Positions 1-64,000 of a DNA stretch of 64,000 nucleotides are shown one piece after another. A program made the position numbers and the translations under genes. The DNA comes from a virus (taxonomy: Duplodnaviria > Caudoviricetes). Numbering within the stretch: position 1 is the first letter of the stretch; the number at the start of each line of letters is the position of its first letter. Below the pieces are notes generated by a model. The model worked only from the letters and a program-made list of their open reading frames with translations, did not search any database and had not been told where the DNA came from. The stretch lies in IMG/VR virus record IMGVR_UViG_3300048996_000137, positions 627-64,626 of that record, one strand, 5' to 3'.

Positions 1-27
1 GCGCTACTTCCGGATGATGGCGGCGTC

Positions 28-426
28 GTGAGGACGCGCGACGACGTGCTCAAGCGGATCGGCGAGCTGCTCGCGAGCCCCGAGCTCGAGCAAGTGCTGC
101 GCGAGCACGACGAGCCGAAACCGAAGCCGAAGCCGCCGCCCGATCGTCGGCGCCGTCGCGGCTCACCGCCGGAACGGGACCGACGTTCCCTCGAGGAAAA
201 ACTTTTGCTGCAGTTCACACCCGCGAGCGCGTTCGAGTTCATCGTGGAGCGCACGGTCGCGCCAGCGACCGAAGACGGCCTGGTGCTGCTCGCCAGCTAT
301 CCCGAGCTGAGCGCGGCCGCGCCCGAGCTCGTCGCGGACATGGCCGTCGCGTTCCGCGTCAAGGAGCGCCACGAGTACCCGAAGTACTTCGCGCTCGTCG
401 CGGCTCACCACGGGCTCGTGCCGTGA
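28..426 (+). CDS. Hypothetical protein
   Basis: ORF coupled to the next gene by GTGA overlap. Confidence 0.55.
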   Translation: MRTRDDVLKRIGELLASPELEQVLREHDEPKPKPKPPPDRRRRRGSPPERDRRSLEEKLLLQFTPASAFEFIVERTVAPATEDGLVLLASYPELSAAAPELVADMAVAFRVKERHEYPKYFALVAAHHGLVP

Positions 427-617
427 GGCTGCCGTGGCAGCTCAACATGCGCTGCAAGGAGTGCGGCGCCGGCGGCGACATCGACGAAACGTCCTTTACC
501 AAGTCGGTGGACGTCATCAGCCCGCAGAACACGATCGGGTTGCTGCTGTTCGTGCCGGACCGCTGTGCTCGCTGCAACAACATCCGAGCTGTGCCGCCGA
601 GCAAGGAGCCCGGCTGA
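423..617 (+). CDS. Small Cys-rich (CxxC..CxxC) protein
   Basis: CKEC and CARC pairs; coupled on both sides. Confidence 0.55.
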   Translation: MRLPWQLNMRCKECGAGGDIDETSFTKSVDVISPQNTIGLLLFVPDRCARCNNIRAVPPSKEPG

Positions 618-880
618 TGGCATGCATCACGCTGCGCGACGCGAACGGCAACGTGATCGGGCACGCCTGCGGCGTGCGTGTGCCGCGCTGCAAGGAGTGC
701 CGCGCACCGCGCGAGTTTTTGTGTGACTGGAAGCTTGCGGGCGAGAAGGCCGGCAAGACGTGCGACCGCAATCTGTGCGGCCGCTGCGCGCAGTCGCCCG
801 CGCCGGAGAAGCACTTGTGCCCGGAGCATTGGCGAATGTGGCAGTCGCACCCGGCGCGAAAGCGGTCTGACGCGCGATAG
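617..880 (+). CDS. Cys-rich zinc-finger-like phage protein
   Basis: MACITLRD start; CKEC, LCDW, TCDRNLCGRC, LCPEH. Confidence 0.65.
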   Translation: MACITLRDANGNVIGHACGVRVPRCKECRAPREFLCDWKLAGEKAGKTCDRNLCGRCAQSPAPEKHLCPEHWRMWQSHPARKRSDAR

Positions 881-899
881 CCAAAGGAGGCGACTTGCC

Positions 900-1337
900 G
901 TGTGCATTGCCTATTTGGTAGAGGACCCCGAAGTGAAGGATCTGTCGCCCGAGGCGGTCGTGGACATTGTGATCGCGCTCGGACGCCTCGACGTCCGCAG
1001 CCGCCGCGCAGCGCTGATGCGGCTGCGTGGAGCGTTGCTTGCAGATATCGCCCCCGAGCTCGGCGTCAGTCGCGCACGCGCGGGTCAGGTGATCGAGAGC
1101 GCGTTTACCAACATGGCACGGTATCTCACACGCAAGCCGCACGCGGGACTGGTGGCCGCGATCCTCGCTCATGCGCCCGCGAACGTGAACGCTCCAGCGC
1201 GCTTCGAAGCTCGAGCTCCGGTTCCGCGCGCGCCGACGTTCTGCGACTACGCATTTTGCCCGCGGCCGCGGCAGCCGATCCGCGAGGGACGAAAGCACCA
1301 CCAGTGCCGCCTCGAGAGCGCACGACGGAGCCGATGA
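900..1337 (+). CDS. Sigma70 region-4-like HTH regulator
   Basis: AAGGAGG RBS before GTG900; LADIAPELGVSRARAGQVI resembles the region 4.2 HTH. Confidence 0.55.
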   Translation: MCIAYLVEDPEVKDLSPEAVVDIVIALGRLDVRSRRAALMRLRGALLADIAPELGVSRARAGQVIESAFTNMARYLTRKPHAGLVAAILAHAPANVNAPARFEARAPVPRAPTFCDYAFCPRPRQPIREGRKHHQCRLESARRSR

Positions 1338-1690
1338 TGGCATTCAAATGGGAACCGGAACTCAACAGGTGGGTCGACGCGAACACCGGCGCGACGGTGA
1401 TCTGGTTCGAGCTGATTGGCACTGTGGAGCCCAACCAGAAGTACAAAGCGAGCTTCGATATCCGCGAAGACTCGAGTCGGTTCATGATCGTGCTCGACGA
1501 GCGCCGCGGCGAGCTCTCCGAACGCACGCAGGTGGGGCAGGGACTGATCTCGGTCGAGTTCGGAGTCCAGTTCGAAGGCGAGCCTGCGTCGGAGTTCATG
1601 CGGTCCGACAGGTGGTTCCTCGCCGGCCAGATGTACTACCAGTGGAGGCGCATGCGCGAACAGCTGCGGCTGCAAAGGCCGTCGGTATGA
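1334..1690 (+). CDS. Hypothetical protein
   Basis: GGAG RBS; ATGA coupling. Confidence 0.6.
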   Translation: MMAFKWEPELNRWVDANTGATVIWFELIGTVEPNQKYKASFDIREDSSRFMIVLDERRGELSERTQVGQGLISVEFGVQFEGEPASEFMRSDRWFLAGQMYYQWRRMREQLRLQRPSV

Positions 1691-1995
1691 ACAAGCTGCT
1701 CGACAAGTTCGCGATCGCGCAGGTGCTCTTGCAGCGCTGCCAGCGCGAGCTGATGAAGCGCGGCCCTGGCGCGGCCGAGCTCGGCGTGACGATCGTCGTG
1801 CACGCGGCCGTGCCCGATCCCGACAACATGCACATGGCGGTCGCCTCGATGCTGAGCGAGCGCAGTCAGATGCGCGCCGTCTTCGGCACCTGCATCGTGT
1901 CGTCGCTCGCAGCCGAAGGGGTGCCGGAGGACCAGCTCGCCGCGCTTGCGGCGGATGACTACACGCAGCTGTTTCGGCCGAAAGAGGACACATGA
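1687..1995 (+). CDS. Hypothetical protein
   Basis: ATGA coupling at both ends. Confidence 0.6.
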   Translation: MNKLLDKFAIAQVLLQRCQRELMKRGPGAAELGVTIVVHAAVPDPDNMHMAVASMLSERSQMRAVFGTCIVSSLAAEGVPEDQLAALAADDYTQLFRPKEDT

Positions 1996-2279
1996 GCGAA
2001 CCCGCCGACCGCGAACACCACTCGCTCTACTGGAAGCCGCTGCCCAACGGCTTCGAAGTCATCGTGTACGCGATCTTCGGCGGCGCGCGTGTGTGTTTTG
2101 GCCGGATGGACTCCTCCGCCATCGACGACGCGTACTACTACTCGGATCCTATGCTCGCGATCGTTGCCGCCGCGCTCTGGGAGGGCGACGGCGATCCGGT
2201 CGACGGGTGGTTTCGTCACCTCCGGAGCGGTCGCCGACGGCCCGACGGTGATGCAACCAAGGAATACGTGAGGCTGTGA
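1992..2279 (+). CDS. Hypothetical phage protein
   Basis: GAGGA RBS; protein-like composition (W..DGDP.DGW.RH). Confidence 0.65.
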   Translation: MSEPADREHHSLYWKPLPNGFEVIVYAIFGGARVCFGRMDSSAIDDAYYYSDPMLAIVAAALWEGDGDPVDGWFRHLRSGRRRPDGDATKEYVRL

Positions 2280-2842
2280 TGCACACCCCGCCGCGACGAG
2301 AGATCAAGATTCAAGAGCTGGATTTGCTACTCGACGAGATCCGCGATCACGAACGGGTGTTGAAGTTCATCCTCGCGCTCGCCGCCGAACAGTTTCGGTC
2401 GCAGCGCTCTCTCAACTGGCACGCGTACATCGTGCCGGGTGACGCTCAGCAAGGGATCACTTTGGCGTGGGTGGAACTCGAGGGCGAGCCGGCGGGCAAC
2501 GCGGGCTATATCGATTTCCAGCACTGGCTCGTCAACAGCGTGCGTAATGTGTGCGACGGGCTGCGTGCGCAAGCGATCTACGCCGTCTCGGAATGCTGGA
2601 TCGGCGCCGATCCCTACCGGGTCTCGGCTGGGGCGCTCCCCGAGCAAGACCCCGAGCGCAAAGAGGCCGTCCTTGTGGCGCGCGAGCTCGCCGGCGCCGT
2701 CCCGCCTGTCGAAACGTGGGTCGGGCTGATCGAGCGAGACAAGGGCCGACCGCACCTGAAGCCCTGGATCAAAGCGAACAAGCAGGGAGGTCCGCTTTCA
2801 CATTTTTTGCCGGCGCACGTGCACCGAGGAGTCCGCGCGTGA
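2276..2842 (+). CDS. Hypothetical phage protein
   Basis: Coupled 188 aa ORF. Confidence 0.6.
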   Translation: MMHTPPRREIKIQELDLLLDEIRDHERVLKFILALAAEQFRSQRSLNWHAYIVPGDAQQGITLAWVELEGEPAGNAGYIDFQHWLVNSVRNVCDGLRAQAIYAVSECWIGADPYRVSAGALPEQDPERKEAVLVARELAGAVPPVETWVGLIERDKGRPHLKPWIKANKQGGPLSHFLPAHVHRGVRA

Positions 2843-2863
2843 GCGGCACTGGAGATCTACAAA

Positions 2864-3382
2864 ATGCGTCCTGCTGACTTTGAGTTCACGCGCGAACCCA
2901 ACGAACAGATCACGAGAATGGTTCTTGCCAGTGGGCTCGCGATCGATCCCCGCTCGCACCGCCGGCAGAGCTGGAAGCTCGAGCCCGTCGAAAACGGGAT
3001 GGGAACGAGCCTCGGACGCTACCTCGTGTGCTGCCCAGGGCTGCACGCGGCGTGGGAATACTGGCTCATCGGTGTGGTCCACTTGCGGGACGAACCCGGT
3101 TTGCCGCCGGCCGACAACCACCACAGCCATGAGTTGATGGTCGCAGCAATCGAACCTCGCGACGGCATTGATCCGGACGTGCGCGAGACGCTGAAGATCA
3201 TGCAGCCGCTCGACGTCGTGCACCAGTTCACGGTCGGCTCAGATGCGATCGCCGTCGGCCTGCTCGACGAGCTCGTGCGCATGGTGTGCCGCTTCGAGCT
3301 GCACCCCGACAGCGACTTTCGATCCACCTGGCCCGGCGCGGTGGACTACGCGTGCACGCTGTTGGGAAAGCTGGCGACATGA
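2864..3382 (+). CDS. Hypothetical phage protein
   Basis: GGAG RBS; HLRD..G.PP and PDSDFR motifs typical of conserved phage hypotheticals. Confidence 0.65.
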   Translation: MRPADFEFTREPNEQITRMVLASGLAIDPRSHRRQSWKLEPVENGMGTSLGRYLVCCPGLHAAWEYWLIGVVHLRDEPGLPPADNHHSHELMVAAIEPRDGIDPDVRETLKIMQPLDVVHQFTVGSDAIAVGLLDELVRMVCRFELHPDSDFRSTWPGAVDYACTLLGKLAT

Positions 3383-3594
3383 TGGACCGGCGTTGCACCG
3401 GACCACTCAGTGAGGAGACTCGGTGCGGTAAGCCCGCAACGCTCATTTGCACCGACGCCAGCCGGTTGCAGTGGTTTGCGTGTGAAGCGCACAGAGACGA
3501 CGACCACGGCGCAACGGACTGCCGCGGTGTGGTCGTGCACAGCGAGCCGATCTGCGACTGGCTCAAGCGCAACGGCTTGCTGCCCGACGAGTGA
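3379..3594 (+). CDS. Small Cys-rich protein
   Basis: ATGA coupling; CGKPAT, QWFAC..H. Confidence 0.55.
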   Translation: MMDRRCTGPLSEETRCGKPATLICTDASRLQWFACEAHRDDDHGATDCRGVVVHSEPICDWLKRNGLLPDE

Positions 3595-3656
3595 AGCGCC
3601 GCCGTTAGCGGCACGACACAACCGTGCTAATGTTCGGGCATGAGTGGAGGTGTAAG

Positions 3657-3854
3657 ATGGTCACCATCACGGTCGTGCTCGAGCACCAGCCGCACAACGC
3701 CTGCGAGCTACGTTCGATCATGGAAGCGATCCGGCAGCTGCGCGGGGTGAGCGAGGTGCACGCCCAGATCGTGCGGCCTTCGAACAGCAACGACCCGGCG
3801 TTTACCGCGCGCGAGCGCCTGGCCCGCACGCGCGAGCTCGAGCTGACGGAATAG
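3657..3854 (+). CDS. Hypothetical protein
   Basis: GGAGG RBS before ATG3657. Confidence 0.5.
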   Translation: MVTITVVLEHQPHNACELRSIMEAIRQLRGVSEVHAQIVRPSNSNDPAFTARERLARTRELELTE

Positions 3855-3855
3855 C

Positions 3856-3895
3856 AAAAAGCCCGACCCCGCCGGTGAAGGCGAAGTCGGGCTTT
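3856..3895 (-). terminator. Intrinsic terminator between convergent operons (probably bidirectional)
   Basis: AAAGCCCGAC...GTCGGGCTTT stem with A5 on the left and T3 on the right. Confidence 0.75.
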
Positions 3896-3946
3896 CGGGG
3901 GTCGTAAGAGCGAGAGGGTGTCAGTCTCTCTCAGAGGGAACCACGC

Positions 3947-4180
3947 TCATGGTACGCGCGGCCGCCGCGTCGGGCGAGTGCTTGGCCGCTGCCGCTCGCT
4001 CGAGCGCTCCGGTTCGGGCTCGAGCCGGCTCGAAACCCGGTCGTCACCGCCACGGCGGTAGACCTCGAGTAGGGCAAGCTGCAGCGCGAACTGCCGCTTT
4101 GGCGACATGTCCGCACCTGCGTCCCGGACGTTTTTGAGGATCAGCTCGAGCTGATCTTGGACGCGCGCACGGGGGTTCAT
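3947..4180 (-). CDS. Hypothetical protein (end of late operon)
   Basis: Coupled to upstream ORF. Confidence 0.5.
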   Translation of the reverse strand: MNPRARVQDQLELILKNVRDAGADMSPKRQFALQLALLEVYRRGGDDRVSSRLEPEPERSSERQRPSTRPTRRPRVP

Positions 4181-4632
4181 TGGTCGGGCCGCCAGGTGAG
4201 CCGCATCACGCGGCGCGCAGAAAAACTCGGGGGCTCGTTCTTGTTCTCTTCGCGATCGGTCTCGTACGCGTCACCGTAGAACTTGCGCGCGCGCTCGAGC
4301 AGCGCTCCCTTGTCGGGCGCTTTCGAGTACCGCCGGTGCACCTCGAGCTCGGCATGCATGTACACGAGCTCGCGCCACACCAGGGCGAGCTCGGCCTGGT
4401 GGACGTTCGAAAGGCTCGATGCGTGATGGGCGTCCGCGGCCGCGCCCTGCGCCGCGAGCGACGTAGGCGCGATCATCGTCGCGACCGCGGGCCCGTCGAT
4501 GCGCGCAACGATCCACTGCCACGCGAGCGTGATGCCCGTCGCGCTCGCAGTGCCGAGCAACGCCAGCAGGCCAAGCACGACCCGTCCGATCGTCTTTTTG
4601 ACGACTGAGGACGGAACGTGGATGGACTGCAT
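4177..4632 (-). CDS. Membrane protein in lysis module (holin/spanin candidate)
   Basis: N-terminal hydrophobic helix; directly downstream of lysin. Confidence 0.5.
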   Translation of the reverse strand: MQSIHVPSSVVKKTIGRVVLGLLALLGTASATGITLAWQWIVARIDGPAVATMIAPTSLAAQGAAADAHHASSLSNVHQAELALVWRELVYMHAELEVHRRYSKAPDKGALLERARKFYGDAYETDREENKNEPPSFSARRVMRLTWRPDQ

Positions 4633-4641
4633 GTCGCACGA

Positions 4642-5121
4642 TCACAACAGCGGCACGCCCGGCGGCCAGCGGTACTCGAGCAAGCGGATCGCCGGGTAGT
4701 ACTGCTCGCAGACCTCGTTGTGTTGGTTCGCGCCGAGTAGCAGCAGTCGCTCGGCCGAGCTCTTCACGTAGAAGCCGATGTGGCCGTCGCCGACCTGACC
4801 CCTCGGAGCGTCCTTGGTCGTGCGCCAGAGGATCACCAAGCAGCCGAGACGCGGCTCGGTGAGCGCCGAGCCGTAGTGGAGGAAGTTGCGCGCTTTCGCA
4901 TAGCGCGGGTTCGGGAGCTTCTCTTGCTCGAGCACCCAGCACACGAACGCGGCGCAGTGCGCGGTCGCGTCGTGCCAGTACTTCTTGTCGAGGTTCGTCG
5001 TTCTCAGGTACTCGACGATCCGCGGATTGTCGGCGGTGCCGGGCGCTTCTTTCTGCCCGATCTCACCACGCGCGCGGACGTAGTGCGCTGGCTGCCGCGG
5101 TGGGGGTGTTTGCAGCGTCAT
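4642..5121 (-). CDS. Endolysin, TIGR02594-like (CHAP/NlpC-P60 Cys-His peptidase)
   Basis: ARGEIGQKE..G..DNPRIVEY, HCAAFVCWVL, GHIGFY, LLGANQ. Confidence 0.85.
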   Translation of the reverse strand: MTLQTPPPRQPAHYVRARGEIGQKEAPGTADNPRIVEYLRTTNLDKKYWHDATAHCAAFVCWVLEQEKLPNPRYAKARNFLHYGSALTEPRLGCLVILWRTTKDAPRGQVGDGHIGFYVKSSAERLLLLGANQHNEVCEQYYPAIRLLEYRWPPGVPLL

Positions 5122-5690
5122 GCAATCTTGGTGACCTTCGCCACTGCGTCCTCGAGCTGGATCTGATCGCCGTCGGTGGACCCGGTCGCACCGTGCAGCT
5201 GCATTTTGAAGTGACACGCGCCCGCAGACAGCGCGGAGACCGCGATCCGCACCCACAAGTGCAGGATCACCGGCACGACTGCTGCCGGAAGCGTGATGCC
5301 GGTCGAGCTGCCCGTCGAAGCCGTGGAACCGACGCGCGGCGTGCTCGCGCCGAAGTCGTAACCCCAGAAGTCGCCGAGCCATGTCATCGCGCCAGAAAGC
5401 ACGGCCGGTGCGACCACGCAGCGCGCGGTCGTGTGCGACGGGTTGCGAATCGCGCGTCCCGTCAGCTCCAGCAAGTAGATGCCCGTCGATGAGACGGAGA
5501 GATCCGTCAAGCCGGGTATGTCCGCCGGCGTGGGGTACGTTGCGATCGCGGACCCGGACTGCGCTGCCGTGAGTGGTGCCGCGGCCGCCGCCGCCAAAAT
5601 GCTGGCGAGCACACTCTCAGAAACGCCGTACAAGCCGTCGTCATCTTTCTCGAGCGTGTCGTTGAGTCTCGTGCTCAGTGGAATGCCCAT
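5118..5690 (-). CDS. Putative tail-associated structural protein
   Basis: Beta-rich ORF in tail fibre region. Confidence 0.5.
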   Translation of the reverse strand: MGIPLSTRLNDTLEKDDDGLYGVSESVLASILAAAAAAPLTAAQSGSAIATYPTPADIPGLTDLSVSSTGIYLLELTGRAIRNPSHTTARCVVAPAVLSGAMTWLGDFWGYDFGASTPRVGSTASTGSSTGITLPAAVVPVILHLWVRIAVSALSAGACHFKMQLHGATGSTDGDQIQLEDAVAKVTKIA

Positions 5691-5696
5691 GTTTTT

Positions 5697-6332
5697 TTAC
5701 CCATCGACGAGAAAGTCATCGTCGTGCGTGAGCGGCTCCTCGCTGTCGTCGTCCACGAGCGCTTCGGCAGGCACCGCCTCGAAGCGCGTGCGCGCGATCC
5801 AGCGCTGATCGGTCGGGTCCAAGAGCAGAGCCGCGGCCGACTGCGGCGCAACGGCACTCATGACCGAGCGCACCGAGCCCGCGACGACAGCGCCCTGGGG
5901 CGAGCTCAGCGAGACGTTGCTCGGGCCGTGGTTGATGATCGCCTTGCGCACGGCTGCCGCCGTCGGCGGCAGCCCGGTAATCACGATGATGTCGTCGGGG
6001 TTCGCGAGCGCAGTCTTGAGCTCAATGACTGACGCACTAGAAAAGTCGGCTCCGCGCCCGAACCAGTCGCCGGCGGTCATATCGTAGACGCGGTAGGCGA
6101 AGTCTCCACCGTCGCCACTGATCAGGATCGAACTCGACCAATCGCCGTCGCCGATCGTGGCGCTGAGCCGCGTGACGACGCCGGGCACGCCGCCGGGCAC
6201 GACGCGGGTGCGCTTACCGTCGTCGACAACGTCGGCATTCGCAAACGCCAGGCCGTGCCTGCGCGGCAGTGGAGCGCCGTGGTCGCGCAGCTCACACAGG
6301 CCGAGCATGTCGAACACGCTTTGCGTACTCAC
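5697..6332 (-). CDS. Putative tail fibre adaptor protein
   Basis: GTG start coupled to upstream stop; acidic C-terminal L-x-x-D-D repeats. Confidence 0.5.
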   Translation of the reverse strand: MSTQSVFDMLGLCELRDHGAPLPRRHGLAFANADVVDDGKRTRVVPGGVPGVVTRLSATIGDGDWSSSILISGDGGDFAYRVYDMTAGDWFGRGADFSSASVIELKTALANPDDIIVITGLPPTAAAVRKAIINHGPSNVSLSSPQGAVVAGSVRSVMSAVAPQSAAALLLDPTDQRWIARTRFEAVPAEALVDDDSEEPLTHDDDFLVDG

Positions 6333-6835
6333 GCAACCGCTCGCCAGCCCGCGCTGATGCCCGTGCCCGCCGGCACGTACACGAGCTCGACGCATTGATC
6401 GACCTGCAGCCACAGATCTTCTGAGCCCGGCAGCAGCAAGCGGTGCGCCGCGTCGGTTTCGCTCGCGTCGTGCACCAAGAGCAGCGCGGACGGGCCGAGG
6501 TTCACGAGCGTTTTGCGCACCGTGAGTAACCCCGTCGTATCGAGCCCGCGGACCGCAGCCGGCCCGCCCTCGTCGTCCTGCGCGGCGATGCGCACGAGGT
6601 CTGCCGCCGCCAGCTCTGCGTGCGCGAGCAGGGACTCGTCGGTGCCGACCTCGACGTCGATCGCCTGCACCACCGCCCCGCCGCCTTCGAACGTCACCAC
6701 GGTCTGCTCGTTCACCGGGTCGTCTGCAGCCGACACCGCGCCCTCGAAGCTGAGGGCTGCACGCTGCGGTACCGGCGCGCTACCGAGCGCGCGCACGGTT
6801 TTGATCCCGGGAAGGTCGTCGAGGTAGGGAGGCAT
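6329..6835 (-). CDS. Putative tail-associated protein
   Basis: Position after tail fibre; LSFEGAVSAADDP motif related to neighbour. Confidence 0.5.
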   Translation of the reverse strand: MPPYLDDLPGIKTVRALGSAPVPQRAALSFEGAVSAADDPVNEQTVVTFEGGGAVVQAIDVEVGTDESLLAHAELAAADLVRIAAQDDEGGPAAVRGLDTTGLLTVRKTLVNLGPSALLLVHDASETDAAHRLLLPGSEDLWLQVDQCVELVYVPAGTGISAGWRAVA

Positions 6836-8097
6836 CAGGTGTTACGTGGGCCGGGATTGATGATGCGCGCCTGAACGGCTTCGATGAGGTTGCCCGCCGT
6901 GTTCATGGCGATGTCGAGCGTGATCACTTCGTTGTCAGCGACGACGCGGTTGTGGCCGTCGATCGACGTCACAAACGACCCCGACTGCAGGTCCTTGAGC
7001 GCCGGCGCCGGGAGCAAGGGTTCGATGACCCAGAGTGTGGTCCCGACCGACCCGCCGCCCGTCCACGAGACGGTCTTACTGCGCAGCCGGAAGCTGTTCG
7101 CATCGCCGGCGTCGTCGGTGTCCTGCCGGTGCAGCACATCCACCGCGACGAGCGTCGCGCCTGCCGGCAGCCGCAAGCGCACCGTGGCGTGGCCAGGGCC
7201 ACTGCAGTGCAAGGCGTCTTCGCTGGCTTCGTAGGTGACCTCGTGGGTGCCGGGGCTCAAGTGGTAGAGCTGCGCTTCGGACAGCGCCACTTGCAGCGTC
7301 GATGCGGTCGCGGCCGGGTACCGGAAATCGTCTGCTAGGACGTAGTCGTGCGACTTGATCGCGCCGACCGCTTCGATCACACCGTCGGCTTCGATGCGTC
7401 CGAACGACTTGACCTTGCAGTCGACAGTATTGCCCGTGTAGATGCTGTCGGTCGCGATCAGGTGGTGACCGCTCGTGATGTTGCCGCCGCTCGTGATCTC
7501 TGCGCCACTCGTGATGTTGCCGTCGGCATGGACGGTGCCGTCCGCGTCGATGTTGCCGTCCGCGTCGATGTTGCCGTCGGCATGGATGTCCGTGTCGGTA
7601 TCGATGGCCTGGCCCGCGTGAATCCAGGCATCGACGGAGAGATGACCGCCCGCGGAGATGTGCGCGCCCGCTTCGAGGTGCGTGTCCGAGGACACCTTGC
7701 CGCCGGGGCCGGTGTAGATGCTGTCGCCCGCGATCAAGTGGTGACCGCTCGTGATGTCGCCGGTCGTAACGAGCGCGCCGTCGATGTGCTGGTTCTCGGT
7801 GAACTCGTTTTCTTGGTCTTTGAACGCCACGCGCGCATGCACGGCGGCGTTGACGACGCGCTCGTGCTCGATGTTGTCGGCCAGCTGCTGGAGCCCGACG
7901 AGGCTCGCGGCGTCTACAAGCTCGCCGTCTTCGGGCGTCGCGATCGTGGCGTGGTGCTCGTCGTTCGGGGTGTATTCCATGGTTCTAACCGGAGATGTCG
8001 AACGCGCACCGGAGCCGGACCGCGGCGAACACGATGCATTGGCGGCGGCCGCGAGAGCGCCCCAGAGCAAAAAACGACGACTGACGCGCGCGGCCAT
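6835..8097 (-). CDS. Tail fibre/spike with 6-residue beta repeats (start 8097 or 7980)
   Basis: Follows baseplate wall gene; (DGNIDA)n, GNITSG and duplicated ITSGHHLIA.DSIYTG. Confidence 0.7.
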   Translation of the reverse strand: MAARVSRRFLLWGALAAAANASCSPRSGSGARSTSPVRTMEYTPNDEHHATIATPEDGELVDAASLVGLQQLADNIEHERVVNAAVHARVAFKDQENEFTENQHIDGALVTTGDITSGHHLIAGDSIYTGPGGKVSSDTHLEAGAHISAGGHLSVDAWIHAGQAIDTDTDIHADGNIDADGNIDADGTVHADGNITSGAEITSGGNITSGHHLIATDSIYTGNTVDCKVKSFGRIEADGVIEAVGAIKSHDYVLADDFRYPAATASTLQVALSEAQLYHLSPGTHEVTYEASEDALHCSGPGHATVRLRLPAGATLVAVDVLHRQDTDDAGDANSFRLRSKTVSWTGGGSVGTTLWVIEPLLPAPALKDLQSGSFVTSIDGHNRVVADNEVITLDIAMNTAGNLIEAVQARIINPGPRNT

Positions 8098-8189
8098 CCC
8101 CGCCCATCAGTGTTCCAGTCTGGGGGCGCTCGGCAAATGGTCCCAATCGACTAGCCCCCGCACATGGCCAGATTGGTAGAGGTCCAGTT

Positions 8190-8873
8190 TCAGCCCGGAA
8201 TGTACATCGCGGCTGGGTTGCGGTGACTGTGGACGTTCCAAGTGCCGTCGGGTTGCTGCAGGTCCCAGGCGGCCTGATCGAACACCACGATGATGTACTG
8301 ACAGCGCACGTGACCCGGCTTCCACTGCCGCACCAAGCCGCGTAGCGCCAGGACTTCGTAGATCGTCATGTTGGAGCCGTACGTGACGAGCGGATCATGA
8401 AAGTGCTTGCCGTCGCCGGTGGGCGGCGCCCCGTAGCGATACGCGCGCACCCAGGGATGCGGCGGCTTGATCACCACCCAAAACCGCGACCAGTCCGCGG
8501 CGTTGCCGTCCCAGTCCCAGTCGACCGGCTCGCGGATCTCCGCAGACAGCCCCATCGCGTCGAGCTGCTGCAAAACGACGGTGCTCGTGCCGGCGTAGCG
8601 CCACGCCTCCCACGCGTTCATGAGCCGCAGCCGATAGCTGCTGGCAGACTCGTGCGGAAACCGCGGCATGCGCCGCTCGGTGCCGAGCAGCGCGAGCACG
8701 TCCTCGGCTTTGCCGTCGCCCATCGCGAGCGACGGCAGATACAGCGCTTGCTCCATCGCTTCGGAGCTCGAGTCGAGTAGCGATCCCCAGATGCCGACCG
8801 CGAAGCGCTGCGCGGCCTCGCCGGAGAGCGCCTTGTTCGAAAACTCCGCGATCCAATCGCGAAACCTGGTCAT
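8190..8873 (-). CDS. Baseplate wall protein (Mu gp48/P2 gpI position)
   Basis: SYRLRL and RQWKPGHV motifs; downstream of baseplate J. Confidence 0.7.
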   Translation of the reverse strand: MTRFRDWIAEFSNKALSGEAAQRFAVGIWGSLLDSSSEAMEQALYLPSLAMGDGKAEDVLALLGTERRMPRFPHESASSYRLRLMNAWEAWRYAGTSTVVLQQLDAMGLSAEIREPVDWDWDGNAADWSRFWVVIKPPHPWVRAYRYGAPPTGDGKHFHDPLVTYGSNMTIYEVLALRGLVRQWKPGHVRCQYIIVVFDQAAWDLQQPDGTWNVHSHRNPAAMYIPG

Positions 8874-10067
8874 TCAGACGCTCATCACGATCCGCGGCTC
8901 GATCGACAGGCTCGAGAGCACCGCGTACTCGTTTTGCTCGAGCAACTGATCGCCCTCGCCGGGGTCGTCCGGGCTCGGCGTCGTCGGCTTGAAGTTCACG
9001 ACGCCCGGGACCTTCATGATCGCGCCGTAGATCGAGGACAGCGGCAGCATGCCCTGCTCCTCCGGACCGCTGCGAATCCCGCCGATCGGCAACGTCCGGT
9101 AGAGCTCCTTGATCGCTTTGTCCATCGCAGCGATCGCGGTGCTCTGGTAGTCCGCTGCGATGTACGCGACCCCTACGACGGGCAGGTTTTTCGCGACCGC
9201 TTGGCCGACGCTCACGAGCGCGCCGATCGGCGGCCGCACGTGGCCATCGGTCGTGCCGTCCAAGAGCTGGACGATCTTGCTGATGCTGCTCGACATGTCG
9301 ACCGGGCCGTCGCTCGCGACCCACACCTTCAGCGTGCCAGGGCCGAGTGGATTATTGTCGTCGACCCAGACGCGTTTGACCGCCGGGTCCGCGCTGCGCG
9401 CCCAGTACTCGTAGGCTGCGCCCGGAGCGCCGACGGCGAGCGAAGCCCACTTCGTGCTGTTGCGCAGCCGCAGCTGCGGAGTCTCTTCGGCTTCGGCGCC
9501 GACCTGCGTGATCCACGAACCGGGGTTATTGACCGTGACGCCGGCGAGCGTCGTGTTCAGGACGCGGATCGTGTCAGTCGGCTGGTTGCCCTCGAAGCCC
9601 GCGAGCTCCGCTTCGAACAGCGCCGAGCGCGTCGCGTTCGGATTGCCCGCAGCCTCAAGCGCGATCGGAGCGACGTTGCGGTAGGTGTACTTTCCGTCGA
9701 GCGTCGCTGCGACCACTTCGCTCGCGTCGAGGTTGTAAGGGATCGCGCCCGTGTTCGTGAGCACGAGCGTGCCGCGCGTACGCACCGCCGGCAGCCGGTC
9801 GTTGTCGTAGTGACTCTTTGAGAAGATCGTCGAGAACTCGGCTTCGGCCGTCTCGTTGAAACCCTGCCGAGACATCGCGGCTGCGAGCCCGCGCATCTGC
9901 ACCAAACATAGCGCCGGCAGCTCGACGCCGAGCGTGAGCGGCCAGCTTCCCGACTGCCAGCTGGCGGCGTTGCGGAACTTCAGCGACACGAGCATCGCGA
10001 CGACCGTTTCGCGCGCCTCCTCGATCGTGAGCCCGTTCGCGAGCTGCGCGTACGTGTAGAAAGTCAT
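8874..10067 (-). CDS. Baseplate J/gp47 family protein
   Basis: AELAGFEGN, GAEAEET.QLRLR, AYEYWARS, GPGTLKVWV, SIYGAIMKVPGV. Confidence 0.9.
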   Translation of the reverse strand: MTFYTYAQLANGLTIEEARETVVAMLVSLKFRNAASWQSGSWPLTLGVELPALCLVQMRGLAAAMSRQGFNETAEAEFSTIFSKSHYDNDRLPAVRTRGTLVLTNTGAIPYNLDASEVVAATLDGKYTYRNVAPIALEAAGNPNATRSALFEAELAGFEGNQPTDTIRVLNTTLAGVTVNNPGSWITQVGAEAEETPQLRLRNSTKWASLAVGAPGAAYEYWARSADPAVKRVWVDDNNPLGPGTLKVWVASDGPVDMSSSISKIVQLLDGTTDGHVRPPIGALVSVGQAVAKNLPVVGVAYIAADYQSTAIAAMDKAIKELYRTLPIGGIRSGPEEQGMLPLSSIYGAIMKVPGVVNFKPTTPSPDDPGEGDQLLEQNEYAVLSSLSIEPRIVMSV

Positions 10068-10077
10068 GGATTTTTGT

Positions 10078-10479
10078 TCAGACCGCGATCGCGATTTTCG
10101 CCGCGGTCAGCTCCGAGACGGTGAGCGTCAGCGTCACCGGACCACGCACCGAAACGAGCGCGCCGGTGATCTTGAGCGTCCGGCCCTGCGGGAAAAAGGT
10201 GACGCGCACGCTGCACGACGCGACGCGCTCGTCCTTGAGTGCTTCTTGCTCGAGCTCGTTTTCGAGCATGCCGGGACTTGTGACGAACGCCGCGCCCAGG
10301 TGCTGCCCCACGCCGTAGCCGTAGTCCTGGTCGTACCAGAGCGAGCCGCGACGGGTGAGCCAGCGCCGCGCGACCGCTTGCGCGACGCCGCGGAGCGGGT
10401 CGCGCACCGGCGAAAACTCGAAGTCGACGTCCTCGATCCCATCGAGGTCAACGCCAAAGATCTCGTCGTCGGTTGCCAT
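10078..10479 (-). CDS. Baseplate gp46/gpW-like protein
   Basis: LT.RGSLWYD.DYG, DERV motifs; upstream of J. Confidence 0.8.
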   Translation of the reverse strand: MATDDEIFGVDLDGIEDVDFEFSPVRDPLRGVAQAVARRWLTRRGSLWYDQDYGYGVGQHLGAAFVTSPGMLENELEQEALKDERVASCSVRVTFFPQGRTLKITGALVSVRGPVTLTLTVSELTAAKIAIAV

Positions 10480-10496
10480 AACTAGCTAGACGCTAC

Positions 10497-10718
10497 TTAT
10501 TCGCGGGCGGTGGGGGGGCACTGTTCGAGCTTCTGCTGCAGCGCGATGTTTGCGATCGCGAGCTTTTCCGCGCGCGCACGCACGGTCGTCGCGTCTTCGT
10601 CGAGCTTGTAGAGCGCCGTGGTCAGCCGCTCGCTCTTGTCGCGCTGCAGCTGCATTTCGGCTTCGGAGTAGCCGCACGCGCTGATCGTGATCAGCGCGCA
10701 CATTGCGATGCTGTTCAT
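10497..10718 (-). CDS. Small lipoprotein with coiled coil (spanin candidate)
   Basis: MNSIAMCALITISAC lipobox-like signal. Confidence 0.5.
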   Translation of the reverse strand: MNSIAMCALITISACGYSEAEMQLQRDKSERLTTALYKLDEDATTVRARAEKLAIANIALQQKLEQCPPTARE

Positions 10719-11044
10719 AGCTTGGGCACGACCGGCAGTTTTGCAGGGATCATGCGGAGCTCGCGGTCGTTGGCGGCGTCGATGATCCGCCACTCCACGA
10801 GCCACACGCTCGCTCGTTTGATTTTCGCGACTTCGTCCGGGCTGAAGTAGTACTCGGCGTAACCGGGCGACAGGAGCGTGGTCGGCTTGTTGTCGACGAT
10901 GAGCTCGTGCGAATCCTCGTCCTGCACGCGGATCGTGCCGGTCATGCCCTCGAGCGAGACCAAGCGCCCGTTGCGCTTGATCTCGACTGTGATCGGCTCG
11001 AAGTTCGAGTCCGTCACGAGCGGATCGTAGATGAACACCGTCAT
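10715..11044 (-). CDS. BppU-like Ig-fold structural protein
   Basis: VSLEGMTG.I, G.AEYYF, W.VEW pattern. Confidence 0.5.
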   Translation of the reverse strand: MTVFIYDPLVTDSNFEPITVEIKRNGRLVSLEGMTGTIRVQDEDSHELIVDNKPTTLLSPGYAEYYFSPDEVAKIKRASVWLVEWRIIDAANDRELRMIPAKLPVVPKL

Positions 11045-11053
11045 GGGCCGCGA

Positions 11054-11239
11054 TCATTCCTCTTCTTCGGGCGGCTCGGGCGGGTTTTGCACGAGCAGCA
11101 GAAGCCCCTGCAAAATGCAGTAGATCTCGGCGGTGTCTTGGTGCTCGGGCTGCTTGTTCGCGATGCACGTGTTCATCACGCCGATGAGCGTGGCGCGCTG
11201 GTTTTCAGTGATCGGGGCTTCGGGGACCTGGAACTCCAT
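11054..11239 (-). CDS. Small hypothetical protein
   Basis: GGAG RBS; 61 aa. Confidence 0.5.
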   Translation of the reverse strand: MEFQVPEAPITENQRATLIGVMNTCIANKQPEHQDTAEIYCILQGLLLLVQNPPEPPEEEE

Positions 11240-11269
11240 GTGCGTTTCTCCGTTGTGGAAACCAAACTC

Positions 11270-12337
11270 TTACGCGGCCGCGAGCACGAGGATCACTGCG
11301 CCGTCGGAGCCTCTGCCGCCCGCGCCACCCGAGCCCGCGTTATTGGGCGAGCCAGTCGAACTCGCGCCACCACCACCGCCACCACCACCACCACCACCGC
11401 CGCGGCCCATCGTGCCGACGGTACCGACGCTGCCGGTCCCGCCCGTAACTCCGGCGCCGGAATCATTGCCGGCGCCACCTGCACCACCGGCGCCGCCGAC
11501 GCCGCTCGTAGCTGCAGGCAGCGCACCTAAAACGCTCGCACGCTCGTCCCCGGGGGATGACGAGCCGCCACCACCACCACCGCCGCCACCGAAGCGCGTG
11601 CCGCCGGCACTCAGGGCGCCGGTTGCAGCTGCGAGCGGCACATCGACGTAGGCGTCATCGCCAAACGTCAGGACACTGCCAAGCACGGGCACTGTAGCGT
11701 CGGCGCCGCCCGCGCCACTGCCGCCCGCACCGGACGACATGCCGCTCGCGTTCGAAGGCCAGCGCACCATCCCCGCTGCGCCGGCGACGACAGCGCTATT
11801 GGTGGCGCCTGCGGTGATCCCCGCCGCAACGATCGGGGGCGTCGCGACGATCAGTGTCGCGCCGCCCGAGATCGCGATCGCAGTAATGCCGGGCGCCGGC
11901 GAAGCCTGCCCTTGTCCAGTGGCGCCCACGCCGCCGGCACCGCCCGCGCTTCCGAGGCCGACCGTTACAACCAACGTCGAACCCGCGGGTGCTTCGACCG
12001 GAGCGTACCGGATCGAACACGAGCCGCCGGCTTTGCCACCGCCGCCGCCGCCGCCGCCATTCGGACTAACGCCGAAGTAACCGCCGCCGCCACCCCACCC
12101 GCCGTACGCGCCCGGCCGTAACCACGCACCGATCAGCTTGTAGCCGGTCGGAATCACGTACGCGGGGTCGCTCGCGGTGAAGCCCACCAGCAGCACCGGC
12201 GCTCCGATCATCTTCGCGTATGCGAGCGAGGCTGCCGCGAGCAGCGCACCACTGAGATTGGTCGCAACGCCGTAGAGCCCGGTGCCCGCGATGTAGCGCA
12301 GCGTCGCGTCGAACTTCGCGCTGAGATCGAAACTCAT
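11270..12337 (-). CDS. Glycine-rich tail fibre protein, paralog 2
   Basis: Poly-Gly tracts; N and C termini near identical to 12345..13433. Confidence 0.75.
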   Translation of the reverse strand: MSFDLSAKFDATLRYIAGTGLYGVATNLSGALLAAASLAYAKMIGAPVLLVGFTASDPAYVIPTGYKLIGAWLRPGAYGGWGGGGGYFGVSPNGGGGGGGGKAGGSCSIRYAPVEAPAGSTLVVTVGLGSAGGAGGVGATGQGQASPAPGITAIAISGGATLIVATPPIVAAGITAGATNSAVVAGAAGMVRWPSNASGMSSGAGGSGAGGADATVPVLGSVLTFGDDAYVDVPLAAATGALSAGGTRFGGGGGGGGGSSSPGDERASVLGALPAATSGVGGAGGAGGAGNDSGAGVTGGTGSVGTVGTMGRGGGGGGGGGGGGASSTGSPNNAGSGGAGGRGSDGAVILVLAAA

Positions 12338-12344
12338 GGTGTGA

Positions 12345-13433
12345 TCACGCGGCCGCGAGCACGAGGATCACTGCGCCCGCGGACCCGTTGCCGCCGTTGC
12401 CGCCCGCGCCACTTGCGCCACCCGTGACTGATCCGGCACCACCACCACCGCCGCCACCGCCGCCACCACCACCGCGGCCCATCGTGCCGTCGGTGCCGTT
12501 GCCGCCCGCGACGCCCGCGGCACCGACACCCGCGTTATTGCCATTGCCACCGGCGCCGCCGTTGCCCGCAGCGCCGCTCGTAGCTGCAGGCAGTGCGCCG
12601 AGCACGCTCGCACACTCATCACCCGGGGAGCTCGCGCCGCCGCCGCCACCACCGCCGCCGCCTTTTTGTGTGCCACTTGCGGTGCCGTTGATGCCGAAGG
12701 ACGGAACGTTGACGTAGGACTGCGCGCCGAACGGAAGCACAGTCAGCAGAGACGGATTCGCGACGCCCGCGCTCGCCCCGGTGTTGCCGTTGCCTCCACC
12801 GGATCCCGCGAGCCCGTTCGTGTTCGAGGGCCACCTTGGGGTCCCGGTGTTGCTGCCGCCGCCAGATCCGGCAACTAGGCCGCCCGCAGAGGTGCTGCCC
12901 GGCCCGACGGACGACGGAAGACGCGACGCGGTGACGAGCGTCGCGCCACCTGAGATCGCAATCGAGGTGTCAGTCGGGACGACCGCCGCGGCGGACCCGG
13001 TGTTACCCGCGATGCCCGCGGCAGCGGACGCTCCGCCCGCACCACCGACACCACCGACACCGACCGTGATCACCAGCGTCGAACCGGCCGGTGCATCGAC
13101 ATCCGTGTACGCGATCGAGCACGAGCTGCCGCCGTGTCCGCCGGCGCCGCCGCCGCCACTCACCGTGCTTGCGCTGCTACCACCGGCACCACTGGCACCG
13201 CCGCACCCGCCCCACGCACCCGGCCGTAACCACGCACCGATCAGCTTGTAGCCAGCCGGAATCACGTACGCGGCATTGGTCGCCGTGAAGCCCACGTGCA
13301 ACACGGGCAGCCCGTCGAGCTTCGAATACGGCACCGAACCTGCGGCGAGCAGCGTCCCGTCGAGGTTTGGTGCAACGCCGTACAGGCCCGCGAAGTAACG
13401 CAGGGTCGCGTCGAGTTTAGTGCTGAGATCCAT
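12345..13433 (-). CDS. Glycine-rich tail fibre protein, paralog 1
   Basis: Shared DLS.K.DATLRY, YVIP.GYKLIGAWLRPGA, GAVILVLAAA. Confidence 0.75.
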   Translation of the reverse strand: MDLSTKLDATLRYFAGLYGVAPNLDGTLLAAGSVPYSKLDGLPVLHVGFTATNAAYVIPAGYKLIGAWLRPGAWGGCGGASGAGGSSASTVSGGGGAGGHGGSSCSIAYTDVDAPAGSTLVITVGVGGVGGAGGASAAAGIAGNTGSAAAVVPTDTSIAISGGATLVTASRLPSSVGPGSTSAGGLVAGSGGGSNTGTPRWPSNTNGLAGSGGGNGNTGASAGVANPSLLTVLPFGAQSYVNVPSFGINGTASGTQKGGGGGGGGGASSPGDECASVLGALPAATSGAAGNGGAGGNGNNAGVGAAGVAGGNGTDGTMGRGGGGGGGGGGGGAGSVTGGASGAGGNGGNGSAGAVILVLAAA

Positions 13434-13442
13434 CGGACAAAC

Positions 13443-13907
13443 TCAGCCGTACGTGAGCACCGTCGTGTGGTCGCCGTCGTACAAGAAGTCGCTGTGATCG
13501 CCGTCGAAGCCGAGCGGGTCTGCGAGCGCGAGGAGTTTGCGGCCGAGCTCGAGCACCGCTTCGCCCGCAACGACGCTCATCTCGTACGAGTACAGCGTGA
13601 TCGCGCGCGCGGCGCTGCCGGCGTCGAGGTTCGCGAGGTCCGTGTCGCGGTAGCGCACGAAACCGCTTGCGATGATCTGCACCGTTCGGCCGCCCGTCGC
13701 GTCTTGCCGCACTGCGATCGTGCCGCGTCTGCCGGCCGCAGGGTTTGCGAGCGTGACGATGAGGTTCCCCGTCAGCGCGCCGATCGCGAAGTCACTGCAG
13801 AGCGCAGTGTCGAGACTGAGCGCAGACGCGTACGCAACCGACAGCGGCGCGCACAGCTTCGGCGGCGGCACCGTGCCGTCGCGCATCTGCTTTCCGTCGA
13901 GCGGCAT
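13443..13907 (-). CDS. Tail fibre-associated protein
   Basis: TLANPAAG..G.IAVRQDATGGRT motif common in fibre-associated domains. Confidence 0.7.
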   Translation of the reverse strand: MPLDGKQMRDGTVPPPKLCAPLSVAYASALSLDTALCSDFAIGALTGNLIVTLANPAAGRRGTIAVRQDATGGRTVQIIASGFVRYRDTDLANLDAGSAARAITLYSYEMSVVAGEAVLELGRKLLALADPLGFDGDHSDFLYDGDHTTVLTYG

Positions 13908-13913
13908 TTCGCT

Positions 13914-14750
13914 TTACGCCGCGTACTCGAAGTCGATGATGTCGGTCGCCGCGAGCTGGTAGAGAGCCACGGTGCCGACCCAGTAACACAAGTCGCCGGC
14001 GGCGATGTTCGCGATCGTCTTCGCGGTCGTGCCACCGTCGCTCGAGAAATAACAGTCTTTGGTTTTGACGCCATCGCCGAGCGTCGCGCCCAGGCCATTG
14101 ACCGAGATGCGTACGTACGCGTCTTGCGCCGGAGTCGTCACGAGCGCCGTCGCGCACGCCACTTGAAAGTCGGTCGTGGTGACCGACGCAGTCATTCCCT
14201 TGTTGCTCGAGACGTCGAACGCAGCCTGCGTGCCGATGCCGAGGTCGACGATGGTAAGCGGCGTTGTGCCGAGCGTCACGCTGTCGGCGGTCTGCGCGAA
14301 GTCGTGGTTCGCGTAGAGCGTGCCCTGCTCGACGTGGACGTGGAAGCCGCGGACTTCGGCTGCGCTGTCCGCGTCGGCCGCGCGCGTCCAGGCGCCGACC
14401 GCCGCGTTGTAGATGCCGTTCTCGGCCCCCGCCGTATTCGCGCGCACCAAGATGCGATTGGTCGCGACCGGCGTGACGCCGTCGATTGCGGCAAGCCCCG
14501 ACAGCGCGTGGTTACCCGTCGTCGCGCACAGACACTTGTCCTTCCACGGGATCGCGTAGATGTCCGCGAGCCGCGCCGCATCGGTGTCGAGTAGCGGAGC
14601 CCCGAGGCTCGTGATCCGCTGGCTGCCCGCGTTGACGGTGCCAGTCCAGGTGACCGAGCCGTCCGCGCGCAAAATCGTCGCGAGAAATGCGCTCGCGAGT
14701 TTCGCGGCTGCGATCGTACCGTCGCGCAGCTGTTTGCCGTCGATCAACAT
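13914..14750 (-). CDS. Tail fibre-associated protein
   Basis: LSGLAAIDGV...RILV...ENGIY...WTRAADAD fibre motif. Confidence 0.75.
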   Translation of the reverse strand: MLIDGKQLRDGTIAAAKLASAFLATILRADGSVTWTGTVNAGSQRITSLGAPLLDTDAARLADIYAIPWKDKCLCATTGNHALSGLAAIDGVTPVATNRILVRANTAGAENGIYNAAVGAWTRAADADSAAEVRGFHVHVEQGTLYANHDFAQTADSVTLGTTPLTIVDLGIGTQAAFDVSSNKGMTASVTTTDFQVACATALVTTPAQDAYVRISVNGLGATLGDGVKTKDCYFSSDGGTTAKTIANIAAGDLCYWVGTVALYQLAATDIIDFEYAA

Positions 14751-14756
14751 TGGATC

Positions 14757-15131
14757 TCAACCTTCTTCGTAGACAAAGTCGAACACGTCCGATGGCGCGC
14801 ACTCATGCATCGCGACCGTGCCCTGCCAGTAGAGGAGGTCGCCGAGCGTCACCTCACTCCAAAAGAGCGCCGTCGCGCCGCCGTCGCGGCTGAAGTAGCA
14901 ACTGGCCAGCGCGCGCGTGCCGTCGCCGAGGTCCGACTGCATGACGCCGTTGAAGCACACGCCAACAAACGCCGCCGGCATCGCGGTGATCGGGATCGCG
15001 CAGGCAAGCTGACCGTCGGCCGTCGTCAGCAGCGCCGGCATGCGCTTGTTCGAGCGGGTCAGCTCCGAGCGCGTCTCGAACGGCTCGCTCGTGGCCGCCA
15101 ATAGCTCGCCCAGCGTTGTGAGCTCTGGCAT
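14757..15131 (-). CDS. Structural protein paralogous to C-terminal domain of 13914..14750
   Basis: Shared NG...LGDG...CYFS.DGG.TA...GDL.YW.GTVA...DF.Y. Confidence 0.7.
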   Translation of the reverse strand: MPELTTLGELLAATSEPFETRSELTRSNKRMPALLTTADGQLACAIPITAMPAAFVGVCFNGVMQSDLGDGTRALASCYFSRDGGATALFWSEVTLGDLLYWQGTVAMHECAPSDVFDFVYEEG

Positions 15132-15144
15132 CTGCTCTTTCCGT

Positions 15145-15516
15145 TTAGTCGCGAACGATCTCGATCACCTCGACCCAAACAGGCTCGCCGTTGACGGTGA
15201 CGACCTCGCCCAGGTGCGTGACGTACTCGATGCGGGTGCGCCAGATCGGCCACTGAGCCACGGTCACGCGCCACAGCTTCTGCAGCTCGAAGCGGCTCGG
15301 CCGCAGCGCAATCTCGAGCGACAGGGCGCTGCGCTCGAGCGCGAACGTGAGCGCAGGCTGCGCAATCTCGGCAATCGCGCGCGGCCGCGCGATCTCACAA
15401 CGGTAGAAGCGCCGCGCGAGCTCGACCCGGAGCACCGCGGCACGGCACACGCCGAGCGGCCGTGACCCGAGCGTGACCCCGAGCGCTGAGCGGCGGTCAA
15501 CGGCGTAGGTGGACAT
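15145..15516 (-). CDS. Hypothetical tail-region protein
   Basis: ORF in operon orientation; C-terminal VTHLGEVVTVNGEPV. Confidence 0.5.
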   Translation of the reverse strand: MSTYAVDRRSALGVTLGSRPLGVCRAAVLRVELARRFYRCEIARPRAIAEIAQPALTFALERSALSLEIALRPSRFELQKLWRVTVAQWPIWRTRIEYVTHLGEVVTVNGEPVWVEVIEIVRD

Positions 15517-15633
15517 GGGGAAAGTCCGCAGCCAACGGCGGCGCCTGTAACTGCTAGCCCATGCGTGCGCCGCCGTTGGCAGTTGTCGCGTTGCGGGGGC
15601 TAAGCCGGGAGCGCAACCGTGTTCTGCGGGGTG

Positions 15634-16068
15634 CTACTTTGTCGGTTTTTTCGAAGTCTCATCGGCGGCGACCAGCGGCAAGGCATCGCTCGCGAACCTA
15701 ATGTCGTCGGCGTTGAAGTAGTGGCCGCCTTCGCGCAAACACTCGGGGCACTGCCAATCTGTGTGGTAGCCGTGCGGACAGTGAGTGCGAGTGCCTGCGG
15801 GCCTATCAAGCGCGCGCCACTCTTTCGCCTTGTGCTCGCTCACCGCGTGCTCGCACGTCTGGCACACGCCACTGACCACGCGCTGCACCGCGCAGTTCAG
15901 CGCGCAACACGAACACCAGTTGTCGGGGCACGGCGAGAGTGGGAACACCGGCAGCGCGGGATCCGGCCCGCCGGGCAGCTTCTTGAACTGTTCGTAGAGC
16001 TTCGGCCCGACCATGATTTCGTCATCACGCATGTACGGATTGAGCGTGATTTTGATCGAGCCCTTCAC
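15634..16068 (-). CDS. Cys-rich hypothetical protein
   Basis: Multiple CxxC; abuts upstream ORF. Confidence 0.5.
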   Translation of the reverse strand: MKGSIKITLNPYMRDDEIMVGPKLYEQFKKLPGGPDPALPVFPLSPCPDNWCSCCALNCAVQRVVSGVCQTCEHAVSEHKAKEWRALDRPAGTRTHCPHGYHTDWQCPECLREGGHYFNADDIRFASDALPLVAADETSKKPTK

Positions 16069-16070
16069 TG

Positions 16071-16280
16071 CTAGCTCCGCTCGGCGACACCTGCCGCGAT
16101 CAGCGCATCGATCGCGGCGTTGAACTCGGCCGCGAGTTTTCGCACGTCGCGCAGGCTCATGTACGAGCCGTTGAGCCAGTGCTTCACGTAGATCGGCCGG
16201 TCGAGCGATTGGCCATCCGCAAGCTGCTGCGCCGAGACCCACTCGCCCGCGTACAGCTCTTTGACCTTGATGTTGCTCAT
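16071..16280 (-). CDS. Small hypothetical protein
   Basis: MSNIKVKELY start, protein-like composition. Confidence 0.5.
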   Translation of the reverse strand: MSNIKVKELYAGEWVSAQQLADGQSLDRPIYVKHWLNGSYMSLRDVRKLAAEFNAAIDALIAAGVAERS

Positions 16281-16374
16281 CGTGCGCGCTGTCGTCGCTT
16301 CCGTCTGCAGATGTAACATCGGCGCGGGCATATCCCGAGCCGATGCAGCCGTGGGATGCCGAGCCGTAGGACCT

Positions 16375-16629
16375 TCACGCCGCGCGCTTCTGTGGACGCA
16401 CGCGCGACTCACGGCCGGTGATGAGCCAATCGCACGACACGTTGAGGGCCTTCGCGATGATCGCGACCTGAGCCGGAGTCAGACCGCGCTTGCCGGTCTC
16501 GATGCGCCACCAGCTGTTTTGCGGTTTCGCGTATCCGAGTAAACGCGCGAGCATGGTCGCCGAAACAGGCGGGTCTGCTTTGTCGCGCGCGAGCTTGATG
16601 CGTTGTCCCATGCTGAGCGATGTCGACAT
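16375..16629 (-). CDS. XRE-family HTH regulator
   Basis: GQRIKLAR...LARLLG...RIETGKR...IAKALNVSCDWLITG. Confidence 0.85.
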   Translation of the reverse strand: MSTSLSMGQRIKLARDKADPPVSATMLARLLGYAKPQNSWWRIETGKRGLTPAQVAIIAKALNVSCDWLITGRESRVRPQKRAA

Positions 16630-16844
16630 AACGTTCGCCACTCTAGAGCGATCTGCGGGCGTTGCCAAATCGGCTTTGCGCTGAAGTGCACGCTTTGCGG
16701 GAACACGAAGACGAAGAGGAAAATCACCAAGCAGAGCAGCGCCGCTAGCCAATCCACACCGCTCGGCGGTAGAGGCCGCGCAGGGACGGCACGCACGAAG
16801 AGCAGCGCCGCCGAGATGATCAAGAACAATACGAGTGGGGTCAT
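16479..16844 (-). CDS. Two-TM membrane protein (holin candidate); 3' part overlaps XRE gene
   Basis: Two hydrophobic helices in the first 50 aa; starts 2 nt after spike stop. Confidence 0.4.
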   Translation of the reverse strand: MTPLVLFLIISAALLFVRAVPARPLPPSGVDWLAALLCLVIFLFVFVFPQSVHFSAKPIWQRPQIALEWRTLCRHRSAWDNASSSRATKQTRLFRRPCSRVYSDTRNRKTAGGASRPASAV

Positions 16845-16846
16845 AG

Positions 16847-18028
16847 TCAGGGTGGTGGTTGAGGGATCGGAGTGCCGGTTGGGTTACCGGGCGCCGTGCT
16901 TAGATGCACGTGCGTTTGGAGCGAGACCGCGGGCAACGGCACGGGCAGATCCGGCTGCGGCGCCGCGATGCAGTCGCTCGCAGTGACTGTGCCGCTGACC
17001 GTGAGGTCCCCGTCGATCTGTACCGTCGGTGCTTTCAACGTCAGCTTGGTATCGGCATCGATCGCAATCGACAGCACGCTCGAGCCGTCGGCCCACAGCC
17101 CCGCCGCGGGCTTACTCGGATCGCAGTCTTCGTAGAAGAGAATGCAGCGCGAGCCCGGCTTCACCTTCACCGTGCAGCCCGGTAGCCCGTGGCGCAGCGG
17201 CACACGCGAAATGCCGGTCCCGCGCATCAGCTCGTCGTCGGGGTACAGATCCACCGTGTCGTCGTCGACCTGCGCGACGACCTGCGCCGGGTACCACGCA
17301 CCGAAGTCCATGCGGTGCCCGAAGAGCGATTCGACGATGCCCGTAAACGTCCGGCGCATGCGGTCGACGGCGGACGCATCGTCGGCAAACGTCAGCGCTT
17401 GCGTGAGCTCGGAGCTGTTGACCCGAGTCACCACGGTGATGATCTTGCGCGCCACCCCGTCGATCGAGAGCGTCGTGCCGACCGTGATCAGGGGCTCTTC
17501 GACCGACACGACCATCGCCGTGTGGCTGCGCTCGAGCTCGTCGTACTTCGCGCTCGAGGCCGGCCAGCTGTCGGTGCCGAGCCAGAGCGTGCCGTCGCGT
17601 AAGAAGCGCCAGTTGGCTTTGGACTCGCGTGCGATCTGCGCGACCGACGCACCGATGGTTGCGCGTCTGCGCGTGTAGCGTGCGGTCGCGCGCTCGAGCA
17701 CGCGCGCGTCAGTATCCTTCGAAAGTTTCTCGCCGCCGGCGGCCGTCACTTCGGTCAAATGCAACAGCGTGCGTGCGCGCAGATAGTGCTTCGCCGGCAG
17801 CTCTTTTCCGAGCGCGCCGTTACCGCCGACCACTTGCGCGTGAAAGCGGCCGCTCTCGAGCTCGCCGCGCGTGACCGTCCCGAACCACGCAACCCCGTCG
17901 ATGTCGATCGTCACGCGGCCGGAGATCTTCTCTTCGCTGTCGAGCTCGAGCTCGGCCGACCACGCGCCGGTGACGGCCTCGGTGATCGTGGCCGCAAGCA
18001 CGTCTTTGCCGTTGACGGAGGCGGTCAT
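16847..18028 (-). CDS. Fused baseplate hub + spike protein
   Basis: N-terminal hub-like region, gpV OB-fold-like region, C-terminal LQTHVH metal-binding tip. Confidence 0.75.
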   Translation of the reverse strand: MTASVNGKDVLAATITEAVTGAWSAELELDSEEKISGRVTIDIDGVAWFGTVTRGELESGRFHAQVVGGNGALGKELPAKHYLRARTLLHLTEVTAAGGEKLSKDTDARVLERATARYTRRRATIGASVAQIARESKANWRFLRDGTLWLGTDSWPASSAKYDELERSHTAMVVSVEEPLITVGTTLSIDGVARKIITVVTRVNSSELTQALTFADDASAVDRMRRTFTGIVESLFGHRMDFGAWYPAQVVAQVDDDTVDLYPDDELMRGTGISRVPLRHGLPGCTVKVKPGSRCILFYEDCDPSKPAAGLWADGSSVLSIAIDADTKLTLKAPTVQIDGDLTVSGTVTASDCIAAPQPDLPVPLPAVSLQTHVHLSTAPGNPTGTPIPQPPP

Positions 18029-18038
18029 GTTTTTCGTG

Positions 18039-18809
18039 CTACTCGGTGGTCACGCGGCCGGGGAGCTTCGGAAGGAGCTTCCACTTTTCGTTGTATTTGC
18101 CGTACTCCTCGCTGAAGTTGGTGTCGGGCTTCGGCGGCGGCTCGTAGCCCTTCGCCGTGATCTTTTCCATTTCCGCCGCGCGCGTCTCGTCCAAAAACTG
18201 CTGCACCGGAGAGATGGGCAGCACACCCTCGAACGGCACTTCAATCCGCGTATTGCCGAGCTGCCAAACCGTCGGGAAGTCGTCGATCTTTTTCGGTGGC
18301 GACGGGATGAACTCGATCGCTTCGATCGTCATCTCCATGATGCCGTCTTCGATCTCGGGAGCCTTGATGCTCTTGACGTAGATGCGCGTGACACCCATCA
18401 CGGCGAGTGACGGATGCGCCGCGGTCATGTCCTTGCGCTTGCCACCTTTTTTGCGCGGGTGGATGTCGGGCAAGATCTGCTGCAGCGCCTGCCAATCGTC
18501 CTTCGACTCGAGCTTGCCGACGAACGAGACCTCCGCAGCGTCGTAGCCGCGATCCTTGATCTTCGCGCCGTCTTTGCCTTTGCCCTTCTTCTTGTCGATG
18601 TCGCGCGCACACACGCACGACACCTTCCAAATGCCGGGCATCACGTGCTTGCCGAGCTGCAAGCGATCCCAGACGTGCTCGTCGTCGTCCTCGTACCACC
18701 ACGGAATGCGCGCCGGCGCGGGGCCAAGCGCGCGCTTTGCGGCCGCGGGCAGGTCCGTCGGCCTCTTGTCGCGCGGAGGCTGCGCGGCGCGTTCGGTTTC
18801 GTCAGCCAT
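18039..18809 (-). CDS. Tail tube initiator-like protein
   Basis: Between tape measure and hub; D.KKGKGKDGA...GY and HP.L...G motifs. Confidence 0.6.
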   Translation of the reverse strand: MADETERAAQPPRDKRPTDLPAAAKRALGPAPARIPWWYEDDDEHVWDRLQLGKHVMPGIWKVSCVCARDIDKKKGKGKDGAKIKDRGYDAAEVSFVGKLESKDDWQALQQILPDIHPRKKGGKRKDMTAAHPSLAVMGVTRIYVKSIKAPEIEDGIMEMTIEAIEFIPSPPKKIDDFPTVWQLGNTRIEVPFEGVLPISPVQQFLDETRAAEMEKITAKGYEPPPKPDTNFSEEYGKYNEKWKLLPKLPGRVTTE

Positions 18810-18972
18810 GAGCGTGTAGCCACAAGTGCAGGATCAACACGCCCAGTGTTCCACCGACGATGAGCGCGACGCGCAACACGCGCCGCTCGAGCGCCTTGGT
18901 GCGCTGCTCGAGCTCGGTGATCCGGCGATGGGTCAGAGTGCGGCCGCGCGGGGTGGTCGCTTCGTCCGACAT
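18802..18972 (-). CDS. Small coiled-coil/TM protein
   Basis: ITELEQRTKALERR then hydrophobic helix. Confidence 0.4.
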   Translation of the reverse strand: MSDEATTPRGRTLTHRRITELEQRTKALERRVLRVALIVGGTLGVLILHLWLHAHG

Positions 18973-19013
18973 GTCCGAGTACCTACCACAAATAACCAAG
19001 TTGGTAGCCGCGC

Positions 19014-21260
19014 TCACGCGCCGCCAAGCTGCAGCCACATCGTGTCCAGAGCGGAAGATTCCGCGATGCCTGAAACGACGCGTTCACCGGCGCGCTTCGG
19101 ATCACCTTTGTGGTCCATGTCGGTGACGCTGACGTTGACCTCGTGGATGGTGAGGTTCGGTGACTTGCCGCCGTTGGCTGCAGCCGCGATTGCGGGGTTG
19201 AGCTGCGGTTTCGCGCGCCGCGCTTCGATGTCCGCGTTGACGTCGCGCTCTCCCTGCGTCGCGGCCTCGTCCTTTTCGAACGCGCGCGACAGGCCGAGCG
19301 TCGCCAGCCGCAGCCCCCACTTGAACACCCAGCCGATGAAGTCGTCGAGCGTTTGCTTCAGGTTGTCGAAGACGTGCGACATGCCCGCCTTGAGATCGTC
19401 CCAGTAGTGGTAGACCTCCCACGCCACGACGAGCCACGCGATCAGCGCCGCGGTCGTCGCGAGGATCACGCCGACCGATGCGCCGATGACCGCCGCGCCG
19501 ATGATCAGCAGCGCTTCTTTGACTGCGATCGCGGCCGTGACGAGCCAGCCCCACGCCACCCTGCCGCCGGCGAGGCCTGCGGCACCGAGCAAGCGCGATT
19601 GAGTGATCATCACGCGCACAAACGTCGTCATCGCGGCTCTGCCCACGCTGAAGCCTTCGGCGAGCGCCGGCCCGATCGCTCGACCGAAGCGTGCGATCGC
19701 GCGGCCGCTCGCTTGCGCCGCGGTTTTCAGCGCGGTCGTGCCTGCGGTCCAACCCGACTTGATCGTGTTCCAGCTCGCGCGCGTGGTCTGCCGCATCCAC
19801 GCCCAGCTCGAGCGCATGATGTCTTTCCAGCCGCGCGACTGCTTGGCGGGGCCGCCGCCACCGCCGCCACCGCCGCCACCTTCGAAGTCGAGCATGTCAT
19901 CGCGGCCGATGAACTTCTCCGCGACGGCTTTGCCCACCTTGCCGGCGCCCTTGCCGCTCTTGAACGTCGTCAGCAGCGCTCGAACTGCAGCGATGGCCCC
20001 GACGATCTTCCAGATCGTGAAGAGCACGACCGTCAGCACGCCGAGCAGCTGTCCCGCCGGCGTCGACAAGAAGCTGATGATGCCCGCGATCGCTCCGATG
20101 ACGATCAGCACGCCCTTACAAATGTTCGCGATGCCCAGGCCAATGTCGCGCGCGCGCCCGAGCGAGCTCGGCCCGATGAACAGCGACAGCGACGACATCG
20201 CATCCGCCATGCCGTCGCCGAAGCCGACGATCACTTCCTTCACGAGCGGCGCGAGCGTCGCCGCGAGCTCGAGCACGCTCGTGACAAACCGCTCGAAGGG
20301 AGCGGTGTCCATCTTCGTGATCGCGTCGGTGATCGAGCGGATGGCGGTGTTGATCTTCGCGAGCGCGGCCGGCCCCATGTTGTCGGCCATGCGCAGGTAC
20401 ATCTGCGGGCCGAGGTTTTTCAGCCGCTGCACCGCGCCGGCGAACGTGTTCTCGAGAAAGCCCTTCGCGGCTTGGCCCGGAGCGGTCTCGCCGACCTTGT
20501 GCATGATCGCTTGTTTGATCGCCTTGATGCCCTGGTCGGCGGTGATCGCGCCCGTGCCGAGGAGCTTCTTGATCTCGTCCTGACTTTTGCCGAGATTCTT
20601 CGCCAACGCCTCGTACACGAGCACGGTCGAGACGCCGGTCTCTGCAAGCTGCCCGACGAGCTCCTCGGACTGCAGCTTTCCCTTCGCTTTGATCTGCGTG
20701 AGCGCGGTGAGCGCGCGGTTGGCTTGGTCCGAACTCGCGCCGATCGCCTGGAGATCTTGCGACAGCTTGATCAGGTCGGTCGCTTCGCCGACCTTGAACT
20801 GCATCGCGAGCATGTGCTGCAGCTGGTGGCCGACGTTTTCGACACCCATGCCGAACTCGTCTGCGAGCTTTGTCGCCGTCGAAAATGCCGCGTTGCCCTT
20901 CCCCTGATCGTGCAAGAGATAGCCGTACGCGCGCCGCGTGTTCTCCGCGAACATCGCCATGTGCACGACGCCCTGTACGAGCGTCTTGCCCACAAACGCG
21001 CCGAACGCGCTCGCGGCGGCAGTCGCACCCGCCGCGAGGAAGGCCATGCCCTTGCCGAGCACATCCATCCCGCGGCCGATGCCGCGCTTGGCCATCGCGG
21101 TCGCGACCGAGCCCATCTCGCGACTCGTGAGCGAGGCGAGCTTTTGGGTCTTTTTGAGCTTCTTCGCGATCAGGTCGATCTGACTCGCGGCGGCTTTGCC
21201 GGGATCAGTGACCCTGTCGACCAGCTCCAGGCCGAATCGCGCGAAGTCTTCAAGCCCCAT
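19014..21260 (-). CDS. Tape measure protein
   Basis: ALTQIKAKGKLQSEEL..QLAE tape-measure N-domain; Ala/Gly-rich with hydrophobic segments. Confidence 0.9.
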   Translation of the reverse strand: MGLEDFARFGLELVDRVTDPGKAAASQIDLIAKKLKKTQKLASLTSREMGSVATAMAKRGIGRGMDVLGKGMAFLAAGATAAASAFGAFVGKTLVQGVVHMAMFAENTRRAYGYLLHDQGKGNAAFSTATKLADEFGMGVENVGHQLQHMLAMQFKVGEATDLIKLSQDLQAIGASSDQANRALTALTQIKAKGKLQSEELVGQLAETGVSTVLVYEALAKNLGKSQDEIKKLLGTGAITADQGIKAIKQAIMHKVGETAPGQAAKGFLENTFAGAVQRLKNLGPQMYLRMADNMGPAALAKINTAIRSITDAITKMDTAPFERFVTSVLELAATLAPLVKEVIVGFGDGMADAMSSLSLFIGPSSLGRARDIGLGIANICKGVLIVIGAIAGIISFLSTPAGQLLGVLTVVLFTIWKIVGAIAAVRALLTTFKSGKGAGKVGKAVAEKFIGRDDMLDFEGGGGGGGGGGPAKQSRGWKDIMRSSWAWMRQTTRASWNTIKSGWTAGTTALKTAAQASGRAIARFGRAIGPALAEGFSVGRAAMTTFVRVMITQSRLLGAAGLAGGRVAWGWLVTAAIAVKEALLIIGAAVIGASVGVILATTAALIAWLVVAWEVYHYWDDLKAGMSHVFDNLKQTLDDFIGWVFKWGLRLATLGLSRAFEKDEAATQGERDVNADIEARRAKPQLNPAIAAAANGGKSPNLTIHEVNVSVTDMDHKGDPKRAGERVVSGIAESSALDTMWLQLGGA

Positions 21261-21465
21261 CGTCGGCGTCTTCGTCTACCGCTACGGGCACGTCGTCGTC
21301 CTCTTTCACCATCACGCGCCGCAGCACGTGGATGTCGTCGAGGAACTGCACCAAAAGCAAAAGCCCGTCGAAGCGTAGATCTTCGTCCGGGCCATTGCTG
21401 AGTAGCTCGCGCACCGCACGAGCGGCGCCGAGTGGGTTGGCGAGCAGTTCCTCTACAGTTTTTTT
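21250..21465 (-). CDS. -1 frameshift extension of tail assembly chaperone
   Basis: A AAA AAA at 21465-21459; -1 frame open to TGA at 21252-21250. Confidence 0.75.
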   Translation of the reverse strand, partial: KKTVEELLANPLGAARAVRELLSNGPDEDLRFDGLLLLVQFLDDIHVLRRVMVKEDDDVPVAVDEDADDGA

Positions 21466-21785
21466 ACGTCCATCGCCGCGCGGTGACCGCAGAGCTCCCC
21501 GAGCTCGTCACCGATCGTCAGGCCAAGTCCCGGGTACTCCTCCAAGATCTGTTCGAACTTCTCGCCGTCCGGATGCAGACAGCACGCGATGCACAAGCGC
21601 CGGTAGACCGCCTCGGTCTTGCCCTTCGCCTTCGACAAACCCTCGACGAACTCCGACCACACCGGGCGCGACGGCTTCCGGAAGATCATCGGGTACGGAT
21701 CGTCGTAGCCGATGATCTTGTCGTACTCGCTCTTCCACGCAGCGATCTGCTCGCCGGTCAGTCCCGCAAAACCCTTGTCGCCCAT
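21453..21785 (-). CDS. Tail assembly chaperone
   Basis: Between tube and tape measure; EQIAAWKSEY, FRKPSR. Confidence 0.8.
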   Translation of the reverse strand: MGDKGFAGLTGEQIAAWKSEYDKIIGYDDPYPMIFRKPSRPVWSEFVEGLSKAKGKTEAVYRRLCIACCLHPDGEKFEQILEEYPGLGLTIGDELGELCGHRAAMDVKKL

Positions 21786-21822
21786 GTCCGTGTCTCCCAG
21801 TGAGTGTCCCGCTGCGTCGAGC

Positions 21823-22326
21823 TTAGCCGACGAGCGTCAGATTCGGTTTCTTCGTGAGATCGACGGCGCTGAAGCCGTCGGTGATGATCTCCATGATGTC
21901 GAGGTCGACGCTCACGAACAGCGGATCGTTGCCTTCGGAGTACGACTGATCCTCGCTCACGATCCGGCAGCCGCGCAGCACGTCCTTGCTCGGCACGGTC
22001 GCGCCGAACTCGCGGTACGTCACGACGATCGGAAACGCCGCGCACATGTATCCGCCCATCCCCAGCAGCGCGAGCTTGCCCTTGAGCAGCACGTAGTCCT
22101 CTTTGTAGATCTCGAAGCTGCCGTCCGCCTCGTACGTGCCGCGGCTGCGCATGCGGAACTTCGATCCGGTGCCGCGGAACTTCCCAGGGTCGAGCGCGTG
22201 CTTGTATTTGATCGACTTGATGTTGACGATCAGGCCGCCCATCGCGGAGAACTCGATCGAGCTGTAGTCGTACGCGCGACCATTGATCCGCTGCCCAATC
22301 TCACCAACGATCTTCGCGATACCCAT
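21823..22326 (-). CDS. Tail tube protein
   Basis: INGRAYDYSSI, RGTYEADGS; follows sheath. Confidence 0.85.
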   Translation of the reverse strand: MGIAKIVGEIGQRINGRAYDYSSIEFSAMGGLIVNIKSIKYKHALDPGKFRGTGSKFRMRSRGTYEADGSFEIYKEDYVLLKGKLALLGMGGYMCAAFPIVVTYREFGATVPSKDVLRGCRIVSEDQSYSEGNDPLFVSVDLDIMEIITDGFSAVDLTKKPNLTLVG

Positions 22327-22427
22327 TTTGTTGTCTCCTGACGGCGGTGCTTTGCGGACGCGGGTCGGCGATCACGCGACGCCGCAGCGCCGCGAAAAAC
22401 CCTAGAAAACTAGAACGGCAGCTACGT

Positions 22428-23891
22428 CTAACCGAGCGTGTAGCCGAGCTCGGTTTCGATGTTGTCGGTGTAGCCGAGCTGCACAAGCGACACCTTGGTG
22501 CGCAGGCTGCGCGTGACGGCGATGTTGGTGCTGCGGACGATCGTGTACGTGACTTCGCTCACGTGGCCCGGCGTGCCCTCGGCATTGTCGGGTTCCAACA
22601 GCGCCGCGTTGAGGCTGTCGAGCACGGGCTCTTCGAGCCGGATCGCGTCGCGATCATCGATCGTGCCGGTGCCGTCCGGCGTGAGGCGTACCGAGCCGCC
22701 CTGCATACGCATCTGCGCTTTGCGCGTGGTCGCACATGCGAGGTCCATGACGCGGCCGAGGTGCCAGAACTTGTAGTCGCTGTCTTCGCCGGCCATCAGC
22801 CGGCCCTGCGTGGTGAAATAGCCGCGCTCTCCGACGTGCGAGCGCAACGTCGTGAAGCGCGCTTGGTCCATGACTTCGTTGAGCGCTTCGTCGTGGTCGA
22901 GCTTGATGACCTCTTCGAGCGCACCTTCAGCGAAGCGCGCGAGGCTGGTCGAAACGAGCACCGCCGCGCAGCGCGCTGCGACGAGGTCTCCGTCGGGGCG
23001 ACGCGGGTAGGCCCAGCCTGCCATGGGCTTGCGCGTGCGCGACCAGTTGTGGCCGAAGCACGCGTTGACGCGGTCGTTGACGAAGTTCAGGTAGCGGAGC
23101 CGGCCTTCGGTCGTGTCGTCGACTGGGCCGCCCGCGTTCACGATCGCGCGCACGTAGCGGTACTCGTTGAAGAGCTCTTCGGCATAGCCGCCGATCGAAC
23201 CGTTCACGAGCGCGCCGGCTTGCGCCGAGACTGCTTCACCGCTCGCGTAGATGAAGCCGAAGATGGTGCCGCCGACTTTCGCCGCGGCGAGCGCTGCGCC
23301 GAAGCTGGCGCCGTCGTAGTGCGGCATCTTCGTCGTGAACGAAAACGTGTCGCCCGCCTCGAACTCGACCAGGTCGTCGTCGGTGTTCGGCACAAACGTC
23401 AGCACGACGTTGGTGCCGGGCAAATCCGCAACGCTCGGCGTCGCAGACGGAACGATGCGCGAGGGGCTCCAGCTCGAGCCGCCGTCGAGCGTGTAACGCC
23501 ACTCGGCCGTGCCCTTGGGACCGCTCTTCGTGATCTCGACGATCGCTTCGTACGCGTCGTACGCGATGCCGGCGATCGTGAGCGTGCCGGTCGACTCGTC
23601 GAAGCGGTCGACAGCCACCGTCAATGCGGACGCGTTGAGCGGGCTCACCGCGGCCGCGCGCACCACGTAGATCGGACCGCCGCCGCCCGGGTGCACAAGG
23701 CCCGTGCAGACGGCTTCGACGACCGGCCCCTCGCCGAGCTCGTCCACGCAGTCGCTCGGGTTTGCGAACGCGTACAGATGGTTGAGGAGCCCCTTCGAGC
23801 TGCAGCCGATGTAGAGCGGCGCTTTGTCACTCGGGGGTGCAGACGGCAACCCCGGATCGCGCACCTTCAAAGTCTGTTTGGGGATCGACAT
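22428..23891 (-). CDS. Tail sheath protein (DUF2586-like)
   Basis: ELGEGP, ARFTTLR..G..GYF, SDY....GRVMD. Confidence 0.85.
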   Translation of the reverse strand: MSIPKQTLKVRDPGLPSAPPSDKAPLYIGCSSKGLLNHLYAFANPSDCVDELGEGPVVEAVCTGLVHPGGGGPIYVVRAAAVSPLNASALTVAVDRFDESTGTLTIAGIAYDAYEAIVEITKSGPKGTAEWRYTLDGGSSWSPSRIVPSATPSVADLPGTNVVLTFVPNTDDDLVEFEAGDTFSFTTKMPHYDGASFGAALAAAKVGGTIFGFIYASGEAVSAQAGALVNGSIGGYAEELFNEYRYVRAIVNAGGPVDDTTEGRLRYLNFVNDRVNACFGHNWSRTRKPMAGWAYPRRPDGDLVAARCAAVLVSTSLARFAEGALEEVIKLDHDEALNEVMDQARFTTLRSHVGERGYFTTQGRLMAGEDSDYKFWHLGRVMDLACATTRKAQMRMQGGSVRLTPDGTGTIDDRDAIRLEEPVLDSLNAALLEPDNAEGTPGHVSEVTYTIVRSTNIAVTRSLRTKVSLVQLGYTDNIETELGYTLG

Positions 23892-23967
23892 GTCTCAGCA
23901 GCTCCGTGTTGTGCGTTTCGGGGTTGTGCGGGGCGGACGGATTGTGCGTTCGTGAAAACGCGGATCA

Positions 23968-24288
23968 CTACGCGCGCGGCTTGCCGTCGGGCTCGTAGTC
24001 GCCGAGCGCCGGCTCGTGCGCGTGGTACTCACCGGCTTTGTCGGGGACGCGCGCGGCTTTGATCGCTTCCTCGTACTCGGCTTTCGTCAGCCGCTTTTCG
24101 CCGTTCGCGTGCGCCTTGTGGATGCCCCAGTGATGCAAGAGCTCCGCGGGTGCGAACGCGTAGCGCGGCGTGCCGAGCGCGTCGCGCCACTGCTCCGGAC
24201 CCTTCTTGCCGTCGCTCTTTGGCTTGGGCTCGGGTGCGGGTGCGGGCGCCGCGGGCGGCTGCGTGTCTTGGTCTTCAGGATCAAGCAT
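23968..24288 (-). CDS. Hypothetical protein upstream of sheath
   Basis: GGAG RBS; LTKAEYEEAI motif. Confidence 0.6.
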   Translation of the reverse strand: MLDPEDQDTQPPAAPAPAPEPKPKSDGKKGPEQWRDALGTPRYAFAPAELLHHWGIHKAHANGEKRLTKAEYEEAIKAARVPDKAGEYHAHEPALGDYEPDGKPRA

Positions 24289-24796
24289 CGTCGTCTCCTT
24301 GTGGCGGCGGGAATGGCCCCACCTCGATCTCGGGGTCGTTCTCGAGCTCGACCTGCGGCGGCAGCGGGTCTTCGAACAGTTCGAGGTCCCACTGCATGCG
24401 CATGCGAGCGATCTCGGCGCCGCCGGAACTGACGCGCGCTTCGCTCGCACCTTGGGTCGGCCAGTTGCCACCCATGAACCTGCACGCGGTCCCGAACATC
24501 GGCCGAATGACCGAGATGATTCTGCGCCGCACGCGCTCGGTGTCGTCGCGCCTGTCACCGAAGATGACGCACTCGACTGTCCACGTCTCGGTGAGGATCG
24601 CGTGCACGAGCGAGCCGTTTTGCGTGATGCGCGGCCCGGTGCCGACGTTACTGCGCGGCTCAAAATCCGTCGGCACGAACACGACACGCGTGCGTGCGCT
24701 GTTTTCCGACTCGGCGGTCCGGTACGCCGACACCGGCACAGCCGGCATCTTCATCGCCGTCGCGATCTGCTCGACGATCTCTTCGAACTCGTCCAT
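24281..24796 (-). CDS. Tail completion/terminator-like protein
   Basis: Position and size; RVVFVP. Confidence 0.55.
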   Translation of the reverse strand: MDEFEEIVEQIATAMKMPAVPVSAYRTAESENSARTRVVFVPTDFEPRSNVGTGPRITQNGSLVHAILTETWTVECVIFGDRRDDTERVRRRIISVIRPMFGTACRFMGGNWPTQGASEARVSSGGAEIARMRMQWDLELFEDPLPPQVELENDPEIEVGPFPPPQGDDDA

Positions 24797-24808
24797 CTGT
24801 GTAAACAG

Positions 24809-25234
24809 TCAGAGCCGGCCGCGGATGTGCGCGATGAAACCTTCGATTGCGGCGCGCATCAGGCGAGCTCGCCAGCGCAGCGGGAGCTTGCGGTTTCCAT
24901 ACGGGACCATCGCGCGTCGAGGCCTTCGGTTGTGTCTGGGAGCCTGGTGCGCCGCGGCGTAGGGCACGTTCGGCTGCACCAGGAATCTGCGCGCACCGAG
25001 GAAGAGCTTGTGCCAGCCGGGGCGCAGCCGATGCGTCGGGCCGTGCAAGATCGCGTAGCCGTTGGGGCGTTTCTTCGGCGCCCAGGGGTTTTCGTACGGG
25101 TCTTTCTGCCGTTCGAAACCGCGGTCGATCAGCTTCAACACTTCATCGGCCATGCGCGAGCGGATCACGCCGATCGCCACATCGCCCGAACGCATCAGCT
25201 TCGCCCAGTTCTTGAGCTTGCCGTAGTCGTCCAT
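24809..25234 (-). CDS. Phage virion morphogenesis protein (Mu gpG-like)
   Basis: FERQKDP....WAP, NVPYAAAHQ, PRR.MVP. Confidence 0.85.
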   Translation of the reverse strand: MDDYGKLKNWAKLMRSGDVAIGVIRSRMADEVLKLIDRGFERQKDPYENPWAPKKRPNGYAILHGPTHRLRPGWHKLFLGARRFLVQPNVPYAAAHQAPRHNRRPRRAMVPYGNRKLPLRWRARLMRAAIEGFIAHIRGRL

Positions 25235-25362
25235 ACCTGACCGTTGCTTTTCAAAAGCAACGCTGCGGCCGTTGACTTTACTGCACCCAGACGGTCAGCG
25301 GACCGCGGCGGCAATCGCGCGTCTGTAGCCTCCAGCAGGGCTCAGCCACGCGAGTGCGAACA

Positions 25363-25647
25363 TCAGCTCGCCGGCGGCGCCTGGCTGAAATGCTTGTCGA
25401 CCGCGGCGCGCATCAGCACCGCTTCGGTCTCGGTCGGTTTCTTCACGCTGACAAGACCCTTCGCGCGCCGCACGGCTTGCACCGGCGAGTTGTACGCGAT
25501 CGCTCCGTACGCCGCCCCGAGCGTGCCGACGATCGCGACCAGCGTCTCGATGTTGCTCTTGAGCAGCCACACGAGCAGGGCGATCAGCGCGCCGAAGATG
25601 GCGAAGCCACCGAGTTTGATCAGCTTGTCGATGGCAGCGTCACTCAT
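25363..25647 (-). CDS. Two-TM membrane protein (holin candidate)
   Basis: Two hydrophobic helices and basic tail. Confidence 0.55.
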   Translation of the reverse strand: MSDAAIDKLIKLGGFAIFGALIALLVWLLKSNIETLVAIVGTLGAAYGAIAYNSPVQAVRRAKGLVSVKKPTETEAVLMRAAVDKHFSQAPPAS

Positions 25648-25865
25648 TTTTTGTCTCGCAGTGGGCCGGGGCACTCCGCCGTCGCGTCCACATCAGGCCG
25701 CGAACAGATCACGCACGAGCCGTCGGAGAGCAGGATGTGCTGCTTACTCCACAAGAGCGCGGCCGCGCGCTCTTCGCGCGGCGTCTTCTTGCGCGAAAAC
25801 TTCGCGATTCTTTGTCCGAGTCCTAACAGCACGTCTGCCACGAACCCCGCTGGATCGACTGCCAT
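25644..25865 (-). CDS. Small hypothetical protein
   Basis: Coupled on both sides. Confidence 0.5.
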   Translation of the reverse strand: MAVDPAGFVADVLLGLGQRIAKFSRKKTPREERAAALLWSKQHILLSDGSCVICSRPDVDATAECPGPLRDKK

Positions 25866-26581
25866 TAGCGATGCGCCCAGCCGCGTGCGGGCCGGCTCAC
25901 CATGAAAGACTCTTGCGCGCTCTCACCCGGAGTGGAGTCCTCGATCGTCGGGTCGTTCGCGGCGCCTGGGCCAGCCAGCCACTTGAGCGCGTCGTCGTAA
26001 CCCATCCGGATGATCTTGTCGTTGTCAGGGTCGAAGCCGCGCCGCTTCATCACGTGGTACGCGATCATGTTCGCGACGTGCATCCGCATCGCGCCGCCCC
26101 AGCTCACGAGCGGCATCGTGCGGCCCTTCGCTGCAAGACTCGCTGCTTCGTCGGTCGCGACGAGACTCACCTCGCCGAGCACTTCCGGCGACACGCCCTC
26201 GAGCGTGACTTGCGGAAGCGACAGGTTTTTGACGTCTTGCCCGGTCGCGTACAGCTGGTGGCTCACGCCGGCGAGCTCGAAGCTCGAGCTCACTCCGAGC
26301 GGGAACGTCCACTTCGCTTTGAGCAGTCGGCCGCAGCGCGCGAGCTTGATCTCCTGCGCGCCGGGGCCTTGCACCTTCGTGTAGAAGATCTCGGTCCAAG
26401 CTCCCGCGAGCGTGGTCGCAGTGAGAATGCGCAGCTCGAACGCGCTGTCGTCGCTGAGGCTGTCGACGTCGAGGCTCAGCACCGCATAGCTACGGTCTGG
26501 CGCGAGCACGACGGGCAGGCCTTCGCCGCTCGCGTTCGAGACGGCGCGCGCCGCAAGCACGATGGGTTTCGGGTCGGCCAT
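25865..26581 (-). CDS. Head-tail adaptor (gp36/DUF1320-like) with N-terminal extra domain
   Basis: YAT.QDV, PL.SW, IAYH...RG, YDDALKWL. Confidence 0.75.
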   Translation of the reverse strand: MADPKPIVLAARAVSNASGEGLPVVLAPDRSYAVLSLDVDSLSDDSAFELRILTATTLAGAWTEIFYTKVQGPGAQEIKLARCGRLLKAKWTFPLGVSSSFELAGVSHQLYATGQDVKNLSLPQVTLEGVSPEVLGEVSLVATDEAASLAAKGRTMPLVSWGGAMRMHVANMIAYHVMKRRGFDPDNDKIIRMGYDDALKWLAGPGAANDPTIEDSTPGESAQESFMVSRPARGWAHR

Positions 26582-26609
26582 GTCGTCAGCGTCGTGATCT
26601 CGGGGGAGC

Positions 26610-26978
26610 TCACACGAACTCGCCGGTGATCGAGCGCGTGACCGTCGGCGTCGCGCTTCCGCCGAGCACTTCGTGTGCGCGCACGAATCGATCGCAGCCC
26701 GAAAAGCACTTGCGCTCGCGCGTCACACCAGTGGCTTGCGTGAACGCGGCAAGGTTACGCCACGTCACTTTGTCCTCGCTCGTCTGGATCGTCACATCGA
26801 GCGTGGGGTCGGTGCCGCTGACGGCGGTGACTGCGAGCGCGAGCCGCACCGTGCCGCGGTCGGTTTCGATCGCGTCGCTGTCGCGGTTCGCGAGCAGGAC
26901 GCCGTCACCGAAGTGCGCTTCATCGGCGTCCGCGAACTCACCGTTGTCTTTGAAGTAGCCCATGTGCAGTCCTTTCAC
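26610..26978 (-). CDS. Beta-sandwich virion protein
   Basis: VTAVSGT.PTLDVTIQTS.D..TW, RFVR. Confidence 0.65.
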   Translation of the reverse strand: MKGLHMGYFKDNGEFADADEAHFGDGVLLANRDSDAIETDRGTVRLALAVTAVSGTDPTLDVTIQTSEDKVTWRNLAAFTQATGVTRERKCFSGCDRFVRAHEVLGGSATPTVTRSITGEFV

Positions 26979-27301
26979 TCGGTCACCAGTGGGAGCGGTA
27001 TCGGCAGCGTGACGGCTTTTGCGAGCGCCGCGAGCACTTCGCGCGCTTCAGTGGGCGTGAGGCCCGCGACGTAGACAAGCTCGAGTTCGTCGGCGCTCGA
27101 GCGGTCGGACACGAGGTCCTCGAGCACGTCGTAGCCGGCGGCGCGCAGCTGCGCGACGTAAGGCAGGGCCGGCAGCGGCGTTGCCGGCGTGCACCGTTCT
27201 TGTTTGGATCGCCATACGCCCTCGAGCTCGTAATCACCCCGTTCGCGCGCGTTCAAACGCTCACGGTGGTAATAACGCCGCGGCGAGCCGTACAGGGCCA
27301 T
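26975..27301 (-). CDS. Hypothetical protein with HhH-like C terminus
   Basis: LRAAGY..LEDL...DELEL..VAGL. Confidence 0.6.
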   Translation of the reverse strand: MALYGSPRRYYHRERLNARERGDYELEGVWRSKQERCTPATPLPALPYVAQLRAAGYDVLEDLVSDRSSADELELVYVAGLTPTEAREVLAALAKAVTLPIPLPLVTE

Positions 27302-27304
27302 GGC

Positions 27305-27652
27305 CTACTTCTTCGCGTGCTTCTTGTCGTGCTCGGGCTTTTCGATCGGCGGCAACGCTTCGCCCGAGCCGTCCCCGCTCACTTCGTTGCCCGCCGCCGC
27401 TTTCCGTTGCGCGCGCTCTTCGGAGCGCACGCGCGGATCGTTTTGCTTCGCTGCTTCGACGTTGACCTCGGGAGTCTTGCCTCTCGCGATGTCTTCTGGC
27501 TTGTCCATCTGCGCCTCCTGGTTCGGTTGCGTCACGCGGCTGCTGTCACGAACAGCCGCCAACTCGAACTTCGCGTTGTACTCGCGAGCCTCCGCCGCAA
27601 GCACTGCACGACGCTGCTTCGCAGCAGCGTTGTGACGGCGGTAAACCGTCAC
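27305..27652 (-). CDS. Hypothetical charged protein
   Basis: Coupled ORF. Confidence 0.5.
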   Translation of the reverse strand: MTVYRRHNAAAKQRRAVLAAEAREYNAKFELAAVRDSSRVTQPNQEAQMDKPEDIARGKTPEVNVEAAKQNDPRVRSEERAQRKAAAGNEVSGDGSGEALPPIEKPEHDKKHAKK

Positions 27653-28137
27653 CGGATCGACCGGCCGATGATGTGCACGTAGCCCGCGCCCGCCGTGAAC
27701 GCCGAGGTGATCCGGTCGAACCGGATCTCGGTGTCCTCGTCGAGCACGACCAACTTCGGATCGGCACTGAAGCTCACGCCGAGCGTACCGGCACGCACCC
27801 CAGCGACGAGCGTCGCAGCCACATCGCCGGCCGCACCACCCAAGAGATCACCCTTGGTCGTGTGCGGAGCGACGCTCGCGGAAAGCCCGATCGCCGAACT
27901 CGTTCCACCGGTAAAGCCGGTGACGATCTCCCAGAAGATCTGCTCGACGAGCAAGCGCAGGCCCTTTTCGATCTTGTACAGGACCGCCGCATCGGCGAGG
28001 TCCTTGCTGATCGCGAGCGGGATGTCGATGGTCTCGCCGCCCACGCTGCCCGTGAACTCGCTGTTGCGCTCCCAGACGCCCGTAACTGGATTCATTCGGC
28101 CCTTGGGATGGCCAAGCGGCGAAAGACTATCACTCAT
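27649..28137 (-). CDS. Capsid decoration-like protein
   Basis: Follows major capsid; AGGAG RBS; IVTGFTGG, FTAGAG. Confidence 0.6.
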   Translation of the reverse strand: MSDSLSPLGHPKGRMNPVTGVWERNSEFTGSVGGETIDIPLAISKDLADAAVLYKIEKGLRLLVEQIFWEIVTGFTGGTSSAIGLSASVAPHTTKGDLLGGAAGDVAATLVAGVRAGTLGVSFSADPKLVVLDEDTEIRFDRITSAFTAGAGYVHIIGRSIR

Positions 28138-28239
28138 GGTTTTGTCTCCTGACGGTCCGTGCCCTGACGACTCGCGTATCCGATTGTTGTGTGTGGCCTC
28201 GCGGGCGCCGCAAGCGCACCCGCGTCAGCCGGACGGTAT

Positions 28240-29109
28240 CTACTTGGTCGTGATCTTGATCACGCCCGGCTTGGTCGAGCCGCGCACGCGACGGTAGCGG
28301 TGCGCCGCCCAGTACGTGTGCATCGCGATCAAGTCGGTGTCCGCGAGCGCGTCGTAGTCGGTGACGACCTTCGGCGGCGCCTGCCACCAGTACGCGAGCG
28401 CGGCTTCTTTCATCAGCAGCATCTCGTACTTCTGCGCGCCGTCGTTGAACGTCTTCATCTTGTCCGACACGACGACCGGGATCCCGTTGAACATCGGGAT
28501 CGGCTCGGCGCGCGTCGGCGTCGTCATCAACTGCTTTCCCGTCGAGTCCTTCAACTTCATCAGGTCGCGATACAGCTTCGAGTGCATCGCGAGCAGACGG
28601 ATCGCGTCCTGCTGATCGCCCCACAGGCCCGTCGCGTCGATGATGACGTCGATGTCGATCTTGCCGCTGCCGATGCCGCTCACATCGAGAGTGAACTCGG
28701 CCGGCACGCCGGTGTTCGCGACTTCGATCAAGGCCTTGTCGACGCGCCGCGTGTTGATCACGCGGAACTGTCGTCCGGCTTCCGCGTACGGATCGCCGAG
28801 CGAAGCCATGCGCGCCCACTCGGTGATCTCGAACGCTTTGCCCGAGTGCCTCACCGTCGCGGTATCCGCGTCCATGCTGATGCTTTCGGGCGTCAGCGCA
28901 TCGCCTTCGTTGACGATGTCCTCCATCTCACCGAGCGTGCCGAAGTAGGGCACCGTGACGGTGTCGCCACCGCGCTTGTCCATCGGCAGCGTGTTGCTCA
29001 TGACGGCAACGCCGCTGCCGACGAGCACGTTTTGTCCCTCGAACTCGCCCTGTACTGCGTCGACGAGGATCTCTGGAATGACGAGGTCACTACGTTTGGT
29101 CAATGCCAT
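28240..29109 (-). CDS. Major capsid protein
   Basis: DL.IPEI, GDTVTVPYF...G, EGDAL, GDPY.EA.RQ, MHSK. Confidence 0.9.
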   Translation of the reverse strand: MALTKRSDLVIPEILVDAVQGEFEGQNVLVGSGVAVMSNTLPMDKRGGDTVTVPYFGTLGEMEDIVNEGDALTPESISMDADTATVRHSGKAFEITEWARMASLGDPYAEAGRQFRVINTRRVDKALIEVANTGVPAEFTLDVSGIGSGKIDIDVIIDATGLWGDQQDAIRLLAMHSKLYRDLMKLKDSTGKQLMTTPTRAEPIPMFNGIPVVVSDKMKTFNDGAQKYEMLLMKEAALAYWWQAPPKVVTDYDALADTDLIAMHTYWAAHRYRRVRGSTKPGVIKITTK

Positions 29110-29165
29110 TGCCGCGGCCCTTCTCCTTGGATGTCAGTGTGATCAGCCCAGTGAGCGGGGCGCGG

Positions 29166-30476
29166 TTAGCGCTGCTCCTGTTGCGCTCGCATCGCGGCGT
29201 ACTGCTCGCGATTGTCGACGTAGAGCTCGTGGCGCTCCTGAGGCTTCAGCTCGCCCCACTTCTTGCCCTTCCACTTCAGCTCGATCTCGGAGTCGTCGTT
29301 GCCGCCGCCGCCGCCATCCGCGGCAACCGTCTTGGGCTGCTTGACGGGTTTGCCGTCGATCGACAGCACGTGCGGCGCGACCTGCAGAAAGGCCTCGAGC
29401 TCGCTGACGGAGCGGCTCTCGTAGTGCTTCTCGAGCGCCGGCGTGAGCTTGCGACCCTTCGGATCGGCCTTGTCGGCGGCGAGCAGCGTCACGCGCTTTT
29501 GCGCGTCGAGCGCAGCTGCATGCGAGCTCGCGTCGGACAGGAGCTTCGGCACCTGCGCCGCGGCTTCGGCCATGCCGCGCAGCGCCCCGAGTACTTCCTC
29601 GTCGTTGTCGCGCTTGGTGATCGCTCGCAGCTCGACCATCAAGCTGGTCGAGCGCTGGTGCTGCTGCTTCATGCGGTCGATCGCGTGAAGCACTGCCGAT
29701 TCGTCTGCGTTTCCGTTCGCGCCGAGCGCGAGCGCAATGGCCGTGAGACTCATGTCGTCTGTCCTTTCGTTGTCGTCGTCGTGCAGCGAGCCGTGGTCGC
29801 CGCGCTCGTCGTCTTCCGCGCCGCTGCGCAACAGAAATGCGCTTCGGCACGCGTGCATCACATCGGCCGGCACGTGCTCGTAGCCGTAGCGACCGAGATC
29901 GAAGTGCAGTCGCACCGACTTCGGCGCCGTCACGTTCTTGCCGCGCACGACTTCATCGACGAGGCCTCGCTCGAGCGCCTGGTCGGGCGTGAGCCACGTC
30001 TCAGCCCGCATCAGCTCGAGCATTTCTTCTTTGGGCTTGCCGCAGCGCTGCGCGTACAGCAGCGCCGCTTCATCGCTGATCGCGCGGAGCCGATTGATCG
30101 ACTTCTGATGCGCGACGTCGTCACCGAACGTGTTGCCGCGCGCGGTGTGCATCATGTAGCTCGAGCCCTGATGCATCCGGACGCGGTCGGCCGCGGTGCA
30201 CAGCACGCTCGCGACGCTCGCGGCGAGGCCTTCGACGTCGATTTCGACTTTCGCCGGATGCGAGGCGAGCATCGAGCGCATCGTCATGCCGTCAAACGCG
30301 TTGCCGCCCGCCGACGACAGCTTGATGTTGATCAGCTCAACGTTCGGGTTTTCCTTCAACCGCTCCGCGAGCCAGGTCGGCCCGATGCCGTCGCGGAAAA
30401 TGAAGTGCTCGCCGATGTCGCCGTACATCTGCAGTTGCAGCTGTGCGCCGCCCGCGAGAAGGAGGGCCTTGTGCAT
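29166..30476 (-). CDS. ClpP-like head maturation protease with scaffold extension
   Basis: SSAGGNAFDG, EGLAASVAS, MMH, ETWLT..AL..GLVDEV; then MSL..IA.ALG scaffold region. Confidence 0.9.
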   Translation of the reverse strand: MHKALLLAGGAQLQLQMYGDIGEHFIFRDGIGPTWLAERLKENPNVELINIKLSSAGGNAFDGMTMRSMLASHPAKVEIDVEGLAASVASVLCTAADRVRMHQGSSYMMHTARGNTFGDDVAHQKSINRLRAISDEAALLYAQRCGKPKEEMLELMRAETWLTPDQALERGLVDEVVRGKNVTAPKSVRLHFDLGRYGYEHVPADVMHACRSAFLLRSGAEDDERGDHGSLHDDDNERTDDMSLTAIALALGANGNADESAVLHAIDRMKQQHQRSTSLMVELRAITKRDNDEEVLGALRGMAEAAAQVPKLLSDASSHAAALDAQKRVTLLAADKADPKGRKLTPALEKHYESRSVSELEAFLQVAPHVLSIDGKPVKQPKTVAADGGGGGNDDSEIELKWKGKKWGELKPQERHELYVDNREQYAAMRAQQEQR

Positions 30477-30501
30477 TGGGGAGCCTTCGGTGAAGTGCCG
30501 C

Positions 30502-31200
30502 TTACGGCTGCAGCGTCTTTTTGCGGCGCGCGCGCTGCTTCTGTTCGTGCTGCGCGAGCGCAGTGGGGTCGTACGAGCTGCGGTCGAGCTCGAGCTCGGC
30601 GCGCACCGGAGGCGCGTAGCCAAAGCCCGGCTGCGGTTGGTGCTTACTCTTGATGTGCGCGCTCACTCCGTGCCGCGAAGCGGTGCTCGCGCTCACGCCG
30701 CGAACCCCCAACCGGCAGCCGTGATGCAGTGGCGGCCACATCAGCAGAAGCCCGGGGTTGTTCGCGCGCACCACCGTGCGATGGAGCGAGCGGCACAGCT
30801 TGGTCGTGCCGCTATCGAGCACGGCCCAGTACATCCGAAAGGGCTTCTGCCCGAGCTCGAGCTGCTCCCAGCGCCCCACGTTGAGCGCGGTCTGCGTCTG
30901 CGTCTGAAACGTCGTCTTGAGCCGGTGGCTATCCACCTGCGCGAAGTCGTCGCGAAGCTTCTTTTTGAGGTGCGCCTGAAAGCCGGCGAAGTCGTCGCCC
31001 TTTTTCACTGCCGCGGCGAGCGCGTTGAGCGCGGCTTGCACGACGTTGAGCTGCGTGACGCCGCTGATCGTGAATGCGGTCAGCTTCGCGCGCCGCTCGA
31101 GCGCGGCGTACTGAGCGTCAGTCACGGCCGTGCGCGAACGAAACCACTTCACCGCCGCGCGTCGCTCGAGCGGGCTCGTCGGGACTTTGCGCCAGGCCAC
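30502..31200 (-). CDS. Phage MuF-like minor head protein (short, no toxin tail)
   Basis: AFTISGV, GRWEQ, YWAVLDS.T...C..L, PPLHHGCR. Confidence 0.9.
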   Translation of the reverse strand: MAWRKVPTSPLERRAAVKWFRSRTAVTDAQYAALERRAKLTAFTISGVTQLNVVQAALNALAAAVKKGDDFAGFQAHLKKKLRDDFAQVDSHRLKTTFQTQTQTALNVGRWEQLELGQKPFRMYWAVLDSGTTKLCRSLHRTVVRANNPGLLLMWPPLHHGCRLGVRGVSASTASRHGVSAHIKSKHQPQPGFGYAPPVRAELELDRSSYDPTALAQHEQKQRARRKKTLQP

Positions 31201-31203
31201 CGA

Positions 31204-31458
31204 TCACTCCAGCGCGTCGTCGTCATCGTCTTCGCGCACGAAGTAGTAGGTGCCGCTGAGAGCTCGATCTACGGCTGCGTAATACGCTGCGCCGTTGGCG
31301 GGCGTCAGCAGCCCCGCGCCCGTGACGATGGTCTTGATGTGCGGGTAGAGATCCAGCGTCGCGGGCGGATCGACGACAACTTGCCCGCCCACGAGCTCGA
31401 ACGTGCACAGCGTCTCGTGTTCGAGGCTGTCCGGATCAACTTGGATGAGGCGTTTCAC
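31204..31458 (-). CDS. Small acidic protein; candidate partner/immunity of the portal-fused kinase
   Basis: GTGA-coupled to portal-kinase stop; TPANG.AY...L.GTY motif. Confidence 0.6.
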   Translation of the reverse strand: MKRLIQVDPDSLEHETLCTFELVGGQVVVDPPATLDLYPHIKTIVTGAGLLTPANGAAYYAAVDRALSGTYYFVREDDDDDALE

Positions 31459-34337
31459 TTGGTCTTCCGCGAAAGCCGCGTGATCTCTTCGAGGTCTTTC
31501 TTCGAGAGCTCGTCTCTGCGAAACCGCTCTTCGGGAATCGCGTTGATCCAGTGGTGAACCGACTCGGCTGCGTCGTGCGCCGCGCTCCAGCGATAGCCAT
31601 CCTGAAACTGGCGCGGCTCGTGCTGCAGCGAACGCACGCGCGCGAGCGTGGATGCGATCTGGTGCTCGGTGATGCCGTGGTCGTGCAGCATCGAGGCCAC
31701 GTGCTCGAGCTTGAGGCTCTGGAGCGCCGAGACGTGCTCGGGCTGAAACTTCACAACTTCCTCGGCGAACGAAGGTGTTTGCTCGATCGCAAACAGGAAC
31801 CGCGCCGGCCTCTCCGGAAATGTCAGGCCATGGTCGATCGCGACTGGGCGAAACGGATGCGCGTCGGGACCGTCCTCATGCCACAACGTGTTTTGCGGGT
31901 TGCGATCGTCGTTGCCGGCGATGAGGTCGAGCATCAGCATCCGCTTCGAGGCCGGATGCGCGCCGAGCTTGGCGAGCTCGGCGTCCCTGGAATCACGCGG
32001 ATCTGCCGACGACCGCTGCTCAGCTCGCCCGATCGAATCGAAGTACACATTCATGCTCGACTTCGCGTTGGGCTCCCACGCCTGCAGCGAGCCGTCCTTG
32101 CCGTCGTGCTCGCGGTGCACGGTGTGCGGCACCATCTTGTCGCCGGCCAACATCTGATCGAGCTTGTGAAACGCCTGTTCGCGACGACCCATCGAGCCAT
32201 TCGCAAGACCCGCGCGGTACTCCTCCATCTGCGGGATCGGCGGGTTGGCCTTCCAGATCGCGTGCTGCTCGTGGCCGTTTTTGTCGCGCAGCGTGAGGCG
32301 CTTCGAACCGAAGTTGCCCGTGTTCACATCGGTGGTGCTGACAACGTTGAGCTTCTCAGCCGTCATCCACTCGGGAGCCGCAGAAGCACCGCCGGGGGCT
32401 TTCTTGTCGGCAGCAGTCTTGCGCGATTTGCCGCTACGAGCTGGTTTGTCGCCATGCTCGGTCCCGCTTGCCGCTTTCTTCGTCTTCGTCGTCCTGGCGG
32501 CCGCTGGCTTCGCCGCGCGCGCCTTCACCTTTGCGATCCGCTCACGTGATGCTTTGCCGCGCTTGGCTGCAGCGCCGCCCGGACGCGATGCGAACCGCCC
32601 ACCCTTGCCGTGGTTCGGGTTGAACAGCTCGGGCTCGAGCGACAGCCCAGGCTCGAGCTCTTCGTCGTCTTCGTCCTCTTCGTCGTCCTCGTCGACCGCG
32701 TGACGGCCCGCGAGGTTCGCCATCACGATGCCCGCTTCCAGAATCTCAGCGAGCGTGTCGGGATCCTGCTCGTCCGCGAAGGCCTTCAAGATCGCCGCGC
32801 GAGCACTCACGTAGTCCGTTGCGCCATCGACGGCCGCAACCAAGCGATCGACGAGCGGCTGCAGCGCCTGCGCACCCTGCGCGACCGAAGCGTCCGCGAC
32901 GTCGTCCACGTAGAGCTGACCGTTTACGAAGCCGGTGCTCGACTCTTCTTCTTCGTCGTCGTCGGCCGCGAGCCTGGCGCCCGGCTTGCGGGTCGGCTTG
33001 GTGCTACTGGGGAGTTTTTTTTTCAGGCCGCCACCGCCGCCGCCACCAGCTGCGCCCGGTGGAACGGGTGGAGGATTGGCCGCGTCCTTCTCGGCCTGGC
33101 TCATCTCAGTGAGCTTGACGCCGTACTGCTCTTCGATCTCCGCGGCGGTGAGCTTGAAGCCCGCTTGCTGGATCGCGCCGAGCGCGGTGCCGAGTGTCGC
33201 GAGCGTTTCGACCTTCGCGCCTTTGTCCTCGGGCGGGTCGGTGTTGTAGCGAGGGAACGGCGCGAGGCCGCGATCGCCGAAGTTGTACTCAGCCCACCAC
33301 GGCAAGCTCTGCTCTTGCAGAATCCGTCCGAGCTTCTTCGACATGTACCTGAACACGCGGAGCTCTTTGCGCTCATGCGTGTTCGCGGCGGCGTAGCTGC
33401 CGCCCTCCACTTCGGTCGTGAGGTTTTGCCCGACGAGCGCAAGCGTGAAGCCCATGTTCGCGGCTTCGATCTGCGCCTTGTAAATCGACTCGGTGCCGGC
33501 GGTCAGCTCGACGAGCTCGAGCGTGAACCCCTGCGGCAAACTGATGACCGCGTCCTTCGCGAGGTTGAAGATCTCGTTCGCGAGCGCGCGCCGGTCTTCG
33601 GGCAGCGCGCCTTCATTTGAGTTGAGGACGAGCTTCGAAGCTTTCTCCGAATGCACGCCCCAGTCGCTCATCGCGTAGCGCTTGAGCATCCACCACGGCG
33701 AGCAGCCTCGCCATTTGCCGTTCGACCACGGCCGGTAGTCACCCTTGAGCGTGCCGATGATCCATTCGCCGTCGCCGGCGACGATGGGCGTGTCGCGACC
33801 GCTCTCGTCGCGGAACAGCCACGTGTTGTGCTCCCAGTCCCAGCGAAAGTGTTTCGGGTGGTACGTCTTGAAGACGGGCAAGACGCGTCCGCCAGACTTC
33901 GAGGGAAGCCACTGCACGTGCCGCCCGAACGCCAGGCCCACGATCTCGAGCCAATCGAGAAAGCTCGCGAGCTCGTCTTCGCCGTACGCGAGCGGCCAGT
34001 CTTCCTCGAGCTCGGCGGCTTTCTCCGCATCGCCGAGTGTCGAGCGCGCGTCCTTCTCGAACGACAGATCACAGCCGAGCACGCCGCCGCTGACGTCATC
34101 GAGCAGCTTGTTGATCCGATCGTCGGCGATCATCTGATCGCCGAGATCACCGAGCCGAATCAGATCGCCGCTGTCCGCAGTCGCAGTGAGCGTTTGCAGC
34201 GAGCGCGGCGTCCAGTGGAGATAGCTCCGAATGGACGGCTGACTGAGAACCTGCCCCTTGCCACCCTGAATGAGCTGCAGGTGGCCGCGCCGGTTTTTCT
34301 CCGGCGTGCCCGCAGTGGGTGGTCTACGGATGGCCAT
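31455..34337 (-). CDS. Portal protein (DUF935/Mu gp29-like) fused to C-terminal PI3/4K- or HipA-like kinase domain
   Basis: Portal motifs LVGQNLTTE..GGSYA...HE and C-terminal ANLAGR; then AIWK, RREQAFHKLD, VPHTV, GSLQAW, LDLIAGNDDR..N, AIDHGLTF. Confidence 0.85.
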   Translation of the reverse strand: MAIRRPPTAGTPEKNRRGHLQLIQGGKGQVLSQPSIRSYLHWTPRSLQTLTATADSGDLIRLGDLGDQMIADDRINKLLDDVSGGVLGCDLSFEKDARSTLGDAEKAAELEEDWPLAYGEDELASFLDWLEIVGLAFGRHVQWLPSKSGGRVLPVFKTYHPKHFRWDWEHNTWLFRDESGRDTPIVAGDGEWIIGTLKGDYRPWSNGKWRGCSPWWMLKRYAMSDWGVHSEKASKLVLNSNEGALPEDRRALANEIFNLAKDAVISLPQGFTLELVELTAGTESIYKAQIEAANMGFTLALVGQNLTTEVEGGSYAAANTHERKELRVFRYMSKKLGRILQEQSLPWWAEYNFGDRGLAPFPRYNTDPPEDKGAKVETLATLGTALGAIQQAGFKLTAAEIEEQYGVKLTEMSQAEKDAANPPPVPPGAAGGGGGGGLKKKLPSSTKPTRKPGARLAADDDEEEESSTGFVNGQLYVDDVADASVAQGAQALQPLVDRLVAAVDGATDYVSARAAILKAFADEQDPDTLAEILEAGIVMANLAGRHAVDEDDEEDEDDEELEPGLSLEPELFNPNHGKGGRFASRPGGAAAKRGKASRERIAKVKARAAKPAAARTTKTKKAASGTEHGDKPARSGKSRKTAADKKAPGGASAAPEWMTAEKLNVVSTTDVNTGNFGSKRLTLRDKNGHEQHAIWKANPPIPQMEEYRAGLANGSMGRREQAFHKLDQMLAGDKMVPHTVHREHDGKDGSLQAWEPNAKSSMNVYFDSIGRAEQRSSADPRDSRDAELAKLGAHPASKRMLMLDLIAGNDDRNPQNTLWHEDGPDAHPFRPVAIDHGLTFPERPARFLFAIEQTPSFAEEVVKFQPEHVSALQSLKLEHVASMLHDHGITEHQIASTLARVRSLQHEPRQFQDGYRWSAAHDAAESVHHWINAIPEERFRRDELSKKDLEEITRLSRKTK

Positions 34338-34364
34338 GTTGGTAGAAGGGCGGGGGAGGCAGAC

Positions 34365-34748
34365 GTGACGAAAATCACTGACGAAGAAGCCATCGCCGCG
34401 GGTGCAGAGCCGGAGGACACCGACTCGCTGCACGCCGCGCGGCTGCAAGAAGAGAAAGCGCAGCTGCTCGAGCGCGACCTGGTCACCGCCCGCATCGACG
34501 TTCAAAACCGGACACAGTGTCTGCAGCGTGCGGTGCGGGTGCTGCAGACCTTCAAGAGCAATGCCGAGCTCGCGCAAGCGAAAGCGGCCGATGTGGAAAA
34601 GATGCTGAGCGAGCGCGCAATCGACGCCGGCGACGAATACACCGAGGGCACGAGCTGGAAAGAGCTTGGGCTAAAGCACGCTGCCGCCGCGGAAGCGTGG
34701 ACCAAGGCGGCGCAGCTGCTGCGCGAAGCGCTACAGGCTTACGTATGA
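34365..34748 (+). CDS. Helical hypothetical protein, antisense to late operon
   Basis: GGAGG RBS before GTG; fills terminase-portal gap. Confidence 0.6.
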   Translation: MTKITDEEAIAAGAEPEDTDSLHAARLQEEKAQLLERDLVTARIDVQNRTQCLQRAVRVLQTFKSNAELAQAKAADVEKMLSERAIDAGDEYTEGTSWKELGLKHAAAAEAWTKAAQLLREALQAYV

Positions 34749-34764
34749 ACGACGGGCGCTACGA

Positions 34765-34956
34765 ATGAACGTGCAACTCGAACTGTTCCCGTTACCGGCG
34801 ACGACCTGTCGCTGCGGGCGCGCCCTGACGGCTTTCATCAACTGCTACCGCGAGCGTTGCGATCACTGCATCTTGCGCGAGGGTCCGCCGCCGGCCGGCG
34901 AAGATCCGGAGGCCAAGCGCGTCGCCCTCAAGCGTTGGCTGAACGCTCAGGTGTAG
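34765..34956 (+). CDS. Small Cys-rich protein
   Basis: QLELF, CRCG, CDHC. Confidence 0.5.
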   Translation: MNVQLELFPLPATTCRCGRALTAFINCYRERCDHCILREGPPPAGEDPEAKRVALKRWLNAQV

Positions 34957-36425
34957 CGACCGCCGCCGCCGAGCACTCCGTAATCGTCGAGGTACAACAG
35001 CGCCGCATCGACACCGCTGACAATCGCATCCGTTTGATCGGACACGTCCTGCTCTGCGCCGGTGAAGCTCGTCAGCTCATCGACGAACACCGGCTGCCAC
35101 GGGTGCGCCTCGATGTCTTCGGGCACAAGAATGCGGCCGAGGTTCCAGAGCTCGCTCGAGGTGAGCGAGCGCGTCAGCTTGTCGCGACCCTTCGGGTCCA
35201 TCACGACGAGCGGGATGCCCTTTTCGCGAATGAACGAAGCGCAGCCCGCTTCAGTGCCCGACGCGTACCAGTAGAACTTCGCGCGACGTGTCGAAAACGC
35301 TGCCTTGAGCGTCAGCGTGAAGCTCGGCGCCTCGACCTGCTTGCGCTGCACATCCACGACGTAGAACAGATAATCTTCTTTGCGCTGCTTCTCGCCGCGT
35401 TTGGTCTTCGCCGGCGGCACAACCCACAGCGTCACGAGCACGCTCCAGTCCGCGCGCGTTTTCGCGGTGTACGCGAGGTCTACGCCGTACACGACGCGGA
35501 AGCCCTCGGTGGGCAACTCGCGATAGTACGTCGGCGTCTTGAAGAGCGTTCCGCCGCGAGGCTGCGGCTGGCCCTGATACAGACTCGCGAAGTTCCACTG
35601 GTTGGCGAGCTGCCGCTCGAGCAGCATCGACAGTGGCCGGTGCGCTTCCCACAGCGCTTCGCCAACCGCCCGCTCGTCGCCGGCGGGCATGTCCTCGCCG
35701 TCGCAAATCGCTTTGAGGTTGATGTACTCGAACCCCTGCTCGCGCACGAGGTAGCCGGACAGATCGTCCGGATGCCAGCGCGTCGCCATCACGATCACGC
35801 TCGAGCCCGGATGAAGCCGCGACTCGACGGTGCCGTGGTACCAGTCCTGCTGGTACGCGCGCGTCGCTTGAGATTCCGCTGCGCCGCGATCCTTGAGCGG
35901 ATCGTCGACCATCATCACGCCGTCGATCGGCTCTCCGGTGAGCCCGCCGCCGACCGAGGTCCACACCACTTGGCCGAGCTCTTCGTTGAGCCACAGGCCA
36001 CCGTTCGCGACGGTCAGCGGCACGCGCGCGCGCTGCGCCGTTACGAGCGCTTTGCGCGAGACGCGTCGCGCGCGATCGTCGTTGTACGTCGCGTACGCGA
36101 ATCGCAGCGCGGGCCACTTGCGCAGCCAGAAGCAAATCGCGTGGACAACCGTTTCGGTCTTGCCGTGCTGCGGCGGAGCCGCGAACACGATCCGCAAGTT
36201 CGCGCCCGGCGCCCGCTCGAGCACATCGACGTAGGGCTTGAGATGGAGCGGCGGTTCCCAGCGCGGTGTGATCCGCGGGATCCACTCCATCAGCGCGTCA
36301 GTGAACTGAGTTGGGTCCTGACTTAGGTCCGCGAGCAGCAGGCGCTGGCGGACTTTCTCTTCGAGCGAGGTATGCCGAGCAGAGTGCGCGGAAAACTTCT
36401 GGCTCAAGTAGCCCTTGGGCAACAT
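34947..36425 (-). CDS. terL: Terminase large subunit (start uncertain, perhaps nearer 36290)
   Basis: APPQHGKT Walker A, GG.LTG, VDDP.K, TRWHPDDL.G, LYQGQP, VDLA, FT...DQ.DA. Confidence 0.95.
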   Translation of the reverse strand: MLPKGYLSQKFSAHSARHTSLEEKVRQRLLLADLSQDPTQFTDALMEWIPRITPRWEPPLHLKPYVDVLERAPGANLRIVFAAPPQHGKTETVVHAICFWLRKWPALRFAYATYNDDRARRVSRKALVTAQRARVPLTVANGGLWLNEELGQVVWTSVGGGLTGEPIDGVMMVDDPLKDRGAAESQATRAYQQDWYHGTVESRLHPGSSVIVMATRWHPDDLSGYLVREQGFEYINLKAICDGEDMPAGDERAVGEALWEAHRPLSMLLERQLANQWNFASLYQGQPQPRGGTLFKTPTYYRELPTEGFRVVYGVDLAYTAKTRADWSVLVTLWVVPPAKTKRGEKQRKEDYLFYVVDVQRKQVEAPSFTLTLKAAFSTRRAKFYWYASGTEAGCASFIREKGIPLVVMDPKGRDKLTRSLTSSELWNLGRILVPEDIEAHPWQPVFVDELTSFTGAEQDVSDQTDAIVSGVDAALLYLDDYGVLGGGGRYT

Positions 36426-36900
36426 CGAGGAACTCGTTGAGCTGGTCGTCGATCGTGTGAACGACGCGTGGCGACCAGTGCTGCGGGTTGCGGAGCGCCA
36501 GGCGTTGGAACGCGACCATCGCGGCCGATTCCTTCACCTTCTGCGCGGCGCCCATCTCGCCGGCGAGCTGCAACATCTCATCGGTTGTGATCGCGTAGCG
36601 GTGCCCGCAGCGCTCGCACGCGACCGGCTTGTGGTCGAGGTTCGCCGCGCGCGCGGTCGTGATCACGTCGTTGACTTCGCCCTCGTCGGACGCCTTCTGC
36701 GCCTCTTCGAGAAAGAGCGTGTACTTGTTGCGTTTGCCCGCGGCCGCGGCCGCACGCCACTCGTGCAGCCGCTGGCGGCGGATGCCGCACGCAGACAGCG
36801 CGGTGGAAAGCGTATTGCCGCCTCGGACCAGCAGAAGCACGCGCTCTCGAACTTCTTCGAGGCGCTTGGGCGCTTCAGACTTCTTCTTCGGCGGCAGCAC
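36298..36900 (-). CDS. Terminase small subunit-like protein (HTH + CxxC)
   Basis: N-terminal HTH (GNT..A...CGI....L.EW); L.LR.PQ.W; upstream of terL. Confidence 0.7.
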   Translation of the reverse strand: MLPPKKKSEAPKRLEEVRERVLLLVRGGNTLSTALSACGIRRQRLHEWRAAAAAGKRNKYTLFLEEAQKASDEGEVNDVITTARAANLDHKPVACERCGHRYAITTDEMLQLAGEMGAAQKVKESAAMVAFQRLALRNPQHWSPRVVHTIDDQLNEFLDVAQGLLEPEVFRALCSAYLARRESPPAPAARGPKSGPNSVH

Positions 36901-37990
36901 GCGCTACGTCCGTCAGCGGTTCTTCGTCTGCTTTTTCTTCGTCTTCTTGGCCGACTTCTTCGCTGCCTTCGCCGGTGCGCTCGGCGCTTTCTGTGCCGTT
37001 CTCTTCGTCATGCTCGTCTCCAACAACGGGGTGCTCTTCGTCCTGTTCGAGCTCGGGTAGTTCGCGGTCGACGATCGGGATCGCCACGAGCGCATCGCGC
37101 GCCATCGCGGCCTCGCGCTCAGTCATCTGCGTGATCTCACGGGCGGCGGCTTCGCGCGACTGCTCCGCGATGCGGGTCTGCTCGGCGCGCTGCTGCTGGT
37201 AGAGCGGCTCGAGCAGCGCATGCAGGCGCTTGCCGTCCTGGAATGTGTTGATCTCGAGGCCGAGCGTTGTCATGAACTTCTCGCTGTCCTCGACGTCCTT
37301 GAACACCACCACGATGTAGAAGTGCTCGCGATCGCGGCCCGCGTTCAGGTTCGCAGTCACCGCGTCGATCGCACCGCTCACATCGCGCTGCGCCTGCGCG
37401 AGCGCTTGCAGCTCCACGCCATGCTCGAGCGCAAAGGGGCTCTCCCCCAGCACGTGCATGATGTCCGCCATGTCGAAGCCGGTGGCTTCGAGGCGCAAAC
37501 CCTCGGTCCGCAGCGCCGCATCGAGCTTTTCGAGATCGAACAGCCCGTGCGTCTCGGGGTTGTTCAGCAGGATGTTCGCCTCGACCTCTTCGGCGAACGT
37601 GAGATCGACCTCCGCAACCTGCAGCGCGTACGCGGGCTTGCCGCCCGCGAGCTTGTCGAGCAGAGCGAGGCGCTGATGGCCGCCGACGAGCGTGCCACTG
37701 CGCCCGTTCCATACGAGCGGCTGGAGCAAGCCCAGCTTCTCGAGCCCGCCGCGCAGCTTCTTACGAGACTGGTCGCTGATCACGCGCGGGTTGTATTCGG
37801 CGTTCTTGATGTCCGCGCGCCAGATCGTGCGAGCTCGGTACTTCTGAAGCGGATGCACGTGCGCCAGCAGGTCGGCGCCGACGTCGCGTTCGGCTCCCCC
37901 TCCCACTGCAGCCATTCTCGGTGCATCCCCTGCTACCGCAGCACTTAGCGGGGAGACCGGGTCGTCGGTGGGCTCAGATGCCGACGCCAT
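36875..37990 (-). CDS. ParB/Srx-like domain protein
   Basis: AEYNPRVIS, GLLQPLVWN..SG.LVGGHQRL, E..ANI.LNN. Confidence 0.9.
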   Translation of the reverse strand: MASASEPTDDPVSPLSAAVAGDAPRMAAVGGGAERDVGADLLAHVHPLQKYRARTIWRADIKNAEYNPRVISDQSRKKLRGGLEKLGLLQPLVWNGRSGTLVGGHQRLALLDKLAGGKPAYALQVAEVDLTFAEEVEANILLNNPETHGLFDLEKLDAALRTEGLRLEATGFDMADIMHVLGESPFALEHGVELQALAQAQRDVSGAIDAVTANLNAGRDREHFYIVVVFKDVEDSEKFMTTLGLEINTFQDGKRLHALLEPLYQQQRAEQTRIAEQSREAAAREITQMTEREAAMARDALVAIPIVDRELPELEQDEEHPVVGDEHDEENGTESAERTGEGSEEVGQEDEEKADEEPLTDVARAAAEEEV

Positions 37991-38645
37991 AAAACTCTCG
38001 TCGCTTCACGATCGCGTGCACGAAGGGAAACACCGCGCGCAGCTTCGCGTAGTCGTTCGGAAACTTGTCGTGCAGCCAAAGCACATCGGGCGTCGCAAGC
38101 CCGATGCCCGTCATCGCTCCGCCGCTCGACTCGGGCAGCGGGATCTTGTGCACCGCCAAGTAGCCGAGCACGTCGGCTTTGCCCCAGCCGACGAGCGGAT
38201 GCATCACGTCGGTGTAGTGAGCGGTGTTAGCGAGGTTGCGCTTGCGCCAGAGCGAATCGCCGCGGCGCGCGCCCGTCGCGATCATCTTGATGCCCGTGCG
38301 ATCGATCATCAGGTTGTAGATGTCGCGCAGCTTCACCTCGGGCAGGTCTTCGAGCTTCCAGCTCGGGAACATGTAGAAGCCGTACTTGAGCGAGCGCGCC
38401 ACCGTCCAGTGCGGCACCTGATGGATCGTGACGCCGTAGCGACTGCGCGCGAGCTCGAGCCGCCGCTCGATCACCTCGAGCCCCGGGATGAAGTACATGA
38501 AGAACGCTTCGACCCGCGCGAACGTGCGCACGCACATGTCGAGGACGCACAGCGAATCCTTGCCCGCGCTGAACGACACGAGGCACGCGTCGCTGCGCTC
38601 CTTGGCCTTGTTCAGGATCCCGAACGTTTCCTGCAGCGGGTCCAT
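37974..38645 (-). CDS. PAPS-reductase-like (PP-loop/adenine nucleotide alpha hydrolase) protein
   Basis: SFSAGKDSL, TGARRGDSL.R, PL..W...DV..Y. Confidence 0.9.
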   Translation of the reverse strand: MDPLQETFGILNKAKERSDACLVSFSAGKDSLCVLDMCVRTFARVEAFFMYFIPGLEVIERRLELARSRYGVTIHQVPHWTVARSLKYGFYMFPSWKLEDLPEVKLRDIYNLMIDRTGIKMIATGARRGDSLWRKRNLANTAHYTDVMHPLVGWGKADVLGYLAVHKIPLPESSGGAMTGIGLATPDVLWLHDKFPNDYAKLRAVFPFVHAIVKRREFYGVGI

Positions 38646-38654
38646 CGGCGCGGA

Positions 38655-38891
38655 TCAGCCCGCGCCGCCGCGCGAGAACTTGCCGCCCTTCTCGTGGCGG
38701 TAGTCGCCTTTGCCACCGCCGCCGCCGCCGCCGCCGCCGCCAAAAAGACGACGAAGAGCCGCGCCCGCTGCAGCGGCCGCCGTCTTGATCGAGAACGTGC
38801 GGCCGCTCTTCTTCTTCTTGCGCGAGCCCGAGGAGCGCCTCAGCGCGGCTGTGCCGCCGCCGAATCGACCACCAACGTTTGTCGTCGCCAT
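38655..38891 (-). CDS. Basic Gly-rich peptide B (78 aa)
   Basis: GAGG RBS; ends GGKGDYRHEKGGKFSRGGAG. Confidence 0.75.
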   Translation of the reverse strand: MATTNVGGRFGGGTAALRRSSGSRKKKKSGRTFSIKTAAAAAGAALRRLFGGGGGGGGGGKGDYRHEKGGKFSRGGAG

Positions 38892-38967
38892 CGTCGAAGC
38901 CCCTCGGTTGAAAGTCCAAAACGAGAAAGAGGGCACGCGGCTGCGTGCCCTCTTTCGGAACTCGGGA

Positions 38968-39114
38968 TCAGCCCGCGCCGCCGCGCGAGAACTTGCCGCC
39001 CTTTTCGTGGCGGTAGTCGCCCTTGCCGCCTTTGCCGCGGCCTTTCTTCGACTTGCCCGCGCCCGCCGCAGCGCCCGCCGTTTTCACTGCCATCGTTACG
39101 TTTTTGCGTGCCAT
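38968..39114 (-). CDS. Basic Gly-rich peptide A (48 aa; below ORF-track cutoff)
   Basis: GAGGAG RBS; hand translation MARKNVTMAVKTAGAAAGAGKSKKGRGKGGKGDYRHEKGGKFSRGGAG. Confidence 0.75.
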   Translation of the reverse strand: MARKNVTMAVKTAGAAAGAGKSKKGRGKGGKGDYRHEKGGKFSRGGAG

Positions 39115-39270
39115 GGAGTCTCTCCTCGCGCGCGTGCGCGTCTGTGTCCGGTTGTCCGGCTCAAGCGCGGCTCGAACTGCCGGTCAATCTCGTCCTCGAC
39201 TGCTGACGACACAACCCCAGTGACATGCACCGAGGCTGCGCGAGCCCTATGAATGGGTGCTGCGCCAGCC

Positions 39271-39306
39271 GTCGCCCGTTGTCGCTGGCTGTCGCTCGCT
39301 GTCGCT
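39271..39306. repeat. Four GTCGC repeats at exact 10-bp spacing
   Basis: GTCGC at 39271, 39281, 39291, 39301 in divergent intergenic region. Confidence 0.7.
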
Positions 39307-39333
39307 CCAATCGTCGTCTAGTGTGCGGCTGCG

Positions 39334-39564
39334 ATGGACCAAAACCCTACAGACGACGAAGACCACGTGCCGACGGGCCCAAGCGCAGCGCTGCTCGGTC
39401 TCGACGGCGAAGACCTGTTCACCGAGATCGTCGAGCTCGTGCGCGACAAGGACGCGTGGCTCGCGTTCATCGCGAGCAAAGAAGCCGAAATCCGCGCGAT
39501 GGCGCTCGATGACGAGGCCGCGGAGCTGATTTTGCGACGGTTGCGCGGCGAAACGGACGAGTGA
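39334..39564 (+). CDS. Acidic hypothetical protein
   Basis: Coupled to next ORF. Confidence 0.5.
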   Translation: MDQNPTDDEDHVPTGPSAALLGLDGEDLFTEIVELVRDKDAWLAFIASKEAEIRAMALDDEAAELILRRLRGETDE

Positions 39565-39986
39565 TGGTCCGCAAGCGCAAACGAGGCCGTGTGGTCAAAG
39601 CTGTGCCGCCCGAGCTCGCGCTGCCGACGCCGGTCTCGCCCCTGGTCGCGATCGGCATGGCCGACCACCTCGGCAAGTTCATGGCGCTGCCGTCGCGCAT
39701 CCGGACCGCCGGCGAGCTCGTCCACGAAGCCGACGTCGGCGACGTCTCCGTGAGCGGAACCCGCAACGCACTCAAGCTCGCGAAGGCGTTGCTCGAGCAA
39801 GCGGCGCGCGACGTGGACAAGCGGCTGGCCACGCTCGAAGAGAAGCTCGAGCGCGCCGTCAACGAAAAACTGACGAGCGTCGAAACGACCGCGACAAACG
39901 ACGCCGCGCGGCAAAATTCAAAAGCGAAAGCGAAACCCCTTCGGGGTTCGAAGGGGAAGAGGGGCCGGGGGCGCGAGCCGTTCTGA
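39561..39986 (+). CDS. Hypothetical coiled-coil protein
   Basis: Coupled ORF. Confidence 0.55.
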   Translation: MMVRKRKRGRVVKAVPPELALPTPVSPLVAIGMADHLGKFMALPSRIRTAGELVHEADVGDVSVSGTRNALKLAKALLEQAARDVDKRLATLEEKLERAVNEKLTSVETTATNDAARQNSKAKAKPLRGSKGKRGRGREPF

Positions 39987-40057
39987 AGCCGGAAAACTCC
40001 CGCACTCTGCACGGACGTTTGCGCGAGTTTCGCGCGTTGGTATGCTCGCCGGCCGAG

Positions 40058-40477
40058 ATGGCGAACACGCGACCCGTCACCTACACGACCCGCGTCTCGG
40101 TCCCGATCACGGCCGGACACCGCGAGGCGCTGCGACAGTGGTGCTCCGAACACGACACCGGCATGGGAATGCTGCTGCGCGAGAGCGCGCTCGAGTTCAT
40201 CGGACGCGCGGACCTGAGCCGCGCCGGCGACGCCCCGCCCATCACGGTCGGTCAGATGCTGCAGCGCCAGCCGTACACCCGGCAGGCCAAGCGCCACGGC
40301 CCCCGAATCGTCGTGCACTTCACGAAGCAGCAGCGCGCCGCGCTCGAGCACGCCGCGCTCGAGCGGAACGTGTCGCTCGCCAGCCTCATCCGAGACGCCT
40401 CGCTCGCCGCCATCGGCCTCAAGCCCGCGCCGCCCCTCGGGCGTGGTCGCCCGCTCGGCAGCCGGGCCGCCTCCTGA
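40058..40477 (+). CDS. Tandem ribbon-helix-helix DNA-binding protein
   Basis: Two RHH-like units: RVSVPIT....AL...LLRE.AL..IG and RIVVHFT....AL..AA....SLASLIRD..L..IG. Confidence 0.7.
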   Translation: MANTRPVTYTTRVSVPITAGHREALRQWCSEHDTGMGMLLRESALEFIGRADLSRAGDAPPITVGQMLQRQPYTRQAKRHGPRIVVHFTKQQRAALEHAALERNVSLASLIRDASLAAIGLKPAPPLGRGRPLGSRAAS

Positions 40478-40812
40478 GCTCTGTGTGTGTGGCAGGCCCT
40501 CCCTGTTGTGGGGGGCGCTCCCCCCAGTGAGGGGTGCAAGTGGCCTTGCAGACAGGCCCCAGGCCCCCCCAGGGCCCCAGGCCCCTCAGGCCCCCCAGGC
40601 AGGCCCCAGGGCCCTCAGGCCCCAGGCAGGGCCCCAGGCAGGCCCCAGGGGGCCCTGTTGACACCATCCCAGGACCATGCCAGCATACCAACTCCCCCCT
40701 CACTGGGGGGCGCAAGGGGCCCCTCAGGGGGCCTGGAATGCTCCCACATGCCCCCTCCTGAGGGGGGCCAGCTGGACAGCTGCCTAGGCCCCCCACAGGG
40801 GGGAAACCTGGC
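40478..40812. repeat. CpG-depleted non-coding island with CAGG/C-run repeats and 15-bp inverted repeat
   Basis: Only two CG dinucleotides seen; AGGCCCC-type repeats 40554-40650; IR 40520-40534/40696-40710. Confidence 0.85.
40658..40686 (+). promoter_or_regulatory. Candidate sigma70-type early promoter
   Basis: TTGACA-N17-CAGCAT upstream of early operon. Confidence 0.5.
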
Positions 40813-40935
40813 GCCGTTCTCTGAAAACTGAATCAGCCCAGACAGCTCGACGCCCCCTGGGGGGGCTCCTAGCCGGTCTCGTTCAACGCCGCGCAACACG
40901 CGCGGCGTTGATAAGGCCGGAATAGGAGCATACCA

Positions 40936-41322
40936 ATGTCGTCGAAGCATCATCAGCACCAACAGAGTCGGCAGCAGCCGGCTCAGCCTGCCGCAACGAC
41001 GGTCGTCGCAATCGCGCCGCCTGCCGCTGCACCGGGGGCCAAGCCTGTAGAGGCAACGCCGCCGGCGGAGGCCAAACCTGAAGCCAAGCCAGAAGCGAAG
41101 CCGGAGGGGAAGCCTGCGAAGCGGGCCGTGGTGCTGGGGGAACACGAGACGAAGATGCTGGAGATCAATCCCAACGACATCCTGTTGTTGGTCAAGAGCT
41201 ACGCGTTGACGCTCGGGTGCACTGCAGACCAGATCGCGGCGATCAACGCCGCACTGGTCAAAAAGCACGGCGACGCACTGGAAGCGATCGCTGCGGTGTT
41301 TCCCCCAGTACCTGCGGACTGA
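40936..41322 (+). CDS. Early hypothetical protein with PEAK repeats
   Basis: AGGAG RBS. Confidence 0.7.
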   Translation: MSSKHHQHQQSRQQPAQPAATTVVAIAPPAAAPGAKPVEATPPAEAKPEAKPEAKPEGKPAKRAVVLGEHETKMLEINPNDILLLVKSYALTLGCTADQIAAINAALVKKHGDALEAIAAVFPPVPAD

Positions 41323-41435
41323 CATCCCTGTGGGGGCGCGCACTGCGCGTGCGCGCTCCCCACGCCCCACGCCACGAGATGTTTCGTGACGTGAGGCGTG
41401 TGGCGGCAAGTCGCCGCCCACGGGGAGTTGTTCCG

Positions 41436-41669
41436 ATGAAGTACGACGTTGTTGTGCATCGCACCGGTCACGTGTGGCCGGCGCAGACCGAAGCTGAAGC
41501 GATTGCGACTGCTCGCACCGTTTCACGCAACGAGCTCGGCCCAGTGTTCACGTTCGTGAACGGCCAGCAGGATCGCGAGTACACGAACGGCAAGTGCGTG
41601 GCGCGTTACTACCGCCACAGCACCCCGGCGAAGAAAGCGGTCAAGAACCGAAGCCGCAAGGCTGCTTAG
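41436..41669 (+). CDS. Early hypothetical protein
   Basis: GGGAG RBS; MKYDVVV start. Confidence 0.65.
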   Translation: MKYDVVVHRTGHVWPAQTEAEAIATARTVSRNELGPVFTFVNGQQDREYTNGKCVARYYRHSTPAKKAVKNRSRKAA

Positions 41670-41771
41670 TCCCGACGGCTTGGCGCGCACGGATGCGCGC
41701 CGCTTGTCGCCAGGCACTCACAACGGTGGGCGCTTGGCGCAAGGCAATCCGCCGAAACGAAAGGGACGTGA

Positions 41772-41972
41772 ATGACTCTGACTCGAGACCAGCTCGAGGC
41801 TGGCAATCACGAATGCGTGCGAGCGCAGTCGTGGTGGGAACACGACGCGCAAGGCATTCCGCTCTGCCGCGTGTGTGACGAGTGCCGCGAAGCAAAGCTG
41901 TCGCGGTACAGGCCGGAGATTCTCACCGGCTACGACCAGAGCGATGTGAACGAGCCGATCGAGGCCGATTGA
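41772..41972 (+). CDS. Small Cys-containing phage protein
   Basis: DAQGIPLCRVC..C...KL..YRPEI. Confidence 0.7.
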   Translation: MTLTRDQLEAGNHECVRAQSWWEHDAQGIPLCRVCDECREAKLSRYRPEILTGYDQSDVNEPIEAD

Positions 41973-42175
41973 TGATCTGGGCGCACCCCTCGCCGAACGT
42001 GTGGACGCACGGTGACTGGAGCATCGAGCGCGTCGGTCATGGCTTCCAAGTCTGGCGCGTGCTCGACCCCAGGACGCGCCTGAGAAAGAAGCGCGGCAGC
42101 TACGCGTCGCTGGACGACGCGAAGCAGGCCGTCGCTGAAATGATCGCGGCGCTCTACGCACTCGGAGAGCCGTGA
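41972..42175 (+). CDS. Early hypothetical protein
   Basis: TGATG coupling; SLDDAKQA. Confidence 0.6.
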   Translation: MIWAHPSPNVWTHGDWSIERVGHGFQVWRVLDPRTRLRKKRGSYASLDDAKQAVAEMIAALYALGEP

Positions 42176-42271
42176 ACGCCCCGCGTACCTCCCGGTACGC
42201 GGCAGCAGCTGACGCATGGCCGCCGTCAGCTGCTGCCGCGTGCTGAACCCAGCACGGGAAAGGAGGCAAAA

Positions 42272-42562
42272 ATGAACTACCGCAAAGTCGCGACCAAGTT
42301 CCCCCTCGGGCGCGTGGTCACGACGCCGAACGCCGCGAACGAGGTCGCTCAACCGACCCTGCTCGCGGCGCTCGCGCGTCATGCCAACGGCGACTGGGGT
42401 GAAGTGCACGCAGACGATGTCGGTGCCAATGACCGCGCGCTCAAGGCTGGCGATCGGCTCCTGTCGGTCTACCCGATCACACCCGAGTCGTCGGAGCGCT
42501 TCTGGATCATCACCGAAGCCGACCGCAGCTCCACCACGATCTTGCTGCCCGAAGACTACTGA
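42272..42562 (+). CDS. Conserved plasmid/phage leading-region protein
   Basis: F.LGR.V.TP.A, RH..GDWG, RLLS.Y, WIITEADRS.TTILLPEDY. Confidence 0.85.
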   Translation: MNYRKVATKFPLGRVVTTPNAANEVAQPTLLAALARHANGDWGEVHADDVGANDRALKAGDRLLSVYPITPESSERFWIITEADRSSTTILLPEDY

Positions 42563-42571
42563 CAGCTGACG

Positions 42572-42675
42572 CACGGGGCGTCGAAACGCGTCCGCCGCAC
42601 AAGCGCGCGATGCCAGCGGCGACGGACGCGTCCGCACGGAATGGACCGTGCGCTGATGAGATGGAGTTCCCCGTG
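42572..42675 (+). ncRNA. Hammerhead ribozyme, type II (copy 1)
   Basis: GTC-GAAA-C stem III (GCGTCCG/CGGACGC) GTC, stem I CGCACGG/CCGTGCG, CTGATGA-GAT; outer stem CACGGGG/CCCCGTG. Confidence 0.88.
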
Positions 42676-43092
42676 TTGATCATTGAAAACCAAAACTACT
42701 TCGAGAAGGTGCTGCGCTTCGCGCGCGCGACCGACCAGTTGCCGAAGCTACTCAAAGAGCTTTGGCGCCTGCACACGTTCGGGCAAGCACGCGAAGTTCC
42801 CGACCAGCCGCCCGCATTCGCCGAGGGCTGCGGACAGTTTCCGCCACCCGAATGGACGAAGTACGGCGACCAAACGCAGTGCTTTCTACACTCGGACTTC
42901 GCGCCGGCGAGCTTTTACTTTGTGCTCGAGAAGGGCGGCCAGCGCTGGTTCAACGGCGGGCTCATCTACCACGGCAAACAAGCGGGCTGGACGATGCCCA
43001 ACGGCCAAGTCATCCCCGAAGGCTTCGGTGTCGAGACCTTCAACGTGCAGCTCGTGAGCTCTCCCGAAAACCCCTGGAGCATCAACACATGA
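42673..43092 (+). CDS. DUF4120-like protein
   Basis: DFAP.SF.F, NGGLIYHG, F.V.L....WSINT. Confidence 0.7.
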   Translation: MLIIENQNYFEKVLRFARATDQLPKLLKELWRLHTFGQAREVPDQPPAFAEGCGQFPPPEWTKYGDQTQCFLHSDFAPASFYFVLEKGGQRWFNGGLIYHGKQAGWTMPNGQVIPEGFGVETFNVQLVSSPENPWSINT

Positions 43093-43262
43093 GCCGGCCC
43101 GACAGCTATCCGGAGCCCACAGACGAAGAGCCGAGCCACGATCAGCTCCAAGAGTGGGTGTGCGACAGCATGTGCGAAGCGACCGACGGTTGCTGCATCG
43201 AACCCGATGGCATCTGCGAGCACGGTCACCCGAGCTGGCTCATTCACTACGGCTTGATCTAG
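43089..43262 (+). CDS. Small Cys/His phage protein
   Basis: CEATDGC.IEPDG.CEHGHPSWL. Confidence 0.75.
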   Translation: MSRPDSYPEPTDEEPSHDQLQEWVCDSMCEATDGCCIEPDGICEHGHPSWLIHYGLI

Positions 43263-43316
43263 GTCGAAACGCGCGGAGCTCCGCGCGTCGCGCCGTATAC
43301 GGCGCCTGATGAGACC
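43262..43316 (+). ncRNA. Hammerhead ribozyme, type II (copy 2)
   Basis: GGTC-GAAA-CGCGCGG agct CCGCGCG-TC-GCGCCG tata CGGCGC-CTGATGA-GACC. Confidence 0.92.
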
Positions 43317-43330
43317 AACGGAGCATACCA

Positions 43331-43573
43331 ATGATGTTACGACGTGACGAATATCTGTACGTGGCCATGCCGAACGACACGCTCGTTCGCGTGGCCGCGA
43401 TTTTCCCGACGGTTGCGGCTGCGAACGCGCACTTGCACGAGCATCCGCACCACATGGTGGCCGCGCGCTTCGAGAAAATGATCGTGCTGTGCGCGGTGCG
43501 CGACTCGGGCTTCCATCCGCCGAGCGAGCTCCTGCGCAAGCGCAAGGCCAAGCGACGCAAGAGCCCCAAGTGA
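43331..43573 (+). CDS. Early hypothetical protein (paralog of 44509..44745)
   Basis: RV.AIF.....AN.H..EH shared with 44509..44745. Confidence 0.65.
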   Translation: MMLRRDEYLYVAMPNDTLVRVAAIFPTVAAANAHLHEHPHHMVAARFEKMIVLCAVRDSGFHPPSELLRKRKAKRRKSPK

Positions 43574-43887
43574 CGACGCACATCACAGACAATCACAAGC
43601 GCGCGCTCGACTGGATCATCGAATGTCCGGACAACGTTGCCCTCGTGTCGTGTTTCGTGGACGGCAAACCGACCGCGGCGATCGTCGCAGTCAGCGACGA
43701 TCGGGCCGGACCCGTGCTGCAAGCGCTGTTCATCGCGCCGACCGACGAGATGGTGCTCACCGAGCACCACGAGGCGCGAACGCCCGCTGAGCAACGTGTC
43801 TGGGAGTTGCTCGAGAAAGCCCAGATGGCCGAGGCGAACATCGAGCCCGACGAGCTCTTGCGCGCGCTGCGAGGAGGTGACTCGTGA
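43570..43887 (+). CDS. Hypothetical protein
   Basis: GTGA coupling; ALVSC..DG.P.A.I. Confidence 0.6.
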   Translation: MTTHITDNHKRALDWIIECPDNVALVSCFVDGKPTAAIVAVSDDRAGPVLQALFIAPTDEMVLTEHHEARTPAEQRVWELLEKAQMAEANIEPDELLRALRGGDS

Positions 43888-44273
43888 CGCCCGAATCGTT
43901 CGGCCACGTCTACTGGCTGCCTCGGCTCGGAAACTGGTCCGACGACAAGTTGCCGCGCCGTCGCGGCAACCTCGTTCTGCAGCGCTGGATCTGCGCCGGC
44001 AAACACCATCGTCCGATGGTCGTTCGCGAGAGCGTGCTGCGCGCGGTCTTGCGATCGGTGCGCAAGCGCAACCCCTCGGTCGTCGTGCGCTCGCACGCGA
44101 TCGAGGTGCAGTACGACCGGGGCCGCATCTGCCTGCACTTGCACGACGCGACCGAAGTGCTCGGCAAGCTGTTTCACTTTCACCTGCAGCAACAGCCCGC
44201 ACTCACGCCGCCGACCGTCCATCCGCTCGAGCTCGCCGAGGTTGAGGAACTAAAACAAAGGACAACGCCATGA
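43884..44273 (+). CDS. Hypothetical protein
   Basis: GGAGG RBS; coupled. Confidence 0.55.
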   Translation: MTPESFGHVYWLPRLGNWSDDKLPRRRGNLVLQRWICAGKHHRPMVVRESVLRAVLRSVRKRNPSVVVRSHAIEVQYDRGRICLHLHDATEVLGKLFHFHLQQQPALTPPTVHPLELAEVEELKQRTTP

Positions 44274-44512
44274 ACCGTGATTACGAAGACGGCTACATGC
44301 CTCGCTTCGAAGACGACTACGACCCCGACGACTACGACCCCGAGTTCGCGCACCCCGGCGGCGAAAGCGCGCTGCGCGCAGCAGGCCCCGACAACCCGCG
44401 CAACCTCCCATGCCCCAACTGCGGCGAGCCCGATCGGCTCACGCCCAAGGACAGGTCGCTCGGCTATCAGTGCGATGCGTGTGCGCGCGCGGCTGAAGGC
44501 TGGGGACCGTGA
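44270..44512 (+). CDS. Small Zn-ribbon phage protein
   Basis: PGG.SALRAA...NPRNLPCP.CG...RLT..D...GYQCD.CA. Confidence 0.75.
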   Translation: MNRDYEDGYMPRFEDDYDPDDYDPEFAHPGGESALRAAGPDNPRNLPCPNCGEPDRLTPKDRSLGYQCDACARAAEGWGP

Positions 44513-44745
44513 CAACGCTCCTCGGCCACGAGATCTACATCCGCTCCGGCCTCGGGCGCATGCTGCGCGTCACCGCGATCTTCACCGACGCCGAGCAAGC
44601 CAACGAGCACATGCTCGAGCACGCCGGTCAAAGCGTCATCGCAGTGATCGGCCCAACCTCCGACCCCGCGTTCATCCTGCTCGCCGAGGTGGCTGACAAG
44701 GGCTTCGCGCTCCGCCGGCCTGCAGTGGACACAACGCCCAAATAG
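44509..44745 (+). CDS. Early hypothetical protein (paralog of 43331..43573)
   Basis: LRVTAIFTDAEQANEHMLEH. Confidence 0.65.
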   Translation: MTTLLGHEIYIRSGLGRMLRVTAIFTDAEQANEHMLEHAGQSVIAVIGPTSDPAFILLAEVADKGFALRRPAVDTTPK

Positions 44746-44794
44746 AGCATACCATTCGCCCTCACCCACACCCCCCAAGGAGCACGGTCCAAAC

Positions 44795-45238
44795 ATGCTC
44801 TACTCGATTGGATATTCAGGGCTGAGCCCTCAGGAGCTCAAGCGCATGCTCGATCGGCTCGGCGTCGATGTACTCGTCGATGTTCGTGCCAAGCCGATGT
44901 CGCGCAAGCCCGGGTTCAGCAAAAAGGCGCTGCAGACTCAGCTCGGCGCGCGCTACGCATGGCATGGCGATGTGCTCGGTGGTCCAGGCGGCGGCGGCGC
45001 CGTGCAACCGCGCGGCCTCGCACTGCTCAAGCGTCTTCACGACTCCGGCAAGACCGTCATGATCATGTGCCTCGAACACAAACCTGAGCACTGCCATCGC
45101 CACACCGACATCGCGGCCAAGCTCTTGCCCGCGATCGAGGTCGAGCACGTGTTCGAAGACTCGATCGTGCTTGCGAGCGAGCTGCAGCACGCGCTCGACA
45201 CCGACGTCGCTGCGAAGCTCTACGACTTGCCGGAGTGA
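44795..45238 (+). CDS. DUF488 family protein
   Basis: YSIGY, LVDVR..P.SR.PGFSK, LGG, MC.E..P..CHR. Confidence 0.9.
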   Translation: MLYSIGYSGLSPQELKRMLDRLGVDVLVDVRAKPMSRKPGFSKKALQTQLGARYAWHGDVLGGPGGGGAVQPRGLALLKRLHDSGKTVMIMCLEHKPEHCHRHTDIAAKLLPAIEVEHVFEDSIVLASELQHALDTDVAAKLYDLPE

Positions 45239-45537
45239 ATCGAACTGCTGCAAGATTCGATAAGATGAAACGCGTTTACAAATACCAGCTCGGCATGCGC
45301 GGCACGTCGCAAATCATCGACATGCCCGCCGGCGCCGAGCTGCTAGCGGTTCAAGTGCAACACGATGTGCCGTGCATCTGGGCGCTGGTGAACCTCGACA
45401 ATCCGATGACGCAACGAGAGTTCCTGATCGTCGGCACCGGGCACAATCTTCCCGAGCGTTACGGCGGACACGTCGGCACGTTTCAGCTGGACGGCGGCAG
45501 CTTTGTCTTTCACGTGTTCGAGTGTTCGAGGTTGTGA
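45235..45537 (+). CDS. Conserved phage hypothetical protein
   Basis: VYKY.L, MP.GA..L.VQ.Q...IWALV, GTGH, GTFQ...FVFHVFE. Confidence 0.75.
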   Translation: MNRTAARFDKMKRVYKYQLGMRGTSQIIDMPAGAELLAVQVQHDVPCIWALVNLDNPMTQREFLIVGTGHNLPERYGGHVGTFQLDGGSFVFHVFECSRL

Positions 45538-45541
45538 TGAG

Positions 45542-45760
45542 CTACTCGGGCAACCCCGCGATCACCTCGTCGGCGGCATGCGGGAATGCATGCCGCAGCT
45601 GATCGCGACACGTGTAGTAATACCGACCACGCTGCGTGCACGCGCCCTCGCGCTTGAGCCAGCGGCGCACGCGCCAACTTGGCCAGCCGAGCACCTCCGC
45701 CACTTCGGCGATGGTCCATACCACCCGCCCCGGCGGCGCTGCGTTGACTCCCCTGCGCAT
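45542..45760 (-). CDS. Excisionase/MerR-like HTH protein
   Basis: WTIAEVAEVLGW....VRRWL. Confidence 0.65.
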   Translation of the reverse strand: MRRGVNAAPPGRVVWTIAEVAEVLGWPSWRVRRWLKREGACTQRGRYYYTCRDQLRHAFPHAADEVIAGLPE

Positions 45761-45846
45761 GGCGGCGTAGTCTCCGGCCTACCTGTTCGGGGTTAGCCCT
45801 CGGTCGCAAGTGCTCGGCACTACGGCCGGGGGTTTTGCGTTTCTAC

Positions 45847-46491
45847 TCACGCCGCGATGCGGCCGCCGGCGACGGCTCGCCACGCACCGCGCGCCTGCCG
45901 CTCGAGCAGCTTCGCTTGCGCCGCGCAGTACGCGAGCGCTTGGCCGCGCTCGCGCCGCGGCTGCGCGCGCTGCACCTTCACGATCACTTCGATCTGCTCC
46001 TCGTCGCTGAGCTCGAGCCGCGAATCCTTGCGCGCCTTGGCGATGAGCGCGCGGCCCTTCACCGTGACGTGAAAGAGTGCGCCTTGCCGTCCGTACGGCT
46101 GATCGAGTCCGTCTTGCGTGGCCCAGCGCTGGCCCATGTCGCCGTACCAGAGCTCGAGCACGAGCACGCTGATCGGGCTGAGGCGCTCGAGCCGTTTCAG
46201 CTTCGCGCTGACGGTCGCGTACGTTTCCATCTGCGCTTCGTTCGGCACGTAGCCGCCGATGCTCCGCAGCTCGGCCGTCGGTCGTGCATCGAGCACGTCT
46301 CGCCAACCGATCACTTGCCCGTGCTTGCCGAACACCGGCGCGCGCTCGACCGCGTACTCGCGAGCGATCGAGTACATCTCTGCGCGCTCGAACATGCCGC
46401 CGCTTGTACTGCGCTCAAATGCCGTCTGACCACGTGAGAAAAACCACTCCAAATGCTGCTCGTCTTGGACTGAGATCGGCTCATCGCGCAT
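45847..46491 (-). CDS. Hypothetical protein (late regulator position)
   Basis: End of replication operon; VLELWYG motif. Confidence 0.55.
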   Translation of the reverse strand: MRDEPISVQDEQHLEWFFSRGQTAFERSTSGGMFERAEMYSIAREYAVERAPVFGKHGQVIGWRDVLDARPTAELRSIGGYVPNEAQMETYATVSAKLKRLERLSPISVLVLELWYGDMGQRWATQDGLDQPYGRQGALFHVTVKGRALIAKARKDSRLELSDEEQIEVIVKVQRAQPRRERGQALAYCAAQAKLLERQARGAWRAVAGGRIAA

Positions 46492-46680
46492 GCACGGCGG
46501 CTCCCGGTTTTTGTCGGTATGGACGACTGCATGACCAGCCTGCCTCAAACGACGTAGCGCACACAAGCGAGCGCGAGCAGACCGAGCGCCGCCGCCCACA
46601 GCGTCAAGACGATGACGGTCGGCACATCGGGGTCCGCCGGCCTAAACATGAGGTAGGTCCTTCGGTTGCCAAGTTGGCAG

Positions 46681-47289
46681 TCAGCCCACAAGCCGAAGCC
46701 CTTGCGGACGGGGCTCGAGCGCTTTCGCCTGTGGTTTCGTGGCGTCCCACAGCAGCGCCGGGTCGTTTCCGAGCACCTGCCAACCTGGCCGCGGGGCTCG
46801 GCCGAAGAGCTCGGTGTAGGGGCCGCGGCACAAGCGCCGCGCGATCGCGAAGATCTCGTCCGGCTTTTCTGAGTGTTTGCGCACCACGGCTTTGAACTTC
46901 GTGCGGATCGAATGGTTGCGCACGGCGGGCCGACCGCGCACCGCGATCAGACACGTCTCGTGGCTGGCGCGTAGGATGCGGCCCTGGCCGAAGTGGTCTT
47001 TGCCGTTTTTCGTGATCTTGTCCCAGACGAGCTCGGTCTTCACTTCGAAGCCCCATGCATCGAGCACGGCGAAGGCCTCTTTCTGCATGCTCGAGACGCG
47101 CCAGAAGAACATCAGGCAATCGTCGTGCATCGGCGGCAGTTCGATCAGCTCGAGCTCTTCGACCGTCATGCACGGGTAGCGATGGGCCGCGCCCTTCTTG
47201 CCGAGCGGATCGTCATGCTTCCACGGGCAATCGACGTGCAGCACGCGCGCGCGTCGGAGCGGGACACAACCGAAACGAATCTTTGTCAC
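46681..47289 (-). CDS. MT-A70 family adenine methyltransferase
   Basis: DCPW, HRYPCM, LDAWGF, VWDK, G.G...R..HE.CL...RG, HSEKPD, ELF.R..RPGW...GN. Confidence 0.92.
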   Translation of the reverse strand: MTKIRFGCVPLRRARVLHVDCPWKHDDPLGKKGAAHRYPCMTVEELELIELPPMHDDCLMFFWRVSSMQKEAFAVLDAWGFEVKTELVWDKITKNGKDHFGQGRILRASHETCLIAVRGRPAVRNHSIRTKFKAVVRKHSEKPDEIFAIARRLCRGPYTELFGRAPRPGWQVLGNDPALLWDATKPQAKALEPRPQGLRLVG

Positions 47290-47885
47290 GCGGCCTCCCG
47301 AACGCTCTTTGGAAAGCGCGAGAGCACGCGCGCCGAAAAGCTCGCCCACAAGCCGATCAAGATGGCTTCGGCCTGGTCGTCGCTGTTTACGGCGCCCGGA
47401 AAGAGCGCTCGAGCTCGAGCGACCGCGAGCGCTTTCCACTGCTCGCGCGTGAGCCCGCGTGCAGCGCCGAGAATGCGCGCGCGCCACGTCATCGCGTGCA
47501 CGCGCTCGATGCGACGCTCGCTGCCGCCGGCGAGCACCCACTGCCGCCGCCAGACGCCGATCGCACCGCCGAGCCCCACGGCCGCGCTCATGTGCCCACT
47601 GTTCCAGGGCTTTTCGATCACCATCACCGTCGAGCGCATCCGCGCTTTGTCGCGGTCCGGCCCGCCGAGCGCGAGCTCGACCACGGCATCGATGTCGTGC
47701 GAATGCAGGTCGACCGTCCCGCTCGAGAGCAGTTTTCCCGCGAAATAGACCGCCCAGCCGCTCGAGCGCGCGCCATCGATGGCGAGCAGCCAGCCCGCCG
47801 CGGGTGTGTAGAGCGCCACGAAGGGGCTGCGCCGGAGGCCGCTCGAGCGCGCAGCCATGCGCTTCGCGAAGCGTCGCGCTCTCAT
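47286..47885 (-). CDS. RuvC-like Holliday junction resolvase
   Basis: LAIDG..SGWA, VIEKP, TWR, DDQAEAILI. Confidence 0.75.
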   Translation of the reverse strand: MRARRFAKRMAARSSGLRRSPFVALYTPAAGWLLAIDGARSSGWAVYFAGKLLSSGTVDLHSHDIDAVVELALGGPDRDKARMRSTVMVIEKPWNSGHMSAAVGLGGAIGVWRRQWVLAGGSERRIERVHAMTWRARILGAARGLTREQWKALAVARARALFPGAVNSDDQAEAILIGLWASFSARVLSRFPKSVREAA

Positions 47886-48070
47886 TCGAGCACCCGGCCA
47901 TCTGCGCTCAGGCACAACGGGTCACCGCTCGGCTGCACCCGCACGTGACCGCCGCGACGTTTGCAGTCCTGTTCGTGCTGATGCCAGCAGTTGGCGAGCG
48001 CGTAGAACGCGACGATGAAGCAGGCGAAGGCGCAGCCCATCGTGACCAGCGCAAGCATGCCGCGCTTCAT
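47882..48070 (-). CDS. Small membrane-anchored protein
   Basis: N-terminal TM; C...GG...LCL..DGR. Confidence 0.55.
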   Translation of the reverse strand: MKRGMLALVTMGCAFACFIVAFYALANCWHQHEQDCKRRGGHVRVQPSGDPLCLSADGRVLE

Positions 48071-48741
48071 CGTGCGGCCCCGTACTTGATCCGCAGGTCC
48101 GGCCCGGTGTCGGTCACGAACACCGCCTGCTGCCCCAGGCGCGACGTGATGCGCGGGTCCGAGTAGCGCCGCGCGAAGTCGGAATCGGGCATGTTGAACG
48201 TCACGACCGTGCGGCAGTCGGTGTTCTTGCGTGCCTCGAGGAGGCGCACGAGCGACGGCTGCAGCTTCGCGCTCGAGCGTTCGGTCCCGAGGTCGTCGAT
48301 CACGAGCAGCGAGCACTCCATCGCGCGTTCCTGCATGTCTGCGAGTGGGCCAAACCCCGCCGCGAACGAGCGCTCGAGCGCTTGGGCTGAAAACCACGCG
48401 ACGGGGCCGGGCCCGTTCGCGATCGCGTAGGCCGAAGCGACGCTCTTGCCGCAGCCCGTGCCGCCCCGCAGAAAGAGCCACGGCGGGACGTCGGTCTTGC
48501 GTAGCCATCTGCGGACGGCCTCGAGGGAAGTGCCGACGTGCGGCATGGCCGCGCCCGCGATGATGGCTTTGCGGCAGTGCTCGACGAGGGGGACGCGCTC
48601 GGCATCGAGCCGCTGCTTGCGGCCGGCGCGCGCTTGGGCCTCGGCGGACTCGCGGTTATTGCGTTCGATGCGGGCCGCACCCTCGTCGTCGATGATCAGG
48701 GGTTCTAGGCGCGCCAGGACGGCTCGTAGTCGCTCGGTCAT
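48067..48741 (-). CDS. DnaC/IstB-like AAA+ helicase loader
   Basis: GGTGCGKS, LLVIDDLGTE, T.N, RI.SRL. Confidence 0.9.
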   Translation of the reverse strand: MTERLRAVLARLEPLIIDDEGAARIERNNRESAEAQARAGRKQRLDAERVPLVEHCRKAIIAGAAMPHVGTSLEAVRRWLRKTDVPPWLFLRGGTGCGKSVASAYAIANGPGPVAWFSAQALERSFAAGFGPLADMQERAMECSLLVIDDLGTERSSAKLQPSLVRLLEARKNTDCRTVVTFNMPDSDFARRYSDPRITSRLGQQAVFVTDTGPDLRIKYGAAR

Positions 48742-49745
48742 CGGGGGTCTCCCATCCACTCCGGGTTCTGTTGCGCCGCGTCTGTGAACTCCTGCTCGGT
48801 GCCGACGCGGCCCATCGATGCGTCGCCCGCCGCGACCGTCGTGAACCAGCGACCGGGATCGTTGGCCCACGCCCAAAACGGCCAGCCGCCGGCCTTGCCC
48901 TCTTTGTCGCCGCGCGAGAATTCCAAAAAGTTTTTGATGCTCACCCGGCACGCCGCGAGCGGTTCTTTCGGGTCCTCCTCGAGGGCCCACGCGACAGCGG
49001 ACTGCGCGCGGTCGTAGTCGGTGCGTTTCTGCTGGAAGCTGCCGCCGCCAGCTTCACGGCGCAGGTCTGAGAACGCTCCGATGATCACGCTCGAATCAAA
49101 CAACCTGATGTGAGTCACCCCTGGGGGTGACTCTTCGTGCGCGCGCACGCGCGTCTGGGTTCCAGTTCCAGTTCTAGATCCAATTCCCTTCCCTTCCCTT
49201 CCCCCGGTGTCTGCCGGGGTAGGAGCGGCACGGGTGATTTCGGCCGCGCCGACCGTCGCCGGCCCCGATTCCACGCGTGCCGACGCGTGACCCACGCGTG
49301 ACCCACGCGTCACTGACGCGAGTTTCTCGGCTGCCTGCGCGATGCCCGGCGCGACGGGTACGGGCTCGGGCAGCGATTGGCCGTTGTCGTTGGCCGCGAT
49401 GGCGCTCGGCGGCGGCGGCGGCAGCTTCGACTGCTGCTCCTTCGGGTTGATGACCTGGTGCTTTTTGAACGTCCGCACCCAGCCGTACGAGCGACCCTCG
49501 AACTCGTAGCGGACGATGAACTTCGGGGCGAGCGTGTCCATCGCCGCCGCGAAGTCGCCCTCCCACCACGGCAAGATCACGGTCTTGAGCCGCCGCGGCC
49601 GCCACTCGAAACGCCCGTCCCGATCGCTGTAGTTCCACAGGCCCGTGAACAGGCGGTAGAGCGGCATGCCGCTCTGCTCTTCGAGATCCCACAGCTCCTC
49701 GTCCAAATGCACTTCGGGTTTGATGCTGCGGATGCGCGGGATCAT
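48738..49745 (-). CDS. Replication initiator protein (lambda O position)
   Basis: RIRSIKPE, GLW..SD.DGRF, F.KHQ.IN....SKLP, GREGKG; upstream of loader. Confidence 0.85.
   Translation of the reverse strand: MIPRIRSIKPEVHLDEELWDLEEQSGMPLYRLFTGLWNYSDRDGRFEWRPRRLKTVILPWWEGDFAAAMDTLAPKFIVRYEFEGRSYGWVRTFKKHQVINPKEQQSKLPPPPPSAIAANDNGQSLPEPVPVAPGIAQAAEKLASVTRGSRVGHASARVESGPATVGAAEITRAAPTPADTGGREGKGIGSRTGTGTQTRVRAHEESPPGVTHIRLFDSSVIIGAFSDLRREAGGGSFQQKRTDYDRAQSAVAWALEEDPKEPLAACRVSIKNFLEFSRGDKEGKAGGWPFWAWANDPGRWFTTVAAGDASMGRVGTEQEFTDAAQQNPEWMGDPR
49271..49320. repeat. Iteron-like ACGCG(T) repeats in initiator gene (candidate origin)
   Basis: CCACGCGTG/ACCCACGCGT units at ~10-11 bp spacing. Confidence 0.6.
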
Positions 49746-50629
49746 GCCGTCTCCTGCTCGGGTTCGGTGTCGTTGACTGCAGCCAGGAGCGGCAGCGGCG
49801 GCGGGGGCGAAGAAAGCGGAAGCCTCACCTGCGAGAGCTCGGTGTGCGCCGCGCGCAGCTGCTTCGCGGAGTGCTCGAGCTGCTGCGCGTAGATCACGAG
49901 CTGCTTGTCGCCGAGCTCGAGCGCGACCCCGACCGCCGCGCCCATCTTGCCGTGGTTCCAGCCGTCGATGCGCACGCCCGACTTGCGCTCGAACTCGTCG
50001 GTGATCTCGTTACGACGCGTCAGCTCGCGCCGCACGTCTTCGAGCGCGTACTCCATGCGCCGCAGCTGATCGCGCAGCACTTCGGCGTCGGCACTGACGG
50101 GCTCCGCGTTCTGCAGCTTGAGCTCGTCGAGCACGCGCTGTCTGAGCCCGCTCTCGTAGTCGGCGCGATTGCGCAGCACGGCCGCGACGAAATCCGTGCG
50201 CAGCGGCTCGGCTTTGCGCCGCGGCGCCTCTTTGACCACGTCGCACTTGTTCCGGGTCACCTCGATCAGGCCCCACGCGACCGGCAGCTCGTGCAGCTTC
50301 ACGATGCCCGGCGGCGTCGCGACCCACTGGTACTCGCAGTACTTGCTGATCGCTTCGGCCTTTTCGGGCTGCACGAGCTCGCGCAGCCAATCGCTGCGCG
50401 AGACCTTCACCTCGACCGCCGCAAACCAGATGCCGCGCGACGGCCACAGCGACACGACCAGCGCGTCGGCCGTGCGCGCGAAGCTCGCGTAGCCGGTCGC
50501 GTTGCGGACCTCGCTCAGCATCGCGTGCCCCGGCGCCTTGAACTTCGACAGGCTCAGCCGCCGCAGCACCTCGCCGGCGTTCGTGATCTCAGGCTGTTTT
50601 TTGCCGACGGGTTTGCTTTTCGCGTTCAT
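49742..50629 (-). CDS. MmcB-like PD-(D/E)XK nuclease with coiled coil
   Basis: EV..TG, ADAL...LWPSRG, EVKVSRSDWLREL..PEK, ELP..WGL. Confidence 0.8.
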   Translation of the reverse strand: MNAKSKPVGKKQPEITNAGEVLRRLSLSKFKAPGHAMLSEVRNATGYASFARTADALVVSLWPSRGIWFAAVEVKVSRSDWLRELVQPEKAEAISKYCEYQWVATPPGIVKLHELPVAWGLIEVTRNKCDVVKEAPRRKAEPLRTDFVAAVLRNRADYESGLRQRVLDELKLQNAEPVSADAEVLRDQLRRMEYALEDVRRELTRRNEITDEFERKSGVRIDGWNHGKMGAAVGVALELGDKQLVIYAQQLEHSAKQLRAAHTELSQVRLPLSSPPPPLPLLAAVNDTEPEQETA

Positions 50630-51006
50630 GACACGCCTCCAATCCAAAAGACGTCGACCGGCTTGCTGCACATGCCGCCGGGAAGCTTCCGGTGGTTTGC
50701 GCGCGTGGTGATGACGAGCAGCTGCATCACGCGCTCGTCGCCGGCGATCGTGCGCGCGCGCAAAAACACTTCGTCGAAGCTCTCGCGCTGCGCGACGATC
50801 ACCGCGTAGCCGAGCTGCGAAAGAAAATCGATGTGGCCCGCGTTATAAGGAAGCTGCACGTGCGCCGTCAGCGCGATGCCCGAGTGCATCAGACACTTGT
50901 GAAGTCGCGCCCGCATCTCGGCCTCGTTCTGCGTCGAGACCAGATGCGCCCTCATGCAGCCGAAGATGACGAGCTTTTCTACGTCGATCGCATCGGTTGC
51001 GCTCAT
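50626..51006 (-). CDS. Degenerate restriction-endonuclease-fold-like protein
   Basis: E......L...GI...V.L....IDFL pattern; lacks E-x-K. Confidence 0.45.
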   Translation of the reverse strand: MSATDAIDVEKLVIFGCMRAHLVSTQNEAEMRARLHKCLMHSGIALTAHVQLPYNAGHIDFLSQLGYAVIVAQRESFDEVFLRARTIAGDERVMQLLVITTRANHRKLPGGMCSKPVDVFWIGGVS

Positions 51007-51260
51007 TCCGAGTTTTGGTGGTATCTACCAACTCGGATGTAGGCGTCAATGGCCGTCGCTAGCCAGTTTGGTAGAACATGCGGAGGTCCTCGAGTCCCGC
51101 CGTTGACTGTTGATCCCGGACGGCTCGACGCTGCATGGTTGTGCCGGAACGTGCCGGTCGGCCGTAGACAGTCCAAACCGTCCGTCGGCAGAAGACGGGT
51201 TCCCGTCGTGAAAATACGGGCGCCGGTCACTTTTTTCCCGGGTAACTTCGGTTCGCGACC

Positions 51261-51962
51261 ATGAACAGCACACGCGGTAACGGCGGCAAAAAGAAGAGCT
51301 CTCGCAAGGAACGGCTCGCGCGCATGCGCAAAGAGCAGGGAGCGCGCGCCACTGAAGCGCGCAAGCACGCGAACATCAGTCAAATCGAAATGGGCCGAAT
51401 GCTCGCGCACGAGTTCAAGCTCAAAGCGCCGCAGATGTATTTTCGGCAAGAGACCGGCATTCGCGGTCTGTCTGCGGATCAGTTGAAGTTCATCGCGCGG
51501 CACTGCGGCGTGCGTCTCGACTGGCTGACGTTCGGCGAAGGCTCGATGCTCGCCGATGGCCTCAAGCCTCTGGCGCGTGCCGGCGGCGTCAACGATGCGC
51601 ACGAGCTCGAGCAGCCGATCATGGATCTGTGGAACGACGGCTGCTGCAATCCGATTTCACCGGCGGACGTGGCGTGGTTGCGTTGGGAGCTCGAGCGGGG
51701 CATCGGACCCGACGTCGAGAGCCTCGAGCTCTCGCTCAAGGGCCATCGCTGCGCCGACAATCCGAGCGAGGAAAACCTGCGCGTGTTCAACGAGGCCTGC
51801 GACCGCCGCCGCCGTGAGCAAGGCATGCACAACTACCATTCGAGCGCGCCGCCGCCGAGCTCGGGTTTTCCCGACCACGAGGACGAGGACCTGCCGATTC
51901 TGAAGGCGCCGCCGGCGCCGCGGCTGCCGGCCGGAATGACCGAGCGCCGCAAGCGCGACTGA
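51261..51962 (+). CDS. XRE-family repressor (CI position)
   Basis: AR....SQ.E......ETG.R...IA...GV.LDWL..GEG; divergent from replication operon. Confidence 0.8.
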   Translation: MNSTRGNGGKKKSSRKERLARMRKEQGARATEARKHANISQIEMGRMLAHEFKLKAPQMYFRQETGIRGLSADQLKFIARHCGVRLDWLTFGEGSMLADGLKPLARAGGVNDAHELEQPIMDLWNDGCCNPISPADVAWLRWELERGIGPDVESLELSLKGHRCADNPSEENLRVFNEACDRRRREQGMHNYHSSAPPPSSGFPDHEDEDLPILKAPPAPRLPAGMTERRKRD

Positions 51963-51963
51963 C

Positions 51964-52431
51964 TCAAGCGCGCGCGGCGCGCACGACCGACAGCCGCGTC
52001 CGGTCCGACAGGTCTTCGATGCGCCGCTCGATGAAATCGCGCCGCGCGAACGGATAAAGCTTCATCAGCGTCTCGACATCGTGAACCGTGCGAATGTCGC
52101 GGGCGAAAAACTCCGCCGGTAGCGCGAGCGCGCGCGCCACATGTTCGACGTGCGCGGGGCCAAAACTCTCGTCGGCCGCCATCAACATCGAACGCCCGAT
52201 GCAGCGCACCACATCGCTTTCGCGATCGCGCTCGCACAAGTCGAAGTTGATCGGCACAAACAGCATGCCGCGCACCTGCTTGGTCGATAGGCGCACCGGA
52301 CGATCCGCCCATGGCAACACGGTGAAGCCGAGCGCGACCGCGTAGAAAGTTCCGCGCGCTCGGCGCGGATTGGGCCGAAGTCGATGCAGCAAAACGCGCA
52401 CGCGGTGTTCGATCTGGCCGGCAGTGGGCAT
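51964..52431 (-). CDS. ImmA/IrrE-like protein lacking HExxH
   Basis: Convergent with repressor; E..ARALALP..F resembles ImmA C-terminal motif. Confidence 0.4.
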   Translation of the reverse strand: MPTAGQIEHRVRVLLHRLRPNPRRARGTFYAVALGFTVLPWADRPVRLSTKQVRGMLFVPINFDLCERDRESDVVRCIGRSMLMAADESFGPAHVEHVARALALPAEFFARDIRTVHDVETLMKLYPFARRDFIERRIEDLSDRTRLSVVRAARA

Positions 52432-52679
52432 GGGTCCGGAAGTTTCCGGACGCGTGCAGAGTTCTGCAACGGAGATCGTCGTCTCCGTCACAACTTTCCA
52501 CACTACTACCAACTCGGCTAGCGGCAGCCACACCCCACGAATGGAAGCGCGCACACGCGTTCAGACATCCATCTCACGAACGTCGGGCGTCGAGGAGATC
52601 GCTGGACCGAAAAGTTTTTATCACCCCGTGGGGTGACAAGACTGTCGATTTCCCCCGGTCAACCCCCGCTTGTGGACCC

Positions 52680-52696
52680 TCTACCAACATGGTAGA
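52680..52696. promoter_or_regulatory. Best copy of palindromic operator-like motif
   Basis: TCTACCA-ACA-TGGTAGA upstream of recombination operon. Confidence 0.7.
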
Positions 52697-52741
52697 AACC
52701 ACAGTCCACCAATGGACTGAAACATACCACAGAGGTTGCGG

Positions 52742-54001
52742 ATGGGTTATCAGGACAAGGGTCGCAGCGCCCGGACGGCTGCGGAGCGGGAGCGGGACCC
52801 GCAGCACGGGGAGGACTTCAGAACGAATCCCGACCCGCAGCCCTCCGCTGCGCTCGCGCAAGTGACCGGCAGCTTTTCGGACGCGCGCGTTGCAAACGAG
52901 CGCCTAGCGTTCGCGAACGCGAACTTCCATCTCGTCTCGCCCTCGAGCAACTGCGGCACGCTGCAAGTCGGCTGCGAGCTCGCGCTCTCGGCCGTGATGA
53001 TCGACATCAAGGAGGAGACCTACGACGTGGGCCTCGGCAAGCGGGCGCTGCACAAGGCTCCGCTCGAGAAGATCGCGGCTGCGATTGGCCTGTCGTGGAT
53101 TCGCAACGGCTGCCATCGGCTCGATGACGGCTCAGACCCGCACTACGCGCACTTCTGCGTTGCGGGCGCCTACAAGTCGTTCGACGGCCAGATGCTCGTC
53201 GTCACGGGCGAAAAGGAAATGGACCTGCGCGAAGGCAGCGTCCGCGTGCTCGAGATCAACCGCCGAGCGGATCTCTACAACAAGAAAAACCGTCGCAGAG
53301 AGGACTTCAAGCAGCGCTACCCGGACGACCAAATCCGCATGGAACGGATGAACATCCTGTCGCACGCCGAGACCAAGGCGAAGCTGCGCGCGATCCGCTC
53401 GCTTGGCCTGCGCGCAGCGTACAAGCCGGAGGCTCTTGCGAAACCGTTCGTGTGCGCGCGCGTGATGTTCACGGGCCGCACCGACGATCCCGAGCTCGCG
53501 AAGCTGTTCGCGGGCGCGATCGCGAGCTCGTACCTCAACTCCCAAGTTGTCGGGTACGGCTCGCAGCTTCCGGCACTGCCCGCCGCAGCGCCCTCAGGCA
53601 ACGACAACCGCGATCGCGAGCCACCCGTCACGGTGAACGCCGAAGTGATCGAGCGCCACGCGCCTCCGAAGGTCGGCGAGCGTGTGTCGCCGACCGAACG
53701 CGAGGACGACGAGCTCGACCCGGACGACGACGGTGACGACTACGGGAGTGGGCCGCGCAGCGACCCACCGCCGCCACCAGCAGCAGCCGCAAGGCGCGCG
53801 CGGCCGCGGCAACAGCCGGAGCACCTCATGCCCGCCGGTCCGGAACGCGACATGCCGCTGTCGAAGGCCTCGAACGCGCAGTTGCAGTTCTGGAGTAACC
53901 GCCTGCGCGATGACCTCGACGCGGGCAACAGCCGCGACCCCGAAGCCGACGAAGACCTGTTCGAGGCGATGCTCGACGAGCTCAAGGTCAAGGACCGGTG
54001 A
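52742..54001 (+). CDS. Putative recombination/strand-annealing protein
   Basis: AETKAKLRAIRSLGLR..Y...L.KPFV; acidic disordered tail; precedes SbcD/SbcC. Confidence 0.55.
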   Translation: MGYQDKGRSARTAAERERDPQHGEDFRTNPDPQPSAALAQVTGSFSDARVANERLAFANANFHLVSPSSNCGTLQVGCELALSAVMIDIKEETYDVGLGKRALHKAPLEKIAAAIGLSWIRNGCHRLDDGSDPHYAHFCVAGAYKSFDGQMLVVTGEKEMDLREGSVRVLEINRRADLYNKKNRRREDFKQRYPDDQIRMERMNILSHAETKAKLRAIRSLGLRAAYKPEALAKPFVCARVMFTGRTDDPELAKLFAGAIASSYLNSQVVGYGSQLPALPAAAPSGNDNRDREPPVTVNAEVIERHAPPKVGERVSPTEREDDELDPDDDGDDYGSGPRSDPPPPPAAAARRARPRQQPEHLMPAGPERDMPLSKASNAQLQFWSNRLRDDLDAGNSRDPEADEDLFEAMLDELKVKDR

Positions 54002-55218
54002 AGTTCCTCGGCCTGGGTGACCTGCACTGGCTCGAGCGTTCGCGCTTGGGCGAGTGCAGGCGCATCCACGACTACATCCTCGAGCTCGTGCGCGCACACC
54101 GCCCCGATGGCGTCTTGTGCGGAGGTGACGTCTACGACGGGGCTTCGACTCCGTACGAGCGGTCGCTGGTCGCGCAGTTCTGGCAGGCCGTCGCGGAGGT
54201 CTGCCCGGTCATCATCGCGAAGGGCAACCACGACCGCCTGCTCGACTGCGCGCTGCTCGCGCGCCTCAAGTCGAAACACCCGATCATGGTCCAGGAAGCC
54301 GCGGGCATCCATCGGATCGGGGACGCGCTGATCGCAGTCGTCGCGTGGCCGGAGCGCCAGTCGATCCTCAGCTGGTCGCGCGCGCACAAGCTCGAGCCGG
54401 ACGCGCTCGAGCAGACCGTGCTGCAAAACATCCTGCGAGGCTTGGGCGCCGAGCTCGCGAAGCACAACGGCCCGAAGCTCGCGCTCGGCCACTTCATGGT
54501 GTCGGGCGCGTCTGTGAGCACGGGCCAGCCGCTGCTCGGTCAACCGATGACGGTGTCGCTCGCGGACCTGTCGCTCTTGCAAGCGCCCGTCGTGCTGATG
54601 AGTCACATCCACAAGCCGCAGACGTTCGAGTTTGGCGATCAGCGGTTTTTGTACATGGGTTCGCCGTACCGCACGAGCTACGGAGAGACCGAGGACAAGA
54701 GCGTCACCCTCGTCGAGTTTGATGACGACGACGACATCACTCCAGGCAGAGTCCTCCTTGGTGGTTTGCGCCCGGGTGCTGCACCCAGCTGCGCGCGCCT
54801 GATCCTGCCGTGCGCGCACATGTACCTGATCGATGCGGAGTGGGAGCACGACGTCTTAGCCGACGGATACGCGCTGCGGTCGGAGGACCGATGGCTGTCG
54901 ACCCTTTCAACATTCCCTGGCGACGTGAGCAACGCCGAGATTCGCTTGCGCTACACCGTCGACCCCGATCGACGTGAAGCCGCGGCCGCCGTGGCCGCAG
55001 CCTTGGAGCAGAAGTGGTACGAGCGCGGGGCCGCGGACGTGAAGCTCGACCCGTGCGTGCGTACGAGCGTGCGCGCGCGAGCGCCCGAAGTCGCGCAAGC
55101 GACGACGCTACCGGACAAGCTGAGCGCGCTCTGGAACGCGCGCAACGCAATGCCCGACGACGCGCGAAAAGAACGCCTTTTTGAGCTGGCTTCTGAGCTC
55201 GAACGCAGTACGGAGTGA
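53998..55218 (+). CDS. SbcD/Mre11-like metallophosphoesterase nuclease
   Basis: GDLH, GGDVYD, GNHD, GHF, SHIHKPQ, YMGSP. Confidence 0.92.
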   Translation: MKFLGLGDLHWLERSRLGECRRIHDYILELVRAHRPDGVLCGGDVYDGASTPYERSLVAQFWQAVAEVCPVIIAKGNHDRLLDCALLARLKSKHPIMVQEAAGIHRIGDALIAVVAWPERQSILSWSRAHKLEPDALEQTVLQNILRGLGAELAKHNGPKLALGHFMVSGASVSTGQPLLGQPMTVSLADLSLLQAPVVLMSHIHKPQTFEFGDQRFLYMGSPYRTSYGETEDKSVTLVEFDDDDDITPGRVLLGGLRPGAAPSCARLILPCAHMYLIDAEWEHDVLADGYALRSEDRWLSTLSTFPGDVSNAEIRLRYTVDPDRREAAAAVAAALEQKWYERGAADVKLDPCVRTSVRARAPEVAQATTLPDKLSALWNARNAMPDDARKERLFELASELERSTE

Positions 55219-55219
55219 C

Positions 55220-57640
55220 ATGCGCTACGACCATTTGACGATCCGAGACTTGGGGCCGTTCAAACACGTCGACCTCGACTTCGCCGCCATCAGCGGCAAG
55301 CTCGTCGCCGTCTGCGGAGACAACGGCTCGGGCAAAACCACGCTGCTCGAGCTCTTGCCCGGAGCGCTCTACCGCAACTGCCCGACGCGCGGCAGCCTCA
55401 CTGACCTTGCGACCAGCCGCAACGCATTCGTGGAGGTCGCGGCCGCGAACGGCAAGGCCTGGACGATCCGACAGAGCGCCGACGGCACGTCCGGCAAGAG
55501 CGAGGCCCTCATCCTGAACTCGGCCGGTGCGCCCGTGCTCGAAAGCGCGAAGGTGCGCGATGCGGACGCGTGGGTCGCGCGACACCTGCCACCGCCCGAA
55601 GTGATGTACGCGTCGAGTTTCCTCGCGCAGCAGTCGACCGGGTTTTTGGAGCTGTCCGCAGCCGAGCGTAAGCGCGTGCTCTTGCGGCTGCTTCGCATCG
55701 AGCGCTACGAGCGCATGGCGGAGCGTGCACGCGAAAAGTCGCGCGGCAGCAAGGCCGAGTGCGAGACGCTTCGCGCGCGCATCGAGGAAGCCCGCGGTGA
55801 GGACGTCGAAGCGCTCACGACCGCGCGCGCCGAGCTCGTGGTCCAACAGTCAGAGCTCGCGCTCGAGTGCACCGAGCTCGAGCAGCGGCTTGCGACGGTG
55901 CGGCAAGAGCTCGCGACCGTCAACGCCACCGTGACCCAGTCGCAGAAGCGACTGCCGCTCGAAGCGCACCTGGGCGAGCTCGAGCGCGATCACAAGCTCG
56001 CGCGCGATCGCATCGCGAATAACCGCCGGCTGATCGCGGACGAGGTCAAGATCCGAGCGCGGGCCACGCAGCAGCGCGAGCTCACGAAAGAGCGCGACGA
56101 AAACGCAAACGAACGAACCACCATGCAGCCCGCGATCGCAGGCAAGCTCGAGGAGTCGCGCGCGGCTACGGCTCGGCGTGATCGCGCGCTCGAGCGGGTG
56201 CACGAATCTGAAGCGGAGATCGAGAGCCGCAAGGCGCAAAAGGCCGCGGCTGCCAAAGCCGAAACCGCGCGCGCGAAGCTGCCCGCTGCGCGTGCGGCGC
56301 ACGAAGCCGCGAGAACCAAGCTGCGCGAGATCGACGAAAAGCTGAGCGAGGCGCGCAAGCTCCTGGTCGACGGTCGCGACGCGCGGATCGGCAAGCTGCG
56401 CACGGGCCTGGTCGTGATCGGCAAGGGCACCGCCAATCCGAAGCGCACCGCGTCGAGCACGCTCGAGGACGACGACGGGCTCGTGCGCGCACAGCGCGCT
56501 GCGCCCGCGACGATCAAGCGCCTGGAAGCCTCGCGCGACGCGGCCGACACCGGCTGCGACGAAGCGAATGAAGCGCTCGCAGAGCTTCGCGAGCTCGCGA
56601 ACGCCAAGGACGGCAAGGATGCGGAGCGCGCGCTCGCGACGGCTCAAACGGCCCTCGCGCGAGCCGAAGCTGAAGCGGAGACCGAAGGCAACGCCGCCGT
56701 CGTCGCGAGCCTCGAAATGAAGAAACTGCGCGGGCAAGCGAACAAGCTCGACAAGCGGCTCGCGTTTCTCAACACGTCACTGATGCAACCGGACGTGGCT
56801 GGCGCGCTCGAGCTCGAAAAAAAGCTCGAAGGTGCGCATGCCCGAATCGAAGAGCTCGAGCCATCCGAAAAGCGCATGGCCGCCGAGCTCGAGCGGCTGC
56901 GCGCGGAGATCGCGTCGCTGCCTGCCGCACCCGGCCCGCGCCTGGTCGAGCTCGATGGAGTCATTCGGCTGGTGCAGACCACGCTCGAGCAAAAGCGTGG
57001 TCGCAGCGGCCAGCTGGTGCAGAACATCGCTGCACTGGCGCAGCGGATCACGACTGCCGAAGCCGCGGACGTGCGTGCACGGACGTTTGAGACTTCGCTC
57101 GAGCTCGCCGAACGTGAACTCGCCGACTACACGCGCCTCGGCCAGGACCTCGGCAAGGACGGTTTGCAAGCGCTCGAGATCGACGCGAGCATTCCCGAGC
57201 TCAACACGCTGGCGAACGACCTCTTGCACACGTGTCACGGTGGGCGCTTCACGGTCGAGCTCCGGACCGACCGCGTTGCGGCCGACGGCAAGCGCATGTT
57301 GGAGGACCTCGAGGTGCGGGTGATCGACACCGAGCACGGCCGCGATGCGCCCGTCGAGACGTATTCGGGGGGCGAAAAGGTGATCGTCGGGGAAGCGATC
57401 AGCCTCGCGCTCACGATGGTTGCGTGCCATCGCGCGGGACTGACCGCGCCTACGCTCGTGCGCGACGAATCCGGCGCCGCGCTCGACCCCGGTAACGGGC
57501 GCTCGTACATCGCGATGCTTCGCCGAGCCGCGGAGCTCGTCGGTGCGGACAAGGTGCTGTTCGTGACCCACGACCCCGAGCTGCAAGCGCTTGCGGACGC
57601 ACGGATCGATGTGGGTGACGGAACTGCTGTGATTGCATGA
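55220..57640 (+). CDS. SbcC/Rad50-like SMC ATPase
   Basis: GDNGSGKTT, long coiled coil, YSGGE, DE..AALD, VTH. Confidence 0.92.
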   Translation: MRYDHLTIRDLGPFKHVDLDFAAISGKLVAVCGDNGSGKTTLLELLPGALYRNCPTRGSLTDLATSRNAFVEVAAANGKAWTIRQSADGTSGKSEALILNSAGAPVLESAKVRDADAWVARHLPPPEVMYASSFLAQQSTGFLELSAAERKRVLLRLLRIERYERMAERAREKSRGSKAECETLRARIEEARGEDVEALTTARAELVVQQSELALECTELEQRLATVRQELATVNATVTQSQKRLPLEAHLGELERDHKLARDRIANNRRLIADEVKIRARATQQRELTKERDENANERTTMQPAIAGKLEESRAATARRDRALERVHESEAEIESRKAQKAAAAKAETARAKLPAARAAHEAARTKLREIDEKLSEARKLLVDGRDARIGKLRTGLVVIGKGTANPKRTASSTLEDDDGLVRAQRAAPATIKRLEASRDAADTGCDEANEALAELRELANAKDGKDAERALATAQTALARAEAEAETEGNAAVVASLEMKKLRGQANKLDKRLAFLNTSLMQPDVAGALELEKKLEGAHARIEELEPSEKRMAAELERLRAEIASLPAAPGPRLVELDGVIRLVQTTLEQKRGRSGQLVQNIAALAQRITTAEAADVRARTFETSLELAERELADYTRLGQDLGKDGLQALEIDASIPELNTLANDLLHTCHGGRFTVELRTDRVAADGKRMLEDLEVRVIDTEHGRDAPVETYSGGEKVIVGEAISLALTMVACHRAGLTAPTLVRDESGAALDPGNGRSYIAMLRRAAELVGADKVLFVTHDPELQALADARIDVGDGTAVIA

Positions 57641-57666
57641 CGGACCTCTCCGACTAGGGTGACGAA

Positions 57667-59529
57667 ATGACGAAACATGCTCTGGCGCTGTCGAAGGACC
57701 TGACACTACCGGCCGACGCAGCGACGCAGACGTTTGCGTTCCTCGGACGGAAGGGTAGCGGCAAAACTTACGCCGCGGGCAAGCTCGTCGAACTTTTGCT
57801 CCAAGCGCAGACGCAAGTCGTGATCTTGGACACGGTCGGCAACTGGTACGGGTTGCGCCTCTCCGCCGACGGCAAGAAGCGCGCGTTCGACATTCCGGTG
57901 ATCGGTGGACTGCGCGGAGATGTGCCGCTCGAAGCCGAAGGCGGGGCGCTCATCGCAGACACGCTGATGGACACCGGTCGCAGCGCGATCGTGGACATCT
58001 CGCAGTTTTCGAAGGCCGCGCGGCAGCGTTTTGCGACGGCGTTCGGTGAGCGGCTGTGGCAGCGAAAAAAAGCCGACCACCATCCGGTACCGCTGACGTT
58101 GGTGATCGAAGAGGCTCAGCTCATCGTGCCGCAGGCGGTCGCCGGCGACACCGCGCGCATGGTGGGCATCTACGAGGAGATCATTCGGCTCGGCCGCAAC
58201 TACGGCATCGGCGTCGTGATGATCTCCCAGCGCCCGCAGTCGGTGAACAAAGAAGTCCTCAATCAAACCGAGTGTCTGTGCGTGTTTCAGACGTCGGGCG
58301 CGCAGGAACGCGACGCGCTCAAAAAGTGGATCGTGGATCAGGGCGGCAGCGTCGACCTGATCAAGGAGCTGCCGAGCTTGCCGATCGGCACGGGCTACTT
58401 GTGGAGCCCGCAGTGGTTGCAGGTGTTCAAGCGGATCACGATCGCGCCGAAGACGACGTACGACTCGACCGCAACGCCCAAGCCCGGCCAGAAGCGCGCG
58501 ACCGCGAAGCTCGCGCCGCTCGACTTGGATGACCTGGCCACGCGCATGAAAGAGGTAGTCGAGCGCGCGAAGCAGGACGATCCGAAGGCCTTGCGCAAGC
58601 GCATCGCCGAGCTCGAGCGGGACGCCGAACAGCGCCGGCTGGTCAGCGAGAAGTGGGCGCAGCGAGAGCACGAGCTCCTTCTGAAGCTCGACAAAAAGAA
58701 GCCGGGTAAGCCCGTCGAGATCAAGGCGCCGGTGCTCGACCCAAAGGCGCGCGCGATGCTCGACACGTTGGTGAAAGCCGGACGGCAGGCCTCGACCCAG
58801 CTCGAAGCGTTGCAAAAGCGCGTCCTCGCGGCCGCAACTCAACCGCCGCACGACCCGCGGCAGCTGTCGATCGAGCAGCTCGCGGGTGCGGTGATCTCTC
58901 CGCCGCCGCGGCACGGCAAGAGGATTGCGATGCAGGCGATCGCGAACCTGCAGAACGCCCGACCCATCACGCTCGCCGACTTCGAGGCAACGGCGAAGGC
59001 TCAAACCCAATCGACGACGCGGGCTTTCTTCGGCATCGATCACGCAGCGAAGGACGGCAACGGACACGCCGATGCGCACGTGGGCGACGGGGAGCGAAAA
59101 ATCCTCACCGCGGCAGCGCAAAATCCAGACGGCGCGTCGCGCGAGCAGCTGACGCTGTTCACCGGCTACAAGCGCTCGACGCGCGATCGCTACATCCAGC
59201 GCTTGCGCCAGAAGGACCTCGTGCTCGAACAGGGCGGGCAGATCGTTGCGAGCCCGGCCGGAGTTGCGTGGCTCGGCGACGACTATGTGCCGCTGCCGCG
59301 CGGAGCGGCACTCCTGCATCACTGGATGGGGCGCTTGCCCGAAGGCGAGCGCGCAGTGCTTCAGGTCGTGGTGCATCACCACCCGCAGGCCGTACCGCGC
59401 GATGAGATCAGCGAAGCGACGGGCTACAAACGTTCGACGCGCGATCGCTACTTGCAGCGCCTCGCACTTCGCAAGCTCGTGAGCAACGCCGACCGCGACG
59501 GCATCGTCGCGAGCAAAGAGCTGTTTTGA
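57667..59529 (+). CDS. HerA/DUF87-like ATPase with duplicated C-terminal wHTH
   Basis: GRKGSGKT, IEEAQ, GRNYGIG...ISQRP; two TGYKRSTRDRY.QRL repeats. Confidence 0.88.
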   Translation: MTKHALALSKDLTLPADAATQTFAFLGRKGSGKTYAAGKLVELLLQAQTQVVILDTVGNWYGLRLSADGKKRAFDIPVIGGLRGDVPLEAEGGALIADTLMDTGRSAIVDISQFSKAARQRFATAFGERLWQRKKADHHPVPLTLVIEEAQLIVPQAVAGDTARMVGIYEEIIRLGRNYGIGVVMISQRPQSVNKEVLNQTECLCVFQTSGAQERDALKKWIVDQGGSVDLIKELPSLPIGTGYLWSPQWLQVFKRITIAPKTTYDSTATPKPGQKRATAKLAPLDLDDLATRMKEVVERAKQDDPKALRKRIAELERDAEQRRLVSEKWAQREHELLLKLDKKKPGKPVEIKAPVLDPKARAMLDTLVKAGRQASTQLEALQKRVLAAATQPPHDPRQLSIEQLAGAVISPPPRHGKRIAMQAIANLQNARPITLADFEATAKAQTQSTTRAFFGIDHAAKDGNGHADAHVGDGERKILTAAAQNPDGASREQLTLFTGYKRSTRDRYIQRLRQKDLVLEQGGQIVASPAGVAWLGDDYVPLPRGAALLHHWMGRLPEGERAVLQVVVHHHPQAVPRDEISEATGYKRSTRDRYLQRLALRKLVSNADRDGIVASKELF

Positions 59530-59530
59530 A

Positions 59531-59884
59531 ATGACGTGTCCGCGCTGCGACAAGCCGCTCGGCCCGAACGACGCGCCGATCATCGACGTCGCCGGCGGCA
59601 AGCTCTTGTGCCCGCACTGCCATAAGTCGCTGCAGGTCACGCGGGCGCCGCCGCCGCGGACGCGCGCCGAGACCGATGCGATCGTCGTGCGCAGCATCAT
59701 TCCGCGCTGCAAGACGTGCGCCCACCATGCGCACGTTCCGAACCCTGAGGTCCCATGGGGCCACTGCACGTTGCTCGAGCGAGACGTTTCTTTGCTCGTG
59801 AACGCGGGCGGCGGGCCGGAGTACTTCGAAATCGAAACGCACGAGAACTTTGGCTGCGTCGAACACAAGCCGGAGGGAACATGA
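59531..59884 (+). CDS. Cys-rich hypothetical protein
   Basis: CPRC, CPHC, CKTC.H, FGC..H. Confidence 0.6.
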   Translation: MTCPRCDKPLGPNDAPIIDVAGGKLLCPHCHKSLQVTRAPPPRTRAETDAIVVRSIIPRCKTCAHHAHVPNPEVPWGHCTLLERDVSLLVNAGGGPEYFEIETHENFGCVEHKPEGT

Positions 59885-60141
59885 TCTTTTGGGTCTGGGT
59901 CGAGGCCGTGCACAGCGACAGCGTCCGCGGCGATCGCATCGCCGCAGACAGCCACAAACAAGCTGCGGAGCACTGGTGCGAGCTGCACTACCAGTGCACC
60001 GAGCTCAGCGCCGCCGCGTTCCGCATCCCGCAAGTGCGTGTCAGCGAGGAGGGACCCGCAGCCACCGTCAAACACTTCGCCGTCCAAGGCATCGTCGTCA
60101 TGAACTTCCACGCAACCGAAGTCGTCGAGGTCAAACTGTGA
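59881..60141 (+). CDS. Hypothetical protein
   Basis: GGAGG RBS; coupled. Confidence 0.55.
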   Translation: MIFWVWVEAVHSDSVRGDRIAADSHKQAAEHWCELHYQCTELSAAAFRIPQVRVSEEGPAATVKHFAVQGIVVMNFHATEVVEVKL

Positions 60142-60301
60142 AAGCGAACGACTCAGAAGAAACGCGCGCGCTGCGCGAAGCGATCAGCGCCGAGATCAAG
60201 ACGTTGACCGCGCAGTGGCGTAAGCCCGTCGGCAGTGAGATCTGCCAACCGGCCCGCGAGCGCTGCGCCAAAGATCTCGAAGAGCTCCTCGGGAAGTTCG
60301 C

Positions 60302-60511
60302 ATGACGTACGCGCAAGCGATCGCGCTGTTGCAAGCGGGCCTCGCGCACAACGATCTCGTCGCTGCGATCGAGGCGGAGCACGACCGGCTCACCGGCATT
60401 CTTGCCCGCTGCAGCGAGCTCCACAACCGCAGCAACTGCGCCGCGTCGTACTGCCAGCTGTGCCACGAGCTCGAGCCCCACGGCCAGGTCGAGCGGAGCA
60501 TGCCGTCATGA
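60302..60511 (+). CDS. Small hypothetical protein
   Basis: ATGA coupling at both ends. Confidence 0.5.
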   Translation: MTYAQAIALLQAGLAHNDLVAAIEAEHDRLTGILARCSELHNRSNCAASYCQLCHELEPHGQVERSMPS

Positions 60512-61425
60512 GCGAGCTCGAGCGCATCATCGCGGCGTCCGGCGAGCGCGCCGACTCGCTCAAGCTGGTGTGCGACGAGGTGATTGCCGTACGCCGCGAG
60601 CGCGACGCGCTGAAGGCGGACTTGGAGGCGGAGCAGAAGCTGACCGCAGACGTCGACCGACTGACGGGTGAGAATCTGCGCCTGAAGGCGGAGTTGGAGG
60701 CGGAGCGCCAGGAGGTGGAACTGAAGCGTGCCGCGATGAACGGCATGCAGGCGGAGCAGGCCGAGTTGAAGGCCAAGCACACCAACATCCTGGCTACCGA
60801 CGAGCTGGTCGTGGCTGCACTGCGCGGCGACTACGAGCGGCTGCGGACGGAGTGCGACGCCTGGAAGGTTCTGCACGCGGGCCTCGATCGACAGAGTGCT
60901 GCTGAGGTCGCGCAGCTGCGCGCGGAGTTGGAAGAGTCGAGGCTTGGACCGCACACCGAAGCGGTCGACAAGGCCATGTTCCATTTTCACCGCAAGCGCA
61001 GCGAAGTGCTCTTCACCCAACTCCACGAGGTGCGCGAGGCGGCGGAGGCGCTGGCTGCAACATGGCGCGAGGCTGCCGAGAACTACCCAAAACAGAGCGT
61101 CGTCCTACTCGACTGCGCGAACAAGGTCGCCGTGCTCGCCAAGACGAGGCCGCTCGCCGAGCCGAAGCCGGACGAACAGGCGCGGCCGCCACGGAGCTTC
61201 GAAATCAACGTCGGCTTGCCGGACGGCCGGTCGATGCGCGCCGTCATCGACATCGACGCGGAACTGATCGGCAGGCTGCGGCTGTGCGAGTTGAGCGACT
61301 ACGTGAAACTCCGCGATGAGGCTGAGAGCATGCACGCGGTGCTCGGTCGCTACTACGACAGGGACCTGGACGCGAAGGCTGCATGGGATGAGGCAAACGC
61401 CGTGCTCGCCAAGGTGAGATCGTGA
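60508..61425 (+). CDS. Coiled-coil hypothetical protein
   Basis: Heptad-rich E/A/L/R sequence. Confidence 0.65.
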   Translation: MSELERIIAASGERADSLKLVCDEVIAVRRERDALKADLEAEQKLTADVDRLTGENLRLKAELEAERQEVELKRAAMNGMQAEQAELKAKHTNILATDELVVAALRGDYERLRTECDAWKVLHAGLDRQSAAEVAQLRAELEESRLGPHTEAVDKAMFHFHRKRSEVLFTQLHEVREAAEALAATWREAAENYPKQSVVLLDCANKVAVLAKTRPLAEPKPDEQARPPRSFEINVGLPDGRSMRAVIDIDAELIGRLRLCELSDYVKLRDEAESMHAVLGRYYDRDLDAKAAWDEANAVLAKVRS

Positions 61426-61622
61426 GCCGCGGCTACGGCGTGGTGCTCGCCAACTCGTTTTCGTACGACGAGGTGAAGGCGCTGCTCGACCTGCACAGCT
61501 CGGTGCTGCGCGGGGCCAACGAGCACGCGTGCGTCGTCGCAGCGAGCCCCGAGCTCGTGAAGGTCGTCCAAAAGTTTCGGCGCATGCGAACGAAGTACGA
61601 AGACGCGAGGCCAGACAAATGA
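61422..61622 (+). CDS. Small hypothetical protein
   Basis: Coupled ORF. Confidence 0.55.
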   Translation: MSRGYGVVLANSFSYDEVKALLDLHSSVLRGANEHACVVAASPELVKVVQKFRRMRTKYEDARPDK

Positions 61623-61861
61623 AACTCGATGAAAGCAGTGCGGACCTCGTCAGCGTCGGCTTGGCCGTTGCGGTCTCGCTGCACATCACGGGCCGCGACG
61701 ACGTGCTCCGGCGCTTGAAAAACCGCAGCTTTCGGCTGCGTGCGTGCGAGCTTATCCTCGAGCAGCTGCGCAAGGAGCTCGCGGACGTGGCGTGGCAACC
61801 GCCGCCCGACTCCGAATACCGCGAGCTGCTCGACAAGATCATCGCGGCCGCGCACGACTGA
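61619..61861 (+). CDS. Small hypothetical protein
   Basis: Coupled ORF. Confidence 0.55.
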   Translation: MKLDESSADLVSVGLAVAVSLHITGRDDVLRRLKNRSFRLRACELILEQLRKELADVAWQPPPDSEYRELLDKIIAAAHD

Positions 61862-62079
61862 TGGATAACGCGCTCGAGTGCCCGCACTGCGGTCGCGCCA
61901 TGTTCTGGGCGCAGACTCGGCGCGGCACCAAGCTCGAGCTCGACGCGGAGCCGGACCCGGACGGTAAAATCGCAGTCACGATCGAAGACGGTGGCTACGT
62001 CGCGTTCGTGCACCGTGCGGAGTGGCCCGCCCACGCGCTGCGCTTCTCGAGTCACCTCAAGACGTGTCCGGGCAGGTAG
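61861..62079 (+). CDS. Small Zn-binding phage protein
   Basis: C..CG....W..T..G....LD.EP...G, SH..TCP. Confidence 0.7.
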   Translation: MDNALECPHCGRAMFWAQTRRGTKLELDAEPDPDGKIAVTIEDGGYVAFVHRAEWPAHALRFSSHLKTCPGR

Positions 62080-62216
62080 CCACATCTACCAACTTGGCAA
62101 GAACCCGGAAGGCCGGTAAAACGTTCTGGCAGAAGTCAAAAAACTCGCGGTGACGCTCGTCGGGTATTGGCAAAGCGCCTCTGCTGGTTTACCAACCTCT
62201 ACCTAGTTGGCAATCG

Positions 62217-62426
62217 ATGGACCTCGATAAAGCTGCGTTGCTCAAGAAGCTGCGGAAGATGGAAGAGACCGCCTCCAAGCAGCAACGCGACATCAACGAG
62301 CTCATCGTCCAACTCGACGATCCGAAGACCAAGGCCGAGCTCCGCAAGCATTTGCGGGATACGTGCAAGGCGCGGCCGGAAGATCTCGAGCGGGAAGCCA
62401 AACGCATACGCGAGAAAGGTTGGTAA
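62217..62426 (+). CDS. Small helical protein upstream of integrase
   Basis: 69 aa ORF ending 4 nt before integrase ATG. Confidence 0.55.
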   Translation: MDLDKAALLKKLRKMEETASKQQRDINELIVQLDDPKTKAELRKHLRDTCKARPEDLEREAKRIREKGW

Positions 62427-62430
62427 CCGA

Positions 62431-63792
62431 ATGGGTCGTAAACTTGAGGGATCGGTGTTGGAGTACCGGGGCCGCCACAAGGCGAGCGTCGGCGAGAAGT
62501 ACTTAGGCATTTTCAATACAGCTGCGGACGGCTGGCGCGCAGTCGACGCGTATCTCATCAACAAGCGCGCGCGTGAAGCCGAAGCGGGCCTGACGACGCT
62601 GCGGCTCTGGGGCGAGGTGTTCTTCGAGGAGCGCGAGCTCGCCGGCGTCGTGCGCAACACCGACAAAGAACGCAGCGTGTGGAACCGGCACGTCATCGGG
62701 AGCGAGAAGTCGCCCGGGGCGGTCTTCATCGATTGGCCGATGACGAAGATCCAGCCGATTCTGTGCAAGCAGTTTCTCGAAGGGCTGCTCCGGAAAAAAG
62801 TCACGAACGCGCACGTCACCAAGGACGGCGAGATCGTCTACAAGAAAAACAAACGCACGCTCAGCCGCAAGGTCGTCACCAACGTGCGCACGCTGCTCAA
62901 AGCCTGCTTCGGGCAGGCCGTCCTCAACAAACAACGCACGCGCCTGGCCGCCAACCCGATCACCGAGGACGTGGTCGTGCCGGAGATCGCCCGCGTCGTC
63001 GAAAACGAAGAGCTGATCAATCACCTCGAGCTCGAGGAGATCACCAAGCTCTTCGCAATCTTGCCGGACGCGCGTCGCAAGGCGTACTTCGGCATCGCGA
63101 TCTACGCGGGGCTACGCGATGGCGAGATCATCGGGCTGCGCTGGCGCGACATCTTGCTCGATGCGAAGCGGCCGACGATCGAAGTGCGTCGCAGCTACGA
63201 CGGTGCGACCAAAACGAAGAACAGCCGTCGCAACGTTCCGATCCTGAACGAGCTGCGGCCGTACTTGCGCGCGTGGCGGACCGAGCTGCTCACCGGAACG
63301 ACCGAGGAGACGCGACGCGGAGCGGTGGTGCCGGTGAAGTTCGGAACCCGCGACGTGCAGCTCGACTCGGTGGTGTTCCCCGCGCCCGGTGGCGGCTGCT
63401 ACCACGACGGCTACGACTGCGACTGGCGTCACCGCTCGCAGCGCATCAGCGCGACCGAGGTGAAGGTGCGGCCGGGCTGGCGCGCGCGCGCCGGCATCCG
63501 CGACAGCGTGACGTTCCACGACCTGCGACACACCTGCGCTGCGCATCTCGTGATGGGCAGCTGGGGCGTGAAGCTCGACATGTACGAGCTGTCGAAATGG
63601 CTCGGCCACTCGGACATCCAAGTGACCCAGCGCTACGCCGATCTGAGCCCCGACTTCTTGCACGAGAAGGTGGCTCGAACGAACGAGGCTGCGCGCAAAC
63701 TTCGCGACCAAGAAGTCGCGGAGCGTGTCGACGAAAAAGTCGCCGATGCGGCGTCGAAATCGGGTCGCAAAAGCCGCCCCGATTCCGACTGA
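62431..63792 (+). CDS. int: Tyrosine integrase
   Basis: YAGLRDGE..GL.W.D, TK, FHDLRHT, LGHS, TQRYA. Confidence 0.95.
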   Translation: MGRKLEGSVLEYRGRHKASVGEKYLGIFNTAADGWRAVDAYLINKRAREAEAGLTTLRLWGEVFFEERELAGVVRNTDKERSVWNRHVIGSEKSPGAVFIDWPMTKIQPILCKQFLEGLLRKKVTNAHVTKDGEIVYKKNKRTLSRKVVTNVRTLLKACFGQAVLNKQRTRLAANPITEDVVVPEIARVVENEELINHLELEEITKLFAILPDARRKAYFGIAIYAGLRDGEIIGLRWRDILLDAKRPTIEVRRSYDGATKTKNSRRNVPILNELRPYLRAWRTELLTGTTEETRRGAVVPVKFGTRDVQLDSVVFPAPGGGCYHDGYDCDWRHRSQRISATEVKVRPGWRARAGIRDSVTFHDLRHTCAAHLVMGSWGVKLDMYELSKWLGHSDIQVTQRYADLSPDFLHEKVARTNEAARKLRDQEVAERVDEKVADAASKSGRKSRPDSD

Positions 63793-63813
63793 CGCTGTGT
63801 ACCCATCCAGGGT

Positions 63814-63986
<173 letters not shown>

Positions 63987-64000
63987 GCGCCAGACACCGT

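Follow-up and report, generated by a model that had tools for sequence, protein, structure and literature searches.

Why should one short segment of a CG-rich soil phage genome contain almost no CG? In the stretch of DNA analyzed here (64,000 nucleotides, hereafter the window), the initial annotation had pointed to about 335 bp of high GC content that were nearly free of this dinucleotide. Our counts agree. The island at 40478-40812 (335 bp) contains 2 CG, each within GGCGC (at 40516 and 40711), at a GC content of 0.734 and a CpG observed/expected ratio (O/E) of 0.045, whereas the full window contains 9642 CG (O/E 1.40, GC 0.656). When CpG content was followed in sliding 335-bp windows, as had been suggested, the mean was 50.3 CG (sd 7.0) and the minimum was 2; windows with no more than 12 CG merged into a single stretch, 40415-40903, and were found nowhere else in the 64 kb. 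In a 100-bp profile, O/E dropped from 0.94-1.7 to 0.00-0.08 and was again about 1 past 40800. The two longest CG-free gaps (195 bp, 40516-40711, and 101 bp, 40711-40812) both belong to the island, and the third longest in the window is only 72 bp, so that CG-free windows are not a common feature of this genome. TCGA, GATC and CGCG, said to be missing here while saturating the remainder, occur 0, 0 and 0 times in the island vs. 709, 553 and 1572 times in the remaining window. The island is also built as described, from CAGG (n = 18), C-runs (CCCC, n = 26) and palindromes, including those that had been named, and CC or GG makes up 40% of its dinucleotide steps. The CpG lack of the island is thus extreme and confirmed. 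A fall from about 50 CG to 2, in DNA of 73% GC, can hardly come from chance or drift and suggests that something specific acts on these 335 bp of a phage control region.

Coding does not account for the deficit. The island is non-coding: frames are open on both strands, but they lack the genome's codon-position GC pattern (a listed ORF at 40534-40761 has a GC2 of 0.71), and we rejected a coding island. Across the whole window, Rfam gave 0 matches at gathering thresholds, and a search of 40400-41000 at E ≤ 10 returned sub-threshold miRNA-like hairpin matches only. Thirteen other intergenic regions of the phage are CpG-rich (O/E 1.20-1.55, pooled P(G|C) 0.426); from this pooled value, an island with 134 C is expected to contain 57 CG (P(≤2) = 2.5e-29). 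Direct repeats of 9-mers cover 0.47 of the island vs. 0.23 of dinucleotide shuffles (z 2.9), and the 81 nt of non-repeated island sequence, with 29 C, still have 0 CG (P ~1e-7). Thus, as neither coding, nor intergenic composition, nor repeats alone produce the lack of CpG, something specific to the island excludes CG. Among 142 terminase-relative loci (1,891,927 bp), we found 0 CG-free gaps of at least 120 bp at a GC content of at least 0.60. The 57 of these loci with GC of at least 0.60 and O/E of at least 1.0 (739,297 bp) had a lowest count of 9 CG per 300 bp and a longest gap of 83 bp.

The initial annotation ascribed this pattern to strong selection against a CG-directed host activity, and the part of that claim that stands is that CG is excluded specifically from this stretch. 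Local selection against an activity of the host or the phage would let the control region behave alike whatever the modification state of the DNA. Such selection fits the linkers and the promoter spacer, which are as free of CG as the repeats (the 29 C above), the sharp edges of the island (at a stop codon and at 40812), the joint absence of TCGA, GATC and CGCG, and the look-alike islands of other viral contigs, which are CG-free against CpG-normal backgrounds. However, the other 63.7 kb has 9,639 CG (O/E 1.4), its intergenic and control regions being rich in CpG as well, so that any CG-directed activity would have to be tolerated elsewhere. Searches of the phage for C5 and N4/N6 methylase families were negative (PF00145 and PF01555 gave no match, although the controls were detected), as was that for TGT/DpdA (PF01702). 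The island also concentrates GGGCCC, CCWGG, CCTNAGG, CCTAGG and GGCC, which are rare elsewhere (island vs. remaining genome, 5 vs. 4 for GGGCCC and 4 vs. 4 for CCTNAGG, with the sole CCTAGG in the island). This crowding of other restriction-type palindromes argues against a general nuclease-avoidance zone. On balance, we consider selection against a CG-directed activity decidedly unlikely.

A metagenome-derived record with a segment of alien composition invites the suspicion of an assembly artefact or chimera, which had been named among the findings that would undo the observation. In a Logan contig of 24,930 nt (depth 86.7), positions 39300-42300 recur without a single difference, indel or joint, so that a second assembler arrived at the same sequence through the island; the Logan run may be the source sample, which makes it an independent assembly and not independent reads. 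The DNA on either side is phage sequence, the left edge of the island falls exactly on a stop codon, and its right part bears the ribosome-binding site of the next gene. An artefact is almost certainly not the explanation. The Logan contig stops near 38974; a genome end at that position was rejected, as two paralogous small genes have a 47-bp repeat between them at this point.

The island has a definite internal layout. At its left, an inverted-repeat arm (40510-40534) consists of a G6-CGCT-C6 hairpin overlapping C6-AGTGA-G4 and contains one of the two CGs; it is followed by a small hairpin in non-repeated sequence (40535-40550, 6-bp stem TGCAAG/CTTGCA), which also appears in the predicted fold. 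An irregular CAGG(G)CCC(C) array on the C-rich plus strand (40553-40657) then abuts a TTGACA at 40658. Further to the right, a second arm (40694-40713; C6-TCACT-G6 followed by CGC) contains the other CG. Together, 40515-40534 and 40694-40713 form a 20-nt inverted repeat, identical except for one extra T and matching even in the complementary 5-nt loops and GCGC, that brackets the array and the TTGACA. In addition, a 10-nt direct repeat, AGCATACCAA, is present at 40682-40691 and 40927-40936. Because the inverted repeat is nearly identical and a candidate promoter lies within it, the 159-bp segment 40535-40693 might be flipped as an invertible promoter switch. The sole recombinase of the phage is, however, an integrase 21 kb away, with no match to a serine recombinase or resolvase family, and the Logan contig shows a single orientation without joints, although contigs are blind to minor forms. 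We give such a switch very little chance indeed.

The array contains 14 CAGG at spacings of 4-10 bp, and its GGCC are spaced by 7-13 bp (average 9.9 bp). Tandem-repeat analysis (TRF) reported periods of 7, 9, 11, 29 and 39, with repeat families D1-D3. On the minus strand, there are two canonical G-quadruplex motifs (four G-runs of at least 3, loops of 1-7), at 40557-40585 and 40591-40623; these are two of the five in the window, and a third lies 0.5 kb upstream. The island could thus be imagined as a DNA-structure element, a G-quadruplex/i-motif or a Mg-dependent curvature of GGCC/GGGCCC motifs roughly in phase with the helical turn, working beside the promoter as a supercoil-sensitive activator, insulator or roadblock. 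Phased GGGCCC motifs confer DNA curvature, and both the average GGCC spacing and the abundance of CC/GG steps would suit such an element, as would the arrays of four other loci (L031, L012, L050 and L307), which are also of the G4 type. Against it, G-runs and C-runs share one strand, and a quadruplex would have duplex or hairpin formation as a rival; the window has a G4Hunter score above that of the array (1.92); the GGCC spacing is noisy; and the lack of CG in the linkers is left unexplained. A purely structural role of this kind seems to us quite improbable.

To the right of the array, the TTGACA at 40658-40663, which had been noted before, is the sole copy in the window, both strands included, although base composition predicts 6.0 per strand. 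It is followed by a 17-bp spacer ending in TGc, with the TG at the extended -10 position, and by CAGCAT, which together make a plausible sigma-70-type promoter on the plus strand (40658-40686). The suggestion of a master promoter survives to this extent; CAGCAT matches the -10 consensus at only 3 of 6 positions, and for this reason the promoter was missed by a consensus scan. A first hairpin starts 7-8 nt downstream of the candidate -10, and further C-run/loop/G-run hairpins follow on the plus strand at 40720-40731, 40751-40767, 40789-40803 and, beyond the CpG-free part, 40853-40865. Hairpins of at least five C, a loop of 1-7 nt and at least five G number 4 in 40478-40870, compared with 0.56 (sd 0.68) across 1000 dinucleotide shuffles, which never reached 4, and with 0 in the rest of the window. 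An imperfect 30-bp inverted repeat, I2 (40865-40929, plus strand, 73% complementary), then covers with its 3′ arm the AGGAG at 40924-40928, and this ribosome-binding-site helix is present in both the minimum-energy and the centroid folds of 40688-40945. The RNA fold of 40688-40945 is far more stable than expected on the plus strand (z -6.6) and on the minus strand (z -5.8), while that of 40478-40690 does not surpass shuffles (z 0.09). With folds of equal quality on the two strands, any action at the RNA level, and the strand on which it would occur, is conjectural. A T-run was sought after the island hairpins and none was found, nor was any terminator-like site listed in 40478-40935.

The island lies between two plus-strand genes to which Pfam and PHROGs assign no function. 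The upstream gene (40058-40477, 139 aa), whose stop codon forms the left edge of the island, has a typical coding GC3 of 0.91 and likely encodes a ribbon-helix-helix domain. It had been called a tandem ribbon-helix-helix gene, and the C-terminal half of that assignment is borne out by matches to the VapB26 antitoxin in the PDB (E 0.0035, residues 85-130) and to Pfam DUF6290 (E 0.0048, below the family cut-off), and by a low-confidence AF2 model (pLDDT 52) with a strand at 83-87 and helices at 90-102 and 107-118; for the N-terminal half, the assignment comes from reading the sequence. Among 65 candidates, the protein had no homologue except itself. An operator-like repeat that is cleaner than the array, TGTCGCT in three copies at a 10-bp phase, is found at about 39277-39305. 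The downstream gene (40936-41322, 128 aa), preceded by an intergenic leader of about 460 bp and followed by hairpins at 41328-41405, encodes a protein with a low-complexity N-terminus and no Pfam, PHROG or Atlas match; its GC3 (0.74) and CpG O/E (1.07) are below those of neighboring genes.

Taken together, these features are best explained, in our view, by a lineage-specific, non-coding regulatory cassette in an accessory operon on the plus strand of this temperate, myovirus-like phage, with a grammar that excludes CG; we hold this reading tentatively, at somewhat less than even confidence. In such a cassette, the array abutting the sole TTGACA, which we take for an extended -10 promoter of the sigma-70 type, would most likely serve as an upstream element, either structural or bound by a protein; the 20-nt inverted repeat encloses both array and promoter, and the adjacent ribbon-helix-helix protein would be the obvious candidate to bind the array. 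Transcription would be predicted to start at about 40693, where a series of four to five very stable C-run/loop/G-run hairpins begins, and the final helix of the transcript would sequester the ribosome-binding site of the gene at 40936-41322. The hairpins could then serve at the RNA level as a 5′ stabilizer and as a translational gate. The lack of CG would be an intrinsic property of this type of element and would not point to a genome end, an origin or injected DNA. Its grammar is C-run, then A/T or a short loop, then G-run, while a G-run passes straight into a C-run (GGCC, GGGCCC), a rule that the few unique linkers also obey. Calling this a grammar describes the lack of CG without explaining why the grammar exists. 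Several observations count against the cassette, namely the irregular 4-10 bp spacing of the array, which is unlike that of known ribbon-helix-helix operator arrays, the presence of the cleaner TGTCGCT repeat elsewhere, the 3/6 match of the -10, the equal folding of both strands and the absence of a U-tract from the hairpins.

An equivalent island was also looked for in related phages. The PAPS reductase, ParB and TerS have matches in two loci that share the packaging module, L083 and L342. Neither carries the island (within 6.6 kb upstream of the PAPS-reductase/ParB/TerS/TerL module in L342 and 2.4 kb in L083) or the plus-operon proteins, and neither has a GC-rich CG-free gap, the longest gap being 102 bp at a GC content of 0.51. 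Ten plus-operon proteins gave no tblastn match in 142 + 21 terminase-relative loci; single-protein searches for related loci, with the ribbon-helix-helix protein, the downstream protein and TerL, returned no relative; and 39000-43000 compared at the DNA level with 50,697 phage records gave a single irrelevant 62-bp match. The island and its flanking genes thus look lineage-specific by sequence comparison.

Absence from relatives is also what would be seen if the island were foreign or newly expanded low-complexity DNA, either a decayed minisatellite or captured spacer grown from CG-free seeds or a segment imported with accessory genes, in which CG has had too little time to arise and the promoter-like hexamer is incidental or secondarily recruited. 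Its word usage is alien to the genome, its internal repetition exceeds that of shuffles, the 10-nt direct and 20-nt inverted repeats suggest local duplication, and pure heptad arrays, (GGGGCCT)n, occur in the intergenic regions of other phages. On the other hand, no GC-rich donor without CG is known or was found, and since the look-alikes reside in CpG-normal genomes, the trait does not resemble the signature of a donor genome. Function is favored by the excess of hairpins, the helix over the ribosome-binding site and the uniqueness of the TTGACA, and phage genomes rarely retain 335 bp of junk. We regard a foreign or recently expanded origin as possible but unlikely.

The same relatives bear on the proposals that the island is first-injected DNA, a packaging end or an origin of replication. 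Such sites typically have repeats and palindromes, the island is 1.4 kb from the start of the late/packaging operon, and one look-alike (L030) has a comparable region immediately in front of terS and terL. Yet here three plus-strand genes intervene between the island and the divergent control region, and terS is 3.6 kb away. The virus record circularizes through a 127-bp overlap between its ends, and the second assembly crosses the island without a break. Among its relatives, the terminase belongs to the Terminase_6 type, and enzymes of this type usually package by headful. There is no AT-rich unwinding segment in the island, which has 73% GC throughout, and an iteron cluster beside a DnaC-like loader gene (49.09-49.32 kb) is a better candidate for the origin. 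Because relatives retain the packaging module without the island and a better origin candidate exists, a packaging end, an origin and first-injected DNA are not supported; we rate a packaging signal, genome end or origin at this site as very improbable.

A few unrelated viral contigs have similar islands, CG-free against CpG-normal backgrounds of their own. In L275, 359 bp at 7586-7943 are CG-free at a GC content of 0.68 (contig background O/E 0.95); L030 has a similar island at 6310-6560 (background O/E 0.93); that of L055 lies upstream of a TTGACA-17-TATATT promoter; and a further one occurs in L307. The vocabulary that these look-alikes share is partly so by construction, since they were found by searching with the island's own words, and an independent pattern (GGGCCC x3) had a CpG-poor neighborhood against a normal background in only 1 of 119 loci. 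That the island goes together with the PAPS-reductase/ParB pair is not supported, the pair being present without the island in L342 and L083; a PAPS-reductase homologue occurs in L275's contig and is missing from 4 of the 5 look-alike contigs searched. Full-text searches of the literature gave nothing pertinent on CpG-free phage islands, on quadruplexes in temperate phage control regions or on the PAPS-reductase/ParB pair.

These islands might be members of an undescribed class of phage intergenic elements that exclude CG for a specific structural or recognition need, an idea that we consider speculative and unlikely. Such a class would comprise GC-rich islands between 100 bp and about 1 kb long, made of G-runs, C-runs, GGCC/GGGCCC and CCWGG-type palindromes, which would exclude CG whatever the CpG content of their surroundings and would sit beside promoters or terminators at module boundaries. 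It could include the island of this phage, those of L275, L030 and L055, and perhaps L307 and L365. One conceivable cause is a factor of host or phage origin that recognizes GG/CC-step DNA or RNA hairpins and with which CG steps, or their modification, would interfere. If the look-alikes prove to be one class, they would represent an unrecognized DNA or RNA structural signal in phages and would supply a simple rule of composition by which metagenomes could be searched for such signals. If instead the regulatory cassette is the right reading, the locus offers a testable case of how accessory (moron-like) genes are wired in high-GC temperate phages, from the window's only consensus -35, a repeat array beside the gene of a DNA-binding protein, and a leader of G/C-clamp hairpins.

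How does the proposed cassette compare with known systems? REP/BIME elements are clusters of bacterial intergenic palindromes, and REPs form genome-wide families. The similar GC-rich hairpins of the island are likewise clustered straight after a stop codon within an operon, but in this window they are confined to the island. Among ribbon-helix-helix operator arrays, the omega-protein heptads of pSM19035 and the ParG tetramer boxes resemble the array in that about 10-14 short repeats abut a -35 element with a likely ribbon-helix-helix gene adjacent. In contrast to the fixed phase of those operators, CAGG here recurs every 4-10 bp and GGCC every 7-13 bp, and the array lies downstream, not upstream, of the putative regulator gene, whose product is an orphan.

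Another parallel is offered by the PeSL promoter/stem-loop cassettes of T4-type phages, reportedly described by Arbiol and colleagues in 2010. Both are modules of a promoter and stem-loops at the boundary of an accessory gene in a variable region, but PeSLs are said to be short, AT-rich and present in many copies per genome, whereas the present island is a lone GC-rich stretch of 335 bp that does not recur in the window. Finally, morons, in the Hendrix-type definition, are extra units in lambdoid and HK97-like phages. The odd composition at our locus lies in the leader, which is unusually long and CG-free, and not in the gene as in a moron. In other respects the two are alike: an extra unit between genes, with its own candidate promoter, hairpins after the gene and a composition unlike that of its neighbors, is missing from relatives (L342 and L083) that share the conserved flanking module.

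The stretch at 40478-40812, between the genes 40058-40477 and 40936-41322 (both plus strand), was treated as non-coding because no frame shows the codon-position GC pattern of the genome. As the initial annotation had claimed, it is an island nearly free of CpG: its 335 bp, at 73.4% GC, hold 2 CG dinucleotides (observed/expected ratio, O/E = 0.045), compared with an O/E of 1.40 for the whole window. Word counts agreed that TCGA, GATC and CGCG are all absent from it. Across all 335-bp windows the mean was 50.3 CG (sd 7.0), and the sliding-window check proposed in that annotation, run over the whole window, returned none with 12 or fewer CG outside 40415-40903. Such stretches are not common genome-wide: the two longest CG-free gaps (195 and 101 bp) both lie at the island, and the next longest is 72 bp. 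The edges are sharp: O/E stays at 0.94-1.9 as far as the gene 40058-40477 stop codon, is 0.00-0.08 over the next 300 bp, and then returns to about 1.

Because 13 other intergenic regions of the phage have O/E of 1.20-1.55 (pooled P(G|C) = 0.426), its non-coding DNA is not generally CpG-poor. At that pooled frequency, the 134 C of the island should yield 57 CG, and the probability of 2 or fewer is 2.5e-29. Repeats alone are insufficient as a cause, since the 81 nt lying outside any repeated 7-mer contain 29 C and 0 CG (P ~1e-7). Nor is an assembly artefact indicated: 39300-42300 recurs, free of differences and joints, in a Logan contig built by another assembler (24,930 nt, depth 86.7). As this contig may come from the source sample itself, the match rules out an assembler quirk and adds no independent reads. 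Among 142 loci reached through terminase relatives (1.89 Mb), no CG-free gap of at least 120 bp occurred at GC ≥0.60. In the 57 of these with GC ≥0.60 and O/E ≥1.0 (739 kb), no 300-bp stretch had fewer than 9 CG, a minimum reached solely in low-GC windows, and the longest CG-free gap was 83 bp.

The island is written in words that the phage genome otherwise avoids. GGGCCC occurs 5 times in it and 4 times in the rest of the window (rest O/E 0.05), CCTNAGG 4 and 4 times, CCWGG 11 and 84 times, and CCCC 26 and 145 times; the sole CCTAGG of the window is also here. C-runs are followed by A or T, with G very rare in that position (CA 34, CT 21, CG 2), and G-runs pass directly into C-runs (GC 36). 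The CG lack follows from a grammar that always puts A, T or a loop between a C-run and the following G-run, and the linkers comply.

A scan of 2.9 million viral contigs used the island's own words as patterns, so its finds are biased by the query. Among the matches listed, a few were non-coding islands that use these words too and lack CG within CpG-normal backgrounds. Contig L275 has 359 bp free of CG at 7586-7943 (GC 0.68; genome GC 0.62, O/E 0.95), between convergent genes and beside a divergent regulator-like pair. L030 has a non-coding region at ~6330-7478, 252 bp of it CG-free, immediately upstream of terS and terL, and the L055 island (11400-11545) occupies a divergent control region upstream of TTGACA-17-TATATT. 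A further one, in L307 (intergenic, 11700-12000), has (GGGGGTCCCT)n and then (GGGGACCGACCT)n. Arrays in this vocabulary were also seen in an intergenic region of L365 (640-870; a repeated GGGGCCCTCAGGGCCC palindrome resembling the island units) and in an intergenic region of L031 (2455-2530; ~12 perfect GGGGCCT heptads, then a duplicated promoter-like 21-mer). Perfect GGGGCCT arrays of at least 3 units occurred in 3 contigs only. By an independent pattern (GGGCCC x3), 1 of 119 loci had a local O/E <0.3 against a background of at least 0.8; CpG-free islands of this kind are therefore rare. There is a modest chance that the island at 40478-40812 marks an undescribed class of phage intergenic element. 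The contig of L275 also encodes a PAPS-reductase homologue (41% identity). We rejected a link between this gene and the islands, as 4 of the 5 look-alike contigs searched do not have it, and islands are missing from the relatives that do.

Since the trait recurs in islands from four distinct genomic backgrounds, the CG lack looks like a property of the element itself, as opposed to a legacy of some donor genome. The initial annotation had attributed it to selection against a CG-directed host activity; that something excludes CG stands, and such selection is one candidate origin of the grammar. A structural requirement is another (a quadruplex, curvature or the most stable helices, which GG/CC and GC steps provide), and a third is the history of the element as an expanded CG-free repeat.

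In the island, a G6-CGCT-C6 hairpin overlapping C6-AGTGA-G4 (40510-40534) and a small hairpin of unique sequence (40535-40550) precede an irregular array of CAGG(G)CCC(C) units (40553-40657; 14 CAGG at 4-10-bp spacing). TTGACA (40658-40663) follows, then a 17-bp spacer ending in TGc and CAGCAT (40681-40686). The leader to gene 40936-41322 comprises hairpins C6-TCACT-G6 (40694-40710), C4-TCA-G5 (40720-40731), C5TC-CT-GAG6 (40751-40767) and C6-ACA-G6 (40789-40803), and, beyond the CG-free part, C5-T-G7 (40853-40865) and a 30-bp imperfect inverted repeat (40865-40929) whose 3' arm covers AGGAG, 7 nt 5' of the ATG. Positions 40515-40534 are the reverse complement of 40694-40713 save one extra T, 5-nt loops and GCGC included; a 20-nt inverted repeat therefore brackets the array and candidate promoter, and its arms hold both CGs of the island. 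A 10-nt direct repeat, AGCATACCAA (40682-40691 and 40927-40936), flanks the entire hairpin leader; copy 1 overlaps the candidate -10 and copy 2 extends into the ATG, and the pair could mark a duplication or insertion.

Hairpins of C5+ and G5+ separated by 1-7 nt number 4 in 40478-40870, compared with 0.56 (sd 0.68) in dinucleotide shuffles, none of 1000 reaching 4; the rest of the window has none. Runs of at least 5 C or G number 52 in the window, 14 of them in 40510-40865. As RNA, 40688-40945 folds much better than shuffles (z = −6.6), as does the opposite strand (z = −5.8), as palindromes must, and the array half folds no better than shuffles (z = 0.09). Two of the five canonical quadruplex motifs in the window lie on the minus strand of the array.

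The window has a single TTGACA, both strands combined, against 6.0 expected per strand (12 for both), and TATAAT, TATACT, TAGAAT and TACAAT do not occur in it. The whole window is nearly devoid of consensus sigma-70 hexamers, which could mean that spurious promoters are avoided or that the host follows other promoter rules. From sequence, the best-supported reading is that the island would be a lineage-specific regulatory cassette, with a repeat array, the sole consensus -35, a bracketing inverted repeat, a G/C-clamp hairpin leader and a ribosome-binding-site helix as its observed parts. The TTGACA element would act as a promoter, with transcripts starting near 40693 and hairpins acting at the RNA level, and the protein of the neighboring gene 40058-40477 may bind the array. 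Against this, the -10 is weak and a consensus scanner did not list the promoter, the array spacing is irregular, both strands fold alike, and a tidier repeat exists elsewhere: TGTCGCT, which contains CG, occurs three times at a 10-bp phase (39277-39305) in the divergent control region between the late and plus-strand operons, as a putative operator-like array.

The island lies within a plus-strand operon of small unknown genes (39334-45238) that diverges from the late/packaging operon at 39115-39333. The C-terminal half of the 40058-40477 product has weak but concordant ribbon-helix-helix signs, and no homologue of the protein was found. Gene 40936-41322 matched nothing in any database searched, and its GC3 and CpG are below those of neighboring genes. 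The end of gene 39561-39986 holds a CCCCTTCGGGG hairpin, whose T-run is on the minus strand, together with a G4 motif on the plus strand (39936-39971), just 5' of a candidate promoter for gene 40058-40477 (TTGCGC, then TGgTATGCT).

The phage, found in one soil-metagenome run, is temperate and myovirus-like, as judged from its sheath, tape-measure and packaging genes, an integrase (62167-63792) beside a tRNA fragment at the record junction, an HTH repressor-like gene (51261-51962) and a DnaC-like loader (48067-48990). Packaging and structural genes are on the minus strand: portal (31455-34577), TerL (34947-36425), TerS (36298-36900, a weak match), ParB-like (36875-37990) and PAPS-reductase-like (37974-38645) genes, and those for protease, sheath and tape measure. 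The PAPS-reductase-like and ParB-like genes (36875-38645) sit immediately upstream of the terminase genes and resemble the IbrA/IbrB pair. Two small paralogous minus-strand genes (38655-38936 and 38968-39114) have in common a near-identical 3' end of ~47 bp (38654-38700, 38968-39015), which explains the end of the Logan contig at ~38974 better than a genome end does. The record totals 64,626 bp, the window covering bases 627-64626, and is classed as complete with direct terminal repeats; its bases 1-127 recur at 64500-64626, as expected from circular assembly. This overlap includes the 3' part of the tRNA gene beside the integrase, is likely the attP core, and could show which tRNA of the host serves as attB. 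Between repressor and integrase (52736-59884), a cluster encoding an unknown 421-aa protein, SbcD-like and SbcC-like proteins and a HerA/DUF87-type ATPase may be a prophage-borne DNA-end-processing or defence module. A 94-nt tRNA-Asp called by ARAGORN at 49352-49445, within a long GC3-rich minus-strand ORF, is probably false.

No deposited phage is a close relative (terminase identity ≤30%, without meaningful DNA similarity). Terminase relatives with 55-66% identity exist, and the PAPS-reductase/ParB/TerS/TerL module is retained in loci L083 (62%) and L342 (61%). The ten plus-operon proteins queried had no match in these two or any other of 163 loci, and neither has the equivalent island that the initial annotation advised seeking in related phages: their longest CG-free gaps are 40 bp (L083) and 102 bp at GC 0.51 (L342). 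This comparison places the island and its operon in the variable portion of the genome, which makes a function linked to the conserved packaging module unlikely. A better origin candidate lies at 49.09-49.32 kb, where a GTGAC-type iteron cluster and an AT-richer CG-free segment adjoin the loader gene. This probable origin (49090-49320), in or beside ORF 48738-49745, has at least three GTGAC(CC)ACGCG-type iterons, a palindromic hairpin (49108-49131), and TTCCAG/CCCTT repeats and a minus-strand G4 motif (49186-49205) in its CG-free run. Of the roles first proposed for the island, a promoter is plausible, and a first-injected end, a packaging end and an origin are not supported.

Among known systems, the island fails such tests for a packaging site or origin as sequence permits, and its hairpins, having no U-tracts, are not intrinsic terminators. 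It is a candidate inverton by its inverted repeats only. In layout it is similar to ribbon-helix-helix operator arrays, but the fixed phase of those arrays is missing here. In working, the cassette would be closest to a moron or a PeSL-type promoter/stem-loop cassette.

Follow-up and report, generated by a model that had tools for sequence, protein, structure and literature searches.

The locus described here raises the question of what two self-cleaving ribozymes do inside a row of small phage genes, when one of them is folded over the start codon of the gene that follows it. According to a 2019 review, the function of bacterial ribozymes, phage hammerheads included, is largely elusive, and the purpose of many hammerheads in phage operons remains unsettled in the review literature. 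The window, i.e., the whole stretch of 64,000 nucleotides that was analysed, covers almost all of a virus record of 64,626 bp, which has direct terminal repeats and is rated complete; the sole sequencing-run sources of this phage are DNA contigs from one soil study. Within the window, a gene row at about 39334-45537 (+) has all its plausible genes on the plus strand, short and tightly packed or overlapping, and is bracketed by converging and diverging minus-strand genes (PAPS-reductase domain and MT-A70). This row carries approximately 17 small phage genes (roughly 39.3-45.5 kb of the window), few of which have a Pfam family, namely DUF4120 (a weak match), DUF488 and DUF7352. Its two largest gaps, 42563-42672 and 43263-43330, are each filled by a type II hammerhead, called here HH-A (42572-42675, +) and HH-B (43262-43316, +). 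The locus is a compact test case, in which two different ribozymes bracket two genes, one of them with a strong start-codon helix, and the possibilities of a mere cutter, a structural clamp and a translation gate should be separable.

The gene upstream of HH-A (42272-42562, +; ORF list) encodes a 96-aa protein of the 'plasmid related protein' type and ends with a TGA stop at 42560-42562, 9 nt ahead of the extended stem of the ribozyme. The protein has no Pfam or PHROG match, and the ESM Atlas gave clusters of 59-233 members with a score of 0.94 and TM values of 0.88-0.89. The first gene between the ribozymes (42673-43092, +; 139 aa) is DUF4120-like (Pfam PF13496, E 1.4e-4); its score of 22.4 bits is below the cut-off of 27, and its homologues P0002-P0004 carry PF13496. 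This gene probably starts at the GTG at 42673, as supported by the alignment, in which the three homologues begin at the corresponding position and the in-frame stretch upstream of the GTG has no counterpart. The second gene (43089-43262, +) encodes a small Cys-rich protein of 57 aa according to its translation; its start overlaps the preceding stop (ATGA), and no Pfam family was assigned to it. The first gene after HH-B (43331-43573, +; ORF list) encodes 80 aa. It is a paralogue of the gene at 44509-44745 (+), with 33% identity over 58 aa in BLASTP (E 4e-7), and a hammerhead precedes only the first of the two.

HH-A is a complete type II hammerhead. Its catalytic unit (42579-42663, +), delimited by Rfam RF02276, by the covariance model R1 described below and by the fold, opens with stem II, in which CGUC (42579-42582) pairs with GAUG (42660-42663). 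The GAAA segment follows at 42583-42586, with G12-A14 at 42583-42585 in sequence and alignments, and leads into a stem III element of 46 nt (42586-42631) and C17 at 42632. Stem I is a hairpin at 42633-42652, in which CGCACGG and CCGUGCG form 7 bp closed by the loop AAUGGA, and it is followed by the C3-A9 segment CUGAUGA at 42653-42659. Beyond stem II, a 5-nt bulge GAGUU (42664-42668) is followed by an extension formed by CACGGGG (42572-42578) and CCCCGUG (42669-42675), the latter strand including the GTG start at 42673-42675. G42571 can add one G-U pair, giving an extension of 8 bp with G-U or of 7 Watson-Crick pairs. The Shine-Dalgarno sequence of the DUF4120-like gene, GGAG (42663-42666), sits 6 nt ahead of the GTG. 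Stem III has 9 bp plus an insert; its 46 nt compare with a median of 21, and a length of at least 45 nt was found in 5 of the 191 viral hammerheads among the matches listed. The insert was also considered as an aptamer, but it had no Rfam match and no relatives.

The minimum free energy (MFE) fold of 42572-42675 was exactly this topology, which was also obtained in 150-nt contexts, as the MFE structure in 42555-42704 and as the centroid in 42530-42679. The MFE z-score of the element was only -1.5, in a G+C-rich genome. In the RF02276 and R1 alignments, position H17 falls on C42632, and the predicted scissile bond thus lies between 42632 and 42633. Cleavage in the hammerhead family leaves a 2',3'-cyclic phosphate and a 5'-OH; the 5' product of HH-A would accordingly carry the cyclic phosphate on C42632, its last nucleotide, while the first nucleotide of the 3' product would be C42633, bearing the 5'-OH. 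The first-pass annotation, which had been made from the sequence, had described an insert in stem III, cleavage after C42632 and an extended stem II that pairs the GTG and brackets the GGAG, and all three elements were recovered here.

HH-B, identified with Rfam, R1 and the fold, has its C17 at 43289, 657 nt downstream of that of HH-A. It consists of stem II (GGUC/GACC), a stem I of 6 bp with the loop UAUA, a stem III of 8-9 bp and CUGAUGA at 43306-43312; a GGAG (43320-43323) and an ATG (43331) are located 3' of it. The TAG stop of the 57-aa gene and stem II have G43262 in common; a ribosome terminating there would thus preclude the HH-B fold, and vice versa. In the MFE structure of its context (43225-43360, +), stem II is lost to another pairing: the CUGAUGAG core pairs with an upstream coding stretch, while the 5' strand of stem II is held in a local hairpin.

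The comparison of the two copies showed that the helices are kept while both sides of several pairs change. The earlier claim of a shared type II topology with different, compensating stems holds, as both copies are complete by sequence and fold, and the compensation concerns the outermost pair of stem II, four pairs of stem III and the whole of stem I. The same is true of the interval between the two cleavage sites, 42633-43289, which is 657 nt long, contains two genes and ends at C17 of HH-B, itself a complete ribozyme. The core defined by Perreault et al. 2011 (PMC3088659) comprises C3 U4 G5 A6 N7 G8 A9, G12 A13 A14, the pair A15.1-U16.1 and H17. HH-A and HH-B both agree with this conserved core at all 13 positions and have the three adjoining pairs intact, which in HH-A are G42660-C42582, C42633-G42652 and A42586-U42631. 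HH-A forms its three helices with no mispair beside the core.

The search with Rfam RF02276 (Hammerhead_II, clan CL00010) scored HH-A at 27.9 bits (E 3.9e-5, calculated for this genome and a single family) and HH-B at 25.6 bits. Both copies are below the gathering cut-off of 37 bits, and Rfam at gathering scores returned nothing over the whole window, the hammerheads surfacing only in E-value mode. In the region 40000-46000, Rfam revealed no other ribozyme classes. A gapped pattern of three short motifs was used to collect at least 120 IMG/VR stretches, and a descriptor applied to these loci yielded 189 hammerheads among the matches listed, which together with the two in the window make 191. 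The covariance model R1 was built from 140 of the 144 distinct hammerheads 48-64 nt long, none of them from the window. With filters off, over the whole window and both strands, R1 scored HH-B at 55.4 bits (E 4.7e-15) and HH-A at 44.6 bits (E 1.3e-11), the independence of the model being limited by the derivation of the fishing pattern from the window's own two copies. The third-best match of R1 in the window reached 14.9 bits and lacked stem III. The descriptor scan of the window likewise gave no further candidate with all three stems; one descriptor candidate, 61653-61733 (-), was rejected, having no hammerhead fold and only 7.4 bits with R1. In the R1 alignment, 96.2% of cells were paired, against 63.9% after shuffling, and double changes occurred in 14 of 16 pairs; these statistics are inflated and partly circular because the descriptor itself demanded paired stems.

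The scores below the Rfam cut-off could be taken to mean that HH-A and HH-B are inactive relics or look-alikes, in which the consensus is present without a useful rate of cleavage and the two gaps are structured spacers. The modest z-score of HH-A, its large stem III insert and the lack of a pseudoknot, discussed below, point in the same direction. To place these scores, RF02276 was applied to ten of the loci. It passed 21 hammerheads, all of them in three arrays with pseudoknots and a stem II of 2-3 bp (11 in L031, 6 in L061 and 4 in L016), and none of the 28 hammerheads in L017, L021, L051, L019, L026, L044 and L123. The latter resemble HH-A and HH-B in having a stem II of 4-5 bp, a 7-bp stem I that is often closed by U-G, and loops of 3-4 nt, and their cores are perfect and their stems covary across many phages. 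As this whole subclass with a 4-bp stem II fails Rfam and yet keeps its cores and covarying stems, the failure points to a blind spot of the model and not to decay. The low Rfam scores of HH-A and HH-B are thus a trait of the subclass, to be explained by the seed of the model and not by the core. With the 13 core positions and adjoining pairs unbroken in both copies and with the strong scores in R1, we consider inactivity very unlikely. It follows that the Rfam model of type II, and hence annotation pipelines, would miss this pseudoknot-less subclass, which is common in viral contigs. Members of it may already be contained in the supplementary alignments of Perreault et al. 2011. One of the viral contigs of the subclass (L026), which has two hammerheads, also passes the Rfam tmRNA cut-off at 6081-6146 (-) with 53.6 bits; this match may be an ssrA-derived attachment site.

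The pseudoknot between loop I and the 3' tail, which is present in the majority of type II hammerheads according to Perreault et al. 2011 (PMC3088659), was sought with a threshold of at least 4 bp, and the best pairing found was 3 bp in both HH-A and HH-B. Among the matches listed, it was detected in 11% of the hammerheads with a stem II of at least 4 bp, against 4% of controls, and in 57% of those with a stem II of at most 3 bp, against 23% of controls. Because of its absence, fast cleavage of HH-A and HH-B at cellular Mg2+ is not assured. In HH-A, a contact between the 6-nt loop I and the 5-nt bulge, which is 4 bp away from the core, might take the place of the pseudoknot.

The surroundings of the two ribozymes are those of the family. 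Among the matches listed, an ORF start (at least 40 codons) preceded by a Shine-Dalgarno sequence lies within 150 nt after CUGAUGA in 180 of 191 cases and within 40 nt in 166, at a median distance of 24 nt; the stop of the upstream ORF overlaps stem II in 50 of 182 cases and is less than 10 nt away in 108. The intergenic arrangement of stop, ribozyme and Shine-Dalgarno sequence is therefore the norm for phage type II hammerheads. At least two hammerheads on the same strand were present in 38 loci, with up to 10 in 3 kb, again among the matches listed. The largest arrays among these matches were L031 (10 copies in 3 kb), L017 (9), L016 (8) and L061 (8), and in the long arrays successive hammerheads were spaced by 250-700 nt, with one at almost every junction between small genes.

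Clustered hammerheads that flank phage genes, their role in mRNA processing and the possible formation of circles were already described by Perreault et al. 2011. According to their account (PMC3088659), hammerheads occur in several copies around individual genes or short gene blocks of prophages, and the identities of these genes vary; long phage transcripts are proposed to be processed into gene-length mRNAs, and cleavage in vitro is reported for three tandem or clustered arrangements. In D. vulgaris, three type II hammerheads near phage-like genes are reported to cleave in vivo. HH-A and HH-B share with the clusters of Perreault et al. 2011 (PMC3088659) an identical core, an open stem II with stems I and III closed by hairpins, the intergenic position in a row of small genes on the same strand, two copies flanking a short block, flanked gene content that is not conserved, and the same proposed role in transcript processing. 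Unlike the clusters as described there, they lack the pseudoknot between loop I and the 3' tail and are below the Rfam gathering cut-off, and HH-A differs in its 4-bp stem II with a clamp of 7-8 bp, its 5-nt bulge and its 46-nt stem III. The pair thus consists of genuine type II hammerheads of the pseudoknot-less subclass in the usual phage setting and adds an example, not a new phenomenon; the clamp that masks the start is the one unusual feature of the locus.

Against this background, the most likely function of HH-A and HH-B, and in our judgement a probable one, is to cut the operon transcript into pieces capped by hairpins. The two ribozymes would be transcribed within one long plus-strand message that spans roughly 39.3-45.5 kb of the window. 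No promoter-like or terminator-like sites were found between HH-A and HH-B or separating nearby genes, and the terminator-like hairpin at 45813-45830, 3' of the gene row, is the only plus-strand site that fits in position. Each ribozyme would fold once its own 3' strand has been made and would cut after its C17 (42632 and 43289, respectively). Each piece of RNA would then carry the stable stem III hairpin with the cyclic phosphate at its 3' end, and the stem I hairpin with a 5'-OH, a few nt before the next Shine-Dalgarno sequence, at its 5' end. In this way, the block of the DUF4120-like and 57-aa genes and its neighbours would likely gain differing stabilities or translation efficiencies.

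Relatives of the locus were sought in several collections. When 41700-44800 was compared by blastn with 50,697 phage records, a single match of 62 nt was obtained. It corresponds to positions 42502-42563 of the window, at the 3' end of the 96-aa gene, and belongs to MT836019.1, an unannotated record from human faeces, with 87% identity. No relatives of the DUF4120-like protein or of its homologue P0002 were found in viral contigs, and tblastn of P0002 against the phage records gave none. Genome contigs provided one distant locus (L122), without a ribozyme, and the metagenome contig L124 had no hammerhead. A second metagenome contig, L123, is a true relative: its DUF4120-like protein is 48% identical to that of the window, and it keeps the gene order of the DUF4120-like gene, DUF488 and a gene that by eye resembles 40936-41322. 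R1 revealed three hammerheads on this contig, at 3090, 3626 and 5445 (44.9-52.7 bits). The hammerhead at 5445-5498 lies directly 3' of the DUF4120-like gene and is the positional equivalent of HH-B, having the stem II of HH-B and a covarying stem I. The 47-nt spacer ahead of the DUF4120-like gene of this contig contains no ribozyme, and none of the 24 viral loci in which the 96-aa protein has a relative carries a hammerhead. HH-A is consequently tied to neither of the neighbouring gene families, and related phages differ in where their ribozymes are placed.

The extended stem II of HH-A suggests an additional role. The GTG at 42673-42675 pairs with CAC (42572-42574), most of the spacer is paired, and GGAG falls in the last pair of stem II and in the bulge; the start and part of the Shine-Dalgarno sequence are therefore enclosed in the ribozyme helix. 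According to this reading, the Shine-Dalgarno sequence and the GTG are locked in an intramolecular stem II of 11-12 bp and translation depends on the activity of the ribozyme: after cleavage the helix would be intermolecular, and a single opening, by breathing, by a helicase or by a ribosome at the upstream stop, would free the start for good. The distance of the start codon from the core agrees with this reading, being 13 nt in HH-A and as short or shorter in only 22 of 180 cases among the matches listed. So does the pairing of the two flanks, which at -17.3 kcal/mol is the strongest of 191 among the matches listed, the next being -14.3 kcal/mol. When the real 5' flank was combined with 3' flanks drawn at random from this genome, a helix of at least 7 bp arose by chance in 2.3% of cases with G-U allowed and in 0.57% with Watson-Crick pairs; with the 5' strand contiguous with stem II, these values were 0.54% and 0.04%, respectively.

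However, the 5' flank of HH-A pairs equally well with 7.7% of random 25-mers when the pairing is unconstrained, in a genome of 68% G+C. Moreover, the evidence for the masking helix comes from one sequence, no relative bearing HH-A having been found in the collections searched, and neither conservation, covariation nor enrichment indicates that selection has kept it. Across the 191 viral type II hammerheads among the matches listed, the pairing of the flanks averaged -6.39 kcal/mol against -6.27 kcal/mol in mismatched controls (p 0.35), and extensions of at least 7 bp occurred in 5 of the 191, about the chance rate. The suggestion in the first-pass annotation that folding or cleavage may gate translation was therefore not upheld as far as a selected gate is concerned: the family shows no enrichment, the DUF4120-like gene of L123 has no ribozyme in front of it, and the loci of the upstream gene have none. 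The extension of HH-A is real and individually unlikely, and nothing shows that selection maintains such helices.

The extension is explained equally well by a structural clamp for the open stem II. The strands of this stem are 77 nt apart because stem III, with its 46 nt, is unusually long, and the clamp may serve to stabilise the fold of the ribozyme and bury the Shine-Dalgarno sequence and the GTG incidentally. A G+C-rich duplex of 11 bp may also stay together after cleavage and release nothing; as the duplex of 11-12 bp would still hold the cleaved products, any release needs an opening event. A ribosome at the stop 42560-42562 would reach only about the foot of the clamp helix, and translational coupling based on melting is not claimed here. 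Dependence of translation on cleavage is, on balance, an unlikely use of HH-A, and the cutting of the transcript is the reading that we prefer.

Switches of this kind have been built artificially. Wieland and Hartig reportedly engineered a hammerhead that masks the Shine-Dalgarno sequence in E. coli in 2008. In the engineered twister switches of E. coli (Felletti et al. 2016, PMC5052635), the Shine-Dalgarno sequence is, as in HH-A, hidden in a helix of the 5' UTR that belongs to a self-cleaving ribozyme, and cleavage raises expression 5- to 100-fold, which demonstrates that the release of a masked Shine-Dalgarno sequence by cleavage works in bacteria. Those switches, as described, are designed and tuned by ligands, with a masking helix made to fall apart after cleavage, whereas the predicted helix of HH-A is natural, G+C-rich and 11-12 bp long. 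Among natural systems, the HHphage hammerhead of the haloviruses HF1 and HF2 (Perreault et al. 2011) is, like HH-A, situated 13 nt upstream of a start codon; it heads early genes, and a 5' end has been mapped close to the site where it cleaves. Unlike HH-A, it has a variant core, depends on high salt and belongs to an archaeal virus, and its description by Perreault et al. 2011 mentions no masking of the start codon.

Cleavage by both ribozymes would release the 657-nt RNA (42633-43289), and its ends could in principle be joined by the reverse hammerhead reaction or by a host ligase of the RtcB type into a circular mRNA resistant to exonucleases. The predicted end chemistry, 5'-OH and cyclic phosphate, is right for such a reaction. 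Stem II is the single open helix of a type II hammerhead, and an excised piece can therefore restore the ribozyme from its two ends when the strands of stem II match; here, the 3' end (5' strand of stem II of HH-B, GAAA and stem III) and the 5' end (stem I of HH-A, CUGAUGA and the 3' strand of stem II) could reassemble. The chimeric stem II of HH-A and HH-B has 3 matching bp (C-G, U-A, G-U) in both the circle and the splice combination, but these 3 bp alone would hold the ends, with no pseudoknot to assist.

The same comparison was made for the arrays of the family. Among the matches listed, the chimeric stem II equalled or exceeded the native one in length in 63% of 84 adjacent pairs, and it had at least 3 bp in 54% of adjacent pairs, against 21% of pairs between loci. 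Excess identity within arrays over that between loci, likewise among the matches listed, was 0.60, 0.33 and 0.64 at positions 10.2-10.4 of stem II, and 0.06-0.49 in stem I and 0.17-0.28 in stem III. Within an array, one strand of stem II can thus often be exchanged for that of a neighbour, as any circle or splice chemistry would require; since stems I and III are also uniform within arrays, to a lesser degree, this may reflect shared descent.

Hammerhead-flanked circular RNAs are known from eukaryotic retrozymes (PMC7229834), and the locus resembles retrozymes and viroid-like RNAs in that two hammerhead cuts would give ends joinable by a tRNA ligase or an enzyme of the RtcB type. Those RNAs, as presented in the same source, are non-coding repeats with identical ribozymes of type I or III in eukaryotes, whereas in the present dsDNA phage a protein-coding piece lies between type II ribozymes that differ from each other, and no circle is known. 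Clustered bacterial hammerheads have been examined once in published work for circles or spliced RNAs, by Perreault et al. 2011 (PMC3088659), who report that none were detected. Circularisation at the HH-A/HH-B locus is accordingly unlikely, and we give the 657-nt circle a very slim chance. Circle or splice chemistry stays a hypothesis for the family, and the predicted contact at HH-A/HH-B is weak. A more far-reaching interpretation, also doubtful, would make HH-A a natural counterpart of the engineered switches, in which cleavage turns an intramolecular lock into an intermolecular one and so licenses translation; in its boldest form, it adds the two-gene circular mRNA formed through matching strands of stem II. 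Simple cutting of the operon transcript is retained as the preferred function.

A further structured region is present ahead of the 96-aa gene, in the gap 42176-42271 (+). It contains three adjacent hairpins, one of them with approximately 15 near-perfect pairs, which are closed by a helix that pairs part of the AGGAGG of the 96-aa gene. Its MFE was -60.7 kcal/mol with a z-score of -6.46, and none of 200 shuffled sequences folded equally well. The region lacks a U-tract and belongs to no Rfam family; the few matches were weak, below threshold and on the minus strand. It could be a processing site of the RNase III type or a stabiliser, and would in that case be a third, non-ribozyme punctuation mark of the operon.
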